Shown here: piece by piece, positions 1-64,000 of the stretch
Position numbering within the stretch: the first letter of the stretch is position 1
Layout of the letters: each line of letters opens with the position of its first letter
DNA from: Azolla caroliniana
Taxonomy: Eukaryota; Plantae; Polypodiophyta
Length of the DNA: 64,000 nucleotides
NCBI GenBank assembly: GCA_043228905.1
Contig: JBHGNT010000013.1
Coordinates: 13,578,001 to 13,642,000 of the forward strand
Direction: 5' to 3'
The notes under the pieces: model-generated
Database searches by the model: none
What the model was told of the DNA's origin: nothing
What the model saw: only the letters and a program-made list of their open reading frames with translations
Position numbers and translations under genes: made by a program

Positions 1-641
1 TAATTATCTCGACAACGTAGGTCTTGAGAAAACGGGGAAGCGGGCAAGTCTAGCGAACGAGAAAGAGTAAGAGAGTCACGCGTAGACACAGACACGGACA
101 AAGACACTGAGAACCAAGTATGTTAGGTAGCAAGAGTTCTATTAAAACACAGGTGCACAGTGCTGTGAGCGGTTACAGCCGGATCAGAGCCGGTGATGGA
201 GCACGGAGCTTTGGCAAACAGCCAGGTACAAAGAGACGTCGGTGCGCAGAAGGTCGATCCCTGGGTCGGGAGCACTCTGGCGTCTGACGCGAGGAGGGGA
301 AGCGCCTTCTTCCTCGGTCAGTCCTCGGACGTTCTTTGTCTATCCTTTCCTCTAGATGGCATTCTGAAAGACAGTCAAAGGTCGCCCCTTTTATAGCACA
401 AGGAGCGACCGTTACAAGCATTCATGACCCATCACTTTTTCGTCCTAGATTCTCTCCTCGTAACTCCCCCTACTTATGCGATGTCTATATATTCTTTAAT
501 GCTTTAACTACCTAGTACCCCTCCTTATACTCATGGTTAGTAGTTATCTTATTTAATTCCCCTCGAGGCGTGCACTCGCATATACTGATATTCCTGTGCG
601 TTTCACCTTGTTTCCGCTTATGGCCCGGAATCTTCACAACA
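1..641 (-). mobile_element. LTR (partial, runs off the window), same family as the solo LTRs at 5231 and 29707
   Basis: Minus strand begins TGTTGTGAAGATTCCGGGCC, similar to TGTCGTGAAGGATTCCGGCC (5231) and TGTCGTGAAGAATTTCGGCC (30478, minus). Shares the CCTTGTxCTATAAAAGG TATA block. Flank ACGG at 642-645. Interrupts a gag-protease ORF. Confidence 0.7.
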
Positions 642-1039
642 ACGGGAGATCCATTGATATACCCTTTTGCACATAGTAAATCATTGGGACCCAAGACATA
701 GTGAGGGAAAGAAGATTGATAATTACTTAAATGATGTGTATAGACTTGAAGGACATTAGGAATCTGACCTTTATGGTCTACAGCTTTAGCTTTGTTGTCG
801 TGCTTTTTTCGTTGGAGCTTTCGACATTGTTCTTTTGTATGACCCTTCTTTTTGTAGAATACGCAAAAAGGATGTTGTCGCTTACAATCGCGATCCATGA
901 ATTCGTTGGGTGTCTTGCGTTTCCCAATGAATTGCGACTGCTTAGTCCCGGGCGCTTCATTGGGTTTGTTGTGGTCCTTCTTCGAAGTGCGTTGACTATG
1001 GGACTTAGCCAACAGGAAGGTCATTCGGAGTTGAGACAT
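642..1039 (-). pseudogene. Ty3/Gypsy gag C-terminus (degenerate zinc knuckle) and start of protease
   Basis: CVFYKKKGHTKEQC is a degenerate CX2CX4HX4C. It is followed by LLCAKGYINGSPVV, like the segment preceding the retropepsin D-S/T-G motif, and is cut by the LTR. Confidence 0.6.
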
Positions 1040-1359
1040 TGTCTTTTGTTGATCATACGATCGTCGACAAGGAGTGCGAATGGTGTATCATCGGTGCACG
1101 GCTTAGAGAGCATGAGAGAGAGAGAGAGAGAGAGAGATTAAACCTTGATAACTTCAATTACTATAGGGATTAAAACTTCAATATAACTAAAATATCTAAA
1201 AATATAATGAGAAAGGGAGAGAGGGCTAGTCATTAAGTATTAATTAAAAAGACTAAATCAAATGTTACTAACATGTTAAGAGAGAGAGAGAGAGAGAGTG
1301 ATTAAGAGCAAAGCTATTACTAATTATCATTAAGATTGAAAAAGAAATTACATGGGGAT

Positions 1360-1418
1360 ATGGTCATGAGCAAACTAGTTTCGCCCACTACAGGGCTCAT
1401 CAGTGCTAAAATGACCAT
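1360..1418 (-). ncRNA. Type I hammerhead ribozyme (minimal helix III)
   Basis: Minus strand: AUGGUCAU-uuu-AGCA CUGAUGA GCCC-uguagu-GGGC GAAAC UA GUU UGCU-c-AUGACCAU. Intact core, helix II, palindromic helix III and helix I. Confidence 0.85.
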
Positions 1419-2373
1419 TAGGGGTGGATAGGTTTATATAAGGAGTTTTAGGAGAGGGTTTAGAGAAATGACAATAGGGAGTGGGGGTGTGTGCTTATGG
1501 ATATGATTTGAAAAGGGGAAGATTTGGAGAAGAAGGAAAAGGATATTATGAGCCTATAATGTTAAGATTATAGACCTTACGGTCGGAACAAGGAGTGCAA
1601 AATGGGGGGTCATTGGTGGGTAGAGGTTGGAGAAGATGTTAGAGAGGAGGAATACCAAGGTCGATTGGAGTGCACATGAATCGTGAAAGTGCTTGGTGTA
1701 GAGGAGGAAGGCGAGAGTGGGGATAGAAGATTAAGTTTAGGATTAAAACTAAAATTAAAAAAATGAGATTAAAGAACATAATTAAAAAATGGGAGTAAAG
1801 AACATAATTAAAAAACCGAGAGGGGAGAGAATTAACATGCTAAGGCTAAACATAAACACTAATGAAAACAATTAACACATAAAACTAACCCTAAAAATAA
1901 AATAAAAATAAAAAACTAAAAACGTAATCATAAAACTAGAAACATAAACCTAAAATAAGGTAAAGGGAGGGTAGTGGGTGAGAGAGGGGGAGAGAAAGAT
2001 TAAAACATTAAAACATAGTTATGTCCAAGATTAAGAATAAAAACAAGTTTAAAAACATAGTTAAACATTAAAAGGAGGGGTAGGGGAGACGAGGGGATTA
2101 ACATACTAATTAAAAACAAAATTAAAAGGGAGAGAGAGAGAGATAGAGAGAGAGATTAAAACATTAAAACATAATTAATTCCAAGATTAAGAATAAAAAA
2201 CGAGTTTAAAAACCTAGTTAAACATTAAAAAGAGGGGTAGGGGAGACAAGGGGATTAACATACTAATTAAAAACAAAATTGAAAACTAATTAAGAGAGAG
2301 AGAGAGAGAAACATAACTAAAACATGTAATTATCATTGGACAAAAATTACATGGGGTTTGGGGGTGTTAGGGT

Positions 2374-2434
2374 ATGGTCTTATGGCAAACTAGTTTCGCC
2401 CATGAAGGGCTCATCAGTGCCAACAAAAGACCAT
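2374..2434 (-). ncRNA. Type I hammerhead ribozyme (minimal helix III)
   Basis: Minus strand: AUGGUCUU-uugu-UGGCA CUGAUGA GCCC-uucau-GGGC GAAAC UA GUU UGCCA-u-AAGACCAU. Stem changes are compensatory relative to the 1360 copy. Confidence 0.85.
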
Positions 2435-4075
2435 GAGGGTGAGGGAGGGGATTTATATAAGATTTTAGGAGAGGGGTAGAGTGAGGGAGTGGGGGGTAGC
2501 TATGTGCATATGTGCACATTAAGGAAGGAAAGGTAGTGGGATGTAAGGTTTAAGGTTTTCTAAAGATAGGGAAAAGGGAAATGGGAATGGTAAGTACTAA
2601 GAGGGAAGGAGTGAGAGGGTATGGGAAAGAGTGTAGGGAGAAAGTAAGAGAGAGAGGAAAGGGATGTGTACATGCCCATGTTGAAAGAAGGAGAGGTAAA
2701 ATTGTTAAAAGATAGGGAAAAGGGAGTGGTGACGTGGGCACACTGTGGGGTTAAAAAGTAAGAGAGAGGGGGAAAGTTAGAGATTTAAGAGAGATGAGGG
2801 GTAGGGATAAAGTATTGGTTTAGATGAGGGGAGGGCTAGAGATAAAAATATGGAAAGGAGGGGGGGTTTAGGAGGGTAATTTCAAAGGTGAGGTTAGGGG
2901 TGGTAGGTGGGTATTAAACCAAAAGGTAATGGGAGGGGTAGGGTGGTAATTTTGAAAAGTAGAGGGAGGGCTAGAGAGTTAAATTTATGAAAAATGTAGG
3001 GGTGAGAGGGTAATATGGCAAAAATGAAGATAGGGGTACTGTGAGAATATAAAAAGTAAAGGGAGGGTATGGATGTAAATTTGGAAGGGGTAAGTTGGGA
3101 AAGTGAGGGGAGGGTAGGATGGAAATAAAATAAAAATAAAAGTAAAAAAGAGGGATGGAAACATTACAATGTCGGCTACCAAAGGTGTAGTCCCGAGCAT
3201 GATCCTAAGTGTGAGAAGGGAGATAAAAATAAAATGAAAACACGGATCCATAATGTAGTCTCGTGTGTTACAATGAGAGGTAAGTGAAGGGGATGTCGGG
3301 GAGTGTGACATGTAGAAATCGATGACGCCATTTCCAATGCCATGTAACGTTTTACGGGGGCACTCGGCACGACCGAGGGCTCGGTGGTCGCTAATGCTTC
3401 ACTCGATGTGGGTGCCTATCCCCGATACATGGGCCTCCATAGAAGAAACGAAGTTATGATTATAGACCTTGCGGTCGGAACAAGGAGTGTGAAATGGGGG
3501 GTCATCGGTGGGTAGAGGTTGGAGAAGATGTCAGAGAGGAAGAACACCAAGGTCGATTGGAGCGCACCCGAATCGTGAAAATGCTTGGTGTAGAGGAGGA
3601 AGGCGAGGGTGGGGATAGAAGATTAAGTTTAGGATTAAAACTAAAATTAAAAAAACGAGATTAAAGAACATAATTAAAAAACGGGAGTAAAGAACATAAT
3701 TAAAAAACCGAGAGGGGAGAGGATTAACATGCTAAGGCTAAACATAAACACTAATGAAAATAATTAACACATAAAACTAACCCTAAAAATAAAATAAAAA
3801 TAAAAAACTAAAAATGTAATCATAAAACTAGAAACATAAACCTAAAATAAGGTAAAGGGAGGGTAGTGGGTGAGAGAGGAGGAGAGAGAGATTAAAACAT
3901 TAAAACATAGTTATGTCCAAGATTAAGAATAAAAACGAGTTTAAAAACATAGTTAAACATTAAAAAGAGGGGTAGGAGAGACGAGGGGATTAACATACTA
4001 ATTAAAAACAAAATTAAAAACTAATTAAAAGAGAGAGAGAGAGAGAGAGAGAAACATAACTAAAACATGTAAGAC

Positions 4076-6480
4076 AGGAGTGGATTTTGATGAGATGTTT
4101 GCCCTGGTAGTGAAGATGACATCCATCCAGACATTGTTGAGCATAGTGGCAAGCATGGACGTCGAGGTTGGCAATGGTGACCTCGAGGAGGAGATCTACA
4201 TGCAACAACCGGAAGGATTTATCAAGAAAGGGAAGGAGAACCTAGTGTGCCGGTTGAAGAAGAGCTTATACGGAATGAAGCAAGCTCCTTGGTAATGGTA
4301 TCAAAAGTTCGACTCCTTGATGATCGACCAAGGATACTAGAAGACGCAAGTTGAGCACTACGTGCTCGTGAAGAAATTCGACCATATCAAAATACTCTTG
4401 CTATACGTGGATGCCATGTTGATCGTTAAGTGAGACCATATCAAAATCGAGATCCTGAAGAAAGCCTTGAGTAGGTCCTTCTCAATGAAAGATATGGGTC
4501 CATCGAGACAGATCTTAGGGATGCACATAGTCTGGGGCCAAACAAAGAAGCTAGTGTGGTTGTCACAAGAAAAGTACGTGACTAAGGTGCTCCAAAGGTT
4601 CAACATGACGGATGCGAAGTCGGCCGGGTCGACACTCTCGACAAACTACAAGCTGTCCAAAAAGCAAAGTCTGAAAACAAAGACGGAGAAAGCTGAGATG
4701 ATGAAGATACCTTATGCCTCAATAGTCAAAAGCCTAATGTATGCAATGGTGTTTACCCGACTGGAAATCGGAGTGGTCAGCTAGTTCATGAGCAATCCGG
4801 GAAGAGAGCATTGGGCTGCTGTCAAGTGGATCCTCCGGTACCTAAAAGACACCTCGAGCATGTGCCTCTAATTCGGCTAAGGTAAACCTCTATTGGAAGG
4901 CTTTACTGATTCAGACGTGTCGGATGATGTAGATACCAACCGGCAATCGACGTTGCAAAAATCGGTGGCACTATCGACAACAGAACCGTAGTACATGGCG
5001 GCAGTAGACGTCGGCAAAGAAGTAATCTTGATGAAGGACTTCATCGGAGAGTTAGGGATCCAACATGAGGAATTCCGGCTCTACTGTGACAATCAAAGTG
5101 TCATCCACCTTGCGAAGAACGCGACCTACCACTCCCGGACCAAGTGCATCCCGAGGAGATATCACTGACTCTGAGAGAAGGTAGTAGACAAAGACTTTTC
5201 GCTGATGAAGATCCACACAGAGGAGAACGGTGTCGTGAAGGATTCCGGCCAGAGGAAGAAAATGAGGTTGGGTCTGCGTGAACAGGGGTATCCACGAATG
5301 CACAAAGAAATTTGTCTTTATGTACAAAGGTGTGTAAATAGCATAGGACTAATAGGTACTAGTTAGTGTGATTCGATGGGTACTTTAATGTCCCATGGAA
5401 GTAAGGATTAAAAGATATGGTGTGTGAGAGAATCAAGGGGGAATCGCTGATAGAAACAGCTATCATTAAGCGTGATGTAACAGCCTCCCCTTGTTCTATA
5501 AAAGGGGAGGCTTTGGACTGTGCTAGGGATCCACGATCTTGGAGAACGAAATGATGCCGGACAGAGCTCTATAAGCTTCCTTCTTATTCTCTATTTTCCG
5601 GTTTCCTATTGTGGCACTGCGAAGCCTCCGTTCCATGCTGGTAGCCAATGTGCTCCCGATCGAAAGCTCACTAGTGTCTGCGTGTGTGTAAGTGTTGGGA
5701 GCTCATAGCTCCTTTGTTGGTCGTGTCCGGTTGTAATCTTCTCTGTTTTCTTTGTTAGCCATTACTATTTACTGAGTCTCCGGAAACCGATCTGGCAAAG
5801 TTATCCGGAAATCGATCCAGACACCCTTTCTTTTCTCATCGGCCCCTTGGTCCGAGACCCCGGTGGTCCCGCCCCGTTTCAACACATACCAGCGGAATAC
5901 CACGACAACATGTTAGACATGTTGACCAATGCGTTATCAGCTGAGAAGTTGGACATGTTTCGGAGACGGATCGGGTTGAAAAGACATCCCATGCCATAGT
6001 GAAGGGGGAGTTGGTTGGGGAAAGGGTCCCTCCGAATGGGATCGGAAGAGTCGGATTGGATGGATCCAGAAGGTATTCGGTGTGAACCAGAAGTAGGGAC
6101 ATGTTAGTAAATATGTTCTGATGGGCCTGTTGAGGCCATATTTGTAAATAACCCTAAAGTTATATAGATATAAATATAACTAGGGAAATATGAAGTTAGT
6201 GTGGTTATAAGTTAGTTATTTTGAGTCGTTACCACGGTATAGAGAGAGAGAGTTTGAGCAGAAGGTCATTGCCTCTATGTCTCCGTTGTATCCTACCTCT
6301 TTTCCATAGTGATCTAGTTCGGAGTCAGTGGACTCCCGTAGTTTTGCCTCTTGAGGTTTTCCACATTAACATATACTGTGTCGACTCATTACCTTGTAAG
6401 TGTATCAATCTCTATTTTTCTTTTCTGTTTCTTCCAAAGTGAGTTTTGAACTCAGTAGTGGCAAAGAGTTATTTCTCACA
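4076..6480 (+). mobile_element. Degenerate Ty1/Copia 3' half (RT-RNase H, PPT, 3' LTR), Tnt1-like
   Basis: GVDFDEMFA, DLEEEIYMQQPEGF, LKKSLYGMKQAP, IPYASIV and YCDNQS motifs with stops and frameshifts. PPT GAAGGGGGAG at 6001-6010. LTR ~6012-6480. Confidence 0.85.
5231..5907 (+). mobile_element. Solo LTR inserted in Copia RNase H
   Basis: TGTCGTG...CACGACA terminal inverted repeat and TATAAAA at ~5496. Flanks ACGG/ACAT; removing the LTR plus 4 bp restores the Copia frame E-N-x-x-D-M-L-T. Confidence 0.75.
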
Positions 6481-6707
6481 CAAAAGATCGACAATAAGTG
6501 GAGCATAGTGTGGTGTGGATAGAACACTAGGTCATTGAAAGGTCCTTGGAAGTTGTGTAAATAATCAAGTGTGTGATTATGTAGTGCAGAAAATAGATTA
6601 AGACATGTTTGTTATGTATGTATATAAGAGAAGTGAGAAGAGAGACTCAATAAAGAAAAGCAGAATACAAACTGTATATTAACAAGAATAAGAATGACAA
6701 CCAACAA

Positions 6708-8340
6708 GAATGACGACCATGTCCAATCCTCACCGAGAATTGGAACTAGAACACGAATACCAACGGGTATGAGCAACCATGTGCGGCCCTCATCGGGAAT
6801 TGGAACACCCACGGGTGTGAGCGACCATTTGCGATGAGGATCAAGTTCCAGTTCCCAACGAGGGCCACACATGGTTGCTCATGTCGTTCGTGTTCCACTT
6901 CTACATGAGGGCTGCATGGTCGCTCACGCTCGTTCATTTTCAGCTCTCGGTGAGGGCCGCATGGTCACTCACATTTGTTCGTGTTCCAGTTCTCGGTGAG
7001 GACTGCATAGTCGCTCACGCCCGTTCGTGTTTTCGATGAGGACCGCACATGGTCGCTCACTCCTGCTATTGTTCGTGTTCCAGATCCCGGCAAGGACCAA
7101 CATGGTCGCTCATGCCCGTTGCTATTCATGTTCCAGTTCCTGGTGAGGGCCACACATGGTTGCTCACGCCCGTTGATGTTCGTGTTCCAACTCTCGGCGA
7201 GGGCCACACATGGTCGCACACTCCCATTCATGTTCCAATCTCTGGTGAGGACCGCACATGGTCGCTAACTCCAGCTATTGTTCGTGTTCCAGATCCCGGC
7301 CAAGACTGACAGGGTCACTCATGCCCACTGTTGTTCATGTTCCAGTTCTCGATGAGGGCCACACATGGTCGCTCATGCCGTTTGTGTTCCAATTCTCGGT
7401 GAGGGCCGCATGGTCGCTCACGCCCGTTCGTTTTTAGTTCTCGATGAGGGCCGCATGGTCGCTCACGTCCATTCACGTTCCAGTTCTCGGTGAGGACTGC
7501 ATGGTTGCTCACGCCCGTTCGTGTTTTCGATGAGGACCACACATGGTTGCTCACTCTAGCTATTGTTCATGTTCCAGATCCTGCCCAGGACCGACATGAT
7601 TGCTCATGCCCGATGTTGTTCATGTTCTAGTTCCTGATGAGGGCCACACATGCTTGCTCACGCTCGTTGATGTTCGTGTTCCAACTCTCGGCGAGGACCA
7701 ACATGGTCTCTCATGTCCGTTGGTGTTTGTGTCCCCTATGAGGACCGCACATGGTCACTCACGCCCGTTGGTATTCGTGTTCCAGTTCCCGACGAGGACC
7801 GACATGGTCGCTCATGCCCGTTGTTGTTCATGTTCCAGTTCTCGGTTAGGACCACACATGGTTGGTCACGCCCGTTGGTGTTCGTGTTCCAACTCTCGTC
7901 GAGGATTGACATGGTCTCTAATGCCCGTTGGTGTTCGTGTTCCCCATGAGGACCACACATGGTCACTCACGCCTGTTGGTATTTGTGTTCTACTTCCCGA
8001 CAAGGACCGCACATGGTCGGTCACGCCCGTTCGTGATCCAATTCTAGTTCTCGGTGAGGACCGCATGGTCGCTCATGTCCGTTCGTGTTCGGGTTCTTGG
8101 TGAGGCCCGGAGATGGTCGCTCACGCCCGTGGGTGTTCCAGTTCCCGGTGAGGGCCACACATGGTTCCTCATACCCGTTGGTATTCGTGTTCTAGTTCTA
8201 GTTCCCAGCAAGGACAACACATGATCACTCACGCTTGTTTGTGTTCCAGTTCGAGTTCCTGGTGAGGATTGGACATGGTCGCTCACGTTTGTCGGTGTTC
8301 TAGTCTCCGGTGAGGACAACATATGGTTCCTCAGTGCTCC
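6708..8340 (+). repeat. Degenerate tandem array of ~30+ units of ~40-60 nt in the 3' internal region of a Gypsy element
   Basis: Unit consensus GAGGRCCRCACATGGTCGCTCACGCCCGTT(GGTGTT)CGTGTTCCAGTTCTCGGT. Plus-strand ORFs read repeated EDRTWSLTPVGIRVPVP. Confidence 0.9.
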
Positions 8341-8384
8341 AATTCTCGTCCACCCCTACACCACGCTTTCAAAAAGGCGGCCGT

Positions 8385-8983
8385 AAAGGGGAGGATAGTG
8401 TCACGACATAGTGACGTCAAATACGTAGTTAGTGAGGATTGAACTTTCAACCTCACATCTACAAGACGTCATATTCAACCATCTGGATATGAGCATGTAT
8501 TTATATATAATATACATTGTATATTCTAGCATATATACATTCCAGAATATTCTAAAGACTTTAGTGTATTCTAGAAATATTCTATGGTGTATTCCGGATG
8601 GGTATATTCTAGAGATATTTGTCAGGTATATTCTAGAGATACTCAATCTCAAAACTAGTATAAATACTTGTAATCTCCTTAGTCCCTTTCAGGGGATTCA
8701 ACACCAGTCATTGATACATCAATCCAGTATTATCGTTTCGCCTAATCTTTGTCTCCTTGATCTTTATTTATGTCTTCATGCCCTCACGTCGTTCACAATA
8801 TCTAGAGTTCCTAGCCTTGTCACATCTAGCTCCAAGTTCATCTGTTGCTTGTAGCCCCATCTTGTCTCCTTGATCTTTATCTCTATCTTCATACTCTTGT
8901 GTCATTCCTAGCTTCTCAAGTTCCACACTCTTAGCCCCACCATCCGTGTTCTATCCTAGTCCGTGCTTGGTGTGTCCGTGACA
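8385..8983 (+). mobile_element. PPT and 3' LTR of a chromovirus-related Gypsy element
   Basis: PPT AAAGGGGAGGATAG is directly followed by TGTCACG (8399) ... CGTGACA (8983). This PPT/LTR junction is almost the same as in the chromoviruses at 41237 and 62423. Confidence 0.8.
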
Positions 8984-10805
8984 ACAGTTCTCATTGTACC
9001 GAACTGTGGTGCTAGGCCTCTGAGGTATATTTGCACCCTTTCGTCCTCATCGACATTGGCATTGATTGAGGCAAGTGTGTCACATAGCTCCTTGATCTTC
9101 AAGGTGTAGGTTGTGATGGACAAGTCCTTCTGTTGGACATTGTTCAACTCTTGGCAGAGTTGAAGCTTTCATGCAATTGTATTTGTTGCAAAGTTCTTCT
9201 TGAGATTCTCCCATGCTTCTTTCGGCTTCATGGCTTCATGAATGCAGTCGAGCATGTGGTCATGCACACATGTTGCCAATAAATACAACACTCAACTCGT
9301 TGCTTACTCCCATGTTGAGTAGTCGACGTTTGTTGGGTTGGGTTTCGATTCTTGTGCTCCATCGATGTAGCTCCAATAGCCTTGGCCAGCAAGGTATTGG
9401 TGCATCTTGTATTCCCAAGATGCAAAGTTGTTTCCATCCAACTTTTCGCTAGGGAGTGAGTTGCCCATCTGAGTATTCATGGTGGTCGGTGTAGTTTTCC
9501 TTCTTCTTTCTCGGATACAAGCTATGTAGTGATACTATAATAGTGATGGACCGGGTCTTCTTCAACGTTGGCATAGGATAAAACACACACGGATGGGCTA
9601 GATCAAGCTACCAAGCCACTCTGATACCATGTAAATAATCAAGTTTGTGATTATGTCGCATGGAAAAACAAACTAAAGATGTGTGTGTTATGTGTGTATA
9701 TAAGAGAAGAGAGACTCAATATAGGAAAACAGAATACAAATTGTATATTCACAAGAACAAGAAGGACAACCAACAGTTACCAAGGAGAGAGAAGGGTGCT
9801 TACAAGGTCACCCTCTCTCTACATTCTCTCATTGAAATGCCTACTCTCTCACTAGAATCTTGGGAAGGAGAAAACCTTAACTAACCCATCAATTGATGTG
9901 TCATAGGAGGTATGTAACTCTGATCAACAGTTACTAAAATGGAAGGTATGTAACTTTGATCATGGATGATGACAAATCTTGGAACGTGGTTGACATTCTA
10001 AATTGTCACTTCTAGTGGGTCTTGATTTAGATAGTATTTGATTGTGGATTTGCTCTAAATGATGTGGACTAGCAAGAAACAACTACTTCTATTGCACAAT
10101 TCAAGTGGAAGATACTATTCATCATTTCATACAATGTCCGCTTGCTTGTAAGGTTAGAGCTTATATTTCGTAGTGAAGACAACCTACTTAAGTGGTAAGG
10201 GTTTATATTATTGCTTCATAAACTTCAAGAATGTTTTTGATATGGTACTTCATGAGCATCTTTTGTATAGATCAGAGCACATAAAATGGTTAGCTTCTCA
10301 CTATATCAACACAATAGACCTTGTTCTCCATGTAAAATAGCTTGTGAGGAATGGCCATTTTACAATCACTTTCGATGGATTTCATCTAATGTTTCATGTG
10401 TATATGAATTTGAAGACTGTCTTTTGTAATCATCCATAGCAAAAGAATGAATTTGAAGGGTGTCTTTTGTAATTTGAAGTGTGCAAAGCATTTCTCGTCC
10501 AACTTTACCGATTTTTTCTCAAATGCCCCTCTCCCCTCCCCTCTAATGAACATGAATATTAGGTAGTGTGGTTACAAAATTTGTCGAGGATCATGTGATG
10601 ATGCCAATCAATCATTCATATTACACTCTTGAGGGCCGTAGATTCTCTTGTAATCTCTTATTAGACACATTACTTATTTTAAAAGATACATATATACACA
10701 CACTTCCAATCATTTTAAATATAGTTCCTACATAAACAAACAAACAAACAAATAAATAAATAAATAACTATATTTCCCATTAACCGTAACAAAGATTGTT
10801 ACTCC

Positions 10806-12410
10806 CTACACAATGTTGTAGGGCATAGGAGAATACTGCATCACTAGAAAATTGAAGGTGGTGGGAGAACCTAGGGAGAGGCCTTTGGGAACAAAGGTGA
10901 AAACTAGGGACGACTCCGATGTGAGGTTGAGGGCACGAATCCGTCCACCGACATGGAACCTGAAGTCACTCGAATTCCCAACTTCGGTAAATTGTGCTGC
11001 ACTGTGGAAGGTGCCCACGAATTCCTCGCATCTGGAGCTTGTGTTCGCGGTGGCAGACGGAAGGTTCAAAAAGACATCTAGAATGGCCGACATGCCCTCG
11101 GTCCATGTCAATCCGGCCATTATCAGATTCTCCTCCTCTGCCCCTTGTGCCACCGCCGCCATGTCTCGCTTCACCGTGGCGGAGCACGGGGCGACGATCC
11201 ACTCCCCCGCCTCGCACAACTTGTCCGAGGTTCTTAATTCCGCCACTCCGTCACTAAGCCTCACCGGCACTCCTTGGACCATCCATGGGACATCCACCTC
11301 CTCATACACATACCCTAAGTTCCTTGTGTCCAATGCATCCCTCACCCTCACCCTCACGAGCTCCGCGTCCTCGTTGTAGAACGCAAACTCGGCATCCAAA
11401 TACTCGGCCTCGTCGATGTCCTCGTTCCCTTCCATGTCCTTCCAGAGCACCCACATTCGGTCGAGCTCCGCGTGGTGCGCATAGAACGCCGGATCCCTAG
11501 CAGCCGCGTAAAGCGACCCCATGTCTTTCCTCCCGACCGCGGTCACCGAACCCGCCCACATATGCACCGAGTTGTGGGGGAACTCCTCCACTGTCCCATA
11601 GAGGATCCTGGGAACCTCTCCATGCTTGAACGGATAACCGAAGAATCTATATTTGCTCTCTGCATCCCTAACGAGGGACCTGTACACGTACGCCGCGTTC
11701 TCGTGGAGTTGTTCCTCCGTGGACCGTGTTTCGGAATTGTAGGTGTAGTCGATGGAGACCAGCGTGGGTGGCATGTGATCAGGATTCCTAAGGTCATCCA
11801 TGAGGACGGGGTATTGGATGTACATCCATGGCATAGTGGAGCCATTGGGATGGTCATAGTTCCAGAAGGGAAGTGAGAACGTGTCATCATCGAGGAGCTT
11901 GGCCAGGATCCTCTCGTGGAAGTAGAGGTACCACCTATGGAAGGGGAAGAAGAGCCAGTTTCCATGGACTTGGAAGAGGAGGTCGGTAGAGTTGTTTTGG
12001 TTATAGACTGTGTTGCAATAAGCACAATGGATGTTTGCTTGTTGGGCAAAGGAGCGAGGGTCTTCGGGGGGTAGGTCCTTCATGAGGGAGTAAGCTCTAG
12101 CAAGTGTGTCTCCATAGGTGGCATTGGGGAGGTGGGCTGGCCTTCTGACCTTGAGGGTAGGATAAAGGGTTGGGTTGGGTGTGAAGAGGGGTAAGGGTGT
12201 TGTTGTAGCTGGGGGAGGGGCACAACAATTCAAAATCTCGAGTTCTAATGCGGGGATGTCTGATGGGGCATTGCAACTAGTCATGTTTGGGGACAAGACT
12301 GTGCATTGTGCTCGTATTATGAGGTTAGAATTGTGAAGACCATAATTAGTGTTATACATAAGAATGATGATGAAGGTGGACAAGACGAAGAAGCACATGG
12401 GCTTCCTCAT
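10806..12410 (-). CDS. PPO: Polyphenol oxidase (type-3 copper catechol oxidase/tyrosinase), 534 aa, intronless, N-terminal hydrophobic signal/anchor
   Basis: CuA: HCAYC...HGNWLFFPFHRWYLYFHERIL. CuB: PHNSVH...DMGSLYAAARDPAFYAHH. LPFWNYDHP; DWL-like LDTRNLGYVYEEVDVPW; KFDV-like ILDVFLN...EFVGTF. The ATG at 12410 (MRKPMCFFVLSTFIIILMY) is conserved in the paralog at 34673. Confidence 0.95.
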   Translation of the reverse strand: MRKPMCFFVLSTFIIILMYNTNYGLHNSNLIIRAQCTVLSPNMTSCNAPSDIPALELEILNCCAPPPATTTPLPLFTPNPTLYPTLKVRRPAHLPNATYGDTLARAYSLMKDLPPEDPRSFAQQANIHCAYCNTVYNQNNSTDLLFQVHGNWLFFPFHRWYLYFHERILAKLLDDDTFSLPFWNYDHPNGSTMPWMYIQYPVLMDDLRNPDHMPPTLVSIDYTYNSETRSTEEQLHENAAYVYRSLVRDAESKYRFFGYPFKHGEVPRILYGTVEEFPHNSVHMWAGSVTAVGRKDMGSLYAAARDPAFYAHHAELDRMWVLWKDMEGNEDIDEAEYLDAEFAFYNEDAELVRVRVRDALDTRNLGYVYEEVDVPWMVQGVPVRLSDGVAELRTSDKLCEAGEWIVAPCSATVKRDMAAVAQGAEEENLIMAGLTWTEGMSAILDVFLNLPSATANTSSRCEEFVGTFHSAAQFTEVGNSSDFRFHVGGRIRALNLTSESSLVFTFVPKGLSLGSPTTFNFLVMQYSPMPYNIV

Positions 12411-12913
12411 TGTCGTAAAAATTGAAGCACATCCCTTCTTTGTTATGGGTTTGTGATTGTTATATACAGAATTGAGATCCTGCTTATTGAAGAGAGAGAG
12501 AGAGAAAGAGAGAGAGCATGCTTGTCCTTGTAAATATGACACACAATGCACATCAACGTTTCCATGTCCTTTCTTTGCCTTTATGAGTTTTGGAAGTGAG
12601 AAAGTCAAGAAATTGTTTAAGGTTGTGTTCTCTAATTTAAGATTAATCGACAAGTTTTGTTGAAACACGATTCATTTGGTCTTTCTTTACTGAAGTTAAT
12701 GGTTTTAATTGGGTGGAATTTTATGTCTTTGTCGTTTTCTTTCTCTTTTTTCCAAAAAATGTTGTCAGTTCTTTTTTTTTTTCCAAAAAGAAATGTTGTC
12801 AGTTCTTTTTTTTTTTCCAAAAAAATGTTGTCATTTCTCTTATTTACCTCTCCTTTTTCAATAAAGCAATAAAAGAATATTACTCTTAAATCCTAAAGTT
12901 TTTACTTCCCCAT

Positions 12914-15094
12914 CGGGGCTTGAATTTGACAGGTTAGTCTTTAAGTTTTTTGATGGACATTTTTTAAAGATGTATGTCATATGACATGAGAGTGCAAAAA
13001 CTAATATGTCATTTGACATACAAGGTTTAATAATGAAAAGCTCTATATGATGCTTCATTATTAAACATTTCATTACTATAGAAAATACACAAGATACACA
13101 AATAAACATAACTACCTCACAAAGATAATGAAATCATACAAATTGAATACTCAATCATCATATATTTCTTAAAGCACAAAAAATACAAATTTTTTTTTTG
13201 TCATACCGTGACTCCTCATATTAAGCATTGTGCAATATGTGTCTACTTCAATGAATTATGATACTATCCATCTCTCTTTCTCTTCAAACCAAAGGTTAAA
13301 TATATCCCTCCAACAAATGTTTGATGTCTTTTGAGCATTCAAGGATATAAACATCCGCACAATTCATAATGAGAATGATTCCATTGTACTAACTAACATA
13401 TACACAAACTTCGATATTTCAAATCCATGCGTAATTAAGCACTTGATGTTCGTTGTTGGTAATACATACAATGCCTTCTTCAATTTACATGCATAACCTA
13501 AGAATTTTGGATATTGCATATAAATTTCCCTACATGCATGCTCATGTACATATTGTTCCCAACTACTCGTGCATTAGTGTCATAAGCCTCTTCGCTAAGC
13601 TCATATGGCCAAATGAGCATACCATCTACAAGATATTTGTTCTCTATCAAAGTTTTGTTAACTCATACAATACAATATGTACTTGCATGATGTGTGATGT
13701 GTGACAATAAGATGTGCTTATTGTACTCGATGACTTATAGCATACAATGCAGTAAATACTAAAAATCTCCATGCTTTCTATGGCTTTCAATAAGTCCATA
13801 TTGGACAAACATAGGTAACTAATCACTCTAATTGCGTAGCCCTTCTCCTATTGTAGCTTTTTGTGGGAATAAAAGAAAATGCATTCCACTTTGTCAGACA
13901 CGCTTCTCACGAGCAATCTTCAAAGAAAAAAGATTCAATAAAAGAGAAAAACAGAGAAAATAGAGAGAAAGAGAAAAAAAGAGACAAAATACATACTTCA
14001 GAGTGGTGTAGTGGTAAACAATAGATGTCGTGCAATCACTGAGAAGCGACAGGGAGCAACGAGTAGTGAGCGAGCTGGGAACAATGGGTAACAACCAAGG
14101 AACAGGGAGTAGCGATGAAGGAAAGCAACGAGCAACGCGTGAAGAAGGAAGCAAGAAAAGAGAAAACAAGGGGGAAATAGAAAGAGGGGGAAATTTGGGA
14201 ATGAAACATTGGAAGAAAAATACAATATAAATAGGAAAGCGCTATTTGCACTGATTGAGGATAACCTCTACAACACCCACGATTACTATAATCATAACCT
14301 AATCGATCTGATCCATCCATATTAATTGCTAGTAGAACTGATTGCTAATTATCCATCGATCCACACATATTTCTCATGAGTATGGCCATGGAAGTAATTA
14401 TTGTCTTCTAAATAACTTTGGGGTGGATGATTTCCTTGACCTAAATGGAGCTTCTTCATTGAACATTCCCCATATCTAGAGCTATACCATGGAGGGGCGT
14501 AATATCTTCTGAAAATTTCCCATGGAAAATTGGATTTTTTTTTTTCGGGGGGGCGGGGTGACGAGAATGGGTTTGGGGGGCCAAAATGGCGGGATACCTA
14601 TGTTGAGGTGAGAACTATCATCGATATTTTTTATTTTTTTGGGGGGGCGGGGGGGATGTAGTGGTTTAGCCAAAACGAGGGGACAAATAGCGCATTCCTA
14701 TAAATATTTTCATATACTATAGAAATAGCCGGCTCATCCGGCTAGATTGCAATTGGTCGGAAATCCTGGCCGGAATCGATTCTGGCTATCCATAGTGGTT
14801 GTCGCTAACCGGCAAAAGTCTCGACTCCCAATTCAACCTTTGCCCAACACTATAATATATATATATACATACCTACAAATATATATATATATACACATAC
14901 CTACATATATATATATGACATGAAAATTAAATTTTTAGCATGTCATTTGACATGTATAATTTTTGGGTGCCTTTTGCATGAAAAATGAAAATTATAAGTT
15001 TATATGTCACTTGACGGACATTTTTATTGGGTGTATGTTTTTGACGGGCAAAATGGCCTTAGATGGGCATGACACCTGTCAAATTCCTGCCTTG
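12914..15094. mobile_element. Non-autonomous hAT-type DNA transposon ~0.5 kb upstream of the PPO start
   Basis: TIRs CGGGGCTTGAATTTGACAGGT / ACCTGTCAAATTCCTGCCTTG. 8-bp TSD TTCCCCAT / TTGCCCAT. The empty site CTTCCCCATTATGATCG is present in the duplicated block at ~35263. Confidence 0.8.
14234..14698. mobile_element. MITE (Mutator-like) nested in the hAT element
   Basis: TIR GGAAAGCGCTATTTG / CAAATAGCGCATTCC and 8-bp TSD TATAAATA on both sides. Confidence 0.75.
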
Positions 15095-15239
15095 TTGCCC
15101 ATTATGATTGTAAACTTATACAATAAACACACATATTGGTCTCTTTTATTGAAATTAATAGTTTTAATTGGGTGGAATTTAATGTTGTTGTTGTTTTCTT
15201 TTCTCTCTCTCCCCTTTCTTCTTTTTCCCTCTTCCTTTT

Positions 15240-15930
15240 TTTAAAGTTCCCCTCTCACTAGTTCTATACATCCCTTACTCTCCCTTTTTGTTTCCCATTT
15301 CTTCCTCTATTGTTTGTTACTTTTTCACCCCCTTAAATTTTTCTAAACACCCACTATTACCCCTTCACATTAAACCTTCTCCCCCTCATTATATTTCCCC
15401 TTATTATATAGCCTTCTCTTCTCTCCTTCCCCATTTCCAATCATACCCATTACCACACCTCCACTCCCCACTCCTTATTCTCATTTTTCTAAAGCCTCTC
15501 CTAAACTTCACTATATAAACACCATCAACCCCCAAAGGCCACTTAGTGCTAATGAGCCCTATAGGGGGCGAAACTAGTTTGCTCGTGGCCATTCGCATTT
15601 CCCCTATCTCATTGTAAACCGTATCTTAATGAAGATTAATCTCTCTCTCTTAGTTTTGTTTAATCTCTCTCTCTTTCTCAAGCTCATGGGTATGTTTTAA
15701 TCTTATTTAGTGTTTTATTGGTATGTAGAGTTTAATTTTTAGTATTTTGATCCCTTATCTCCCTCTCCCCTCCCTCTATCTCTTCTAATCGTCGCCTACA
15801 CCAAGCTTTGTTTACGATTCGGGTGCGCTCAAATCGATCTTGGTGGTCTCGTCTCCCTCTCAACTTATCTACAACCCACCGATGATTTCCCCGTTCCGCA
15901 CTCCTTGTACCGGCCGTAAGGTCAACATAA
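15240..15930 (+). mobile_element. Penelope-like hammerhead-bearing repeat fragment
   Basis: Reverse-complement homolog of the 1050-4075 family: pyrimidine-rich tract, TATATAAA at ~15512, hammerhead, CT tract, CACTCCTTGTACCGGCCGTAAGGTC motif. Confidence 0.65.
15537..15590 (+). ncRNA. Hammerhead ribozyme, probably inactive (G5A core change)
   Basis: GGCCAC-uu-AGUG CUAAUGA GCCC-uauagg-GGGC GAAAC UA GUU UGCU-c-GUGGCC. Confidence 0.7.
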
Positions 15931-17039
15931 ATAAATGTTGTCGGTTCTCTTATGCACCTCTCCTTTTTCAATAAAACAATAAAAGAATAGTACTCTTAAA
16001 TCCTAAAGTCTTCACTTCCCCATTATGATCGTAAACTTATACAATAAACACACATACGCACACACACATACATCCGGAACCACATATAGGTAAACGTGTA
16101 CACACATGTAACCGTATATTATACATAAATATTATATATATATATATATTCAATTTACAAACAAGTACATATATACATGTAATACACTTATTGAGACATA
16201 AACTAGAGTAAACATATAATATAGACACTTAATACATTATTTATACTCTCCCTTAGACAATAACACACAATTACATGTATACAATCATGTGAATACCTAT
16301 GAGCATATACAACCAAACACATTTAAACAAGCATATTCCAAAAACATGAGCACACATGTTCGAATCTTACGTGTCTATTGTAAATGCGTTAGATTTGAAC
16401 ATATTCCAGTGCATATGTTCTAGAACGAGGTCACTTTACTCATTGAAGGATTCTCTTGCACACCGAAAGGGTGCCTACAAGTGAACCTACGATGGTCAAG
16501 ATGGACAAGTTTAACCACATTCCATAACAAAATTCATCTTCGACATTGCCATCTTCCCGAGTTCAAGTTCCCAATATTGTCATTGAATTTTTCACACTCG
16601 CGTGTAATTTCACGATAATGATTCATATCAGGCAAGTGTTGTGAATCTCTAAGAGCCACCACCCATCATTGTTGTGATACTTGGTAAGCATTATTGCGAT
16701 GATTTGAGGCACCGCATCAAGGACTTGGTTAAGGTTGAATGGAGTTCGGTTGTGTAGGAAGTAGATTGTTATTTGAATGTCTTCTACCAAGGATGAGAAC
16801 TCATTGGATGCTTCACCTTCAAACTTAGTCCTCTTACACAATACATTGGACCATAGGAAATATTGGAGAAAGAGGTTGGAGATATTGGTGCAAAGATCCT
16901 AAACTCCGATGTAAGCTTACAAGCTAAAATGTGTCATCTATTCCTTCTTTTCTACCCCTTAGGTTGCTAAACACATGTCTACTTCAATGACGGTGGGCGA
17001 GAAACCTTTCCCCCATATTGCATATCTTATCTGAGGTAC

Positions 17040-17228
17040 TTAATCCTTAGTTGGTAGTCCTTCTACCATCCATGTGGCATCCAATTCCTCACACATATAA
17101 TACCTCAAGTTCATTGTATCCAAAGTGTCCCTCATATTCACTGTCATGAGCTCTACTTCCTCATTGTAGAATGCAAATTTTGCATCAAAATACTCATCGT
17201 CATGTTCCCATTGCCCTTTATATCCTTC
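17040..17228 (-). pseudogene. Old PPO fragment (post-CuB/DWL region)
   Basis: DDEYFDAKFAFYNEEVELMTVNMRDTLDTMNLRY aligns to PPO DEAEYLDAEFAFYNEDAELVRVRVRDALDTRNLGY. Confidence 0.75.
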
Positions 17229-17231
17229 TAA

Positions 17232-17545
17232 AGTGGCTGGAAACCGGCCCCGATCTGATGAGCCAAATCGGATGTATCGGAAAGGTAACCGGTGTGAAGC
17301 AGAAGTAGGGACATGTTAGCAAACATGTTCTAATGCACCCGTTGACGCCATATGTGTAAATAACCCTAAAGTTATATAAGTATAATTATAACTATGGCAA
17401 TATGAAGTTGGTGCAGTTACCACTAGAGAGAGAGAGAGAGAGAGAGACAAGAAGCTTGTATATGTTGTAACCGCCTGTTGGCAAAGAGTTTGAGTAGAAG
17501 GCCGTTACCTTTGTGTCTCCGTTGTATCCTACCTCTTTTCCATAG
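17232..17545 (+). mobile_element. Copia LTR fragment (family of the 6012 LTR)
   Basis: Shares GAAGTAGGGACATGTTAG...TAAATAACCCTAAAGTTATAT with 6090-6170. Confidence 0.7.
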
Positions 17546-17871
17546 TGTTGAGAAACAATCTTAACCTAGTCTAATGTGTGACCACACCCTTGAGAGTGTA
17601 TGAACACTCAAAGGTCAAAAGTCACACCACTACTCTTTACACACTAACTATGTCTCATAGAATCATATTCTATGAGTCCACATAACAGATGAGTTTCCAC
17701 ATTCCCCACGACTCATGAGCTTCGGTAGTTAATGAAGAGAAAGAGTGACTATATAAAGCACCCTCCTCCTACTTTGTAACATGTTGGTTAATCTCCTTTG
17801 TAATATACAATCTTCTTGAGTATTTTCTATTATCGATCTTGTGTCTCTCTCCTCTCTCTCTCTCTCTATCA

Positions 17872-17904
<33 letters not shown>

Positions 17905-18247
17905 CACATCTCTAACCTATTCCGTTGCACAAGGATCACCATCGATTCTTTACATGGTATCAGAGCAATTTGGTAGCTTGATCTAGCCCACTCGCCTCAT
18001 CGTGACTGTGTGTTGTGTCTACGCCGACGATTCAAAGAAATCCGACTCATCACTATCGTAGTACCTCTACATATCTCGTATTCAAGAGAGAAGAAGAAGG
18101 GACTGAAACAACTTCGCATCTTGGGAGTACAAGATGCACCAATAACTTGTTGGCCAAGGTTATTGGAGCTACATCAAAGGAGCACAAGAAAATCGACCCG
18201 ACCCAAAGGATGCTGACTACTCAACATGGGAGCAAGTGGCCAGTTGA
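17546..18247 (+). mobile_element. Copia 5' LTR (17546-17954), PBS-Met and deleted gag remnant
   Basis: TG...CA LTR, TGGTATCAGAGC at 17955-17966, and FASWEYKMHQ*LVGQGYWSYIKG gag motif. Confidence 0.75.
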
Positions 18248-19518
18248 CTAACGTATTGTTGTGGGACATAGGAGGATACTGCATCACTAGAAAATTGAAG
18301 GTGGTGGGAGAACCTAGGGAGAGGCCTTTGGGAACAAAGGTGAAGACTAGGGATGACTCCGATGTGAGGTTGAGGGCACGAATCCGTCCACCGACATGGA
18401 GCCTGAAGCCACTCGAATTCCTGCCTTCACTAAATTGTGGTGCATTGTGGAAGGTGCCCACGAATTCCTCGCATCCGGAGGTTGTGTTCGCGATGGCAGA
18501 CGGAAGGTTCAAAAAGACATTTAGAATGGTCGACATGCCATCGGTCCATGTCAATTCGGCCATTATTAGATTCTCCTCCTATACCCCTTGTGCCACCGCC
18601 GCCATATCTCGCTCCATCGTGGCGGACCACGGGGTGATAATCCACTCCCCCGCCTCGCACAACTTGTCTGAGCTTTTTAATTCCGCCACTCCGTAGCTAA
18701 GCCTCACCGGCACTCCGTCGCTAAGCCTCAACGGGACTCCTTGGACCATCCATGGGACATCCACCTCCTCATACACATACCCTAAGTTCCTTGTGTTCAA
18801 TGCATCCCTCTCCCTCACCCTCACGAGCTCCGCGTCCTAGTTGTAGATCGCAAACTCGGCATCCAAATACTCGGCCTTGTCGATGTCCTCGTTCCCTTCC
18901 ATGTCCTTCCAGAGCACCCACATCCGGTCGAGCTCCGCGTGGTGCACGTAGAACACCGGATCCCTAGCGGCCGCGTAAAGCGACCCCATGTCTTTCCCCT
19001 TGACCGTGGTCGCCAAACCCGATTACACATGCATCGAGTTGTGGGGGAACTCCTCCACTGTCCCATAGAGGGTCCTGGGAGCCTCTCCATGCTTGAATGG
19101 ATAACAGAAGAATCTATACTTGCTCTCTGCATCCCTAATGAGGGACCTGTACACGTACGTCGTGTTCTCGTGGAGTTGTTCCTCCGTGGACCGTGTTTTG
19201 GCATTGTAGGTGCAGTCCATGGTGACCACCATGGGTGGCATGTGATCAGGATTCCTATAGTTATCCATGAGGATGGGGTATTGGGTGTACATCCATGGCA
19301 TGGTGGAGCTATTGGGATGGTCATAGTTCCAGAAGGGGAGCGGGAAAGTGTCATCATCTAGGAGCTTGGCCAGGATCCTCTCGTGGCAGTAGAGGTACCA
19401 TCAATGGAAGGGGAAGAAGAGCCAGTTCCCGCGGACTTGGAAGAGGAGGTCGGTAGAGTTGTTTTGGTTATAGACTGTGTTGGAATAAGCACAATGGATG
19501 TTTGCTTGTTGGGCGAAG
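18248..19518 (-). pseudogene. PPO pseudogene, 3' part
   Basis: High similarity to 10806-12050, with in-frame stops, a 2-nt deletion near 18876, an altered CuB region and a 24-nt duplication (PxRLSxGV repeated). Confidence 0.93.
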
Positions 19519-19836
19519 TGTTGAGATATCAAGCTCAACTAGTTTAATCTAGTTAGTCAACACATGTAACTTAGTAGTTACCTAGATCGAATCTAGTTAA
19601 TGTGTTGACCTTAAGCCTTTAAATAGGACCTTGTACTTAAGTGGGATATTCTAGATCCTCCACTCCTTAGTACATTTAATGTAGGACTTACACATAAGTA
19701 CCTATGTTCTACCCACACATGTGCACCTTTGCACATGGGTTGTATATATACCTCATTGTGGGTATTTTTGTAAGTTGATGACACTTTTCAATATAGTCAA
19801 TCATCCCCCATTTATCTTCGTGTTCATAAGTGTAAC

Positions 19837-19886
<50 letters not shown>

Positions 19887-20559
19887 TCTCACACACTCTC
19901 ACACGCATATCATACTAATCTTCTGTTGCTTAACATAACCATATAATTAGTCTCTAATTAACCCTAGTTAATTACCTAATTACTTAACATGGTATCAGAG
20001 CGCGTGGTTTAGGAAATCCACTAAGCCCACCGCTTATTCGTGATTGTGTGCTCGAGATGCCGACGACAAATCCTGGCTATCCGCTATCCGCTACCATAGT
20101 GCCACTACGAAGGACGTGTATGCGACCAAGAGAAGAAAAACAAAACAAAAGACACAACAATCAACATGAACACACAAATGGGAAGCTCACTCCCTAGCGA
20201 AAAGCTAGACCGAAGCAACTACTCATCTTGGGAGTACAAGATGAATCAATACCTTGTCGGCCAAGGGTATTGGAGCTACATCAACGACGCACAAGAAAAG
20301 AAACCCAAAATCACACACGCCAACTACCCAACGTGAGAGCAAGGCGTGAGTCGGGTAATGTATTGCTTGGCAACATGTGTAAACGACCACATGCTTAGCC
20401 ACATTTGTGACGCCAAGACGCCCTAAGAGGCGTGGGAAAATCCCGGGGGCTTCACTGTCAAAACTTGTATGATAGCACGTGAGTTCATCAAAAGGGGTTT
20501 AAATTAGTTGTTGAGATATAGAATGTATATATATAAGGGTATTAATAAATATTTTGAAA

Positions 20560-21611
20560 ATATATTTACATAAGGGTATTATCAATTATGCTGGAAAAAA
20601 TAAATTATATAAGCCCATGAAATATTAGATATTTCAATGAGATAGTAAAGAATATATTATGCATGCATATATGTTACATTCAAACATTACATCCGTGAAT
20701 ATGTATATACATACATTGCACCCATTTATACATGTATTTTGACTAAACATAAATATATGTACAAATATATCTTACCATATGTAAATATGTACATACACAT
20801 ACGTATATACATTACATACTACATACATAAAAATGACATATTAGATATATACATACATATTCTTACAAACATATTTTATATATTACATATTACACACATA
20901 TATTGTTATACACACAATTTTTATACAAATGCATACATATATACATTCCAAACACAAAAAAATAAATTACATAATATATATATACACATACACATGCATA
21001 AATTAATTCCTAATATTACTTATAGTTATTATATGCATACAAATCTTCATACATACATACAAACAAGTTACATATATATATATATACATACATGCACACA
21101 CACGCACACGCACACGCACACACATAAATAAAATAGATATTGCGTATCATATATGATATAACCATAGTTATTACACAATATACAAATTTACATACACATA
21201 CATACATAAATTACATGTATAAATATATAGATACATGCATAGATATATTACAGATTTACATATATACATACATACACACACATTAGATATATCATATATG
21301 TATACTTACATATACATCGGATATATATACATGCATATTACGTACATATTACAAACATATATCCATATATGAGCCATATACATACTAAACATGAAAAATA
21401 TCCCAAAAATATACGTACAGATATACACATCCATACATTCATACACGTACATACATATCACCATACACACACACATACACATATATACATACATTAGATA
21501 TATAGATACATATTATACACATATTACAAACACATCCATACACATTGAATCATGAATATTGACATATACATATATGCATACACATATATACATTACATAT
21601 TCCACATATCA

Positions 21612-21659
<48 letters not shown>

Positions 21660-22589
21660 GTACATATGTCTGTAACGATGTTATAAGTTTTACAAACATA
21701 CATCTATACACATATATACATACATTCCATACATGCATACACATACTTATGTTACATTTGTATATTACATACACATATATATCATCACAAACTACAATAC
21801 GTACATATATACATACACATACATATATAAATACATTACATATGCATATATGCATACACATATGTACATTCGTACATGGACATACATGTGTTCATTTATA
21901 CATTGCTACATATACATACACATACATACATTATATGTAGAGATATTATGCAGATATTACAATCACACATTCATACACATTGAATCATGTACATTTAAAT
22001 ATGCATATATACATAGACATACATACATACATTACATATGCATATACATATGTACATTCGTACATGGACATACATATATTCATTTATACATTGCTACATG
22101 TACATAAACATACATACATTAGATATACATACAAATACATACATGCATGTAGACATTAGATATATATACATACATATTACAAACAAACATCCACACACAC
22201 ATGTATGCATATATGCATACACATACAAACATGCATACATTACGTATTACATACATACATATGTTCATTCACATGTGCACATGCATAAATATACCTAAAA
22301 CATCCTATTACATTCTATCATCCATTTACCTAAAACATCTTCAAGAATCTTATCCTTGATTGTTTCAATTGGGGATGTATCTTTACAATTGTCCTTGGTT
22401 TCACACATGTACGTATTGTGTTGTATATATGTGCATGTGGATGATCGAATGTAATATTCCTATACATATGCACATGTATAGAACATACGCACACAGATAG
22501 CACCTACATACACACACACATGTGATACATACATACATACATACATACATACATACATACATACATACATACATACATACATACATACA

Positions 22590-22620
<31 letters not shown>

Positions 22621-22969
22621 GCACATATAATACATACCCACATACATGTGCACATATATAGAACATACACACACATACCACATAGACACATTATACATAC
22701 TCACATGCCATACATACAATATATACAACACATGCAATTCAATACATACATACATACATATACATATGCCATACATACAATGAATATATACAATAATGCA
22801 TTTAATACAATATGGTACAATGCAATACAATATGTACATAGATGCATACACACATCCATACATACACACAACACATACATATATATGCATGCAATACAAT
22901 ACATATGCATATATATAGAACACATACACACGTGCTATACATACAATACATGCTTAAGCACATGTATAG

Positions 22970-23009
<40 letters not shown>

Positions 23010-23400
23010 ATATAACACATATATATACATAAATACACACATGCCATACATACAACCATGCAATACAAAACATACATATGCACATAATAGGACAAACACA
23101 CAAACACACAAGCACATAACATATAACCTACATACTCACATGCCATACAATATGTACATACATACACACATGCCATACATACAATATATACAATACAAGA
23201 TGTACTTATATACAACATACACACATGCCATACATACAATATATACAATACAATATGTACATATATACAACATACACACATGCCATACATACATATGCAA
23301 TTGTATAGGCCATACACACACACACACACACACAGGGAGAATATACATACATATCCACATGCATAAACACACACACACATGTATAGAACATACACAAGCT
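20560..23400. repeat. Degenerate (CATA)n/(TA)n/(CA)n low-complexity tract
   Basis: Perfect (CATA)n at ~22528-22617, (TA)n at ~21614-21658, (CA)n at ~22972-23007. Confidence 0.95.
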
Positions 23401-23618
23401 ATAAAGCTCTTTTCAAAATCCTAATTGTTTCAAAAAATGAGGGAAGAAAGGGGGGAGATTACATATGTATTGTGTTTTAGCAAAAAAAGAGTGGGGGGAA
23501 AAAGAAGAAACTGGGGGGGGGGGGGGGGGGAGGAGAGAGAGAGAGAGAAGCATGCAAAAGAAAGAGAGGAAGAAGAAGAAGAAGAGGGTAAGTCTACATA
23601 GAAGGATCAGAGGAAGTC

Positions 23619-23908
23619 ATGTCCAAAAGAGGTACAAAAGAGGCAAAGGATTAAGAAAGGGCAGTGCCAAGCGCCATCGTAAAGTCCTTAATAGTGATAA
23701 CATTCAAGGGATCACGAAGCATGCTGTCCGAAGGCTTGCACACAGAGGCGGGATGAAGAAACCTATGGAGTTGTGAAGATCTTCTTCGAGAATATGATCC
23801 ATGATATTGTGACCAACACTAAGCATGCTTGCAGAAAGACCATGATAACAATGGATGTGGTATATGATTTGAAACGATAAGGTCATACTCTCTGGATTTG
23901 GCAGCTAA
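23619..23908 (+). pseudogene. Histone H4 pseudogene
   Basis: [37 protein letters not shown] ... [38 protein letters not shown]. Frameshifts and an internal deletion. Confidence 0.9.
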
Positions 23909-24106
23909 TTTCATCATTTTCTTCAACTTTTTTTAAGGTGGCTACTAAACCCAGCCAACCTTTGATTTCACTTTAGAGCTACATGTGTATTGAATGAACT
24001 GTTCATTGTTACTGTTGTCAATTGTAATGTCTTCCTTAATGGATATTTATGTGTACATGTTCGATCAAAAGAAGAAGAAGAAGAAGGGGGGGGGGTGTCG
24101 GATGTG

Positions 24107-24141
<35 letters not shown>

Positions 24142-24226
24142 CTCCAAGAGGTGATTGACCTCTTCAAAATGGCCTCCCACTGGCAAACAAGGATGTGCAA
24201 GATGAGTTATAAGAAAGCGGGAGTTT

Positions 24227-24503
24227 GTTGCCATCCAGATCTAGACCACTTTCTGATGGTTGTTGGTTAAGTACCATATGTATAATTATTAGTTTTTAAT
24301 CTTATTCATATGTGTGTATGTATATTTTCATATGCATGGTTGTGTTGTATGCCTCTATGAATGATGCACACATGCATTTGCAACATTCCGTCATAATTTG
24401 TGTTTTTGCTATTGTCATATCACAGGCAAGAAAAGCTCTTTTGGTCTTGAGAAGCCTCATGCGACTTCAAGATGTAATTTACAATAGAGGGCGGAGATTC
24501 CAA
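24227..24503 (+). pseudogene. IQ67-domain (IQD) gene fragment with retained intron
   Basis: Exon VAIQI*TTF*WLL, then GT intron 24266-24425 AG, then ARKALLVLRSLMRLQDVI..RG. Matches IQ67 AAIKIQTAFRGYL|ARRALRALKGLVRLQA with its phase-0 intron. The stops are consistent with CAG>TAG and CGA>TGA. Confidence 0.7.
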
Positions 24504-25431
24504 TGACAATCGAACAAGACTTTGTTGTGATCTTTTGTTTGCTACTATCATTTTGATATTGTTATTTTATTCACACAGTATGTTAATCTTTGGTTTCATA
24601 TTGTTACTGTATAGGTTTTCAACTCATTGAATGACTGTGGTCACAAAGAAGTGGTAAAAAACGTATTTTCAAAGTGTGTAGGTTTACAAATTTCAGACTA
24701 GATCTTCTTGAATAGCAATGTAGGGAGTTAAATACCCAATTTTTCTTAGAGAAAAACTCAGTGTGTTGTTTTTGGGATTGCAGTAACTTTGTGCAGCGAA
24801 GTTCTTACTCAAGTTGAATGTTGTGAATTATTCTTGGATATCACATAATATTGTTTTAGATGCTCTTTTAGATATATCGTTTTGCACTTACGTGAAGCCA
24901 AAATATATGCATTGCTACATAGGCATGTTATAGAAGATGGAATGTAATGAAGATAGCCTTTAATGCTTAGTGATTAGATGGTGATCATTCTTCGATATGA
25001 AGACACATGCTCCACACCATCATACATGCAAACAAACATACAAACAAAAATTTTTAAACGGAAATAAGGAATAAAATGTATTAAAAAGGTGCAAGCAAAA
25101 ATTAATGTGTTGTAATTCAACTCATACATAAATAAACATGAAATACAATATAGCACATATGTTATTATTATAACATACATACATTCGCATGCAATACAAT
25201 ACATTTCATACTACAACCCATGCATAAAATATATACAAGTTTACAACATATGCAATATAATACAATACAATACATATATAAAACATATGTGTGTTTTCTA
25301 TGCAAGGGCATTTAAAATGAGTAGTTATAAAAATATATATTTACAGTAAGGGGTATTTTTATGAACTGTTTTTTTATAAAAGGGTATCTAAAATAGTGAA
25401 AAATATATGTATAAGGGGTTTATAAAAGATG

Positions 25432-27092
25432 TCATGAACGCAAACTCTGCAAGCACCTCCAACTCCGAACACGTGTGGTTCGTAGACTCCGGTGCCTCGC
25501 ACCACATGACGTCGCACCAAGAGTGGTTTCGCGACTTGCGAACGCCGGATCGACCCGGCTACATAGAGACCGGAGACGACACTCCGCATCCCATTCGGCA
25601 CATCGACGATGTCCCATTTGGGAAAGAAGGCGAGCAAACCTGCATCAAGAATGTCTCGCACGTGCCCACAATAACAAAGAATTTGGTCTCGGTCGGCCAA
25701 ATCGTGGAGCAAGGCATGCAAGTCCGCTTCAACAATGAAGGTTGCTTCATCGAGAAAGACGGCCGACTCATAGCCAAGGGACGGAGAGAAGGTTGCTTGT
25801 TCATCCTCGACTCAAACGAGGTAAAATCGGCCATGTACGCCAAAGGTCTCAAGAACGAAACAAACATCGAGTTGTGGCACAAGCGAATCGGCCACGTAAA
25901 CCTCCAACGGCTTCGCGGAATGCAATCAAAGGGAGTCGTAATTGGACTTCTGACCTTCGAATCAAAACGAGTCGACCGAGTGTGTGAAGCATGCCAACTC
26001 GGCAAACAACATCGACTCCCATTCCCGAAGGAGAGCTCCGCAAGCAAAGGCCTCCTTGACATAATCCACTCGGACGTATGGGGACCGGCTCAAACGCCGA
26101 CGCTCGGCGGATGCCACTACTATGTCACCTTCATCGACGACCACTCGCGCTATGCGTGGATATACCCGATGAAGAAGAAGAAGAGCGAAGTGCTCTCCCA
26201 CTTTCAAAGGCTCAAAAGCCAACTGGAGAAAGAAACTGGTCGGCACATTCGATGCCTACGATCGGATGGAGGAAAGGAGTACTTCTCCAATGAGTTCACC
26301 TCCTACCTCCAAGATGAAGGCATTCGTAGAGAATTCTCATGCCAACACACTCCCCAACAAAACGGAGTAGCCGAGAGAAAGAATCGGAAAATTCTCGAGG
26401 TAGCACGCGCCATAATGCGTGAGAAGCACATGCCGAACTTCTATTGAGCGGAAGTGGCATCCACAGCCGTCTATCTCATGAATCAATGCACCACAAATAG
26501 CGTGCACGAGCTTACTCCATACGAGATCTTCGTTGGAAAGAAGCCCATCCTCTCGCACCTCAAGGTGTTCGGAAGCATTGCGAGTGTACACATCCCGAAC
26601 GAAAGTCGAGAGAAGCCTGACGCGAAGTCGGAAGAATGTATCCTCATAGGATACTTGTCCGCGAAAAAGGCGTACAAGTGCTTCAACCCTTCGACCCGAG
26701 CGGTGCGGATAAGTCGCGACATCGTTTTCGACGAATCGGCATCTTGGTATAAGCTTGATGCGACTCCATCCGACCCGATCGAGGAAGAGTTGAACGCCAA
26801 ATCGGACAACGAAACTCGGCCAAGTCCTCCACTGAAGGATAATCCAAGCTCTACCGAGCTAATTGGCCTACAAGACCCTCCACGCGATGAAAACACGTCG
26901 CGACCAAGTCCGACATTGGACAAAGGCAAAGGTAAGATGCCCGAATATGAAGTCGAGGTCCACCCCGACGATCGTGATTCAGATGATTCGGCTCGCTCAC
27001 TAGACAGTGAGTTCGGTGTACCCATCATGAGGACACTCGGAGTAAAGAAGGCGTTGACATCGACAAACGAGAAACTCCGCCACTCATCATGA
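25432..27092 (+). pseudogene. Copia pol remnant: protease, GAG-pre-integrase, integrase
   Basis: WFVDSGASHHM, LWHKRIGH, CEACQLGKQ, HSDVWGP, RSDGGKEY, QQNGVAERKNR; stop at 26445-26447. Confidence 0.92.
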
Positions 27093-27375
27093 GCGAAGAC
27101 CCAAGTCACTTGTTACGCCTACAACGAGTATATGGCCCATCACTATGCCCTCGTGATGAAGGTAGTGGCCGAACAAGAGCCCGAGGATTCAAGCCTTCAT
27201 CACAGGCTTGAGGGGGAGAATAAGCCGCGAAGAACTGCGCAACGAGGCCGCAAAGACGCGGAGAGCTGCGCAACGAAGCCACGAAGAAAGCCACAAAGAG
27301 CCAAACAACGCCGCAAGTCGCACCGATGCCGACGAAGCCGAAGGAAGCTAAACCGGACGTTGGACGCCTCACACT

Positions 27376-27666
27376 TGTCATGATATAGCAAGACTCGAAC
27401 CCATGACCTTATGCTACATGGGTCGAGCTCTTGATCATTAGACTATACATTGTAATACGTAAAATATTATTTTCTTTTATGTTTTATTATAGAAAATTGA
27501 TGTATATTCCAGATTTCTCTGGAACATTCTAGAAACTTCAGGAGTATTCCTTAGAACACTATAAAAGGAGGGACAAGGCATTATTTCGAACCAAATCGGT
27601 TCAACGCCAGTCTTAAGCCTCCTAGCTACTACTGTACATTCTCTTCACATAATATATATCTTTTCT

Positions 27667-27711
<45 letters not shown>

Positions 27712-30700
27712 CCTCTCACTCACTCTTTCCTTCTCTCGAGAGTTCTTCACCTCTCTTAGTACTAATACTTCTTTCAGTACTAATTCCTTCTCTGTCTTAG
27801 TACTGTTCCTGATAGTTTGAACCGATTTCCGGTCGATCTTCCTTTCCTCCTCTTCCTTTCCTCCTTTTCCTTTTATCTTCTTATTAATCCTCTTATCCCC
27901 CCTAGTAAAATGGAAATTGTTAGCGCTCAGGAATACCAATTTGTTTTCTCGGAGCTCCAGTGCTTAAAAGAGAAATTTGTAGCACTAGAACAAGAAAATC
28001 ATCGCTTGTTGGGGGATCTTCAACAAATAGCGTTGGAAAAACAACAACAACACGGGGAGCTGACACTACGTGTACAACAACTCGAAGCGACTATCATATC
28101 ATTACAACAACAAGGATCAAGCACTCAAGGGATTCACAAAGAACCCAAGATCGGTCTTCCTGCAAAATTTGATGGGACCCGATCACAGTTTAGAGGGTTT
28201 TTGAATCAGGTACGTTTAGTGATACAAATGCATCCTTCTCGATATCCCACTGATGCATCACGAGTGGGACTAGTAGGCACTCTCCTTAGTGGCTCAACGT
28301 TAGCATGGTTTGCTCCATTGTTGGAAAAGGATTCTCCATTATTAAACAGTTTTGAAGAATTTATAAGTGAGTTTAAGGCCTGTTTTGGAGATACTGACAG
28401 CATAAGGACTGCAATCAACAAAATCCGGTGATTACGCCAAGGTGATCGTCCAGCATCCGCATACGCTGCAGATTTCCGCCTACTCGCTGCCGATATCCCT
28501 TGGGATGATCACTCATTGATGGAGCAATTCCGTTATGGCTTACGCAACGATGTCAAGGATTTACTCAAGGATTTACTCTTGACCTTCCCCGAAGAGCCAC
28601 AGTCATTAGCAGAAGCAATTAGTCGCGCGGTGAGATGCGACAACCGCCTCTTCGAACGACATTCAGAACGACAATTCCAGATTCCAAGGGCAAGATCAGA
28701 GCCTACCTATGCCTCAGTGGTAGCGAAACCTTTTCCGAGGGAGTCATATAATGCGCCTCTAGCAAGTACTCCAACTCCGATGGAAATTGACACCACACGT
28801 CGTCGTGGACCGCTATCGGAAGAAGAAAAGCAATGACGCTGAGCAAACTGACTATGTCTTTATTGCGGTGGACCAGGGCATATCACGGTAAACTGTCCCC
28901 ATAGGCCAAGAAGGCAGGTAAACCAAATAGTTGCTAGTTCTGATTGTACTAAACCCGAGTCTATTTCAGTACGGATATCTGATAGTCCTAATAGTACTAA
29001 TTGCCCAAATCTAGCAAACAAATTTGATGTCCTTAGTCAGTTCGAAGAAGAGTTAAACAACTAAGTCCAGCCAAAATAGGAGCCATTTGGTTGGACAGCC
29101 CTAGATCTGTGCAGCCCATTAGTGGTTCCATTCCCTCTAAGCAAGTTAGCAATGTGTTCGTAGCCCAAGTAACAGTTAGTACTAAAAGTACTCCTCCAGT
29201 ACATGTCTTAGCACTTCTAGATTCCGGAGCTAATTCTTGCTTCATGGATAGGAAATTTGCCCAAGCTCATCAGATATCTCTCAGAAAACTCTCATGTCCT
29301 GCCCTTGTAGTAGTCATCAATGGTCATCCCATTGCCTCAGGAAATATCATAGAAGAGTCAGAGCCCGTTAATATTGTCCTAGATAATATAGCATGTGTCA
29401 TATCATTTAATATAATTAGCATCCCAGAACACCCCATTGTCTTAGGATTACCATGGTTCGAATTACATAACCCAGACATAGATTGGCGGACAAGAGAAAT
29501 CTGGCATCAAAAAGCCCGAGGGTCTACTCATGAGATTGCAACGATTTCACTACATCAGTTGCGTGAGGAAGGATGCAAGGAAGAAATGTTCCTCTTCGCA
29601 ATATCAGTAAACCCCTCCAGCACCACTAAAGAGGATTCCACTGTTCAACTTCTAGAGAAGTATCATCAGTATGCCGATGTGTTTGATAAAGTACAAGCCA
29701 GTACGCTGTCACGTTGTTACACGCGTGCGTGGAGAAAGGCGGGACCACGGGGGTCTTGGACTAGGGAGTGACGGAGCGTAGGAAGTCGTGCTTCACCGTT
29801 TCCGGGGCATCCCAGAAGCACACCGGAAGTGACCGAAGGGAGAGAGAGAAAGAGAGGGACCGCGCGCCTAACACCGACTCACGCACACACACGCACACAC
29901 ACACACATGCCGACCCGACTCACGCCCTTATATATAGGAAACGCAAGAAAGGGGAAGCACTCGACACCAACATAGATGCGAATATACACAGACAGACGCA
30001 AATGTATATATATATAAGGAAGAATACATTCCCGGCTTCAAGCTGGTCCGAGGTAGGTTACAGTAGTCGTCAGCTGCCAAGCCGCCGGTCGGGGAGCTCA
30101 CGGGCTTGTCGCGCCGAGCGGGGTCTTGCGCAGGAGACGAGTTGAAGCAAACCCTAAGCGAACATGAAGGGGGAAGAAGAAGAAGAAGAAGTAATGTCAC
30201 TAACCCTAAATCTAACGGTATACCCTCTAACGCAAAATGGGCAACCCTTTCACAAAGGGCGCTCCCTTCCTTTTATAGAACAAGGAGAGGGATGCGTTAC
30301 AATGTGGGATAAATCCCGACTTACATGGGATTGTCTGTCCCGACTTGACTACTCTTCGGCGCCATAAAGGCGCCCTCGTTATTCACACTAAATGTACATG
30401 GGTGAGCACACACGCTGCACCCCGCCGATGTAGCCAATGTTTCCCGGTTTCCGCCTTTGGCCGAAATTCTTCACGACAACGCTTCCTCACCATCGACCAT
30501 ATGATTGCCCCATCGATTTACAACCGGGGAAAGAGCCACCTTGGGGACCGATCTACAATTTGTCACCAACCGAACTGGAAGTCCTTCGAGCCTATATAGA
30601 GGAGAATTTGGAGAATGGTTTCATACGACATTCGAAATCTCCAGCCAGCGCACCCATTTTCTTCGTCAAGAAAAAGGATGGCTCACTTCGGCTCGTTGTA

Positions 30701-33700
30701 GATTACCGTGGCTTGAATAAGGTTACAATCCGAAATAGGTATGCACTTCCCCTTATCTCAAGTCTTTTAGAACGGATCAATGGTGCTAGGTTCTTCACGA
30801 AGATCGACTTACGGGGGGGAGCCTATAACCTCGTACGGATCCGACCAGGAGATTAATGGAAGACCGCGTTCCGCACCAGATATGGGCACTTCGAGTATAC
30901 GGTCATGCCGTTCGGCCTCACTAATGCGCCAGCAGTCTTCCAACACATGGCAAATGATATTTTCCGAGATCTCTTGGATGTGTGTCTAATCATCTATTTG
31001 GATGATCTACTGGTTTACTCGAAGACCCAAGAAGAGCATGATTCTCATGTACTGTTAGTACTAAAACGACTTCGAGAACATGGTCTCTATGCAAAGCTGG
31101 AAAAATGTAGTTTCGGGTGCAACCAGGTGGAATTTCTCGGCTATGTCATTTCCTCAGAAGGCATCTCCATGGACCCAGCTAAGGTCAAAACGGTGGTAGA
31201 ATGGCAGACTCCGCGTTCGGTGCGGGATATGCAATGCTTTCTAGGCTTTGCCAATTTTTACCGGAAGTTTATAAAGGATCACTCAAAGCTCGTTTTGCCT
31301 CTTACACAACTTACTAGGAAGGGACAATCATTCGTTTGGTCTGAAGAAGCGGACATGGCTTTTGAGAATCTTAAACAGGCATTTACATCGGCTTTGATTC
31401 TAGCTCACGTTGATCGAGAAAAACCATTCATCATCGAAGCGAACGCATCGGATTTTGCATTGGGAAGCATTCTATCACAACGAGGTAATGATGAAAAGCT
31501 ACATCCTGTGGCTTTTCACTCACGCAAGTTTGACGCCGCCAAAATCAACTACGAAATTCATGATAAAGAGCTATTGGCTATAGTGGACTCTTTTATGCAA
31601 TGGAGGCATTTCCTAGAGGGATCTTCTCATCAAGTCACTGTATTCAGTGACCACAAAAACCTCGCCTATTTTCAAGACGCTCGTGTGTTAAATCGACGTC
31701 AAGCTCGGTGGGCCCACTTTCTCACGCGTTTCGACTTCAAGATTACATATCGACTTGGGAAACATCAAGGGAAAGCAGATGCATTATCACGACGTTCATA
31801 CCTAGCACCACGTCTCGGCGAGCCAGCTTTCGATAACCAAAAGCAAGTAATCTTGGGACCGGCACGACTGCAAGCAACACAGGTCTTCTGCATGCCCATG
31901 GATTCCCACATTATCGATATCATACGTGCGGACCTGAAGACAGATGCTTTCGCCCAAGCTATACTAGCACAAATTGATCCCTCTCGAGCGTCGTGTTCAC
32001 AGTCGCAACCACCAGGTACGGACTATCGGCAATTTAAATACCATGATGGATTACTCTTCTTTAAATAACTTTTGTATGTTCCTAATGGTTCTTGCCACTT
32101 GCAAGTAGTACAAAACTGTCATGACACATATACAGCTGGGCATTTTGGTAGTACTAAAACGTTACATTTAGTACAACGATCATTCTGGTGGCCCTGTATG
32201 CGACAATTTATCGAGGATTTTGTTCAGACGTGTGATACATGCTGCAGAGCGAAAATGCCAAGGCATCATCCATATGGTTTATTACAACCATTACCACTTC
32301 CAAGCAAGCCGTGGCAATCCATTGCTCTAGACTTCATCACAGATCTTCCAGTCTCTAAAGGGTTCAATGCGATTCTAACGATGGTTGATCGATATACGAA
32401 GATGGCTCATTTTTTGCCATGCACTAAGGAAATCTCCAGTGAAGACACCCGAAATTGTCATGCGTGAAGTATGTCGGCATCATGGACTTCCTGATAGTAT
32501 CGTCAGCGACCGTGGACCCCAGTTCGTGTCAAAATTCTGGAAGCACCTTTTTAAAATGCTCAAGGTCACTTGTAACCTCTCCTCCGGCTACCACCCACAA
32601 ACCGACGGCCAAGCCGAACGAACAAATCAAACGTTGGAGCAGTACCTGCGGTGATTTCTTAGCTATCATCAGGATGACTGGGCAGATATTCTCCACTTCG
32701 TCGAATTTGCCTATAATAACTCTATCCACGCATCAACTAAAGTTACGCCATTTTATGCTTATACGGGATGTCACCCCCGGTGGTGTGTACTTGAAACCCC
32801 AAAGGTGTCCACAAATCCTTGCGCGGAGGATCGTTTGGAGCGGTTACGCAAGATACAAGCAGATTTATCTACTCATCTCCAACAAGCTCAAGAAACACAC
32901 AAGGTTTATGCAGATCGTCATCGACTCCCATCTAGTTTTAACATTGGAGATCGGGTATGGCTACTCCGACGACACATCAAGACTACTCGCCCATGCAAGA
33001 AGTTGGATTATCGGCGATTAGGTCCCTTTCGTATTATAGGAAAGGTTAATGATGTCGCTTTTCGTCTTGATCTACCTCCACAACTTCGGATACATCCGAT
33101 GTTTTATAGTTCTCTCCTTGAACCCTATCAAGAGAGCACCATCCCAAGATGTATTACACAGTCTCCACCCCCGATCGAGCTTGAAGATGGACCTGAGTAC
33201 GAGGTTGCCGCCATCCTTGATTCCAAGCTTGTTCGCAACAAGATGTACTATCTAGTCGATTGGCTAGGATATAGTCCCAACGAGCGTACTTGGGAACTGA
33301 TAGAGAATGTCACCAACGCTCGTGCTCTTCTTGAAGACTTCCATTGTTAATATCCAGACAAACCGGGTCCTCAATCCAAAACGACTCGTTACACTCGTCG
33401 TTTTAAAGGGGGGATAGTGTCATGATATGGCAAGACTCGAACCCATGACCTTATGCTACATGGGTCGAGCTCTTGACCATTAGACTATACATTGTAATAC
33501 GTAGAATATTATTTTCTTTTATGTTTTATTATAGAAAATTGATGTATATTCCAGATTTCTCTGGAACATTCTAGAAACTTCAGGAGTATTCCTTAGAACA
33601 CTATAAAAGGAGGGACAAGGCATTATTTCGAACCAAAACGGTTCAACGCCAGTCTTAAGCCTCCTAGCTACTACTATACATTCTCTTCACATAATATATA

Positions 33701-33836
33701 TCTTTTCTTATCATCTCTCTCTCTCTCTCCCTCCCTCCCACTCACTCTTTCCTTCTCTTGAGAGTTCTTCACCTCTCTTAGTACTAATATTGCTTTTAGT
33801 ACTAATTCCTTCTCTGTCTTAGTACTGTTCCTAACA
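27376..33836 (+). mobile_element. Chromoviral Ty3/Gypsy (Tcn1/Tf1-like), older degenerate copy
   Basis: LTRs 27376-27814 and 33418-33836; TSD ACACT. Gag, PR (LDSGA), RT (YLDD), RH, INT and chromodomain, with stops and frameshifts. Confidence 0.93.
29707..30478 (-). mobile_element. Solo LTR inserted in chromovirus pol
   Basis: TGTCACG...CACGACA termini and exact 4-bp TSD ACGC (29703-29706, 30479-30482). Removal restores [13 protein letters not shown]. Confidence 0.85.
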
Positions 33837-34312
33837 ACACTTGAGCTTGAGGGGGCGTGTTGAGATATCAAGCTCAACTAGTTTAATCTAGTTAGTCAAC
33901 ACATGTAACTTAGTAGTTACCTAGATCGAATCTAGTTAATGTATTAACCTTAAGCCTTTAAATAGGACCTTGTACTTAAGTGGGATATTCTAGATCCTCC
34001 ACTCCTTAGTACATTTAATGTAGGACTTACACATAAGTACCTATGTTCTACCCACACATGTGCACCTTTGCACATGGGTTGTATATATACCTCATTGTGG
34101 GTATTTTTGTAGGTTGATGACACTTTTCAATATAGTCAATCATCCCCCATTTATCTTCGTGTTCATAAGTGTAACTTCCTCTCTCTCTCTCTCTCTCTCT
34201 CTCTCATCCTCTCACACACTCTCACGCGCATATCATACTAATCTTCTGCCGCTTAACCTAACCATATAATTAGTCTCTAATTAACCCTAGTTAATTACCC
34301 AATTACTTAACA

Positions 34313-34673
34313 CAAAGGAACAAGGGTCATCGGGGGGTAGGTCCTTCATGAGGGAGTAATCTCTAACAAGTGTGTCTCCATAGGTGGCATTGGGAAGGTG
34401 GGCTGGCCTTCGACCCTTGAGGGTAGGATAAAGTGTTGGGTTGGGTGTGAAGAGGGGCAAGGGTGCTGTAGTTGGGGGAGGGGCACAACAATTCAAAATT
34501 TTGAGTTCTAATGCGGGGATTTCTGATGGGGCATTGCAACTAGTGATGTTTGGGGACAAGATTGTGCATTGTGCTCGTATTATGAGGTTAGAATTGTGAA
34601 GACCATAATTAGTGTTATACATAAGAATGATGATGAAGGTGGACGAGACGAAAAAGCACATGGGCTTCCTCAT
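34313..34673 (-). pseudogene. PPO pseudogene, 5' part
   Basis: MRKPMCFFVSSTFIIILMY...MKDLPPDDPCSF joins FAQQANIHC at 19518 across the Copia TSD. Confidence 0.93.
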
Positions 34674-34750
34674 TGTGGTAAAAATTGAATCACATCCCTT
34701 TTTTGTTATGTGTTTGTGCTTGTTATAAAGAGAATGAGATCCTACTTATT

Positions 34751-34792
<42 letters not shown>

Positions 34793-35705
34793 CATGCTTG
34801 TCCTTGTAGATATATCGTGTGTGTGTCTTCACGCTTCACCAAAAATATTGAATTTATGACACACAATGCACATCAACGTTTCCATGTCCTTTCTTTGCCT
34901 TTATGAGTTTTGGAAGTGAGAAAATAAGGAAATTGTATAGGGTTGTGTTCTCTAATTTAAGATTAATCGACAAGTTTTGTTGAAACACGATTCATTTGGT
35001 ATTCCTTTACTGAAATTAATGGTTTTAGTTGGGTGGAATTTTATGTCGTTGTCGTTTTCTTTTTCTTTTTCTTTTTTCCAAAAATTGTTGTAAGTTTTTT
35101 TTTTTCCCCAAAAAAAATGTTGTCAGTTCTTTTTTTTGTCCCCAAAAAAAATGTTGTCCGTTCTTTTAATTTTCCAAAAAAAATGTTGGCAGTTCTCTTA
35201 TGCATCTCACCTATTTCAATAAACCAATAAAAGAATATTACTCTTCAGTCCTAAAGTTTTCACTTCCCCATTATGATCGTAAACTTATACAATAAACACA
35301 TATATTGGTCTCTTTTACTGAAATTAATAGTTTTAATCGGGTGGAATTTTATGTCATTGTTGTTTTCTTTTCTCTCTCTCCACTTTCTTCTTTTTCGCTC
35401 TTCCTTTTTTTAAAGTTCCCCTCTCACTAGTTCTATACCTCCCTTACTCTCCCCTTTTAATTCCCATTTCTTCCTCTATTGTTTGTTACCTTTTCACCCC
35501 CTTAGATTTTTCTAAACACCCACTATTACCCCTTCACATTAAACCTTCTCCCCCTCATTATATTTCCCCTTATTATAGAGTCTTCTCTTCTCTCTTTCCC
35601 CATTTCCAATCATACCCATTACCACACCTCCACTCCCCACTCCTTATTCTCATTTTTCTAAAGCCTCTCCTAAACTTCACTATATAAACACCATCAACCC
35701 CCAAA

Positions 35706-35759
35706 GGCCACTTAATGCTAATGAGCCCCGTAGGGGGCGAAACTAGTTTGCTTGTGGCC
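35706..35759 (+). ncRNA. Hammerhead ribozyme, probably inactive (G5A), in the duplicated Penelope-like fragment (~35410-35931 + 41714-41870)
   Basis: GGCCAC-uu-AAUG CUAAUGA GCCCC-guag-GGGGC GAAAC UA GUU UGCU-u-GUGGCC. Confidence 0.65.
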
Positions 35760-36221
35760 ATTCGCATTTCCCCTATCTCATTGTAAACCCTATCCTAATG
35801 AAGATTAGTTTTGTTTAATCTCTCTCTCTTTCTCAAGGTCATGGGTATGTTTTAATCTTATTTAGTGTTTTATTGGTATGTAGAGTTTAATTTTTAGTAT
35901 TTTGATCCCTTATCTCCCTCTCCCCTCCCTCTGTCATAACTAGACTCGAACCCATAACCTTTTGTTACACGGGTCGAGACTTTACCATTAGGTTATGAAT
36001 TGTAATTTGAAGGATATTATTTTCATTTAGGTTTTATTGGGAAATTGATGTATATTCCAGATTTCTCTGGAACATTCTAGAAACTTCAGGAGTATTCCTG
36101 AAGACACTATAAAAGGAGGCGCAAGGCATTAGTTCGAACCAAATCGGTTCAACGCCAGTCTTAAGCCTTCTAACTACTGTTGTATATCTTCCTTCATATA
36201 ATACATATATCTTTCGCATCA

Positions 36222-36267
<46 letters not shown>

Positions 36268-36503
36268 ACTCATTCCTTCTCTCAAAAGTTCGACACCTCT
36301 CATAGTACTAATCCTTCTCTGTCTTAGTACTATTCCCCAACAATAGTACTAATCCTTCTTTTAGTACTAATTCCTTCTCTGCCTTAATAGAGTTCCTGAC
36401 AGTTTGAACCGATTTTTTGGGTGCCTGTCTGGTCTTTTCTCTCCCTCTTCCTTCTGTCTCCCTCCTTTCCTGCTAGTCTCTTATTTCCCTTTTCCTTCAT
36501 CCC

Positions 36504-37673
36504 ATGGCCACCGTTAGCGCTGAAGAGTATCAATCCGTTTTCTCGGAATTTCAATGCTTGAAAGAGAAGTTTCATGCTTTGGAACAAGAAAATCAACGCT
36601 TGTTGGGGGATCTTCAGCAAATTTCCTTAGAAAAGCAGCAAACGCAACAACAGCATGGGGAACTTGCGTTACGCGTGCAACAACTCGAAGCAACCATCGT
36701 AGCAATGCAACAACAAGGGCACGGAGCACAAGGGATTCATAAAGAACCCAAGATTGGCCTTCCCACGAAGTTCGATGGAACGCGATCGCAGTTTAGAGGG
36801 TTTCTTAACCAGGTACGGTTAGTTATTCAAATGCATCCGTCCCGATATCCCACCGATGCATCACGAGTGGGTTTAGTAGGCACGTTGTTAAATGGCTCAG
36901 CATTAGCATGGTTCGCTCCGCTACTAGAAAAGGAATCTCCAGTACTAAATAATTTTGAAGAATTCATAAGTGAGTTTAAAGCATGTTTTGGAGATACTGA
37001 CAGCATAAGGACTGCAATCAACAAAATCCGGCGATTACGCCAAGGTGACCGTCCAGCCTCCGCATATGCTGCAGATTTCCGCCTACTCGCCGCCGATATC
37101 CCCTGGGATGATCAAGCATTGATGGAGCAGTTCCGCTATGGTCTACGCAACGATGTCAAGGATTTACTCTTGACTTTCCCTGAAGAGCCAAAATCATTAA
37201 CAGAAGCAATCAGTCGAGCGGTAAGATGTGACAACCGCCTCTTCGAGCGACGTTCGGAACGACAATTTCAGATGCCGAGGGCAAGATCCGAGCCTACCTA
37301 TGCCTTAGTGGTAGCAAAACCTTTTCAAAGGGAGTCACATAATGCGCCTCCAGTAAGTACTCCAACTCCAATGGAAATTGACACTACACGTCGTCGTGGG
37401 CCGCTATCGGAGGAGGAAAAGCAACGACGCCGAACAAACCGATTATGCCTTTATTGCGGTGGACCAGGGCATATCGCGATAAACTGTCCCCATAGACCAA
37501 GAAGGCAGGTAAACCAAGTCGTTGTTAGTTCTGACTATACTAAACCCGAGTCTATTTCAGTAGGAATCTCTGATAGTCCTCATAGTCATAATAGTCCTAA
37601 TAGTACTAATAGTCCGAATCTCGCAAACAAATTTGATGTCCTTAGCCAATTAGAAGAAGAGTTAAACGACTAA
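36504..37673 (+). CDS. gag: Gag (coiled coil, capsid, zinc knuckle)
   Basis: PTKFDGTRSQFRGF, LRQGDRPASAYAADF, PTPMEID, CLYCGGPGHIAINC. Confidence 0.93.
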   Translation: MATVSAEEYQSVFSEFQCLKEKFHALEQENQRLLGDLQQISLEKQQTQQQHGELALRVQQLEATIVAMQQQGHGAQGIHKEPKIGLPTKFDGTRSQFRGFLNQVRLVIQMHPSRYPTDASRVGLVGTLLNGSALAWFAPLLEKESPVLNNFEEFISEFKACFGDTDSIRTAINKIRRLRQGDRPASAYAADFRLLAADIPWDDQALMEQFRYGLRNDVKDLLLTFPEEPKSLTEAISRAVRCDNRLFERRSERQFQMPRARSEPTYALVVAKPFQRESHNAPPVSTPTPMEIDTTRRRGPLSEEEKQRRRTNRLCLYCGGPGHIAINCPHRPRRQVNQVVVSSDYTKPESISVGISDSPHSHNSPNSTNSPNLANKFDVLSQLEEELND

Positions 37674-40600
37674 GTCCAGCCAAAATAGGAGCCGTTTGGT
37701 TGGACAGCCCTAGATCTGTGCAGCCCATTAGTGGTTCCATTCCCTCTAAGCAAGTTAGTGATGTGTTCGTAGCCCAAGTAGCAGTTAGTACTAAAAGTAC
37801 CCCTCCAGTACATACCTTAGCCCTTCTAGATTCCGGAGCTAATTCTTGCTTCATGGATAGGAATTTTGCCCGAGCTCATCAGATATCTCTCAGAAAGCTC
37901 CCATGTCCAGCCTCAGTAGTAGTCATTGATGGTCGTCCCATTGCTTCTGGTAATATCATAGAAGAGTCGGAACCCGTTAATATTGTCCTAGATAACTTAA
38001 CATGTGTAGTATCATTTAATATTATTAGTATTCCAGAACATCCCATAGTTTTAGGATTACCATGGTTCGAGTTACATAACCCAGACATAGATTGGAGGAC
38101 AAGGGAAATCCGGTTGCGACAAACCCAAGGATCTACCCAGAAGGTTGCAACCATTTCGCTACATCAGTTGCGTGAGGAAGGGCGCAAGGAGGAAATGTTT
38201 CTCTTCGCAATATCAGTACAACCCTCCAGCACCACCAAAGAGGAGTCCACCGTTCAACTTCCCGAGAAGTATCGTCAGTATGCTGATGTGTTCGATAAAG
38301 TACAAGCCAACACACTTCCTCATCATCGGCCGTACGATTGCGCCATCGACTTACAACCGGGAAAAGAGCCGCCATGGGGGCCGATCTACAATTTGTCACC
38401 AACCGAGCTAGAAGTCCTCCGAGCCTATATAGAGGAGAATTTGGAGAACGGTTTCATTCGGCATTCGAAATCTCCAGCCGGTGCACCCATTTTCTTCGTC
38501 AAGAAAAAAGATGGCTCGCTTCGACTCGTTGTAGATTACCGTGGCTTGAATAAGGTCACAGTAAGAAATAGGTATGCTCTTCCCCTTATCTCAAGTCTTT
38601 TAGAACGGATCAACGGTGCCAGGTTCTTCACGAAGATCGACTTACGAGGAGCCTATAACCTCGTACGGATCCGACCAGGAGATGAATGGAAGACCGCGTT
38701 TCGCACCAGATATGGGCACTTCGAGTATACGGTCATGCCGTTCGGACTCACTAATGTGCCGGCAGTCTTCCAGCACATGGCGAATGATATATTTCGAGAT
38801 CTCTTGGATGATTTTTTGATCATCTATTTGGATGATCTACTGGTTTATTCAAAGACCCAAGAAGAACATGATTCTCATGTACTATTAGTACTAAAACGAC
38901 TTCGAGAACATGGTCTGTATGCAAAGTTAGAGAAATGTAGTTTCGGGTGCAACCAAGTGGAATTTCTCGGCTATGTCATCTCCTCAGAAGGCATATCTAT
39001 GGACCCAGCCAAGGTGAAAACGGTGATAGAATGGCACACTCCGCGTTCGGTGCGGGATGTGCAATGCTTCCTAGGCTTTGCAAATTTTTACCGGAAGTTC
39101 ATACAAAATTACTCAAAAATTGTGCTGCCTCTCACACAGCTCACCAAGAAGGGACAATCATTCATTTGGTCTAAAGAGACGGACATGGCTTTCGAGAGTC
39201 TTAAGAAGGCGTTTACATCAGCTCCAATTTTAGGTCATGTGGATCCGGAAAAACCATTCATTATCGAAGCTGACGCATCGGATTTCGCATTGGGGAGCAT
39301 TCTGTCACAACAGGGTAACGACGAGAAGCTACATCCTGTGGCTTTCCACTCCCGTAAGTTTGACGCCGCCGAAATCAACTACGAAATTCATGATAAAGAG
39401 CTATTAGCAATAGTTGATTCTTTTATGCAATGGAGGCATTTCCTGGAGGGATCTCCTCATCAGGTCACTGTATTCAGTGACCACAAGAACCTTGCCTACT
39501 TTCAAGATGCTCGTGTACTGAATCGACGTCAAGCTCGGTGGGCCCACTTCCTCACACGCTTCGACTTCAAAATTACATATCGTCCGGGGAAGCACCAAGG
39601 GAAGGCAGATGCATTATCACGGCGTTCGTATCTAACACCACGTCCCGGTGAGCCAGCTTTCGATAACCAGAAGCAAGTAATCTTGGGTCCAGCACGACTG
39701 CAAGCAGCACAAGTCTTTGACATGCCCGTGGATTCCGACATTACCAATACTATACGTGAGGACTTGAAGACTGACGCTTTCGCCCAAGCTATACTAGCAC
39801 AAATTGACCCCTCTCGAGCGTCATGTTCACAATCACAATCACCAGGTACGGATTATCGGCAATTCAAATACTGTGATGGATTACTCTTCTTTAAAGAACT
39901 TTTGTATGTTCCTAATGGTTCTTGCCGCCTTCGAGTAGTACAAAATTGCCATGACACATATACAGCAGGACATTTTGGTAGTACTAAAACATTAGATTTA
40001 GTACAACGATCATTCTGCTGGCCCCGTATGCGACAATTTGTCGAAGATTTTGTTCGGACTTGCGATACATGCTGCAGAGCGAAAATGCCAAGACATCATC
40101 CATATGGTTTATTAGAACCATTACCAATTCCAAGCAAGCCATGGCAATCCATTGCTCTTGACTTCATTACAGATCTTCCAGTCTCTAAGGGATTCAGTGC
40201 GATTCTCACAGTGGTGGATCGATATACGAAGATGCCTCATTTCTTACCATGTACTAAAGAAATATCTAGTGAAGACACCGCCGAAATTGTCATGCGGGAA
40301 GTATGTCGGCATCATGGACTCCCTGATAATATCATCAGCGATCGTGGACCCCAGTTTGTGTCAAAATTCTGGAAGCACCTTTTTAAAATGCTGAAGGTCA
40401 CTTGTAACCTCTCCTCCGGCTACCACCCACAAACCGACGGTCAAGCCGAACGAACAAATCAAACACTGGAGCAGTATCTGCGGTGCTTTCTCAACTATCA
40501 TCAGAATGACTGGGCAGATATTCTTCAGTTCGCCGAATTTGCCTATAATAACACTATCCACGCATCGACTAAAGTCACGCCATTCTACGCTTATACGGGA

Positions 40601-41257
40601 TATCATCCCCGGTGGTGTGTCCTTGAAACCCCAGAAGTGTCCACAAATCCTTGCGCGGAGGATCGTTTGGAGCGGTTACGCAAGATACAAGCGGATTTAT
40701 CTACTCAACTCCAGCAAGCTCAACAATCACACAAGGACTACGCAGATCGTCATCGACTTCCATCCAGTTTTAACATTGGAGATCGGGTGTGGCTGCTACG
40801 ACGACACATCAAGACTACTCGCCCATGTGAGAAGTTGGATTATCGGCGATTAGGTCCTTTCCGTATTATCGGGAAGATTAATGATGTCGCTTTTCGTCTC
40901 GAGCTACCTCCGCAACTTCGGATACATCCGGTGTTTCATAGTTCTCTCCTCGAACCCTATCACGAGAGCACTATCCCAAGACGTACTATACAACCACCAC
41001 CTCCTATCGAGCTCGAAGATGGACCTGAGTATGAGGTCGCTGCCATCCTCGATTCCAAGATTGTTCGCAACAAGCTCTACTATCTAGTCGATTGGCTAGG
41101 ATATAGTCCCAGCGAGCGTACTTGGGAACCGATCGAGAATGTGACCAATGCTCGTGCTCTTCTAGAAGACTTCCATCGACGATATCCCGAGAAACCGGGT
41201 CCTCAATCCAAAACGACTCGTGGAACTCGTCGTTTTAAAGGGGGGATAGTGTCATAA
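37646..41257 (+). CDS. pol: Pol (PR-RT-RNase H-INT-chromodomain), in the -1 frame relative to gag
   Basis: LLDSGA, YLDD, EADASD, HHCC, GPF, YEVAAILDSK...YYLVDWLGY. The frame is open from 37646 and overlaps the gag end; the stop lies inside the 3' LTR. Confidence 0.93.
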   Translation, partial: PIRRRVKRLSPAKIGAVWLDSPRSVQPISGSIPSKQVSDVFVAQVAVSTKSTPPVHTLALLDSGANSCFMDRNFARAHQISLRKLPCPASVVVIDGRPIASGNIIEESEPVNIVLDNLTCVVSFNIISIPEHPIVLGLPWFELHNPDIDWRTREIRLRQTQGSTQKVATISLHQLREEGRKEEMFLFAISVQPSSTTKEESTVQLPEKYRQYADVFDKVQANTLPHHRPYDCAIDLQPGKEPPWGPIYNLSPTELEVLRAYIEENLENGFIRHSKSPAGAPIFFVKKKDGSLRLVVDYRGLNKVTVRNRYALPLISSLLERINGARFFTKIDLRGAYNLVRIRPGDEWKTAFRTRYGHFEYTVMPFGLTNVPAVFQHMANDIFRDLLDDFLIIYLDDLLVYSKTQEEHDSHVLLVLKRLREHGLYAKLEKCSFGCNQVEFLGYVISSEGISMDPAKVKTVIEWHTPRSVRDVQCFLGFANFYRKFIQNYSKIVLPLTQLTKKGQSFIWSKETDMAFESLKKAFTSAPILGHVDPEKPFIIEADASDFALGSILSQQGNDEKLHPVAFHSRKFDAAEINYEIHDKELLAIVDSFMQWRHFLEGSPHQVTVFSDHKNLAYFQDARVLNRRQARWAHFLTRFDFKITYRPGKHQGKADALSRRSYLTPRPGEPAFDNQKQVILGPARLQAAQVFDMPVDSDITNTIREDLKTDAFAQAILAQIDPSRASCSQSQSPGTDYRQFKYCDGLLFFKELLYVPNGSCRLRVVQNCHDTYTAGHFGSTKTLDLVQRSFCWPRMRQFVEDFVRTCDTCCRAKMPRHHPYGLLEPLPIPSKPWQSIALDFITDLPVSKGFSAILTVVDRYTKMPHFLPCTKEISSEDTAEIVMREVCRHHGLPDNIISDRGPQFVSKFWKHLFKMLKVTCNLSSGYHPQTDGQAERTNQTLEQYLRCFLNYHQNDWADILQFAEFAYNNTIHASTKVTPFYAYTGYHPRWCVLETPEVSTNPCAEDRLERLRKIQADLSTQLQQAQQSHKDYADRHRLPSSFNIGDRVWLLRRHIKTTRPCEKLDYRRLGPFRIIGKINDVAFRLELPPQLRIHPVFHSSLLEPYHESTIPRRTIQPPPPIELEDGPEYEVAAILDSKIVRNKLYYLVDWLGYSPSERTWEPIENVTNARALLEDFHRRYPEKPGPQSKTTRGTRRFKGGIVS

Positions 41258-41539
41258 CTAGACTCGAACCCATAACCTTTTGTTACACGGGTCGAGACTT
41301 TACCATTAGGTTATGAATTGTAATTTGAAGGATATTATTTTCATTTAGGTTTTATTGGGAAATTGATGTATATTCCAGATTTCTCTGGAACATTCTAGAA
41401 ACTTCAGGAGTATTCCTGAAGACACTATAAAAGGAGGCGCAAGGCATTAGTTCGAACCAAATCGGTTCAACGCCAGTCTTAAGCCTTCTAACTACTGTTG
41501 TATATCTTCCTTCATATAATACATATATCTTTCGCATCA

Positions 41540-41579
<40 letters not shown>

Positions 41580-42070
41580 ACTCATTCCTTCTCTCAAAAG
41601 TTCGACACCTCTCATAGTACTAATCCTTCTCTGTCTTAGTACTATTCCCCAACAATAGTACTAATCCTTCTTTTAGTACTAATTCCTTCTCTGCCTTAAT
41701 AGAGTTCCTGACACCCTCTATCTCTTCTAATCGTCGCCTACACCAAGCTTTGTTTACGATTCGGGTGCGCTCAAATCGATCTTGGTGGTCTCGTCTCCCT
41801 CTCAACTTATCTACAACCCACCGATGATTTCCCCGTTCCGCACTCCTTGTACCGGCCGTAAGGCCAACATAAATAAATGTTGTCGGTTCTCTTATGCACC
41901 TCTCCTTTTTCAATAAAACAATAAAAGAATATTACTCTTAAATCCTAAAGTCTTCACTTCCCCATTATGATCGTAAACTTATACAATAAACACACATACG
42001 CACACACACATACATCCGGAACCACATATAGGTAAACGTGTACACATATGTAACAATATATTATACATAC

Positions 42071-42106
<36 letters not shown>

Positions 42107-42991
42107 GTACAAACAAGTACATATATACATGTAATACACTTATTGAGACATAAACTAGAGTAAACATATAATATAGACAATTAATACAGTATTTATACTC
42201 TCCCTTAGACAATAACGCACAATTACATGTATACACTCATGTGAATACCTATGAGCATATACAACCAAACACATTTAAACAAGCATATTCCAAACACATG
42301 AGCACACATGTTCGAATCTTACGCGTCTATTGTAGATGCGTCAGATTTGAACATATTCCAGTGCATATGTTCTAGAACGAGGTCACTTTACTCATTGAAG
42401 GATTCTCTTGCACACCGAAAGGGTGCCTACAAGTGAACCTACGATGGTCAAGATGGACAAGTTTAACCACATTCCATAACAAAATTCATCTTCGACATTG
42501 CCATCTTCCCGAGTTCAAGTTCCCAATATTGTCATTGAATTTTTCACACTCGCATGTAATTTCACGATAATGATTCATATCAGGCAAGTGTTGTGAATCT
42601 CTAAGAGCCACCACCCATCATTGTTGTGATACTTGGTAAACATTGTTGCGATGATTTGAGGCACCGCATTAAGGACTTGGTTAATGTTGAATGTAGTTCG
42701 GTCGTGTAGGAAGTAGAGTGTTATTTGAATGTCTTCTGCCAAGGACGAGAACTCATTGGATGCTTCACCTTCAAACTTAGTCCTCTTACACAATACATTG
42801 GACCATAGGAAATATTGGAGAAAGAGGTTGGAGATATTGGTGCAAAGATCCTAAACTCCGATGTAAGCTTACAAGCTAAAATGTGTCATCTATTCCTTCT
42901 TCTCTACCCCTTAGGATGCTAAACACATGTCTACTTCAATGAGGGTGGGCGAGAAACCATTCCCCAATATTGCATATCTTATATGAGGTAC

Positions 42992-43183
42992 TTAATCCTT
43001 AGTTGGTAGTCCTTCTACCATCCATGTGGCATCCAATTCCTCACACATATAATACCTCAAGTTCATTGTATCCAAAGTGTCCCTCATATTCACTGTCATG
43101 AGCTCTACTTCCTCATTGTAGAATGCAAATTTTGCATCAAAATACTCATCGTCATGTCCCCATTCCCCATTATATCCTTCCAA
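42992..43183 (-). pseudogene. Old PPO fragment (duplicate of 17040-17228)
   Basis: DDEYFDAKFAFYNEEVELMTVNMRDTLDTMNLRYY. Confidence 0.75.
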
Positions 43184-43396
43184 AGTGGTTGGAAACCAGT
43201 CCTAATCTGACGAGCCAGATCAGATGTATCGGAAAGGTATCCGGTGTGAAGTAGAAGTAGGGACATGTTAGAAAACATGTTCTAATGCGCCCATTGAGGC
43301 CATATTTGTAAATAGCCCTAAAGTTATGTAAGTATAATTATAACTACGACAATGTGAAGTTGGTGTAGTTGTAAGTTAGTTATTTTGAGTCGTGAC

Positions 43397-48715
<5,319 letters not shown>

Positions 48716-48804
48716 CTTTCACTCGATTAAGGGCGTCAAAATCTACCTTGTGTTGTCGTAGTGTAATTTGCACACTACGTAAAAATTTTATTTTGGTCCT
48801 TCTG

Positions 48805-49020
48805 ATGGGACAAGGAGGACCCGGTAAGGAGAACCGGTGAGAACCGGATGAAGGAGGACCCGGTAAGGAGAACCAGTGAGAACCGGATGAAGGAGGAACC
48901 GGAAGGGAGGACCCGATAAGGAGACCCGGTAAGAATTGGATCAAACAGAACCGGCAAGAGCCGGTGAGAGTCTTTCACCGGATGAAGAGACAAATTTGTA
49001 AATAGAAGAAAAGATTGTTA
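48805..49020 (+). repeat. Short LTR-like fragment with ~39-bp CCGG-rich tandem repeats
   Basis: GAACCGGATGAAGGAGGACCCGGTAAGGA repeats resemble the reverse complement of the Copia LTR 36-mers. Confidence 0.5.
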
Positions 49021-49429
49021 CATGCATAGGGCAGGATTTGAACCCTGTACCTCCATCTAAATAAACTCAAAACATGTTCGCGTTCACATGTAAAATTTTG
49101 GTTGATTTTAGGGCTTTTTCAATGATTTTACAAGACACATTGATACTAGTATCATACATGTTCAAACATACTATGAAAAAGGTTAAAAATCTACTATTTT
49201 CGTGATTTAGAAGTAGCCAAAAAAAGAGGAATTTCAAAAAGTTACATTCTCAATTTATATCACAAACTTTACAACCAATGTTATTTTATAAGAAATGATT
49301 ATTTAGAAATCATAAGAATTCAAAACACATGCTTTTATATTACTCGATTTGTTACAAGCGGAATGTAGTTAAACTTAATAGCCCAAAATACATTCATGAT
49401 CACTCCTTTACGGAGAATCACTACTATAA

Positions 49430-50769
49430 CTAATATACAATGACGATTCCTCCTTGTCATCCTCGGATGTACTAATCAGTGCATTATCTTCGTCATAAAT
49501 CAAATGGTTTGACTCTAGATTATATGTAGCAGATCTCGTTTGCCTTTGACTCGAGCCACCTTGTAGACCTGGTAATTTTTCTTTTATTATATCTATCGTT
49601 GACTTCCTTTATCGTCCGACTTTTGTAAGCGTGAAGTCGTACACGATGATATCCACATCAGAGATATCAAGGTTCAAGGTGTTACGAATGTTTTGCTTCC
49701 TCTTCCTACCTCCCCTTGTTGTTGGGCATTCAATCATCTCCAATGTATACTTACCTATAAAAGCATTTGCACTTCTAGTGTTTTACCAATGAACGTTTAT
49801 AGACTTGATCGTGTTTTCTATTTCATGCATTAGCACTTCTAGAATTTTACCAACCCAAAATTGGTGGCCATGTGAGTTCTCATCAGCTGGCGTTGCAATC
49901 AACATCCCTGCCGTGAGCTCTTGCAAATTGCCTTGCCATCTAGCTTCGGCTGCTTTGGTCATCCTTGGTCCCACATAAATGTCTCTTTGTTGTGGATGGA
50001 CCAAATTGTCATTAATCGCATTTGCTGGTTGCTCCGGAGTTTTATTTACACAATCATGTTGCAGCGACCATGTGAATGGCGTTTCCAAATTCCAATTATC
50101 ACCAAATACACAATTGTCTATAATTCCTTTCTAATCACTATAAAATACATGCCACCATGACATGTCTTGTTGTGCGGCATATTTCTTGGCGGCCTCAATA
50201 TGCTTTCTTTTTTCTTGTAAGGCTTGGAGCCATAACCGTTTTTGTTCCGATACCAAGTCACTATGCAACTGTCCTTTCTTCTCAATTGGCATTTACTTAG
50301 CTCCATGGACAATTGTACTCGGGATACAAAGTAATAACTGGCAACCACCTTCAGGTTCCCATGTTGTAGAAGATGAATATTGTTTAGCCTACAAAAGCGT
50401 AGAACCACTTATTTTATTTTTCTTTATCATAAAAATGTGATTGAAGCTTATATTGTTTAACTGGGCGAGCACTTTAACATTCCCAACACCCCCATCTGAT
50501 ATATATCTCTTAAAGTCATATACCTCCTTCAAGTGTAACACTTTTGGGTGTGGTGTATATGCATCACAAATTACATCAAGTAGTTTAGGTAATGTGAAAG
50601 CATCATGCCGAGACAATTGTCTGGAGAATGTGCTAAACATCTGATCTATATGATCATGTGTGTGGCCAACCAAAAGAAAATTGACTTTCACTTTTCTAAA
50701 GAATCCTTGGTTGACCAACATATACTTAGATAGCCAAACAGAGTTGAATTTTTGTTCTCTCTAGCAATA
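49430..50769 (-). pseudogene. DDE transposase relic (Sola-like/DUF7869-type, tentative), C-terminal part
   Basis: ARENKNSTLFGYLS...KVNFLLVGHTHDHIDQMFS. Continues from LYFQLDNI at 56370 across the Copia TSD. Confidence 0.65.
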
Positions 50770-53700
50770 TGTCGAGAACGCAACGCTCCTTATGCACGAC
50801 GCTCGGCCACAACCGAGATTCTTTTCATACACAGAAAACAGGAAACAAAAAAAAACACGCGACGCAAAGGAGAGAAAAAAAAGGTACACAGGAGGTTTAC
50901 GTGGAAAACCCCAAACTAAGGGAAAAACCACGGCAGCCCACAGGCTGCAAACTGTCACTATGTAGGAATATACAACAGTGAGTTCACTGAGGCACCGACC
51001 TCGTGCTCACGTATCTTCGCCACAGGCGGCGGTTACAATAGAGGCAACGACCTCTCTCTCTCTCTCTCTCTCTGTACACTATTACGTGCTCTCTATTCTT
51101 CTTGCACCAACAAGGAAAAAATGACAACAACAGTTGCTAAAAGTTTGCCCTAAGTTATATTTATACCAATATGACTTTTCGGCTATTTACAAATGTAGCC
51201 TCGATGGGCTCTCAGACACATATTTACGAATATGTCTCTTCATCCAGTTCTCACCGGGTCTGTACCATCCGGGTCTCCGTAGCCGGGTATTCCTCATCCG
51301 GTCTTCACCGGGTCTGTATCATCCGGCTCCCCGTAGCCGGGTACTCCTCATCCGGTTCATACCGGGCCTGCACCATCCAACTCTCCGTAGCCGAGTACTC
51401 CTCATCCGGTTCATACTGGGCCTGCGCCATCCGGCTCTCCGTAGCCGGGTCCTCCTCATACGGTTTCGGCCTCGGCCGAGTTTGTTCATCGGCACTGTTC
51501 TTCTCCCTTCCCATCCGGAGGGACCTGTTTCCCAACAAACTCCCCCTTCACTCCGGCATGGGGTGTCTTACTAGTCCGATCCTCTTCCGGCATGCGTCCA
51601 GCTAGTCGGGTGTCAGCACTTTGGTCAGCATATCTGACCCGTTCTCGGCCGTCTGGATCTTCGTCAGTGCGAACTCCTGGTCATCTACTCTTTCCCGGAT
51701 CCACTGATACCTCCGCTGGATATGCTTCGTCCGGGAATGGTAAGCCGCATTCTTAGCAAGGTGGATGGCACTTTGACTGTCGCAGTAGAGTCGGTATTCC
51801 TCTTGCCGGATACCGAGCTCTCCGATGAAGTCCTTCATCCATAATATTTCCTGGCCGCCTTCCATAGCCGCCATGTACTCCGCCTCTGTGGTTGACAATG
51901 CAACCGTCTTCTGCAGCCTCGACTGCCACGAAACAGCTCCCCCTGCATATGTCATCACATACCCGGATGTAGACCGGTTGGTATCCACATAAACCGACAT
52001 GTCCAAATCGGTGAAACCGTCCAGTTGAGGTTTTCCGGAGCCGAATTGAAGACACATATTTGAAGTGGCCTTCAAATAACGGAGTATCCATTTGACCACG
52101 TTCCAGTGCTCCTTGCCGGGATTGCTCATAAACTGGCTCACCACTCCGACTCCGTATCCAATGTCCGGTCGGGTACAAACCATTGCGTACATCAAACTCC
52201 CGACGGCAGAGGCATATGGGATCTTCATCATATCCGCCTTCTCTGCTTTCGTCTTCGGACTTTGCTTACCGGATAGCTTGCAGTTTGCCGGAAGTGTCGA
52301 TCCGACCGGTTTTGCATCTGACATGTTGAACCAGTGAAGCACCTTTGTCACGTACTTCTCCTGTGACAGGCATAATTGCTTCTTTGACCGGTCCCGAATG
52401 ATGTGCATCCCCAACATCTGTCTTGCCGGACCCAAGTCTTTCATTGAGAAGGTCCGGTTGAGAGCCTTCTTCAGCATCCGTATTTTTACTTGGTCTTCTC
52501 CGACGATCAACATGTCATCCACGTACAGGAGGAGTATCAAGAAGTCCCCTCCTTCGAACTTCTTCACAAACACGCAGTGATCGGCCTGCGTCTTGTGGTA
52601 CCCTTGATCGATCATGAAGGAGTCGAACTTCCGGTACCATTGCCGGGGAGCCTGCTTCAGTCCGTACAGGCTCTTCTTCAACCGGCATACCAGGTGCTCC
52701 TTCCCTTTCTCCACAAATCCTTCCGGTTGCTGCATGTAGATCTCCTCTTCGAGGTCGCCGTGAAGGAATGCCGTCTTCACGTCCAGTTGCTCTACCTCGA
52801 GGTCCATGCTTGCCGCTATACTCAGCACCGTCCGGATGGAGGTCATCTTTACTACTGGGGCCAATATCTCGTCGAAGTCCACGCCCTTCTTCTGCTGGAA
52901 CCCCTTTACCACGATCCTGGCTTTGTATCTCGGGGGGTTGCCGGCATCTCCCGGTTTCAACTTGTACACCCACTTGTTTCGGAGTGCCCGCTTTCCTTTC
53001 GGCAACTCCATCAATTCATACTTATGGTTCTCATGCAGGGAATCTATCTCATCCTGCATGGCACTTAACCATTTTCGGCTGTGGGTGTCTTCCTTCGCTT
53101 CTTCGAAGCTTTTCGGCTCCCCCTCATCGGTCAACAAAACATGATCTGCATCCGGAAATCTCTGGGGGGCCCTTCTCTCTTTGAGAGGATATCTACGTCT
53201 TCGGGCTTCGGTAACCGGCTCCTCCATTTGCTCTTCATCCGAATCCGATTCGGGGTCTTGGCCGGTTCCGGTTTCAGCTTCCTGTACTTCTTCTTAAGCC
53301 TGTTCGGTATCCTCACCGTAACCGGCTGGTTCCTCGAGTGCTAACCGGTCTCTTGCCGGTTGGGTCTGCTCATCGTAGAGTCTATCCTTACCGGTCGACT
53401 CGGAGTTCATTATCTTCTTCTCCGACTCCCAGTCGGTGAGCGTCTTGTCCTCCATGAAGATAATATCTCGACTCCGGAATACCTTCTTGTCGACCGGGTC
53501 CCACACTCGGTAGCCGAACTCATCGTCACCGTAACCGAGGAATATGCATGGCCGGGTCTTTGGATCTAACTTTCCTCTCTGGTCCTTAGCTACATGCACG
53601 TACGCGAGACACCCGAACACCTTCAGATGCCGGTAGGATACTTCCTTACCGGTCCACACTCTATGTGGCGTGTCTCCGTCCAAGGGTACTGAGGGTGATC

Positions 53701-55865
53701 TATTAATCACATATGTCGTCGTCGACAATGCCTCAGCCCAAAACTTCTTGGGTAGTTTTGCATGTGCTAGCATACTCCGGACCCTCTCCATTATGGTCCG
53801 GTTTATCCTCTCGGCCAGTCCGTTTAGTTCCGGCGTCTTTGGCACGAGAAATTCGAGCCGGATTCCCTTCGAGCGGCAGTACTCCTCGAACTGCCCCCGG
53901 TATTCTCCTCCGTTATCTGCTCGAACCGCCTTCAGCTTCCGGCCGGTTTCTCTTTCCACTCTTGCGTGGAGCTCTTTGAAGACGGATAACACCTGATCCT
54001 TCGTCTTCAACGGTGTGGCCCACAACTTCCAGCTGTGGTCATCTATGAACGTCACGAAGTACTGCGCTCTGGCATGTGACTTCATGTCTACTTCACACAC
54101 ATCCGTATGCACCAACTCCAGTGGTGCATTACGTCTCATCGGTGGCCTTGGTCGGAAGGAGGTCCGGTTCTGCTTACCGGCCAGACAATCAGTGCACTTC
54201 TCTAAGTGCACGTTCTTCACTGGAATGAGGTTGTCATCTGCAAGCCTCTTCATCCCCTTCTCGCTCATATGACACAGCCTCTTGTGCCACAGCTCACCGG
54301 CAGTGTTGAATGCTACGTTCACTTCTTCCGGACATAACCGGGCATTCATCAGGTACAACGTGTTGACCTTCCGGGCCCGAGCCACAATCAGGCTCCCTTT
54401 GTTGAACTTCATGACACCGTTCCAGATGCTACCCGTGTAGCCTTCATCGACTAGCCGACCGGACATCCCTCAGCAACAACTTGCATCCGGTTGGTGTTGA
54501 CAGCCACACGTCTCCTATGCCGACAATTCGGCATGTACCTTCATTCCCCATCCGGACACAGCCGTGGTCACCGGCTGAGTAGGATGAGAAGCATTTCCGG
54601 TCCGGGGTAAGGTGGAACGACGCTCCGGAGTCTACCACCCAGGTCATCTCGTCGCCAGCAAGGTTTATCTCACACTCCTCGGTGATGAGCATCAACTCTT
54701 CTTCACTTGCCGCGATTGCCGTCGTTCCCTTCCGGTCCGGCCCCCTCAGGTCTTTACCGTTCCGGTCCGGGGTTTGCTTCGAATCGGTACCGTCGGTTTC
54801 CTTGTTTTTACGGAAATGCCGACAGTTCTTTTGGAAGTGTCCCGGCTTGCCGCAATAGAAGCAAGTAGGCCTTCCCCTTGACTTTGACCGTGTCCCCGAC
54901 TTCTCCCGGTTCTGGGGACTACGGTTTCTATGTCTTCCGCGTTCCGATTCGATAAGGAGCGCTTTGGAGTTGGAGCTCGTATCTTTATCTTTCCGACGCG
55001 CCTCCTCATCTAGCAAGCTCGACTTTACTCTTGCTAGGGATAACCGTTTTCCTTCCGGCTCGGCGTTGCCCAAAGTGACAACCAACGTCTCCCAGCTATC
55101 CGGGAGGGAACCGAGCAGGAGTAGCGCAAGTACCTCATTGGCAAGAGGTACTTCCAATGACTTTGCTTGGTGTATCAGCCCCTGGAAGGCATTCATATGC
55201 TCCGCCATGCTGGAGCCATCTTGGTACCGGAGTCTTACTAGCTTCCGGAATACCGACACTTGATTAACAACTTTTTTGTTTTGAAACATTATGCCGATCT
55301 TCTCCCAGAGCTCATGAGCCTTGCTCTCTTCATTGAAGTTGTTGTACAGGCTCATGTCGATGAAGCACCGTATGTACGCAATTGTCTTCATGTGCATCAC
55401 CTCCCATATCGCGGCGTCGATTTTGTCTAGTCTCTTGTCCCCGAACTGAACCGGCAGCCAGAGGTCTTTAACCACGAGCATGTCCCTCATCTTCGACTTC
55501 CACACTGAATAGTTGGAGCCGGTGAGCTTGAACATGCCGCCAAACGATTCGTCCATTTTCTGTGTCGATTTCGCTCTGATACCACTTGTCGAGAACGCAA
55601 CGCTCCTTATGCACGACGCTCGGCCACAACCGAGATTCTTTTCATACACAGAAAACAGGAAACAAAAAAAACACGCGACGCAAAGGAGAGAAAAAAAAGG
55701 TACACAGGAGGTTTACGTGGAAAACCCCAAACTAAGGGAAAAACCACGGCAGCCCACAAGCTGCAAACTGTCACTATGTAGGAATATACAACAGTGTGTT
55801 CACTGAGGCACCGACCTCGTGCTCACGTATCTTCGCCACAGGCGGCGGTTACAACAGAGGCAACG

Positions 55866-55908
<43 letters not shown>

Positions 55909-56369
55909 CACTATTACATGCTCTCTCTTCTTCTTGCACCAACAAGGAAAAAATGACAACAACAATTGCTAAAAGTTTGCCCTAAGTCGTATTTATACTA
56001 ATATGACTTTTCGGCTATTTACAAATGTAGCCTCGATGGGCTTTCAGAAACATATTTATGAATATGTCTCTTCATCCGGTTCTCACCGGGTCTGTACCAT
56101 CCGGGTCTCCGTAGCCAGGTATTCCTCATCCGGTCTTCACCGGGTCTGTATCATCCGGGTCTCCGTAGCCGGGTACTCCTCATCCGGTTCATACCGGGCC
56201 TGCACCATCCGGCTCTCCGTAGCCGAGTACTCCTCATCCGGTTCATATCGGGCCTGCGCCATCTGGCTCTCCATAGCCGGGTCCTCCTCATACGGTTTCG
56301 GCCTCGGCCGAGTTTGTTCATCGGCACTGTTCTTCTCCCTTCCCATCCGGAGGGACCTATTTCCCAACA
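50770..56369 (-). mobile_element. Full-length Ty1/Copia (Tnt1-like), frameshifted
   Basis: LTRs 55587-56369 and 50770-51537; TSD CAATA; PBS-Met 55573-55584; PPT 51538-51550. Gag-PR 54444-55556, INT 53294-54466, RT-RH 51602-53227. Confidence 0.96.
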
Positions 56370-56572
56370 CAATATTGTCCAATTGAAAGTATAGAACAGG
56401 GGGGAAAGGTTGGCCCCAAGACATCAAAACTCGGTGAATTATTGTAACTGTTAGGTTAGGGTCATTGTGAACATTGGGGTATGTAATGACGACGTGGTCC
56501 AACTGACCTATTATAAGCCAAGCGTCCCACCAAGTGCTGTTGTTCTCTGACCGGACAAGGCCTAACACAAGG
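56370..56572 (-). pseudogene. DDE transposase relic, upstream part
   Basis: HVVITYPNVHNDPNLTVTIIHRVL...PPVLYFQLDNI. Confidence 0.6.
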
Positions 56573-57416
56573 TGTCACGGAGACACTTCACCAAAGGGTG
56601 ATTACGGCATAGGATTATGACTCAACGATTACACCGACTTAAGTAGGTTACACGATTAGAGCGCTTTTGTTAATTACACGCGTAAGATATAACAGTAATT
56701 ACAGAACGGAAATCAACACAGAAGTATAAACACCATACGCTCTATTAATTATCCGCTGCGATTACAATGGGGTCCGGGCCTTTAAATAGGTTTCCGGCCC
56801 GTAGTACAAAACGGTGCCTATCGCACCTATTCGGGATCCGTCCGGATCTCGAACGGCATACCGTTTCCAGTCCGTCCGTCCACACTATGCTCATTTACAA
56901 CCATACTTAATTCATTCCTTCACTCCGTATTTTGGACTCCTTGCCGACCGGTAACACATGGCACGCCCGTGGGACAGTACCTTATACGTCGAACCCTTCT
57001 CGGCCCCTTCATTGTTCACCCAAATTGTCCAAAATACTTTGTTCCAGAGTTTCCAATTGTTCTTCCGGTTGTGGTTGTTGCGGCTGTGCTTGCTGCTGCT
57101 GCTGTGGTTGCGGTTGGGACAGAGACTGTCATAACTAGACTCGAACCCATAACCTTTTGTTACACGGGTCGAGACTTTACCATTAGGTTATAAATTGTAA
57201 TTTGAAGGATATTATTTTCATTTAGGTTTTATTGGGAAATTGATGTATATTCCAGATTTCTCTGGAACATTCTAGAAACTTCAGGAGTATTCCTGAAGAC
57301 ACTATAAAAGGAGGCGCAAGGCATTAGTTCGAACCAAATCGGTTCAACGCCAGTCTTAAGCCTTCTAACTACTGTTGTATATCTTCCTTCATATAATACA
57401 TATACCTTTCGCATCA

Positions 57417-57458
<42 letters not shown>

Positions 57459-57692
57459 ACCCATTCCTTCTCTCAAAGTTCGACACCTCTCATAGTACTA
57501 ATCCTTCTCTGTCTTAGTACTATTCCCCGACAATAGTACTAATCCTTCTTTTAGTACTAATTCCTTCTCTGCCTTAATAGAGTTCCTGACAGTTTGAACC
57601 GATTTCTCGGTGCCTGTCTGGTCTTTTCTCTCCCTCTTCCTTCTGTCTCCCTCCTTTCCTATTAGTCTCTTATTTTCCTTTTCCTTCATCCC

Positions 57693-58859
57693 ATGGCCAC
57701 CGTTAGCGCTGAAGAGTATCAATCCGTTTTCTCGGAATTTCAATGCTTGAAAGAGAAGTTTCATGCTTTGGAACAAGAAAATCAACGCTTGTTGGGGGAT
57801 CTTCAGCAAATTTCCTTAGAAAAGCAGCAAACGCAACAACAGCATGGGGAACTTGCGTTACGCGTGCAACAACTCGAAGCAACCATCGTAGCAATGCAAC
57901 AACAAGGGCACGGAGCACAAGGGATTCATAAAGAACCCAAGATTGGCCTTCCCACGAAGTTTGATGGAACGCGATCGCAGTTTAGAGGGTTTCTTAACCA
58001 GGTACGGTTAGTTATTCAAATGCATCCGTCCCGATATCCCACCGATGCATCACGAGTGGGTTTAGTAGGCACGTTGTTAAATGGCTCAGCATTAGCATGG
58101 TTCGCTCCGCTACTAGAAAAGGAATCTCCAGTACTAAATAATTTTGAAGAATTCATAAATGAGTTTAAAGCATGTTTTGGAGATACTGACAGCATAAGGA
58201 CTGCAATCAACAAAATCCGGCGATTACGCCAAGGTGACCGTCCAGCCTCCGCATATGCTGCAGATTTCCGCCTACTCGCCGCCGATATCCCCTGGGATGA
58301 TCAAGCATTGATGGAGCAATTCCGCTATGGTCTACGCAACGATGTCAAGGATTTACTCTTGACTTTCCCTGAAGAGCCAAAATCATTAACAGAAGCAATC
58401 AGTCGAGCGGTCAGATGTGACAACCGCCTCTTCGAGCGACGTTCGGAACGACAATTTCAGATGCCGAGGGCAAGATCCGAGCCTACCTATGCCTCAGTGG
58501 TAGCAAAACCTTTTCAAAGGGAGTCACATAATGCGCCTCCAGTAAGTACTCCAACTCCAATGGAAATTGACACTACACGTCGTCGTGGGCCGCTATCGGA
58601 GGAGGAAAAGCAACGACGCCGAACAAACCGATTATGCCTTTATTGCGGTGGACCAGGGCATATCGCGATAAACTGTCCCCATAGACCAAGAAGGCAGGTA
58701 AACCAAGTCGTTGTTAGTTCTGACTATACTAAACCCGAGTCTATTTCAGTAGGAATCTCTGATAGTCCTCATAGTCATAGTCCTAATAGTACTAATAGTC
58801 CGAATCTCGCAAACAAATTTGATGTCCTTAGCCAATTAGAAGAAGAGTTAAACGACTAA
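57693..58859 (+). CDS. gag: Gag
   Basis: Near-identical to 36504-37673. Confidence 0.93.
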   Translation: MATVSAEEYQSVFSEFQCLKEKFHALEQENQRLLGDLQQISLEKQQTQQQHGELALRVQQLEATIVAMQQQGHGAQGIHKEPKIGLPTKFDGTRSQFRGFLNQVRLVIQMHPSRYPTDASRVGLVGTLLNGSALAWFAPLLEKESPVLNNFEEFINEFKACFGDTDSIRTAINKIRRLRQGDRPASAYAADFRLLAADIPWDDQALMEQFRYGLRNDVKDLLLTFPEEPKSLTEAISRAVRCDNRLFERRSERQFQMPRARSEPTYASVVAKPFQRESHNAPPVSTPTPMEIDTTRRRGPLSEEEKQRRRTNRLCLYCGGPGHIAINCPHRPRRQVNQVVVSSDYTKPESISVGISDSPHSHSPNSTNSPNLANKFDVLSQLEEELND

Positions 58860-61800
58860 GTCCAGCCAAAATAGGAGCCGTTTGGTTGGACAGCCCTAGA
58901 TCTGTGCAGCCCATTAGTGGTTCCATTCCCTCTAAGCAAGTTAGTGATGTGTTCGTAGCCCAAGTAGCAGTTAGTACTAAAAGTACCCCTCCAGTACATA
59001 CCTTAGCCCTTCTAGATTCCGGAGCTAATTCTTGCTTCATGGATAGGAATTTTGCCCGAGCTCATCAGATATCTCTCAGAAAGCTCCCATGTCCAGCCTC
59101 AGTAGTAGTCATTGATGGTCGTCCCATTGCTTCTGGTAATATCATAGAAGAGTCGGAACCCGTTAATATTGTCCTAGATAACTTAACATGTGTAGTATCA
59201 TTTAATATTATTAGTATTCCAGAACATCCCATAGTTTTAGGATTACCATGGTTCGAGTTACATAACCCAGACATAGATTGGAGGACAAGGGAAATCCGGT
59301 TGCGACAAACCCAAGGATCTACCCAGAAGGTTGCAACCATTTCGCTACGTCAGTTGCGTGAGGAAGGGCGCAAGGAGGAAATGTTTCTCTTCGCAATATC
59401 AGTACAACCCTCCAGTACCACCAAAGAGGAGTCCACCGTTCAACTTCCCGAGAAGTATCGTCAGTATGCTGATGTGTTCGATAAAGTACAAGCCAACACA
59501 CTTCCTCATCATCGGCCGTACGATTGCGCCATCGACTTACAACCGGGAAAAGAGCCGCCATGGGGGCCGATCTACAATTTGTCACCAACCGAGCTAGAAG
59601 TCCTTCGAGCCTATATAGAGGAGAATTTGGAGAACGGTTTCATTCGGCATTCGAAATCTCCAGCCGGCGCACCCATTTTCTTCGTCAAGAAAAAAGATGG
59701 CTCGCTTCGACTCGTTGTAGATTACCGTGGCTTGAATAAGGTCACAGTAAGAAATAGGTATGCTCTTCCCCTTATCTCAAGTCTTTTAGAACGGATCAAC
59801 GGTGCCAGGTTCTTCACGAAGATCGACTTACGAGGAGCCTATAACCTCGTACGGATCCGACCAGGAGATGAATGGAAGACCGCGTTTCGCACCAGATATG
59901 GGCACTTCGAGTATACGGTCATGCCGTTCGGACTCACTAATGCGCCGGCAGTCTTCCAGCACATGGCGAATGATATATTTCGAGATCTTTTGGATGATTT
60001 TTTGATCATCTATTTGGATGATCTACTGGTTTATTCAAAGACCCAAGAAGAACATGATTCTCATGTACTATTAGTACTAAAACGACTTCGAGAACATGGT
60101 CTGTATGCAAAGTTAGAGAAATGTAGTTTCGGGTGCAACCAAGTGGAGTTTCTCGGCTATGTCATCTCCTCAGAAGGCATATCTATGGACCCAGCCAAGG
60201 TGAAAACGGTGATAGAATGGCACACTCCGCGTTCGGTGCGGGATGTGCAATGCTTCCTAGGCTTTGCAAATTTTTACCGGAAGTTCATACAAAATTACTC
60301 AAAAATTGTGCTGCCTCTCACACAGCTCACCAGGAAGGGACAATCATTCCTTTGGTCTAAAGAGACGGACATGGCTTTCGAGAGTCTTAAGAAGGCGTTT
60401 ACATCAGCTCCAATTTTAGGTCATGTGGATCCGGAAAAACCATTCATTATCGAAGCTGACGCATCGGATTTCGCATTGGGGAGCATTCTGTCACAACAGG
60501 GTAACGACGAGAAGCTACATCCTGTGGCTTTCCACTCCCGTAAGTTTGACGCCGCCGAAATCAACTACGAAATTCATGATAAAGAGCTATTAGCAATAGT
60601 TGATTCTTTTATGCAATGGAGGCATTTCCTGGAGGGATCTCCTCATCAGGTCACTGTATTCAGTGACCACAAGAACCTTGCCTACTTTCAAGATGCTCGT
60701 GTACTGAATCGACGTCAAGCTCGGTGGGCCCACTTCCTCACACGCTTCGACTTCAAAATTACATATCATCCGGGGAAGCACCAAGGGAAGGCAGATGCAT
60801 TATCACGGCGTTCGTATCTAACACCAGGTCCTGGTGAGCCAGCTTTCGATAACCAGAAGCAAGTAATCTTGGGTCCAGCACGACTGCAAGCAGCACAGGT
60901 CTTTGACATGCCCGTGGATTCCGACATTACCAATACTATACGTGAGGACTTGAAGACTGACGCTTTCGCCCAAGCTATACTAGCACAAATTGACCCCTCT
61001 CGAGCGTCATGTTCACAATCACAATCACCAGGTACGGATTATCGGCAATTCAAATACTGTGATGGATTACTCTTCTTTAAAGAACTTTTGTATGTTCCTA
61101 ATGGTTCTTGCCGCCTTCGAGTAGTACAAAACTGCCATGACACATATACAGCAGGACATTTTGGTAGTACTAAAACATTAGATTTAGTACAACGATCATT
61201 CTGGTGGCCCCGTATGCGACAATTTGTCGAAGATTTTGTTCGGACTTGCGATACATGCTGCAGAGCGAAAATGCCAAGACATCATCCATATGGTTTATTA
61301 GAACCATTACCAATTCCAAGCAAGCCATGGCAATCCATTGCTCTTGACTTCATTACAGATCTTCCAGTCTCCAAGGGATTCAGTGCGATTCTCACAGTGG
61401 TGGATCGATATACAAAGATGGCTCATTTCTTACCATGTACTAAAGAAATATCTAGTGAAGACACCGCCGAAATTGTCATGCGGGAAGTATGTCGGCATCA
61501 TGGACTCCCTAATAATATCATCAGCGATCGTGGACCTCAGTTTGTGTCAAAATTCTGGAAGCACCTTTTTAAAATGCTGAAGGTCACTTGTCACCTCTCC
61601 TCCGGCTACCACCCACAAACCGATGGTCAAGCTGAACGAACAAATCAAACACTGGAGCAGTATCTGCGGTGCTTTCTCAACTATCATCAGAATGATTGGG
61701 CAGATATTCTTCAGTTCGCCGAATTTGCCTATAATAACGCTATCCACGCATCGACTAAAGTCACGCCATTCTACGCTTATACAGGATATCATCCCCGGTG

Positions 61801-62443
61801 GTGTGTCCTTGAAACCCCAGAAGTGTCCACAAATCCTTGCGCGGAGGATCGTTTGGAGCGGTTACGCAAGATACAAGCGGATTTATCTACTCAACTCCAG
61901 CAAGCTCAACAATCACACAAGGACTACGCAGATCGTCATCGACTTCCATCCAGTTTTAACATTGGAGATCGGGTGTGGCTGCTACGACGACACATCAAGA
62001 CTACTCGCCCATGTGAGAAGTTGGATTATCGGCGATTAGGTCCTTTCCGTATTATCGGGAAGATTAATGATGTCGCTTTTCGTCTCGAGCTACCTCCGCA
62101 ACTTCGGATACATCCGGTGTTTCATAGTTCTCTCCTCGAACCCTATCACGAGAGCACTATCCCAGGACGTACTATACAACCACCACCTCCTATCGAGCTC
62201 GAAGATGGACCTGAGTATGAGGTCGCTGCCATCCTCGATTCCAAGATTGTTCGCAACAAGCTCTACTATCTAGTCGATTGGCTAGGATATAGTCCCAGCG
62301 AGCGTACTTGGGAACCGATCGAGAATGTGACCAATGCTCGTGCTCTTCTAGAAGACTTCCATCAACGATATCCCGAGAAACCGGGTCCTCAATCCAAAAC
62401 GACTCGTGGAACTCGTCGTTTTAAAGGGGGGATAGTGTCATAA
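58832..62443 (+). CDS. pol: Pol (PR-RT-RNase H-INT-chromodomain), -1 frame
   Basis: Near-identical to 37646-41257, with canonical TNAPA, SFWWP and KMAHF. Confidence 0.93.
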   Translation, partial: PIRRRVKRLSPAKIGAVWLDSPRSVQPISGSIPSKQVSDVFVAQVAVSTKSTPPVHTLALLDSGANSCFMDRNFARAHQISLRKLPCPASVVVIDGRPIASGNIIEESEPVNIVLDNLTCVVSFNIISIPEHPIVLGLPWFELHNPDIDWRTREIRLRQTQGSTQKVATISLRQLREEGRKEEMFLFAISVQPSSTTKEESTVQLPEKYRQYADVFDKVQANTLPHHRPYDCAIDLQPGKEPPWGPIYNLSPTELEVLRAYIEENLENGFIRHSKSPAGAPIFFVKKKDGSLRLVVDYRGLNKVTVRNRYALPLISSLLERINGARFFTKIDLRGAYNLVRIRPGDEWKTAFRTRYGHFEYTVMPFGLTNAPAVFQHMANDIFRDLLDDFLIIYLDDLLVYSKTQEEHDSHVLLVLKRLREHGLYAKLEKCSFGCNQVEFLGYVISSEGISMDPAKVKTVIEWHTPRSVRDVQCFLGFANFYRKFIQNYSKIVLPLTQLTRKGQSFLWSKETDMAFESLKKAFTSAPILGHVDPEKPFIIEADASDFALGSILSQQGNDEKLHPVAFHSRKFDAAEINYEIHDKELLAIVDSFMQWRHFLEGSPHQVTVFSDHKNLAYFQDARVLNRRQARWAHFLTRFDFKITYHPGKHQGKADALSRRSYLTPGPGEPAFDNQKQVILGPARLQAAQVFDMPVDSDITNTIREDLKTDAFAQAILAQIDPSRASCSQSQSPGTDYRQFKYCDGLLFFKELLYVPNGSCRLRVVQNCHDTYTAGHFGSTKTLDLVQRSFWWPRMRQFVEDFVRTCDTCCRAKMPRHHPYGLLEPLPIPSKPWQSIALDFITDLPVSKGFSAILTVVDRYTKMAHFLPCTKEISSEDTAEIVMREVCRHHGLPNNIISDRGPQFVSKFWKHLFKMLKVTCHLSSGYHPQTDGQAERTNQTLEQYLRCFLNYHQNDWADILQFAEFAYNNAIHASTKVTPFYAYTGYHPRWCVLETPEVSTNPCAEDRLERLRKIQADLSTQLQQAQQSHKDYADRHRLPSSFNIGDRVWLLRRHIKTTRPCEKLDYRRLGPFRIIGKINDVAFRLELPPQLRIHPVFHSSLLEPYHESTIPGRTIQPPPPIELEDGPEYEVAAILDSKIVRNKLYYLVDWLGYSPSERTWEPIENVTNARALLEDFHQRYPEKPGPQSKTTRGTRRFKGGIVS

Positions 62444-62725
62444 CTAGACTCGAACCCATAACCTTTTGTTACACGGGTCGAGACTTTACCATTAGGTTAT
62501 AAATTGTAATTTGAAGGATATTATTTTCATTTAGGTTTTATTGGGAAATTGATGTATATTCCAGATTTCTCTGGAACATTCTAGAAACTTCAGGAGTATT
62601 CCTGAAGACACTATAAAAGGAGGCGCAAGGCATTAGTTCGAACCAAATCGGTTCAACGCCAGTCTTAAGCCTTCTAACTACTGTTGTATATCTTCCTTCA
62701 TATAATACATATACCTTTCGCATCA

Positions 62726-62769
<44 letters not shown>

Positions 62770-62902
62770 ACCCATTCCTTCTCTCAAAGTTCGACACCTC
62801 TCATAGTACTAATCCTTCTCTGTCTTAGTACTATTCCCCGACAATAGTACTAATCCTTCTTTTAGTACTAATTCCTTCTCTGCCTTAATAGAGTTCCTGA
62901 CA

Positions 62903-64000
62903 GAGACTGCTCCGGCTGCTCTATAGGCGGCTGCTCCGTTTGTTTCTCTGACTCCGGCATCTCCGTTTGACTGTTTCCGGTCCGGTCTCCTTCTAGTAAC
63001 GGTTCCTCATCACTGAGGTTGACCGTAACCGGTTCTCGTGCTTTCTCTTCCCGGATTCGGGACCTCTCGTGCTTTCTCTTCCCGGATTCGGGACCTCTCG
63101 TAGCTTTCAAACTGGATCTGCGCCTCCAGCCTGTCGTCGTCCAGCTGAGCTACAAGTTGCCGGACTTGCCCTAGTTGGTCCTCTACCAAGGCTTGAAAGT
63201 CTTCGGCCAGCTCATCTCTTATGCCGGTGAAGTCTTCGGAAGTCAACATATAGCAATCATCCCCCTCCTTCCGCCGGTTCTCTACGTCGGCCCAGAGCAA
63301 TTGGAGTTCCGCCGCGTTCTGGGCCCACTTGGTCCACCATTTGACGGAACCGTCGTCAATCAAGCTCTTGGTCTGGTTCAACCAGGCCCGCATGATATCC
63401 TGGATGCGACTTGCTCCCATTTCCGCTCTACTTTCCACAACTTGTCGTTCCTCCTTCAACTGCTTGATGAGATTAGCCGTATCCTCCGTCTGCTCTTGGT
63501 AGTGCGTCAGCTACCCTTGATATGTTGTTTGCAGCTTCTGCAGTACCGCCGCCGCTCTTTCTCTTTCCGCCTGCTGTTGCCTGAGGAGCTCCGTCCGAAC
63601 CTTCTCTGCCTCTTCCAACCGTCTTCTGGTTTCCGCTTGTTCATTAGCGTATGCCGTTGCGGTCCGATCAACTGCTTGCCGGAGCTCATCCATCCGTTCC
63701 TTGTGCTCCGTTTGCATCCGTTTATACTCCCGGTGCAAGTGCTAAAACTCCTCCGTTTTTTGTTTGAGCTTGCCGTTGATTTGGCGATGGTTCCGGTCCT
63801 CCCGGTCCTTTTGCTGCCGGAGTTCCTCTTTCAGGCGCTCTACTTCTGTTTCGGCGTTCCTCCGGAGCCTGTCCTTCTCTTGCAGCATTTTCTCCTTCTC
63901 CTCCTTGAGCCGGTCGTACGCTTGGTGGCCTTTTCGTAAGCTCTCCTCGGCCCGGCGTAGATTCTCAGCAGTCTTTTTGAGTTCTGCCTCCGCTGCCGTC
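62903..64000 (-). pseudogene. Long coiled-coil protein of unknown function; C-terminus continues at 57009-57126
   Basis: E/K/R/Q-rich heptad-like frame broken by two TAG stops and a 31-bp duplication. Reads ...EQPEQSL|SQPQPQQQQAQP...LGEQ* across the TSD GAGAC. Confidence 0.6.

Follow-up and report, generated by a model that had tools for sequence, protein, structure and literature searches.

Putative protein-less Penelope-like elements with covarying type-I hammerhead motifs in the fern Azolla caroliniana

Results

The array and the solo copies

The window analysed here, a 64,000-nt stretch of the Azolla caroliniana genome, contains three related units, X, A and B, that self-comparison places head to tail in that order on the minus strand, and two further copies, 3 and 4, on the plus strand (Table 1; loci outside the window bear L numbers). 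A preliminary description made from the letters of the window had given the family a head-to-tail layout. This holds for X, A and B, which form a partial tandem with a 5'-truncated upstream member, but not for copies 3 and 4, which are solo and lie inside a segmental duplication. In a full unit, a CT-rich region and then a TATATAA box precede the hammerhead, and a body that is AT-rich and includes (CT)n leads on to a conserved terminal block. In unit A this series is preceded by a decayed ORF1 start, whose DNA and first residues align with the ORF1 start in L027 and L029, two loci of an autonomous element described below, and the terminal block of unit A aligns with the block preceding ORF1 in that element. 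Unit B ends in a shortened terminal block (about 1045-1100), and its joint at 1044 recurs in other genomic copies.

Table 1. Features of the hammerhead-bearing family in the window
Feature	Position	Strand	Remarks
Unit X	3453-4070	-	5'-truncated; body and terminal block only, without hammerhead; 94% identical to unit A body
Terminal block, unit X	3453-3593
Unit A	1562-3452	-	1.89 kb; L018 is 87-92% alike along the whole unit
ORF1-start remnant, unit A	3300-3440	-	ATG at 3440, stop at codon 14
TATATAA box, unit A	2453-2459	-	42 nt before core C3
Hammerhead A	2374-2434	-	type I, intact core; predicted cleavage after U17, between 2388 and 2387
Terminal block, unit A	1562-1701	-	core GCACTCCTTGT, ...GGTC... 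end plus about 10-15 nt
Unit B	1045-1561	-	other subfamily; 5'-truncated relative to L001-type copies
TATATAA box, unit B	1434-1440	-	37 nt before core C3
Hammerhead B	1360-1418	-	type I, intact core; predicted cleavage between 1373 and 1372
Copy 3 (solo)	15202-15937	+	735 bp; hammerhead 15535-15592; same two ends as L017 and L019
TATATAA box, copy 3	15512-15518	+
Terminal block, copy 3	15796-15937
Copy 4	35371-41878	+	hammerhead 35704-35761; TATATAA box in the place equivalent to that of copy 3; segmental duplicate of copy 3
Terminal block, copy 4	41738-41878

The absence of a reverse transcriptase (RT) from the units, as first described, was borne out: tblastn of the ORF1 and RT of the autonomous partner against the window gave no match, and the window holds no Penelope-type ORF. 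The units are not small retrozyme monomers but internally deleted or truncated copies of 0.5-1.9 kb that belong to different subfamilies, which separates them from non-LTR retrozymes.

Solo copies of the third sequence group (copy 3, L017 and L019) have two ends in common, and three independent insertion ends fall at the terminal block, immediately ahead of where ORF1 begins. The pre-insertion state of the copy 3 site is preserved in empty paralogous units (12677-12910 and 35003-35268). Judged from these, the element went in where a T/C-rich stretch meets AAATGTTGTC, without a clear duplication. A 37-bp direct repeat around copy 3 was considered as a target-site duplication and rejected, as it is a host tandem repeat (15101-15136, 16021-16057). 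Neither a target-site duplication nor the precise 5' end of the elements could be established.

Several other features share the region. The two flanks of the array belong to different elements, with a gag-like ORF (512-1039) and an LTR-like end in window positions 1-1044 (minus strand) and a copia RT fragment (4071-5230) on the other side. Among named proteins, those closest to the product of a polyphenol oxidase gene (10806-12668, minus strand) come from the ferns Ceratopteris and Adiantum (47-49% identity), which points to a fern host at some distance from these two; partial paralogues of the gene lie at 18257-19518 and 34313-35271 in the segmentally duplicated region. Two chromovirus copies (Ty3-type, with a chromodomain) at about 35931-41713 and 57126-62902 are 99% identical to each other, and their LTR pairs are 98.5-99.6% identical, as in young insertions; the first of them splits copy 4, the inserted stretch being 35936-41713.

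With a query of 3,201 nt, 774 and 939 contigs from DNA runs of two plant taxa matched the region. The family is multi-copy in at least two plant taxa. In some of these contigs a B-type end (1044) runs straight into an ORF1-type start (3444), which is the junction of the autonomous element.

Structure of the hammerhead motifs

Hammerheads A and B, which are 1,015 nt apart, lie where the preliminary description had put two minus-strand motifs with an intact core, and both a pattern search and alignment to a Rfam model agree on their placement. Read 5' to 3', each opens with helix I, whose distal part (8 bp) and proximal part (4-5 bp) are separated by a bulge of 3-4 nt. CUGAUGA comes next, followed by helix II (GCCC/GGGC, 4 bp with a 5-6-nt loop) and GAAA, and then by a 2-bp helix III (AC/GU) closing a UA loop, U17 and the 3' strands of helix I. 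The two base pairs of helix III lie inside a 6-nt palindrome (ACUAGU). Both motifs have all invariant positions (C3 U4 G5 A6 N7 G8 A9 and G12 A13 A14), the A15.1-U16.1 and G10.1-C11.1 pairs, and an H17 other than G (here U). The helix I pairs given earlier were also right, with AGCA/UGCU in one copy and UGGCA/UGCCA in the other, and GGUCAU/AUGACC, GGUCUU/AAGACC and, in copies 3 and 4, GGCCAC/GUGGCC; the upstream TATATAA box is likewise present in all four copies. The cleavage triplet, GUU, obeys the NUH rule and is slower than GUC in standard constructs. It had been remarked on as less usual than GUC or GUA; it is a fixed trait of these families rather than an oddity of two copies.

The pattern CTGATGAG-N8-30-CGAAAC has 2 matches in 64 kb, against 0.01 expected by chance. 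At gathering thresholds Rfam gave no match in the window. With E-value reporting, Hammerhead_HH9 (RF02275) aligned end to end with both motifs in type-I topology, so the Infernal search suggested beforehand did yield a full-length alignment, but at 22.9 bits for A and 20.8 bits for B it stayed below the gathering score of 52, a deficit that we attribute to the very short helix III. Our own covariance model scored hammerhead A at 59.1 bits and, run over the whole window with filters off, found four copies only (A, B, 3 and 4). Compared with 200 shuffles, the folds of A and B had z scores of -3.49 and -3.75, and both were better than all 200. Strings of the form CUGAUGA...GAAA at 17255, 39439 and 60625 were rejected, as they do not fit the hammerhead model. 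Dozens of sub-threshold matches to mir-297, mir-466 and mir-3149 (20700-23400) were discarded as low-complexity artefacts of long TG/TA microsatellites.

Copies 3 and 4 read CUAAUGA, the invariant G5 being changed to A at 15551 and 35720, respectively. Their distal helix (GGCCAC/GUGGCC) is kept, and proximal helix I is down to wobble pairs or mismatches. These copies are decayed and are not intact ribozymes. Relatives of both with an intact core exist at L004 and L017.

Covariation and conservation

A scan of metagenome contigs in which the core, helix II and helix III were fixed and helix I was left free returned 25 loci, mostly from one assembly series and from plant DNA 83-98% like the window copies. 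They comprise B-like loci, A-like loci, a third group made up of the intact-core relatives of copies 3 and 4, and the unrelated L023 and L024, whose helix I sequences are quite different and still paired. A covariance model was built from four B-type sequences and all matches were aligned to it; two MAFFT alignments (A2 and A3) that misplaced distal helix I or the bulges were dropped in its favour. The covariance-model alignment leans towards the model, and the pairs are nonetheless plain in the raw sequences.

In this first set, where helix II is invariant by design of the search, 97.2% of the cells were paired and 10 of the 12 helix I pairs had changed on both sides; none of 500 shuffles did as well, and sliding the partners left 31-41% paired. 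The hammerhead of the autonomous element, found by the model and not by the pattern, has GCUC/GAGC as helix II, a compensatory change from C-G to U-A. With this element included, 96.6% of the cells were paired and 11 of 16 pairs showed double changes, one of them in helix II (0/500 shuffles as good; 32-41% paired with slid partners). The covarying stems reported at the outset are thus substantiated. Helix III is invariant across the main families. Between A and B, identity is 84% in the hammerhead and 59-63% in the flanks (150 nt on each side). A chance match to the hammerhead motif is excluded by the pattern expectation and the pair counts, and the hammerhead appears to be under clear purifying and compensatory selection.

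A second family is represented at L010 (4703-4758, minus strand), where a hammerhead with the core CUGAAGA and a GUA triplet lies behind an RT fragment. It has ACAUGU in place of ACUAGU; the middle two bases have changed together and the palindrome is kept. Retention of the palindrome, seen in this single case, would be expected if two ribozymes pair through helix III and would not be required of a loop.

Other ribozyme motifs were encountered on an AP72_2010 metagenome contig, L005, which has three, at 30-84, 463-521 and 854-921. They are a Twister-P5 (51.5 bits against a Rfam gathering score of 37.6), a type III hammerhead (38.4 bits) and a further hammerhead with a long helix III and a GUC site.

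An autonomous Penelope-like relative

L024 carries a 724-codon ORF with RT motifs and KPADKxxG, and a TATATAA box and hammerhead follow about 250 nt past its stop. Pfam and PDB sequence searches of this ORF returned nothing useful; a protein atlas placed it, at 0.97, beside rotifer and cnidarian RT clusters (DUF8422, HTH_animal, RVT_1). Sequence search gave RT relatives in Cryptomeria, Ginkgo, Selaginella and Closterium, and more distant ones that add a GIY-YIG domain. By these sequence comparisons the RT family is Penelope-like and its plant members are without the nuclease.

A member of this family, P0022, occurs on six contigs, which belong to the assembly series that also supplied the hammerhead loci. 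They encode an ORF1 of about 805-819 aa and an RT of 627 aa, followed by a CT-rich 3' UTR, TATATAA and a hammerhead 296 nt after the RT stop; then come (CT)n and the GCACTCCTTGT block, and the ATG of the next unit's ORF1 lies about 17 nt beyond that block. Full units of the partner stand in tandem in L027 and L028, and L027 has (CCCTCT)n before the TATA box. On L010, the RT fragment, the second-family hammerhead and a B-type unit lie on one strand. The Penelope-type RTs on L026-L031 and L024 all lack GIY-YIG. The preliminary description had proposed looking for a partner with a Penelope RT and GIY-YIG that shares the termini of the units; an RT partner with the same ends does exist, without GIY-YIG, and was seen on metagenome-derived plant contigs 83-98% like the window copies rather than in this assembly itself. 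At L032, a Selaginella RT locus, neither our own model nor Rfam found a hammerhead within 3 kb.

L021 holds a complete L1-type LINE at 1900-8101, with a 622-aa ORF1 and an ORF2 containing APE endonuclease, RT and zf-RVT. It was considered as a partner of the units and rejected, being adjacent and not related.

Spacing of TATA box and ribozyme

Measured from its first T, the TATA box stands 37-42 nt ahead of core C3 in seven families, including L023, L024 and the autonomous element, and the spacer sequences between box and core are unrelated and unalignable across these seven. The second family on L010 is an exception, with its TATA box 54 nt before the core.

Discussion

We consider it highly probable that the window contains three head-to-tail, protein-less copies (X, A and B) of a fern Penelope-like family and two decayed solo copies. 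The units appear to be ORF-less derivatives of nuclease-less Penelope-like elements, because their layout, their terminal block and the decayed ORF1 start are common with the autonomous element. This, together with the covarying hammerhead, agrees with the non-autonomous Penelope- or retrozyme-type family first proposed. The window copies have no RT and are therefore not full endonuclease-deficient Penelope-like elements, as the partner is; the hammerhead sits in a pseudo-LTR in units and partner alike.

The autonomous relative encodes ORF1 and a telomerase-like RT, and in its tandem arrays the end stretch of the 3' UTR also fronts the next ORF1, as a pseudo-LTR. The units keep only the non-coding ends (and, in A, the decayed ORF1 start), and would therefore have to be copied by the relative's enzyme. 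The hammerhead would cut read-through transcripts of an array after U17. The ribozymes probably act in pairs joined through the ACUAGU palindrome, since helix III alone has only 2 bp, which, by established hammerhead biochemistry and earlier work (PMC4209133, PMC7229834), should be insufficient for a ribozyme acting alone. Partners from the same array transcript or from separate ones could share a 6-bp helix III via ACUAGU. The predicted gain in stability over two monomers is 4.8 kcal/mol for homodimers, and no energy gain is predicted for an A+B heterodimer.

Two routes could produce mixed arrays when the RNA is reverse-transcribed. Within a single event the enzyme may jump between templates, leaving one RNA at its 5' end and resuming at the 3' end of the next, or copies may be added end to end one after another. 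Both would fit the array in the window, because its upstream member is 5'-truncated and A and B are of different subfamilies. The second route has been described for nuclease-less relatives (PMC8557442). An anole element begins reverse transcription at an internal site of the RNA, close to where the ORF starts (PMC11167929). The units could instead be those of a true retrozyme, in which double cleavage yields unit-length RNAs, tRNA ligase closes them into circles and rolling-circle reverse transcription produces tandem DNA, a cycle that has been put forward for the non-LTR retrozymes of animals (PMC7229834). In its favour, the window, L014/L001 and L015/L016/L025 all have tandem units that carry a single hammerhead apiece. 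Nevertheless we regard it as unlikely, as the array mixes two subfamilies (A and B are 59-84% alike), which is impossible for a rolling circle, and the fixed ends of the solo copies lie at the terminal block and not at the cleavage site. Among the assembled contigs covered, no RNA circle junction turned up. Rolling circle alone does not appear to fit the arrays, and we favour template jumping or end-to-end addition by the enzyme of the Penelope-like relative.

The four hammerhead copies of the window may be fossils of a family that once used the ribozyme, at loci no longer transcribed or cut, with the intact cores of A and B reflecting young age only; we find this possible, if somewhat doubtful. 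The inactivating G5-to-A change in copies 3 and 4, the splitting of copy 4 by a chromovirus, the truncation of units X and B and the absence of the stretch from runs on record as RNA all point that way. Against it, no invariant base and no pairing has been lost from A or B, even as the flanks have fallen to 59-63% identity, and a 1,710-nt contig from a run guessed to be RNA covers an A-type copy. That contig spans the body of the preceding unit through the hammerhead, uncut, and shows neither transcription nor cleavage with any certainty.

Two other origins of the units were weighed. It is very improbable that they are SINE-like passengers of an L1-type LINE rather than of a Penelope-like element. 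L021 does have such a LINE, with its APE endonuclease, RT and zf-RVT domains, 1.3 kb past a type-3 copy. That copy, however, stops at the usual terminal block, leaving 1.3 kb to the LINE ORF1, and the units have the terminal block, TATA box, hammerhead and ORF1 start in common with the Penelope-like element instead. Hardly credible at all is a plant LTR retrozyme moved by Ty3/gypsy, or a chance resemblance to a hammerhead: gypsy and copia elements do surround the locus, but no LTR pair flanks the units, the motif is of type I with an open helix I, as opposed to the type III motifs of LTR retrozymes (PMC4918200), and chance is ruled out by the pattern expectation and the covariation counts. Derivation from a nuclease-less Penelope-like element remains our preferred reading.

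Two known systems come closest, the first being the Coprina-type, endonuclease-deficient Penelope-like elements of plants, those of Selaginella moellendorffii (Gladyshev and Arkhipova 2007, as cited in PMC8557442), whose pseudo-LTRs carry type-I hammerheads with a short palindromic helix III that implies dimers (Cervera and de la Pena 2014, PMC4209133). In common with these elements, the fern family has an RT without GIY-YIG (here in the partner) and partial tandems, and the non-coding stretch after the RT holds a canonical type-I hammerhead in which helix I is bulged, helix II has 4 bp and helix III is short and palindromic. It differs in its host, a fern, in that the window copies are ORF-less, and in that they lie in a gene-bearing region rich in transposable elements and not at a telomere. 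The reverse-complement telomeric repeats that typically adjoin the ribozyme in nuclease-less relatives are absent; no telomeric CCCTAAA arrays lie by the fern ribozymes, only a single CCTAAA before the TATA box.

The second system is that of animal non-LTR retrozymes (PMC7229834), which derive from Penelope-like pseudo-LTRs (bioRxiv 10.64898/2026.07.22.740005). The fern units resemble them in being non-coding and head to tail, in their type-I hammerhead with a helix III suggesting dimer action, and in being related by sequence to the non-coding ends of an autonomous Penelope-like element. Unlike these retrozymes, which are uniform monomers of 170-400 nt, the fern units are heterogeneous (0.5-1.9 kb, from different subfamilies), include solo copies with fixed ends and have a plant host. 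Plant LTR retrozymes have type III hammerheads within their LTRs, possess both a primer-binding site and a polypurine tract, and are believed to rely on Gypsy enzymes (PMC4918200). The fern units are, like them, non-autonomous plant retroelements with hammerheads, yet they have no type III motif, LTRs, primer-binding site or polypurine tract. Rfam HH9 has the same type-I topology over its full length, whereas helix III and its loop are much shorter in the fern motif, which scores under half of the gathering value.

The conserved distance between TATA box and ribozyme raises a further idea, which we put forward as improbable. The TATA box may be coupled to the ribozyme. If transcription begins some 30 nt past the box, the usual spacing in plants, transcripts from an element's own promoter would start within the 5' strand of helix I and carry a crippled ribozyme, while read-through transcripts would contain a complete one and be cut. 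Such a start might instead put the promoter-proximal ribozyme at the extreme 5' end of the RNA. A single pseudo-LTR sequence would then be a promoter in the upstream copy and the maker of an RNA end in the downstream copy, an LTR-like U3/R logic built from a ribozyme.

To our knowledge, the ribozyme-bearing non-autonomous elements of plants have so far been LTR retrozymes with type III motifs. Penelope-like elements are held to be rare in plants and are documented mainly in Selaginella (PMC12477314). Judged by their sequence, the fern elements are a real case, in a plant, of an architecture described before in animals and a spikemoss. A fern lineage would have an active-looking nuclease-less Penelope-like family together with abundant ORF-less derivatives at interstitial sites, a plant counterpart to the animal non-LTR retrozymes. 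The family also offers natural variants with which the role of the ribozyme may be tested, among them the copies with G5 changed to A, the helix III changes that preserve the palindrome and the fixed TATA spacing.

Follow-up and report, generated by a model that had tools for sequence, protein, structure and literature searches.

The known class closest to the arrangement described here is Helenus, a tRNA-type TRIM, rather than Cassandra. Helenus/TRIMp3 elements, as described by Kojima (2024, PMC10886601), resemble it in possessing a tRNA-derived LTR segment, conservation centred on boxes A and B, and target site duplications (TSDs) of 5 bp; a functional tRNA is mostly absent, and the one plant family comes from Selaginella. 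The autonomous partners of TRIMp3 were argued to need Pol II and to be unlikely to share long LTR stretches, and "not a few" Repbase LTRs were said to contain tRNA-like pieces (PMC10886601). That analysis was confined to TRIMs, so LTRs of the present type may have been met without description. Capture of a Pol III promoter module in the LTR is also characteristic of the Cassandra and Ajax TRIMs, and Cassandra is present in ferns (PMC10886601), while foamy viruses are autonomous retroelements with working A/B-box Pol III units in the LTR (PMC3993851). The present element shares with the Tcn1 chromoviruses the Ty3 domain order, a group I chromodomain, a self-priming primer-binding site (PBS), TG...CA LTRs of ~440-470 bp and a 5-bp TSD (PMC2864245, PMC6317226, PMC3350952); a non-seed plant as host, reported for that clade, is probable here. 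Lastly, the tDNA barrier of S. pombe cen1, an A + B box unit at a chromatin edge (PMC2040200), is the functional model proposed here.

An earlier note had claimed that chromovirus LTRs begin with the A and B boxes of a tRNA-like Pol III promoter in antisense orientation. In the window (the whole stretch of 64 kb that was analysed) the boxes were confirmed on the minus strand of all three LTRs that it cited. From sequence comparison we tentatively suggest that in an autonomous lineage of plant chromoviruses a domesticated tRNA gene may serve as a portable chromatin barrier of the Pol III type.

The chromovirus and its self-priming layout

The element at 35932-41713 is a full-length Ty3-type chromovirus of 5.8 kb in which gag and pol are both open; between its LTRs there are 6 gap positions and no mismatch (Table 1). 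The domains of pol follow the Ty3 order (PR-RT-RH-INT) with a chromodomain added, which is of group I, with the aromatic cage Y, W, Y (EYEV...VDWLGY; residues as defined in PMC3350952). It is a likely member of the Tcn1 clade; the few named matches are fungal or from Closterium. At the gag/pol overlap (37646-37673) the two genes share a few codons but not the frame; gag is closed by a stop, and a slippery heptamer is not evident. Splicing, frameshifting or reinitiation might each serve to express pol. The pol frame reads through the PPT and ends in the first LTR bases (41243-41257), as in most close relatives; the relatives P0003-P0021 mostly share this pol end inside the LTR, with C-termini such as GGIVS and GGIMS. 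One relative of the pol protein (P0023) bears the precomputed Pfam domain PF00692 (dUTPase).

Table 1. Features of the chromovirus, its antisense module and related copies in the window
Feature	Position	Strand	Remark
5′ LTR, 470 nt, TGTCA...TGACA	35932..36401	+	intact chromovirus; TSD 5-bp CCCTC
B-box-like motif, tRNA positions 52-61	35943..35952	-	
AGGTY motif, tRNA positions 44-48	35956..35960	-	identity 0.79 across 17 families, not selected for
Decayed anticodon-arm equivalent, length kept, sequence free	35961..35977	-	identity 0.32 across families; graded with Pol distance
A-box-like motif, tRNA positions 8-19	35985..35995	-	core 14-20 mean identity 0.70, 17 families
AT-rich stretch, putative TFIIIB seat, without conserved motif	36009..36045	.	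sequence, column table
TATA box, predicted sense Pol II promoter	36108..36113	+	33 nt ahead of PBS complement
PBS complement (self-primer) at predicted RNA 5′ end	36141..36152	+	12-nt match
PBS, complementary to the LTR itself	36404..36415	+	covaries across families
gag ORF	36477..37673	+	Pfam Retrotrans_gag, Ty3_capsid
pol ORF, frame other than gag, PR-RT-RH-INT-SH3-chromodomain	37646..41257	+	stop codon within 3′ LTR
First T4 past the 3′-LTR module, possible Pol III terminator	41210..41213	-	position not conserved across families
3′ LTR carrying the same antisense module	41250..41713	+	G52 at 41270
Second young full-length copy	57127..62902	+	TSD GAGAC; module in both LTRs
Older frameshifted copy, sister subfamily	27376..33836	+	TSD ACACT; module in both LTRs
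Divergent LTR with PPT before it	8399..8982	+	module present (G52 at 8445)

The PBS is complementary to LTR nt 210-221, 33 nt past the TATA box. The same geometry, a match of 10-12 nt lying 31-34 nt past a TATA, is found in 17/75 LTRs examined, many of these 75 being 3′ LTRs or truncated. Across families the match changes in sequence on both sides, a covariation seen at L003, L008-L011, L014, L020, L023, L033, L035, L044, L047, L050, L062 and L077. With such a self-priming layout a tRNA primer is apparently unneeded. The layout, like the conservation of positions 44-48, had escaped the earlier note. For SM-Tcn1 no PBS was found in an earlier paper (PMC2864245), and self-priming was predicted for the Tcn1 chromoviruses by a later survey (PMC6317226).

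Upstream of the divergent LTR (8399..8982) there is no pol match; tandem repeats occur there instead (window 7023-8399), its 3′ flank resembles copia gag, and it may represent a non-autonomous derivative. Among the retrotransposons lies a polyphenol oxidase gene (10806-12671, minus strand), the best named relatives of which are from ferns at 42-50% identity, besides one double-length grass entry at 36%, so that a fern is the probable host. The window also holds a repeat family in which a hammerhead ribozyme core is joined by a third helix that is short and palindromic, at 35703-35768 (+), 15534-15600 (+), ~1353-1418 (-) and ~2417 (-). The two plus-strand copies carry CTAATGAG and the two minus-strand copies the canonical CTGATGAG; the Rfam HH9 match reaches only 16 bits (E 2.8). 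A third helix of this kind is a feature of the hammerheads of Penelope-like elements.

An antisense tRNA-type module at the LTR edge

The minus strand from 35995 to 35942 reads TAACCTAATGG TAAAG...AGGTT ATG GGTTCGAGTCT, that is, A box, AGGTY and B box in this order at the U3 end of the LTR. Compared with the consensus sequences given in the earlier note, the young copy shows one A-box and one B-box mismatch, the older copy none and one, and the copy at 8399 two and three. When the older copy is numbered as a tRNA, every length between T8 and C61 is exactly the canonical one, and AGGTC occupies positions 44-48. In the young LTR the gap between the boxes is 32 nt, the commonest A-B box distance reported for yeast tRNA genes (PMC11724288); a free search over 30-60 nt placed the best A box 43 or 44 nt from G52 in 38/43 heads, so that the proposed tRNA spacing is borne out. 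A composite of 21 positions with ≤3 mismatches matches the 7 LTR copies alone in the window, against a background of 3/3690 tiles reaching this score, a count that is partly circular because some composite positions were picked after inspection of the data.

To find relatives, metagenomes were scanned with an alignment that covers the C-terminal 159 residues of pol; this gave 77 loci with 57-96% identity, the best 77 of 568 confirmed stretches; two scans of viral contigs yielded no loci. The LTR start could be located in 70/77 loci (7 being without), 4 further heads were dropped (<110 nt), and 6 were left out of clustering (<150 nt). By the composite (≤3 mismatches) the module is present in 47/66 related LTR heads and in all 7 window LTRs; together with 5 window copies this makes 52/71 heads, and the module is found down to ~55% Pol identity, the module-bearing loci all deriving from a single series of ENA assemblies. 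Wherever it was found, it runs antisense to gag-pol. When the B core was the sole anchor, a perfect GTTCRANNC was present on the minus strand within the first ~120 nt in 19/32 LTR clusters, as against 0/32 on the plus strand and 0/29 in nt 131-250, so the motif is not a chance match. An exact RVTGG, an A-box pattern, accompanies 11 of the 19, always 38 or 39 nt from G53. Elsewhere in the loci, composite sites coincide with two real tRNAs, follow a pol end in three cases (L008, L012, L077) and occur in two others (L018, L021).

For conservation, 17 family representatives that have a perfect B core were picked by hand (mean Pol identity 0.65) and anchored on this core alone. AGGTY reaches 0.79 and the A-box core 0.70, whereas blocks matched to the A-box test range from 0.44 to 0.53. 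Identity is 0.42 at positions 49-51, 0.38 at 62-65, and 0.32 both at 66-72 and in the anticodon arm, and four-fold synonymous pol sites stand at 0.36, arm and synonymous sites both being near random. The boxes are far more conserved than the neighbouring U3, a comparison that the earlier note had put forward as a check. As Pol identity goes below 80%, the arm drops from 0.99 to ~0.40, a graded decay such as vertical descent would give; over the same range the boxes remain at ~0.85, partly owing to row selection. The B box lies a variable 11-65 nt from the LTR end, and an integrase attachment site was ruled out as the cause for this reason. No conserved TATA or CAA motif upstream of the module was seen in the column table.

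The CpG of the B box has become TTCAA in 7/20 clusters and TTTGA in 0/20 (15/52 and 1/52 of the heads, respectively), in agreement with tolerance at R57 and a requirement for C56; because the clusters are related, 7:0 does not represent seven independent events. T4 is found within the module in 0/20 clusters, a weak indication, since A4 is present in only 2/20. No variants at 35943-35969 appeared among the 40 of 56 rows listed from four DNA runs, a result of little weight as the region is near the stretch end.

A Pol tree of 79 rows and 159 columns was built by a quick method, with the midpoint root as a drawing aid only. The module occurs on both sides of this root, and its presence changes 9 times over the tree, the shuffled mean being 16.5. 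It is absent from one clade with 100% support (9/9 scored rows), as well as from L044/L047, L050, L052 and L053, and so is dispensable; self-priming layouts exist without it. Partial tandem duplications of the module or the LTR tip were noticed in L025, L032, L043, L058 and L062; one complete module is left in L025, L043, L058 and L062, and that of L032 is degenerate. Derivation of the module from a tRNA or SINE head, as advanced in the earlier note, is supported, and a single ancient capture followed by losses is the likely history. The anticodon column shows 14 different triplets in 21 clusters and so names no source tRNA type; a stretch TGTA is no more than a hint of Thr(UGU).

With regard to tRNA structure, ARAGORN found 0 tRNA genes in the 64 kb window, and Rfam reported no tRNA at window 33000-36500 or at LTR heads (16 of the 77 loci submitted), while it did detect two real tRNAs in L027, at 68 and 65 bits. 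Relaxed ARAGORN thresholds gave 71 and 711 matches, and among the matches listed these were mostly spurious intron-containing calls. The decay of the cloverleaf stems was correctly anticipated; similarity of the LTR heads to a tRNA model did not emerge. Stem pairing in 21 clusters was compared with permutation (p uncorrected): the T stem had 52/84 paired cells versus 51.7 permuted (p=0.54), the D stem 45/84 (p=0.16), the anticodon stem 48/105 (p=0.07) and the acceptor stem 61/147 (p=0.04). Addition of two real tRNA rows gave 62.4% paired cells versus 57.1% in shuffles (12 of 500), a small excess. The element's own subclade possesses a strong hairpin on both strands that is not a cloverleaf, with z of about -3 to -5.7 (including -3.3 and -5.3). 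In this hairpin (35940-35985 and 33425-33480) the pairing partner of the B box is a near-copy of it, inverted and situated in the region of the anticodon arm, a register also seen in up to 5/20 clusters. A conserved RNA fold was ruled out, z ≤ -2 occurring in 4/20 clusters, equal to the upstream control. The residual stem pairing and the subclade hairpin leave some room for an RNA role.

Two explanations can be weighed at this point. The first, that the module is a neutral relic or stems from repeated independent SINE insertions into LTRs and has no function, would be in keeping with the frequent tRNA-like pieces in Repbase LTRs (PMC10886601) and with loss of the module in several lineages. 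It is highly improbable and already largely refuted: the boxes hold at ~0.85, in part through row selection, while the arm declines (0.99 to 0.40) and identity at synonymous sites is 0.36; orientation and place are constant throughout the tree; and fresh captures would have paired stems, in contrast to the T-stem value of 52/84 versus 51.7 permuted. The second explanation assigns the role to RNA, either the sense strand, where U3 would anneal a cellular tRNA as co-primer or for packaging, or an antisense RNA mimicking the tRNA elbow. Ty3 has a bipartite PBS. The kept bases are also the invariants of the D-loop, T-loop and variable loop, and the slight excess of pairing with the two real tRNA rows (62.4% versus 57.1%, 12 of 500) points the same way. 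We nonetheless regard this explanation as very unlikely, as complementarity and covariation link the PBS to the start of the element's own RNA, the variable positions 49-51 and 59-60 break contiguous complementarity, and without the tRNA rows pairing of the T and D stems is not above permutation (p=0.54 and 0.16). The module is a real feature under apparent purifying selection, and it is probably a selected TFIIIC/Pol III site.

Possible roles: transcript, targeting or chromatin barrier

The predicted starts of Pol III, near 36002 and facing outward, and of Pol II, near 36141, are arranged head to head. In the 3′ LTR of this element the first T4 lies 47 nt past C61, from which a transcript of ~110-120 nt is predicted that would take in no more than the end of U3, the PPT and a few final codons of pol. 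The suggestion that the 3′ LTR drives antisense RNA into pol is thus not borne out, with T4 at this distance and the terminator position unconserved. Of 20 clusters, 12 have their first T4 0-70 nt past C61, one has it at 255 nt and another at 340 nt, and 6 show none in the 400 nt that follow. From a working Pol III promoter a short antisense RNA might still arise that covers the U3 end and PPT and adjusts copy number, packaging or reverse transcription. Retention of the A box, a T4 within 70 nt of C61 in 12/20 clusters (at 47 nt in the 3′ LTR of the present element), the hairpin of the subclade and the Pol III RNAs that foamy-virus LTRs yield from A/B boxes (PMC3993851) would all suit such a product. 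It is rather unlikely to be the purpose, however, given a terminator distance that ranges from 0 to 340 nt with none within 400 nt in 6/20 clusters, a transcribed body that is free to vary, and folding at z ≤ -2 in just 4/20 clusters, as in the upstream control. With the body free and the terminators scattered, the Pol III product looks incidental.

Three tRNA genes are present in ~84 kb of unmasked flank. In L027 real tRNA-Asn and tRNA-Thr genes (553-626, plus strand, and 832-905, minus strand) lie 115-400 nt from a 5′-truncated element of a module-bearing family; in L014 a tRNA-Asp gene (128-201, plus strand) and a partial second copy adjoin another truncated element. Integration at Pol III factors is practised by Ty3, Tj1, DGLT-A and Skipper-2, and the module might be a targeting device of this kind, the LTR being a landing pad or TFIIIC ferrying the cDNA end. 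An element of S. japonicus reportedly targets tRNA genes, and Dictyostelium elements do so as well (PMC5006619). The L027 pair of tRNA genes speaks for targeting, but the 3 TSD-flanked insertions of the window have no adjoining tRNA gene or module, the L014 tRNA-Asp junction falls within a tRNA copy and not at the LTR end, and the share of contigs on the LTR head that continue into unlike sequence is 0-0.01 (four DNA runs, 1495-2085 contigs). Taken together, we consider targeting quite unlikely.

The bases that are kept match those that TFIIIC reportedly reads, so that selection looks to be at the DNA level. Upstream of the B box, yeast tauB is in contact with a base, and either binding or transcription changes when +44 to +47 are mutated, with a 5-fold shift in binding for G45A (PMC11724288); C56 is critical, C56G lowering affinity 370-fold (PMC11811891). 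The yeast A box matters more for TFIIIB placement than for TFIIIC binding (PMC11724288). Group I chromodomains have been proposed to direct integration to heterochromatin (PMC3350952), and the fission-yeast tDNA barrier requires the A box and Pol III and works in either orientation (PMC2040200).

A sequence of events can be proposed from these data. The module would have entered the LTR when the head of a tRNA or SINE was captured, once and long ago, and TFIIIC presumably binds it, because the kept bases match its reported contacts. TFIIIB and Pol III may then be loaded as well, because the A box is kept, reportedly for placement of TFIIIB rather than binding of TFIIIC; this would point to a complete pre-initiation complex instead of a site that uses the B box alone. 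The gain would be open chromatin at the LTR edge for an element with a chromodomain of the heterochromatin-steering type, and the predicted Pol II promoter, ~110 nt further into the LTR, would be shielded. The LTR-edge module, as a likely host TFIIIC/TFIIIB/Pol III site, might well be a chromatin barrier for the element's own Pol II promoter, a reading about as probable as its opposite. A barrier or open-chromatin platform is the reading we prefer, on the strength of the heterochromatin proposal for group I chromodomains and the fission-yeast tDNA barrier, and we hold it at roughly even odds; whether a barrier is the purpose of the module seems to us evenly poised. The insulator reading fits the geometry and the published tDNA barriers. 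Against it count the absence of the module from several lineages, the want of a conserved TATA or CAA motif upstream of it, the origin of the barrier data, which are from yeast and not plants, and the ability of Pol III genes to repress Pol II genes nearby (PMC2040200).

If the barrier reading is true, each insertion would bring a TFIIIC/TFIIIB/Pol III site to the outer edges of the element, a heterochromatin-seeking element would stay transcribable, and the host genome would be seeded with very many insulator-like sites. On how elements proposed to aim for heterochromatin stay transcribed, three short motifs with known TFIIIC mutation effects give a handle. If bound in vivo, the high-copy LTRs would greatly outnumber tRNA genes as TFIIIC sites. 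In the family alignment, nature has in effect mutagenized a type 2 promoter of plants, and positions 44-48 stand out there, as they do in the yeast TFIIIC structure.

Comparison with known systems

Helenus/TRIMp3 is a non-coding TRIM of 311-1263 bp, whereas the present element is an autonomous one of 5.8 kb with intact gag and pol; the former is tRNA-primed and the latter has a self-priming PBS, judged by its match to the LTR itself (PMC10886601). In TRIMp3, Pol III has been proposed to make the genomic RNA (PMC10886601), but here a separate sense promoter of TATA type is found, and the module, which points outward, cannot make the genomic RNA of the chromovirus. The Cassandra and Ajax TRIMs differ in having a 5S-type (A/IE/C) promoter and in being non-autonomous, and that of Cassandra drives its own transcript (PMC10886601). 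What the foamy-virus LTR yields is a conserved, terminator-bearing hairpin (PMC3993851), while in our case body, fold and terminator are all unconserved. The S. pombe cen1 barrier is a genuine tRNA gene of its fungal host (PMC2040200), unlike the mobile decayed copy described here.

For the Tcn1 chromoviruses, the published LTR descriptions name TATA and CAAT boxes only (PMC2864245, PMC6317226, PMC3350952), and the term "Polymerase III" has 0 mentions in the main text of PMC2864245 and PMC6317226. In the open full-text literature, judged from search listings, no paper was seen to describe an antisense promoter of tRNA type that is conserved in the LTRs of autonomous plant chromoviruses, nor a Pol III-dependent barrier, known from yeast, in an autonomous plant LTR element. 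Antisense transcription by Pol III has reportedly been seen for the LTR of Drosophila mdg1. The theme of a small-RNA promoter residing in an LTR is already known; its conserved antisense form in an autonomous chromovirus is new to the literature searched, as far as the accessible texts go.

What the first reader, a model, noticed from the sequence alone, without database searches (positions are those of the whole stretch)
36108..36415. tRNA-independent, Tf1-like self-priming in a plant chromovirus
Seen: no TGG-type tRNA PBS follows the 5' LTR. Instead GTTTGAACCGATTT (36402-36415) contains a perfect 12-nt complement of AAATCGGTTCAA (36141-36152), which lies ~27 nt downstream of TATAAAA (36108), at the expected transcription start. 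The same pair is in copy B (57336-57347 / 57592-57605) and the older copy (27593-27604 / 27815-27828). Known: S. pombe Tf1 primes reverse transcription with its own cleaved 5' 11 nt. Inference: this family uses that mechanism, consistent with a fungal-like Tcn1/Tf1 affinity.
Basis: partly seen in the sequence, partly recalled or inferred. Interest (0 to 1): 0.75.

Follow-up and report, generated by a model that had tools for sequence, protein, structure and literature searches.

The report
Self-priming Tcn1 retrotransposon in a fern
A high-copy jumping gene, likely from a fern, has no tRNA-binding site; the 12 bases after its left repeat pair perfectly with the likely first 12 bases of its own RNA and change in step with them across relatives, so it likely primes its own copying as yeast Tf1 does, a trick already predicted for this group in mosses and spikemosses.

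Summary
Observation confirmed. Three window copies of a 5.8-kb chromovirus carry LTR end + GT + TTGAACCGATTT, the exact complement of an LTR 12-mer 33 nt after the TATA start. Both sides change together in relatives (four variants; 72 of 74 copies concordant at the main variable site). A tRNA-Met-primed family in the same genome shows no such complement (0 of 8). RT groups with fungal and vertebrate elements (100/99). The host is likely a fern. Self-priming is very likely, but Neumann 2019 already predicted it for 83% of 1,500 plant Tcn1 elements, and this scan noted self-priming in other lineages before. Additions here: a fern host; integrated inverted copies in which the primer runs straight into a reverse copy of U5-R that often stops at the primer's edge (11 of 29 mapped events); copy-specific bases right after the PBS (18 of 20 close pairs in family A, only 2 of 14 in family B); and a U3/R hairpin predicted to mask the 3' primer copy. 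Start site and cleavage were not measured; Tf1's full three-duplex structure was not found.

The parts
35932..41713 (+). Copy A, full-length Ty3/gypsy chromovirus (5,782 bp), TSD CCCTC
   Evidence: LTRs differ by 0 substitutions and 6 gap columns
35932..36401 (+). 5' LTR of copy A (TGTCA...TGACA, 470 bp)
36108..36114 (+). TATA box (TATAAAA), first T 33 nt before the self-primer; same spacing (-32/-33) in all variants resolved
   Evidence: function inferred
36132..36153 (+). U3/R hairpin (GAACC-AAATC-GGTTC core); predicted to form only in the 3' LTR of the RNA and to mask that copy of the primer
   Evidence: weak in this family (5-9 primer bases paired in most variants), 12-bp stem in family B
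36141..36152 (+). Predicted self-primer AAATCGGTTCAA = inferred first 12 nt of the RNA
   Evidence: start not measured
36402..36403 (+). 2-nt spacer GT between LTR end and PBS
   Evidence: GT in 117 of 119 junctions; the search asked for a 2-nt gap
36404..36415 (+). Primer-binding site TTGAACCGATTT, complement of 36141-36152
   Evidence: pair probabilities 0.56-1.0 in the folded leader
36416..36423 (+). Copy-specific bases just after the PBS (likely scar of copying the primer's 5' end)
36504..37673 (+). gag (Retrotrans_gag, Ty3_capsid, zinc knuckle)
37646..41257 (+). pol, overlapping gag in the -1 frame: PR-RT-RNase H-IN-SH3-chromodomain with Y/W/Y aromatic cage residues
41237..41249 (+). Polypurine tract region (AAAGGGGGGATAG)
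41250..41713 (+). 3' LTR of copy A; primer copy at 41459-41470
57127..62902 (+). Copy B, 99% identical to A; LTRs 57127-57591 and 62436-62902; TATA 57303, primer 57336-57347, PBS 57594-57605; TSD GAGAC
27376..33836 (+). Copy C, older and broken; LTRs 27376-27814 and 33418-33836 (12 substitutions); TATA 27560, primer 27593-27604, PBS 27817-27828; TSD ACACT

Best explanation
This is a Tf1/sushi-group (Tcn1-type) chromovirus, likely in a fern genome, whose primer-binding site is the exact complement of an LTR 12-mer that is likely the first 12 bases of its RNA, so it likely primes minus-strand synthesis with its own RNA rather than a tRNA. Shown: the complement, its geometry, its co-change across variants, the RT placement. 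Inferred steps: (1) Pol II starts at A36141; (2) nt 1-12 fold onto the PBS; (3) the element's RNase H cuts after nt 12, as in Tf1, giving a 3'-OH two bases from the LTR end; (4) RT copies spacer-U5-R to nt 13 and jumps to the 3' R; (5) plus-strand synthesis copies the retained primer, so the PBS is rewritten from the RNA's 5' end in each cycle, which would explain both the co-change and the variable bases after the PBS; (6) a U3/R hairpin likely hides the 3' LTR copy of the primer. Rare failures left integrated inverted copies.
For: Complement of 12 nt or more in 12 of 12 A-type elements with resolved ends, 11 nt in 24 of 26 family-B elements (RT about 64% identical, other sequence: AAGGTGAACAA/TTGTTCACCTT), 0 of 8 tRNA-Met-type elements (46 of 63 stretches had resolved ends). 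Variants AAATTGG/CCAATTT and AATTCGG/CCGAATT change on both sides; 72 of 74 A-type junctions concordant at the C/T-G/A site; about 4 changes on an LTR tree with the primer left out. The complement stops at 12 nt in 85 of 99 A-type copies and extends in register with the upstream base in 14, to 17 and 21 nt in L290, L291. Close pairs differ within 8 nt after the PBS in 18 of 20 (A) and 5 of 6 (A2) against 2-4% background. 45 loci carry PBS followed by reversed U3 motif; 29 mapped independent inversions, 11 ending at primer end -1..+7 (expected about 1.3, p 2e-8); 8 events have 5-bp TSDs; one contig in another run shows the same junction at 36152. RT tree: 100/99 branch with Ustilago, Lyophyllum, fish and frog elements, apart from Tanacetum, Closterium and the tRNA-primed family. 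0 of 14 T-arm-like matches are tRNAs.
Against: No 5' end data: no RNA holder listed and only contigs available. Tf1's flanking duplexes: R x U5-end helix predicted in family B (p 0.63-0.76) but not in the MFE of five A-type leaders; no conserved duplex with sequence after the PBS. Post-PBS variability is absent in family B (2 of 14) and equals the tRNA control (2 of 10); its background is lowered by the way pairs were chosen. A genome-wide test for junctions exactly at nt 13 gave 4 hits against 4 for a U3 control site. 18 of 29 inversions end further inside R-U5. The main co-changing site is a CpG on both sides, and starred branches force only one origin. PBS-side sampling was partly by pattern.
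Confidence: 0.88

Rival explanations
1. Self-priming, but not by the Tf1 route: the primer's 3'-OH is made by a host nuclease or comes from a short abortive transcript or small RNA of the element's 5' end, not by the element's RNase H cutting a three-duplex structure.
For: Full pretzel not found in family A; third duplex not conserved. No direct evidence of who cuts. The inverted copies can be read without a cut RNA (see next rival).
Against: Element lies in the fungal/vertebrate group where RNase H cleavage is the described route; RNase H domain intact; inverted segments pile up at nt 13-19, where a cut template would begin.
Confidence: 0.2
2. The inverted copies are DNA fold-backs at a 12-bp inverted repeat (the PBS copy pairing with R 1-12 in plus-strand DNA, or host repair), so their end at nt 13 marks the base of a hairpin stem and says nothing on RNA cleavage. 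This rival concerns the fossils only, not self-priming itself.
For: Seven loci hold a whole or nearly whole LTR before PBS + reversed U3, two of them 616- and 656-bp elements with two U3 ends and TSDs, two at a 3' LTR: these are simple fold-backs of the PBS overhang. The nt-13 junction test was inconclusive.
Against: TSDs and TG..CA ends in 8 events point to formation before integration; no clean inversion between the two repeats was seen among the 45 loci; L215 also has a right end that begins at nt 13 in normal orientation.
Confidence: 0.4
3. A host tRNA fragment is the primer (the primer contains GGTTCAA, like a tRNA T-loop; recalled motif) and the LTR match is secondary.
For: Half-tRNA primers exist in plant copia lineages (PMC6317226). 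Only the T-arm placement for one variant was searched.
Against: 0 of 14 genome matches to the T-arm pattern are tRNAs; four different PBS variants each follow their own LTR, family B has no T-loop motif; a tRNA primer would reset the PBS to the tRNA.
Confidence: 0.04
4. The complement is a leader RNA structure (packaging, dimerisation or translation control) and priming happens otherwise.
For: The U3/R hairpin shows the region has structural roles beyond PBS pairing.
Against: The site sits exactly 2 nt from the LTR end where a primer must bind, no other PBS exists, and inverted copies are extended from exactly the 3' end of the 12-mer.
Confidence: 0.05

Closest known systems
Plant chromovirus clade Tcn1 (REXdb; Neumann et al. 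2019, PMC6317226: passages and supplement 3 read; Novikova et al. 2010, PMC2864245: passages read)
   Same: 5-bp TSD, 5.8 kb (reported range 5,466-9,444), gag overlapping pol in another frame, chromodomain with aromatic cage, no tRNA PBS, predicted self-priming (83% of 1,500 elements), RT closer to fungi than to seed-plant chromoviruses.
   Different: Reported from mosses and club-mosses; PCR of 26 ferns and horsetails found none. Here the host is likely a fern with well over 1,000 matching junctions. The published prediction rested on a blastn complement of 10 nt or more; co-change, TATA spacing and fossil junctions are not in the passages read. Family B (5.29 kb) is slightly under the reported size range.
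Tf1/Tf2 of Schizosaccharomyces pombe, Tj1, Tosmo1-3, Cryptococcus Tcn1 (Tf1/sushi group; PMC7175516, PMC10085805, PMC4600332, PMC11042837, PMC5341516: passages read; Levin's primary papers not held)
   Same: 11-12-nt complement between the RNA 5' end and a PBS beside the LTR; chromovirus; Tf1 cDNA keeps a single-stranded PBS copy at its 3' end and RT adds non-templated bases, which fits the fold-back copies and the variable bases seen here.
   Different: Tf1's mechanism is shown by experiment, this one is not; primer 12 nt in family A (11 in Tf1 and family B); gag and pol in two frames; three-duplex pretzel only partly found; a U3/R masking hairpin is not mentioned in the passages read.
TAR lineage of plant Ty1/copia (Houba, Osr-1; PMC6317226)
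   Same: Predicted self-priming in plants (89% of 203 elements).
   Different: Other superfamily (copia domain order), no chromodomain.

Membership tests
Ty3/gypsy chromovirus | Order PR-RT-RH-IN with C-terminal chromodomain, LTRs TG..CA, TSD | tested here: met
Tf1/sushi group | RT-RH groups with fungal and vertebrate chromoviruses, apart from seed-plant clades | tested here: met
   branch 100/99, 38 rows, midpoint root; reference rows are named database proteins, not Tf1 or sushi themselves; 33 of 120 listed hits were chosen by hand
Tf1/sushi group | PBS complementary to an 11-12-nt LTR segment, no tRNA PBS | tested here: met
Tf1/sushi group | That segment is the 5' end of the RNA | tested here: inconclusive
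   TATA at -32/-33 and complement edge fit; no raw RNA reads
Tf1/sushi group | Three-duplex 'pretzel' leader | tested here: inconclusive
   central duplex in 6 of 7 MFE folds and probability 0.5-1.0 in all 7; R x U5 helix in 2 of 2 family-B, 0 of 5 A-type; post-PBS duplex not conserved
Tf1/sushi group | RNase H cleaves after the primer | not testable with these tools
   indirect only: inversion ends cluster at primer edge; control test inconclusive
Tcn1 clade | 5-bp TSD, 5.5-9.4 kb, overlapping gag/pol frames, chromodomain with aromatic cage | tested here: met
   cage residues Y/W/Y read by eye from the translation (positions recalled)
Tcn1 clade | Clusters with Cryptococcus Tcn1, PpatensLTR2 and SM-Tcn1 | not tested
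   no named Tcn1 reference came from any call; REXdb FASTA too large to read; families A and B sit in an open fork
tRNA-primed plant chromoviruses (Tekay, Reina, CRM, Galadriel) | PBS starting TGG, complementary to a tRNA 3' end | tested here: not met
   met by the control family in the same genome

The most novel reading that the evidence does not exclude
Ferns host large, recently expanded, possibly separately acquired Tf1/sushi lineages, and their genomes preserve the self-priming reaction as a fossil record: integrated mis-jumped strong-stop DNAs that mark the RNA cut site to the base, a PBS edge rewritten from the capped 5' end in each cycle, and a U3-encoded anti-primer hairpin that keeps the 3' LTR copy of the primer from binding the PBS. 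That would give the first positional evidence for RNase H self-priming in a plant and a new control element of the mechanism.
Probability: 0.4. Interest if true: 0.6.

Novelty: new member of a known kind. Interest (0 to 1): 0.4.

Why it matters
Self-priming in plants has been a prediction from a bare sequence complement. Co-change across variants plus integrated fold-back copies raise it to a well-supported inference and give exact positions to test (start 36141, cut after 36152, first DNA base opposite 36403). A fern host widens the Tcn1 range beyond mosses and spikemosses, which bears on the fungus-to-plant transfer idea. Elements without a tRNA primer would be out of reach of host control through tRNA fragments (inference). 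The mechanism itself is known.

Tried and rejected
RNA evidence for the start site: no RNA holder listed; four contig runs laid cannot show a start. Genome-wide test for junctions exactly at nt 13 against a U3 control: 4 vs 4 hits, inconclusive. tRNA T-arm primer: 0 of 14; other tRNA parts and a full tRNA set were not searched. Full pretzel: not found in family A. Post-PBS variability as a general scar: fails in family B. Of 45 inversion-pattern loci, 3 proved to be normal elements with a longer complement or look-alike bases (L284, L290, L291), 7 whole-LTR fold-backs, 1 unmapped (L295), 1 complex (L211), 4 duplicates of other events; these 16 were left out of the count of 29; L286 may start inside U3 (about 84 nt before the primer end) or be eroded by divergence. 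TSDs could not be checked for most A2 loci (3 kb held). 17 of 63 stretches gave no resolved LTR ends. Levin 1995, Lin and Levin 1998 and Esnault and Levin 2015 are not held. Searches for Tcn1 in ferns (listings only, plus passages of PMC8282616 and PMC12924346) and for compensatory evidence of plant self-priming found no report; genome-paper supplements and REXdb additional file 1 were not seen and may list fern Tcn1 elements.

Full report
Observation. The window holds three copies of one LTR element: A 35932-41713, B 57127-62902 and an older, broken C 27376-33836. A and B have TG..CA ends, 5-bp TSDs and LTRs without substitutions, so they are recent. In each copy the 5' LTR is followed by GT and TTGAACCGATTT, the exact complement of AAATCGGTTCAA, which begins 33 nt after the first T of TATAAAA. 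No TGG follows the LTR. Only 3 of 797 internal windows reach a 12-nt complement by chance. The LTR-end+PBS 24-mer occurs 452 times in the 523-Mb genome, and a pattern covering G, A or T at the variable site 1,551 times.

What the element is. gag overlaps pol in the -1 frame; pol has PR, RT, RNase H, integrase, SH3 and a chromodomain with Y/W/Y cage residues. Named RT-RH relatives are 54-58% identical in basidiomycetes, fish and frogs against 44-48% in Tanacetum and Closterium; a 38-row tree separates the element, family B and the fungal and vertebrate rows from the plant rows and from a tRNA-primed family of the same genome with support 100/99. Size, TSD, frame overlap and chromodomain match the REXdb table for Tcn1. 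No named Tcn1 reference was in hand, so membership of Tcn1 proper is likely but untested. The window's polyphenol oxidase has its best named hits in Ceratopteris and Adiantum (45-50%) ahead of seed plants, Selaginella and mosses, so the host is likely a fern; this rests on one gene.

Co-change. I fetched 60 chromovirus loci by SH3 and chromodomain hits; with the three window copies 46 of 63 gave resolved ends. All 12 A-type elements have a complement of 12 nt or more, three of them the variant AAATTGGTTCAA/TTGAACCAATTT. Family B (RT about 64% identical, 353-bp LTR) has AAGGTGAACAA/TTGTTCACCTT in 24 of 26, TATA at -32, the same spacer. Eight elements of a family with a tRNA-Met-type PBS have no complement over 6 nt. 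With the LTR site located by context alone, 72 of 74 A-type junctions agree at the C/T-G/A site, 67 of 74 pair at all 12 positions and 39 of 45 B junctions at all 11. A further variant AATTCGGTTCAA/TTGAACCGAATT stands in two loci. An LTR tree without the primer needs about 4 changes, though starred branches force only one per variant. The main site is a CpG on both sides, so independent decay is possible, but would leave more mismatched copies than 2 of 74. Under self-priming the PBS is recopied from the primer, so co-change need not mean selection.

The PBS edge. The complement ends at 12 nt in 85 of 99 A-type copies; in 14 it extends in register with the base upstream, and to 17 and 21 nt in two normal elements. 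Near-identical copies differ within 8 nt after the PBS in 18 of 20 pairs (A) and 5 of 6 (A2), against 2-4% per 8-nt window further on; family B (2 of 14) and the tRNA control (2 of 10) do not show it. In B the next base is C in 50 of 53, which would fit a copied cap but may simply be inherited. Tf1 RT adds non-templated bases to most cDNA 3' ends (PMC11042837, passages); the A-family scar is likely of that kind (inference).

Fossil intermediates. Patterns for a PBS that runs on into reversed U3 hit 12 (A), 29 (A2) and 4 (B) loci. Read on the other strand these are U3 + primer joined directly to a reverse copy of spacer-U5-R, then a jump to varied internal positions. After removing 3 normal elements, 7 whole-LTR fold-backs, 2 unmappable loci and 4 duplicates, 29 events remain; 11 end within -1 to +7 of the primer's 3' end (about 1.3 expected, p 2e-8), none between -2 and -58, 18 further inside R-U5. 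Eight events have 5-bp TSDs, among them 616- and 656-bp elements with two U3 ends. One contig of depth 3.5 in another run leaves the LTR at 36152 with the same junction. My reading: a minus strong-stop DNA, whose 3' end marks the cut RNA end at nt 13, jumped to a wrong template, and the PBS copy later paired with R 1-12 and copied U3. About half of Tf1 cDNA keeps such a single-stranded PBS copy. The rival is a DNA hairpin fold-back, where nt 13 is only the stem base; the whole-LTR cases are of that kind, and a direct genome-wide test at nt 13 was inconclusive.

RNA structure. In leaders folded from the inferred start, the primer:PBS helix has pair probabilities of 0.5-1.0 in all 7 and is in the MFE of 6. 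Tf1 needs two further duplexes (PMC10085805, passages). One, R with the U5 end, is predicted in family B only; none with sequence after the PBS is conserved. A hairpin spanning U3/R covers the primer: a 12-bp stem in family B whose inner pairs and loop vary together across variants, 5-9 primer bases in most A-type variants, weak in some. Its 5' arm lies too near the TATA box to be in the RNA's 5' end, so it would form only in the 3' LTR and likely masks that primer copy (inference).

tRNA rival. The primer resembles a T-loop (recalled). Fourteen genome matches to a T-arm-compatible pattern hold no tRNA. Other tRNA parts were not searched, but four PBS variants each follow their own LTR.

What is known. 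Tf1 uses its first 11 bases, cut by RNase H between bases 11 and 12 (PMC7175516, passages). Neumann et al. 2019 predicted self-priming for most plant Tcn1 elements, from mosses and club-mosses, and for TAR copia (PMC6317226, passages and supplement 3); 'fern' does not occur in its main text. Novikova et al. 2010 found no Tcn1 in 26 ferns and horsetails by PCR and no priming signal in SM-Tcn1 (PMC2864245, passages). Four searches found no report of Tcn1 in ferns, but supplements of fern genome papers were not seen. Earlier notes of this scan report self-priming in animal Gypsy and protist copia lineages, one with fold-back copies, and one calls this genome a fern; I read them after my analyses and they are not evidence.

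Verdict. It is a new member of a known kind: the mechanism was already predicted for this plant clade. The additions are the likely fern host, co-change, the inverted fossils and the U3/R hairpin. Interest 0.4.

Noticed in passing
window 10806-12671 (-), and pieces at 18257-19518 and 34313-35271: Polyphenol oxidase gene with best named hits in ferns; a second copy (83-91% identical) appears split by a copia element.
   Followed up: partly
window 19518-34312: Copia element (LTRs 19518-19989 and 33857-34312, tRNA-Met-type PBS) that carries copy C inserted about 20 nt before its 3' LTR, beside the polypurine tract.
   Followed up: no
window 45838-56371: Copia element on the minus strand with three LTR-like repeats (45838, 50770, 55587) holding 54-nt tandem repeats; possibly a tandem element sharing a middle LTR.
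   Followed up: no
window 15095-17418 versus 35264-35935 and 41714-43370: Segmental duplicate (94-96%) that shows the empty site of copy A.
   Followed up: no
L181, L220, L221 (G000 C2:12.26 Mb; C12:18.91 Mb): One inverted element nested in another copy at the same position (TSD ATGTT) occurs three times, twice in tandem; the C2 region also holds several LTRs at about 3.2-kb spacing.
   Followed up: partly
L032-L037, L151-L180: tRNA-Met-primed chromovirus family with a single 1,479-aa frame and 242 matching junctions; PBS is preceded by a 1-nt spacer.
   Followed up: partly
window 36296-36375: Repeated TAGTACTA palindromes in U5 form stable hairpins in all A-type leaders folded; role unknown.
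   Followed up: no
P0036: An unnamed relative (75% RT identity) carries a dUTPase domain in pol.
   Followed up: no
window 6815-8333: Array of about 50-54-nt degenerate repeats of unknown origin.
   Followed up: no
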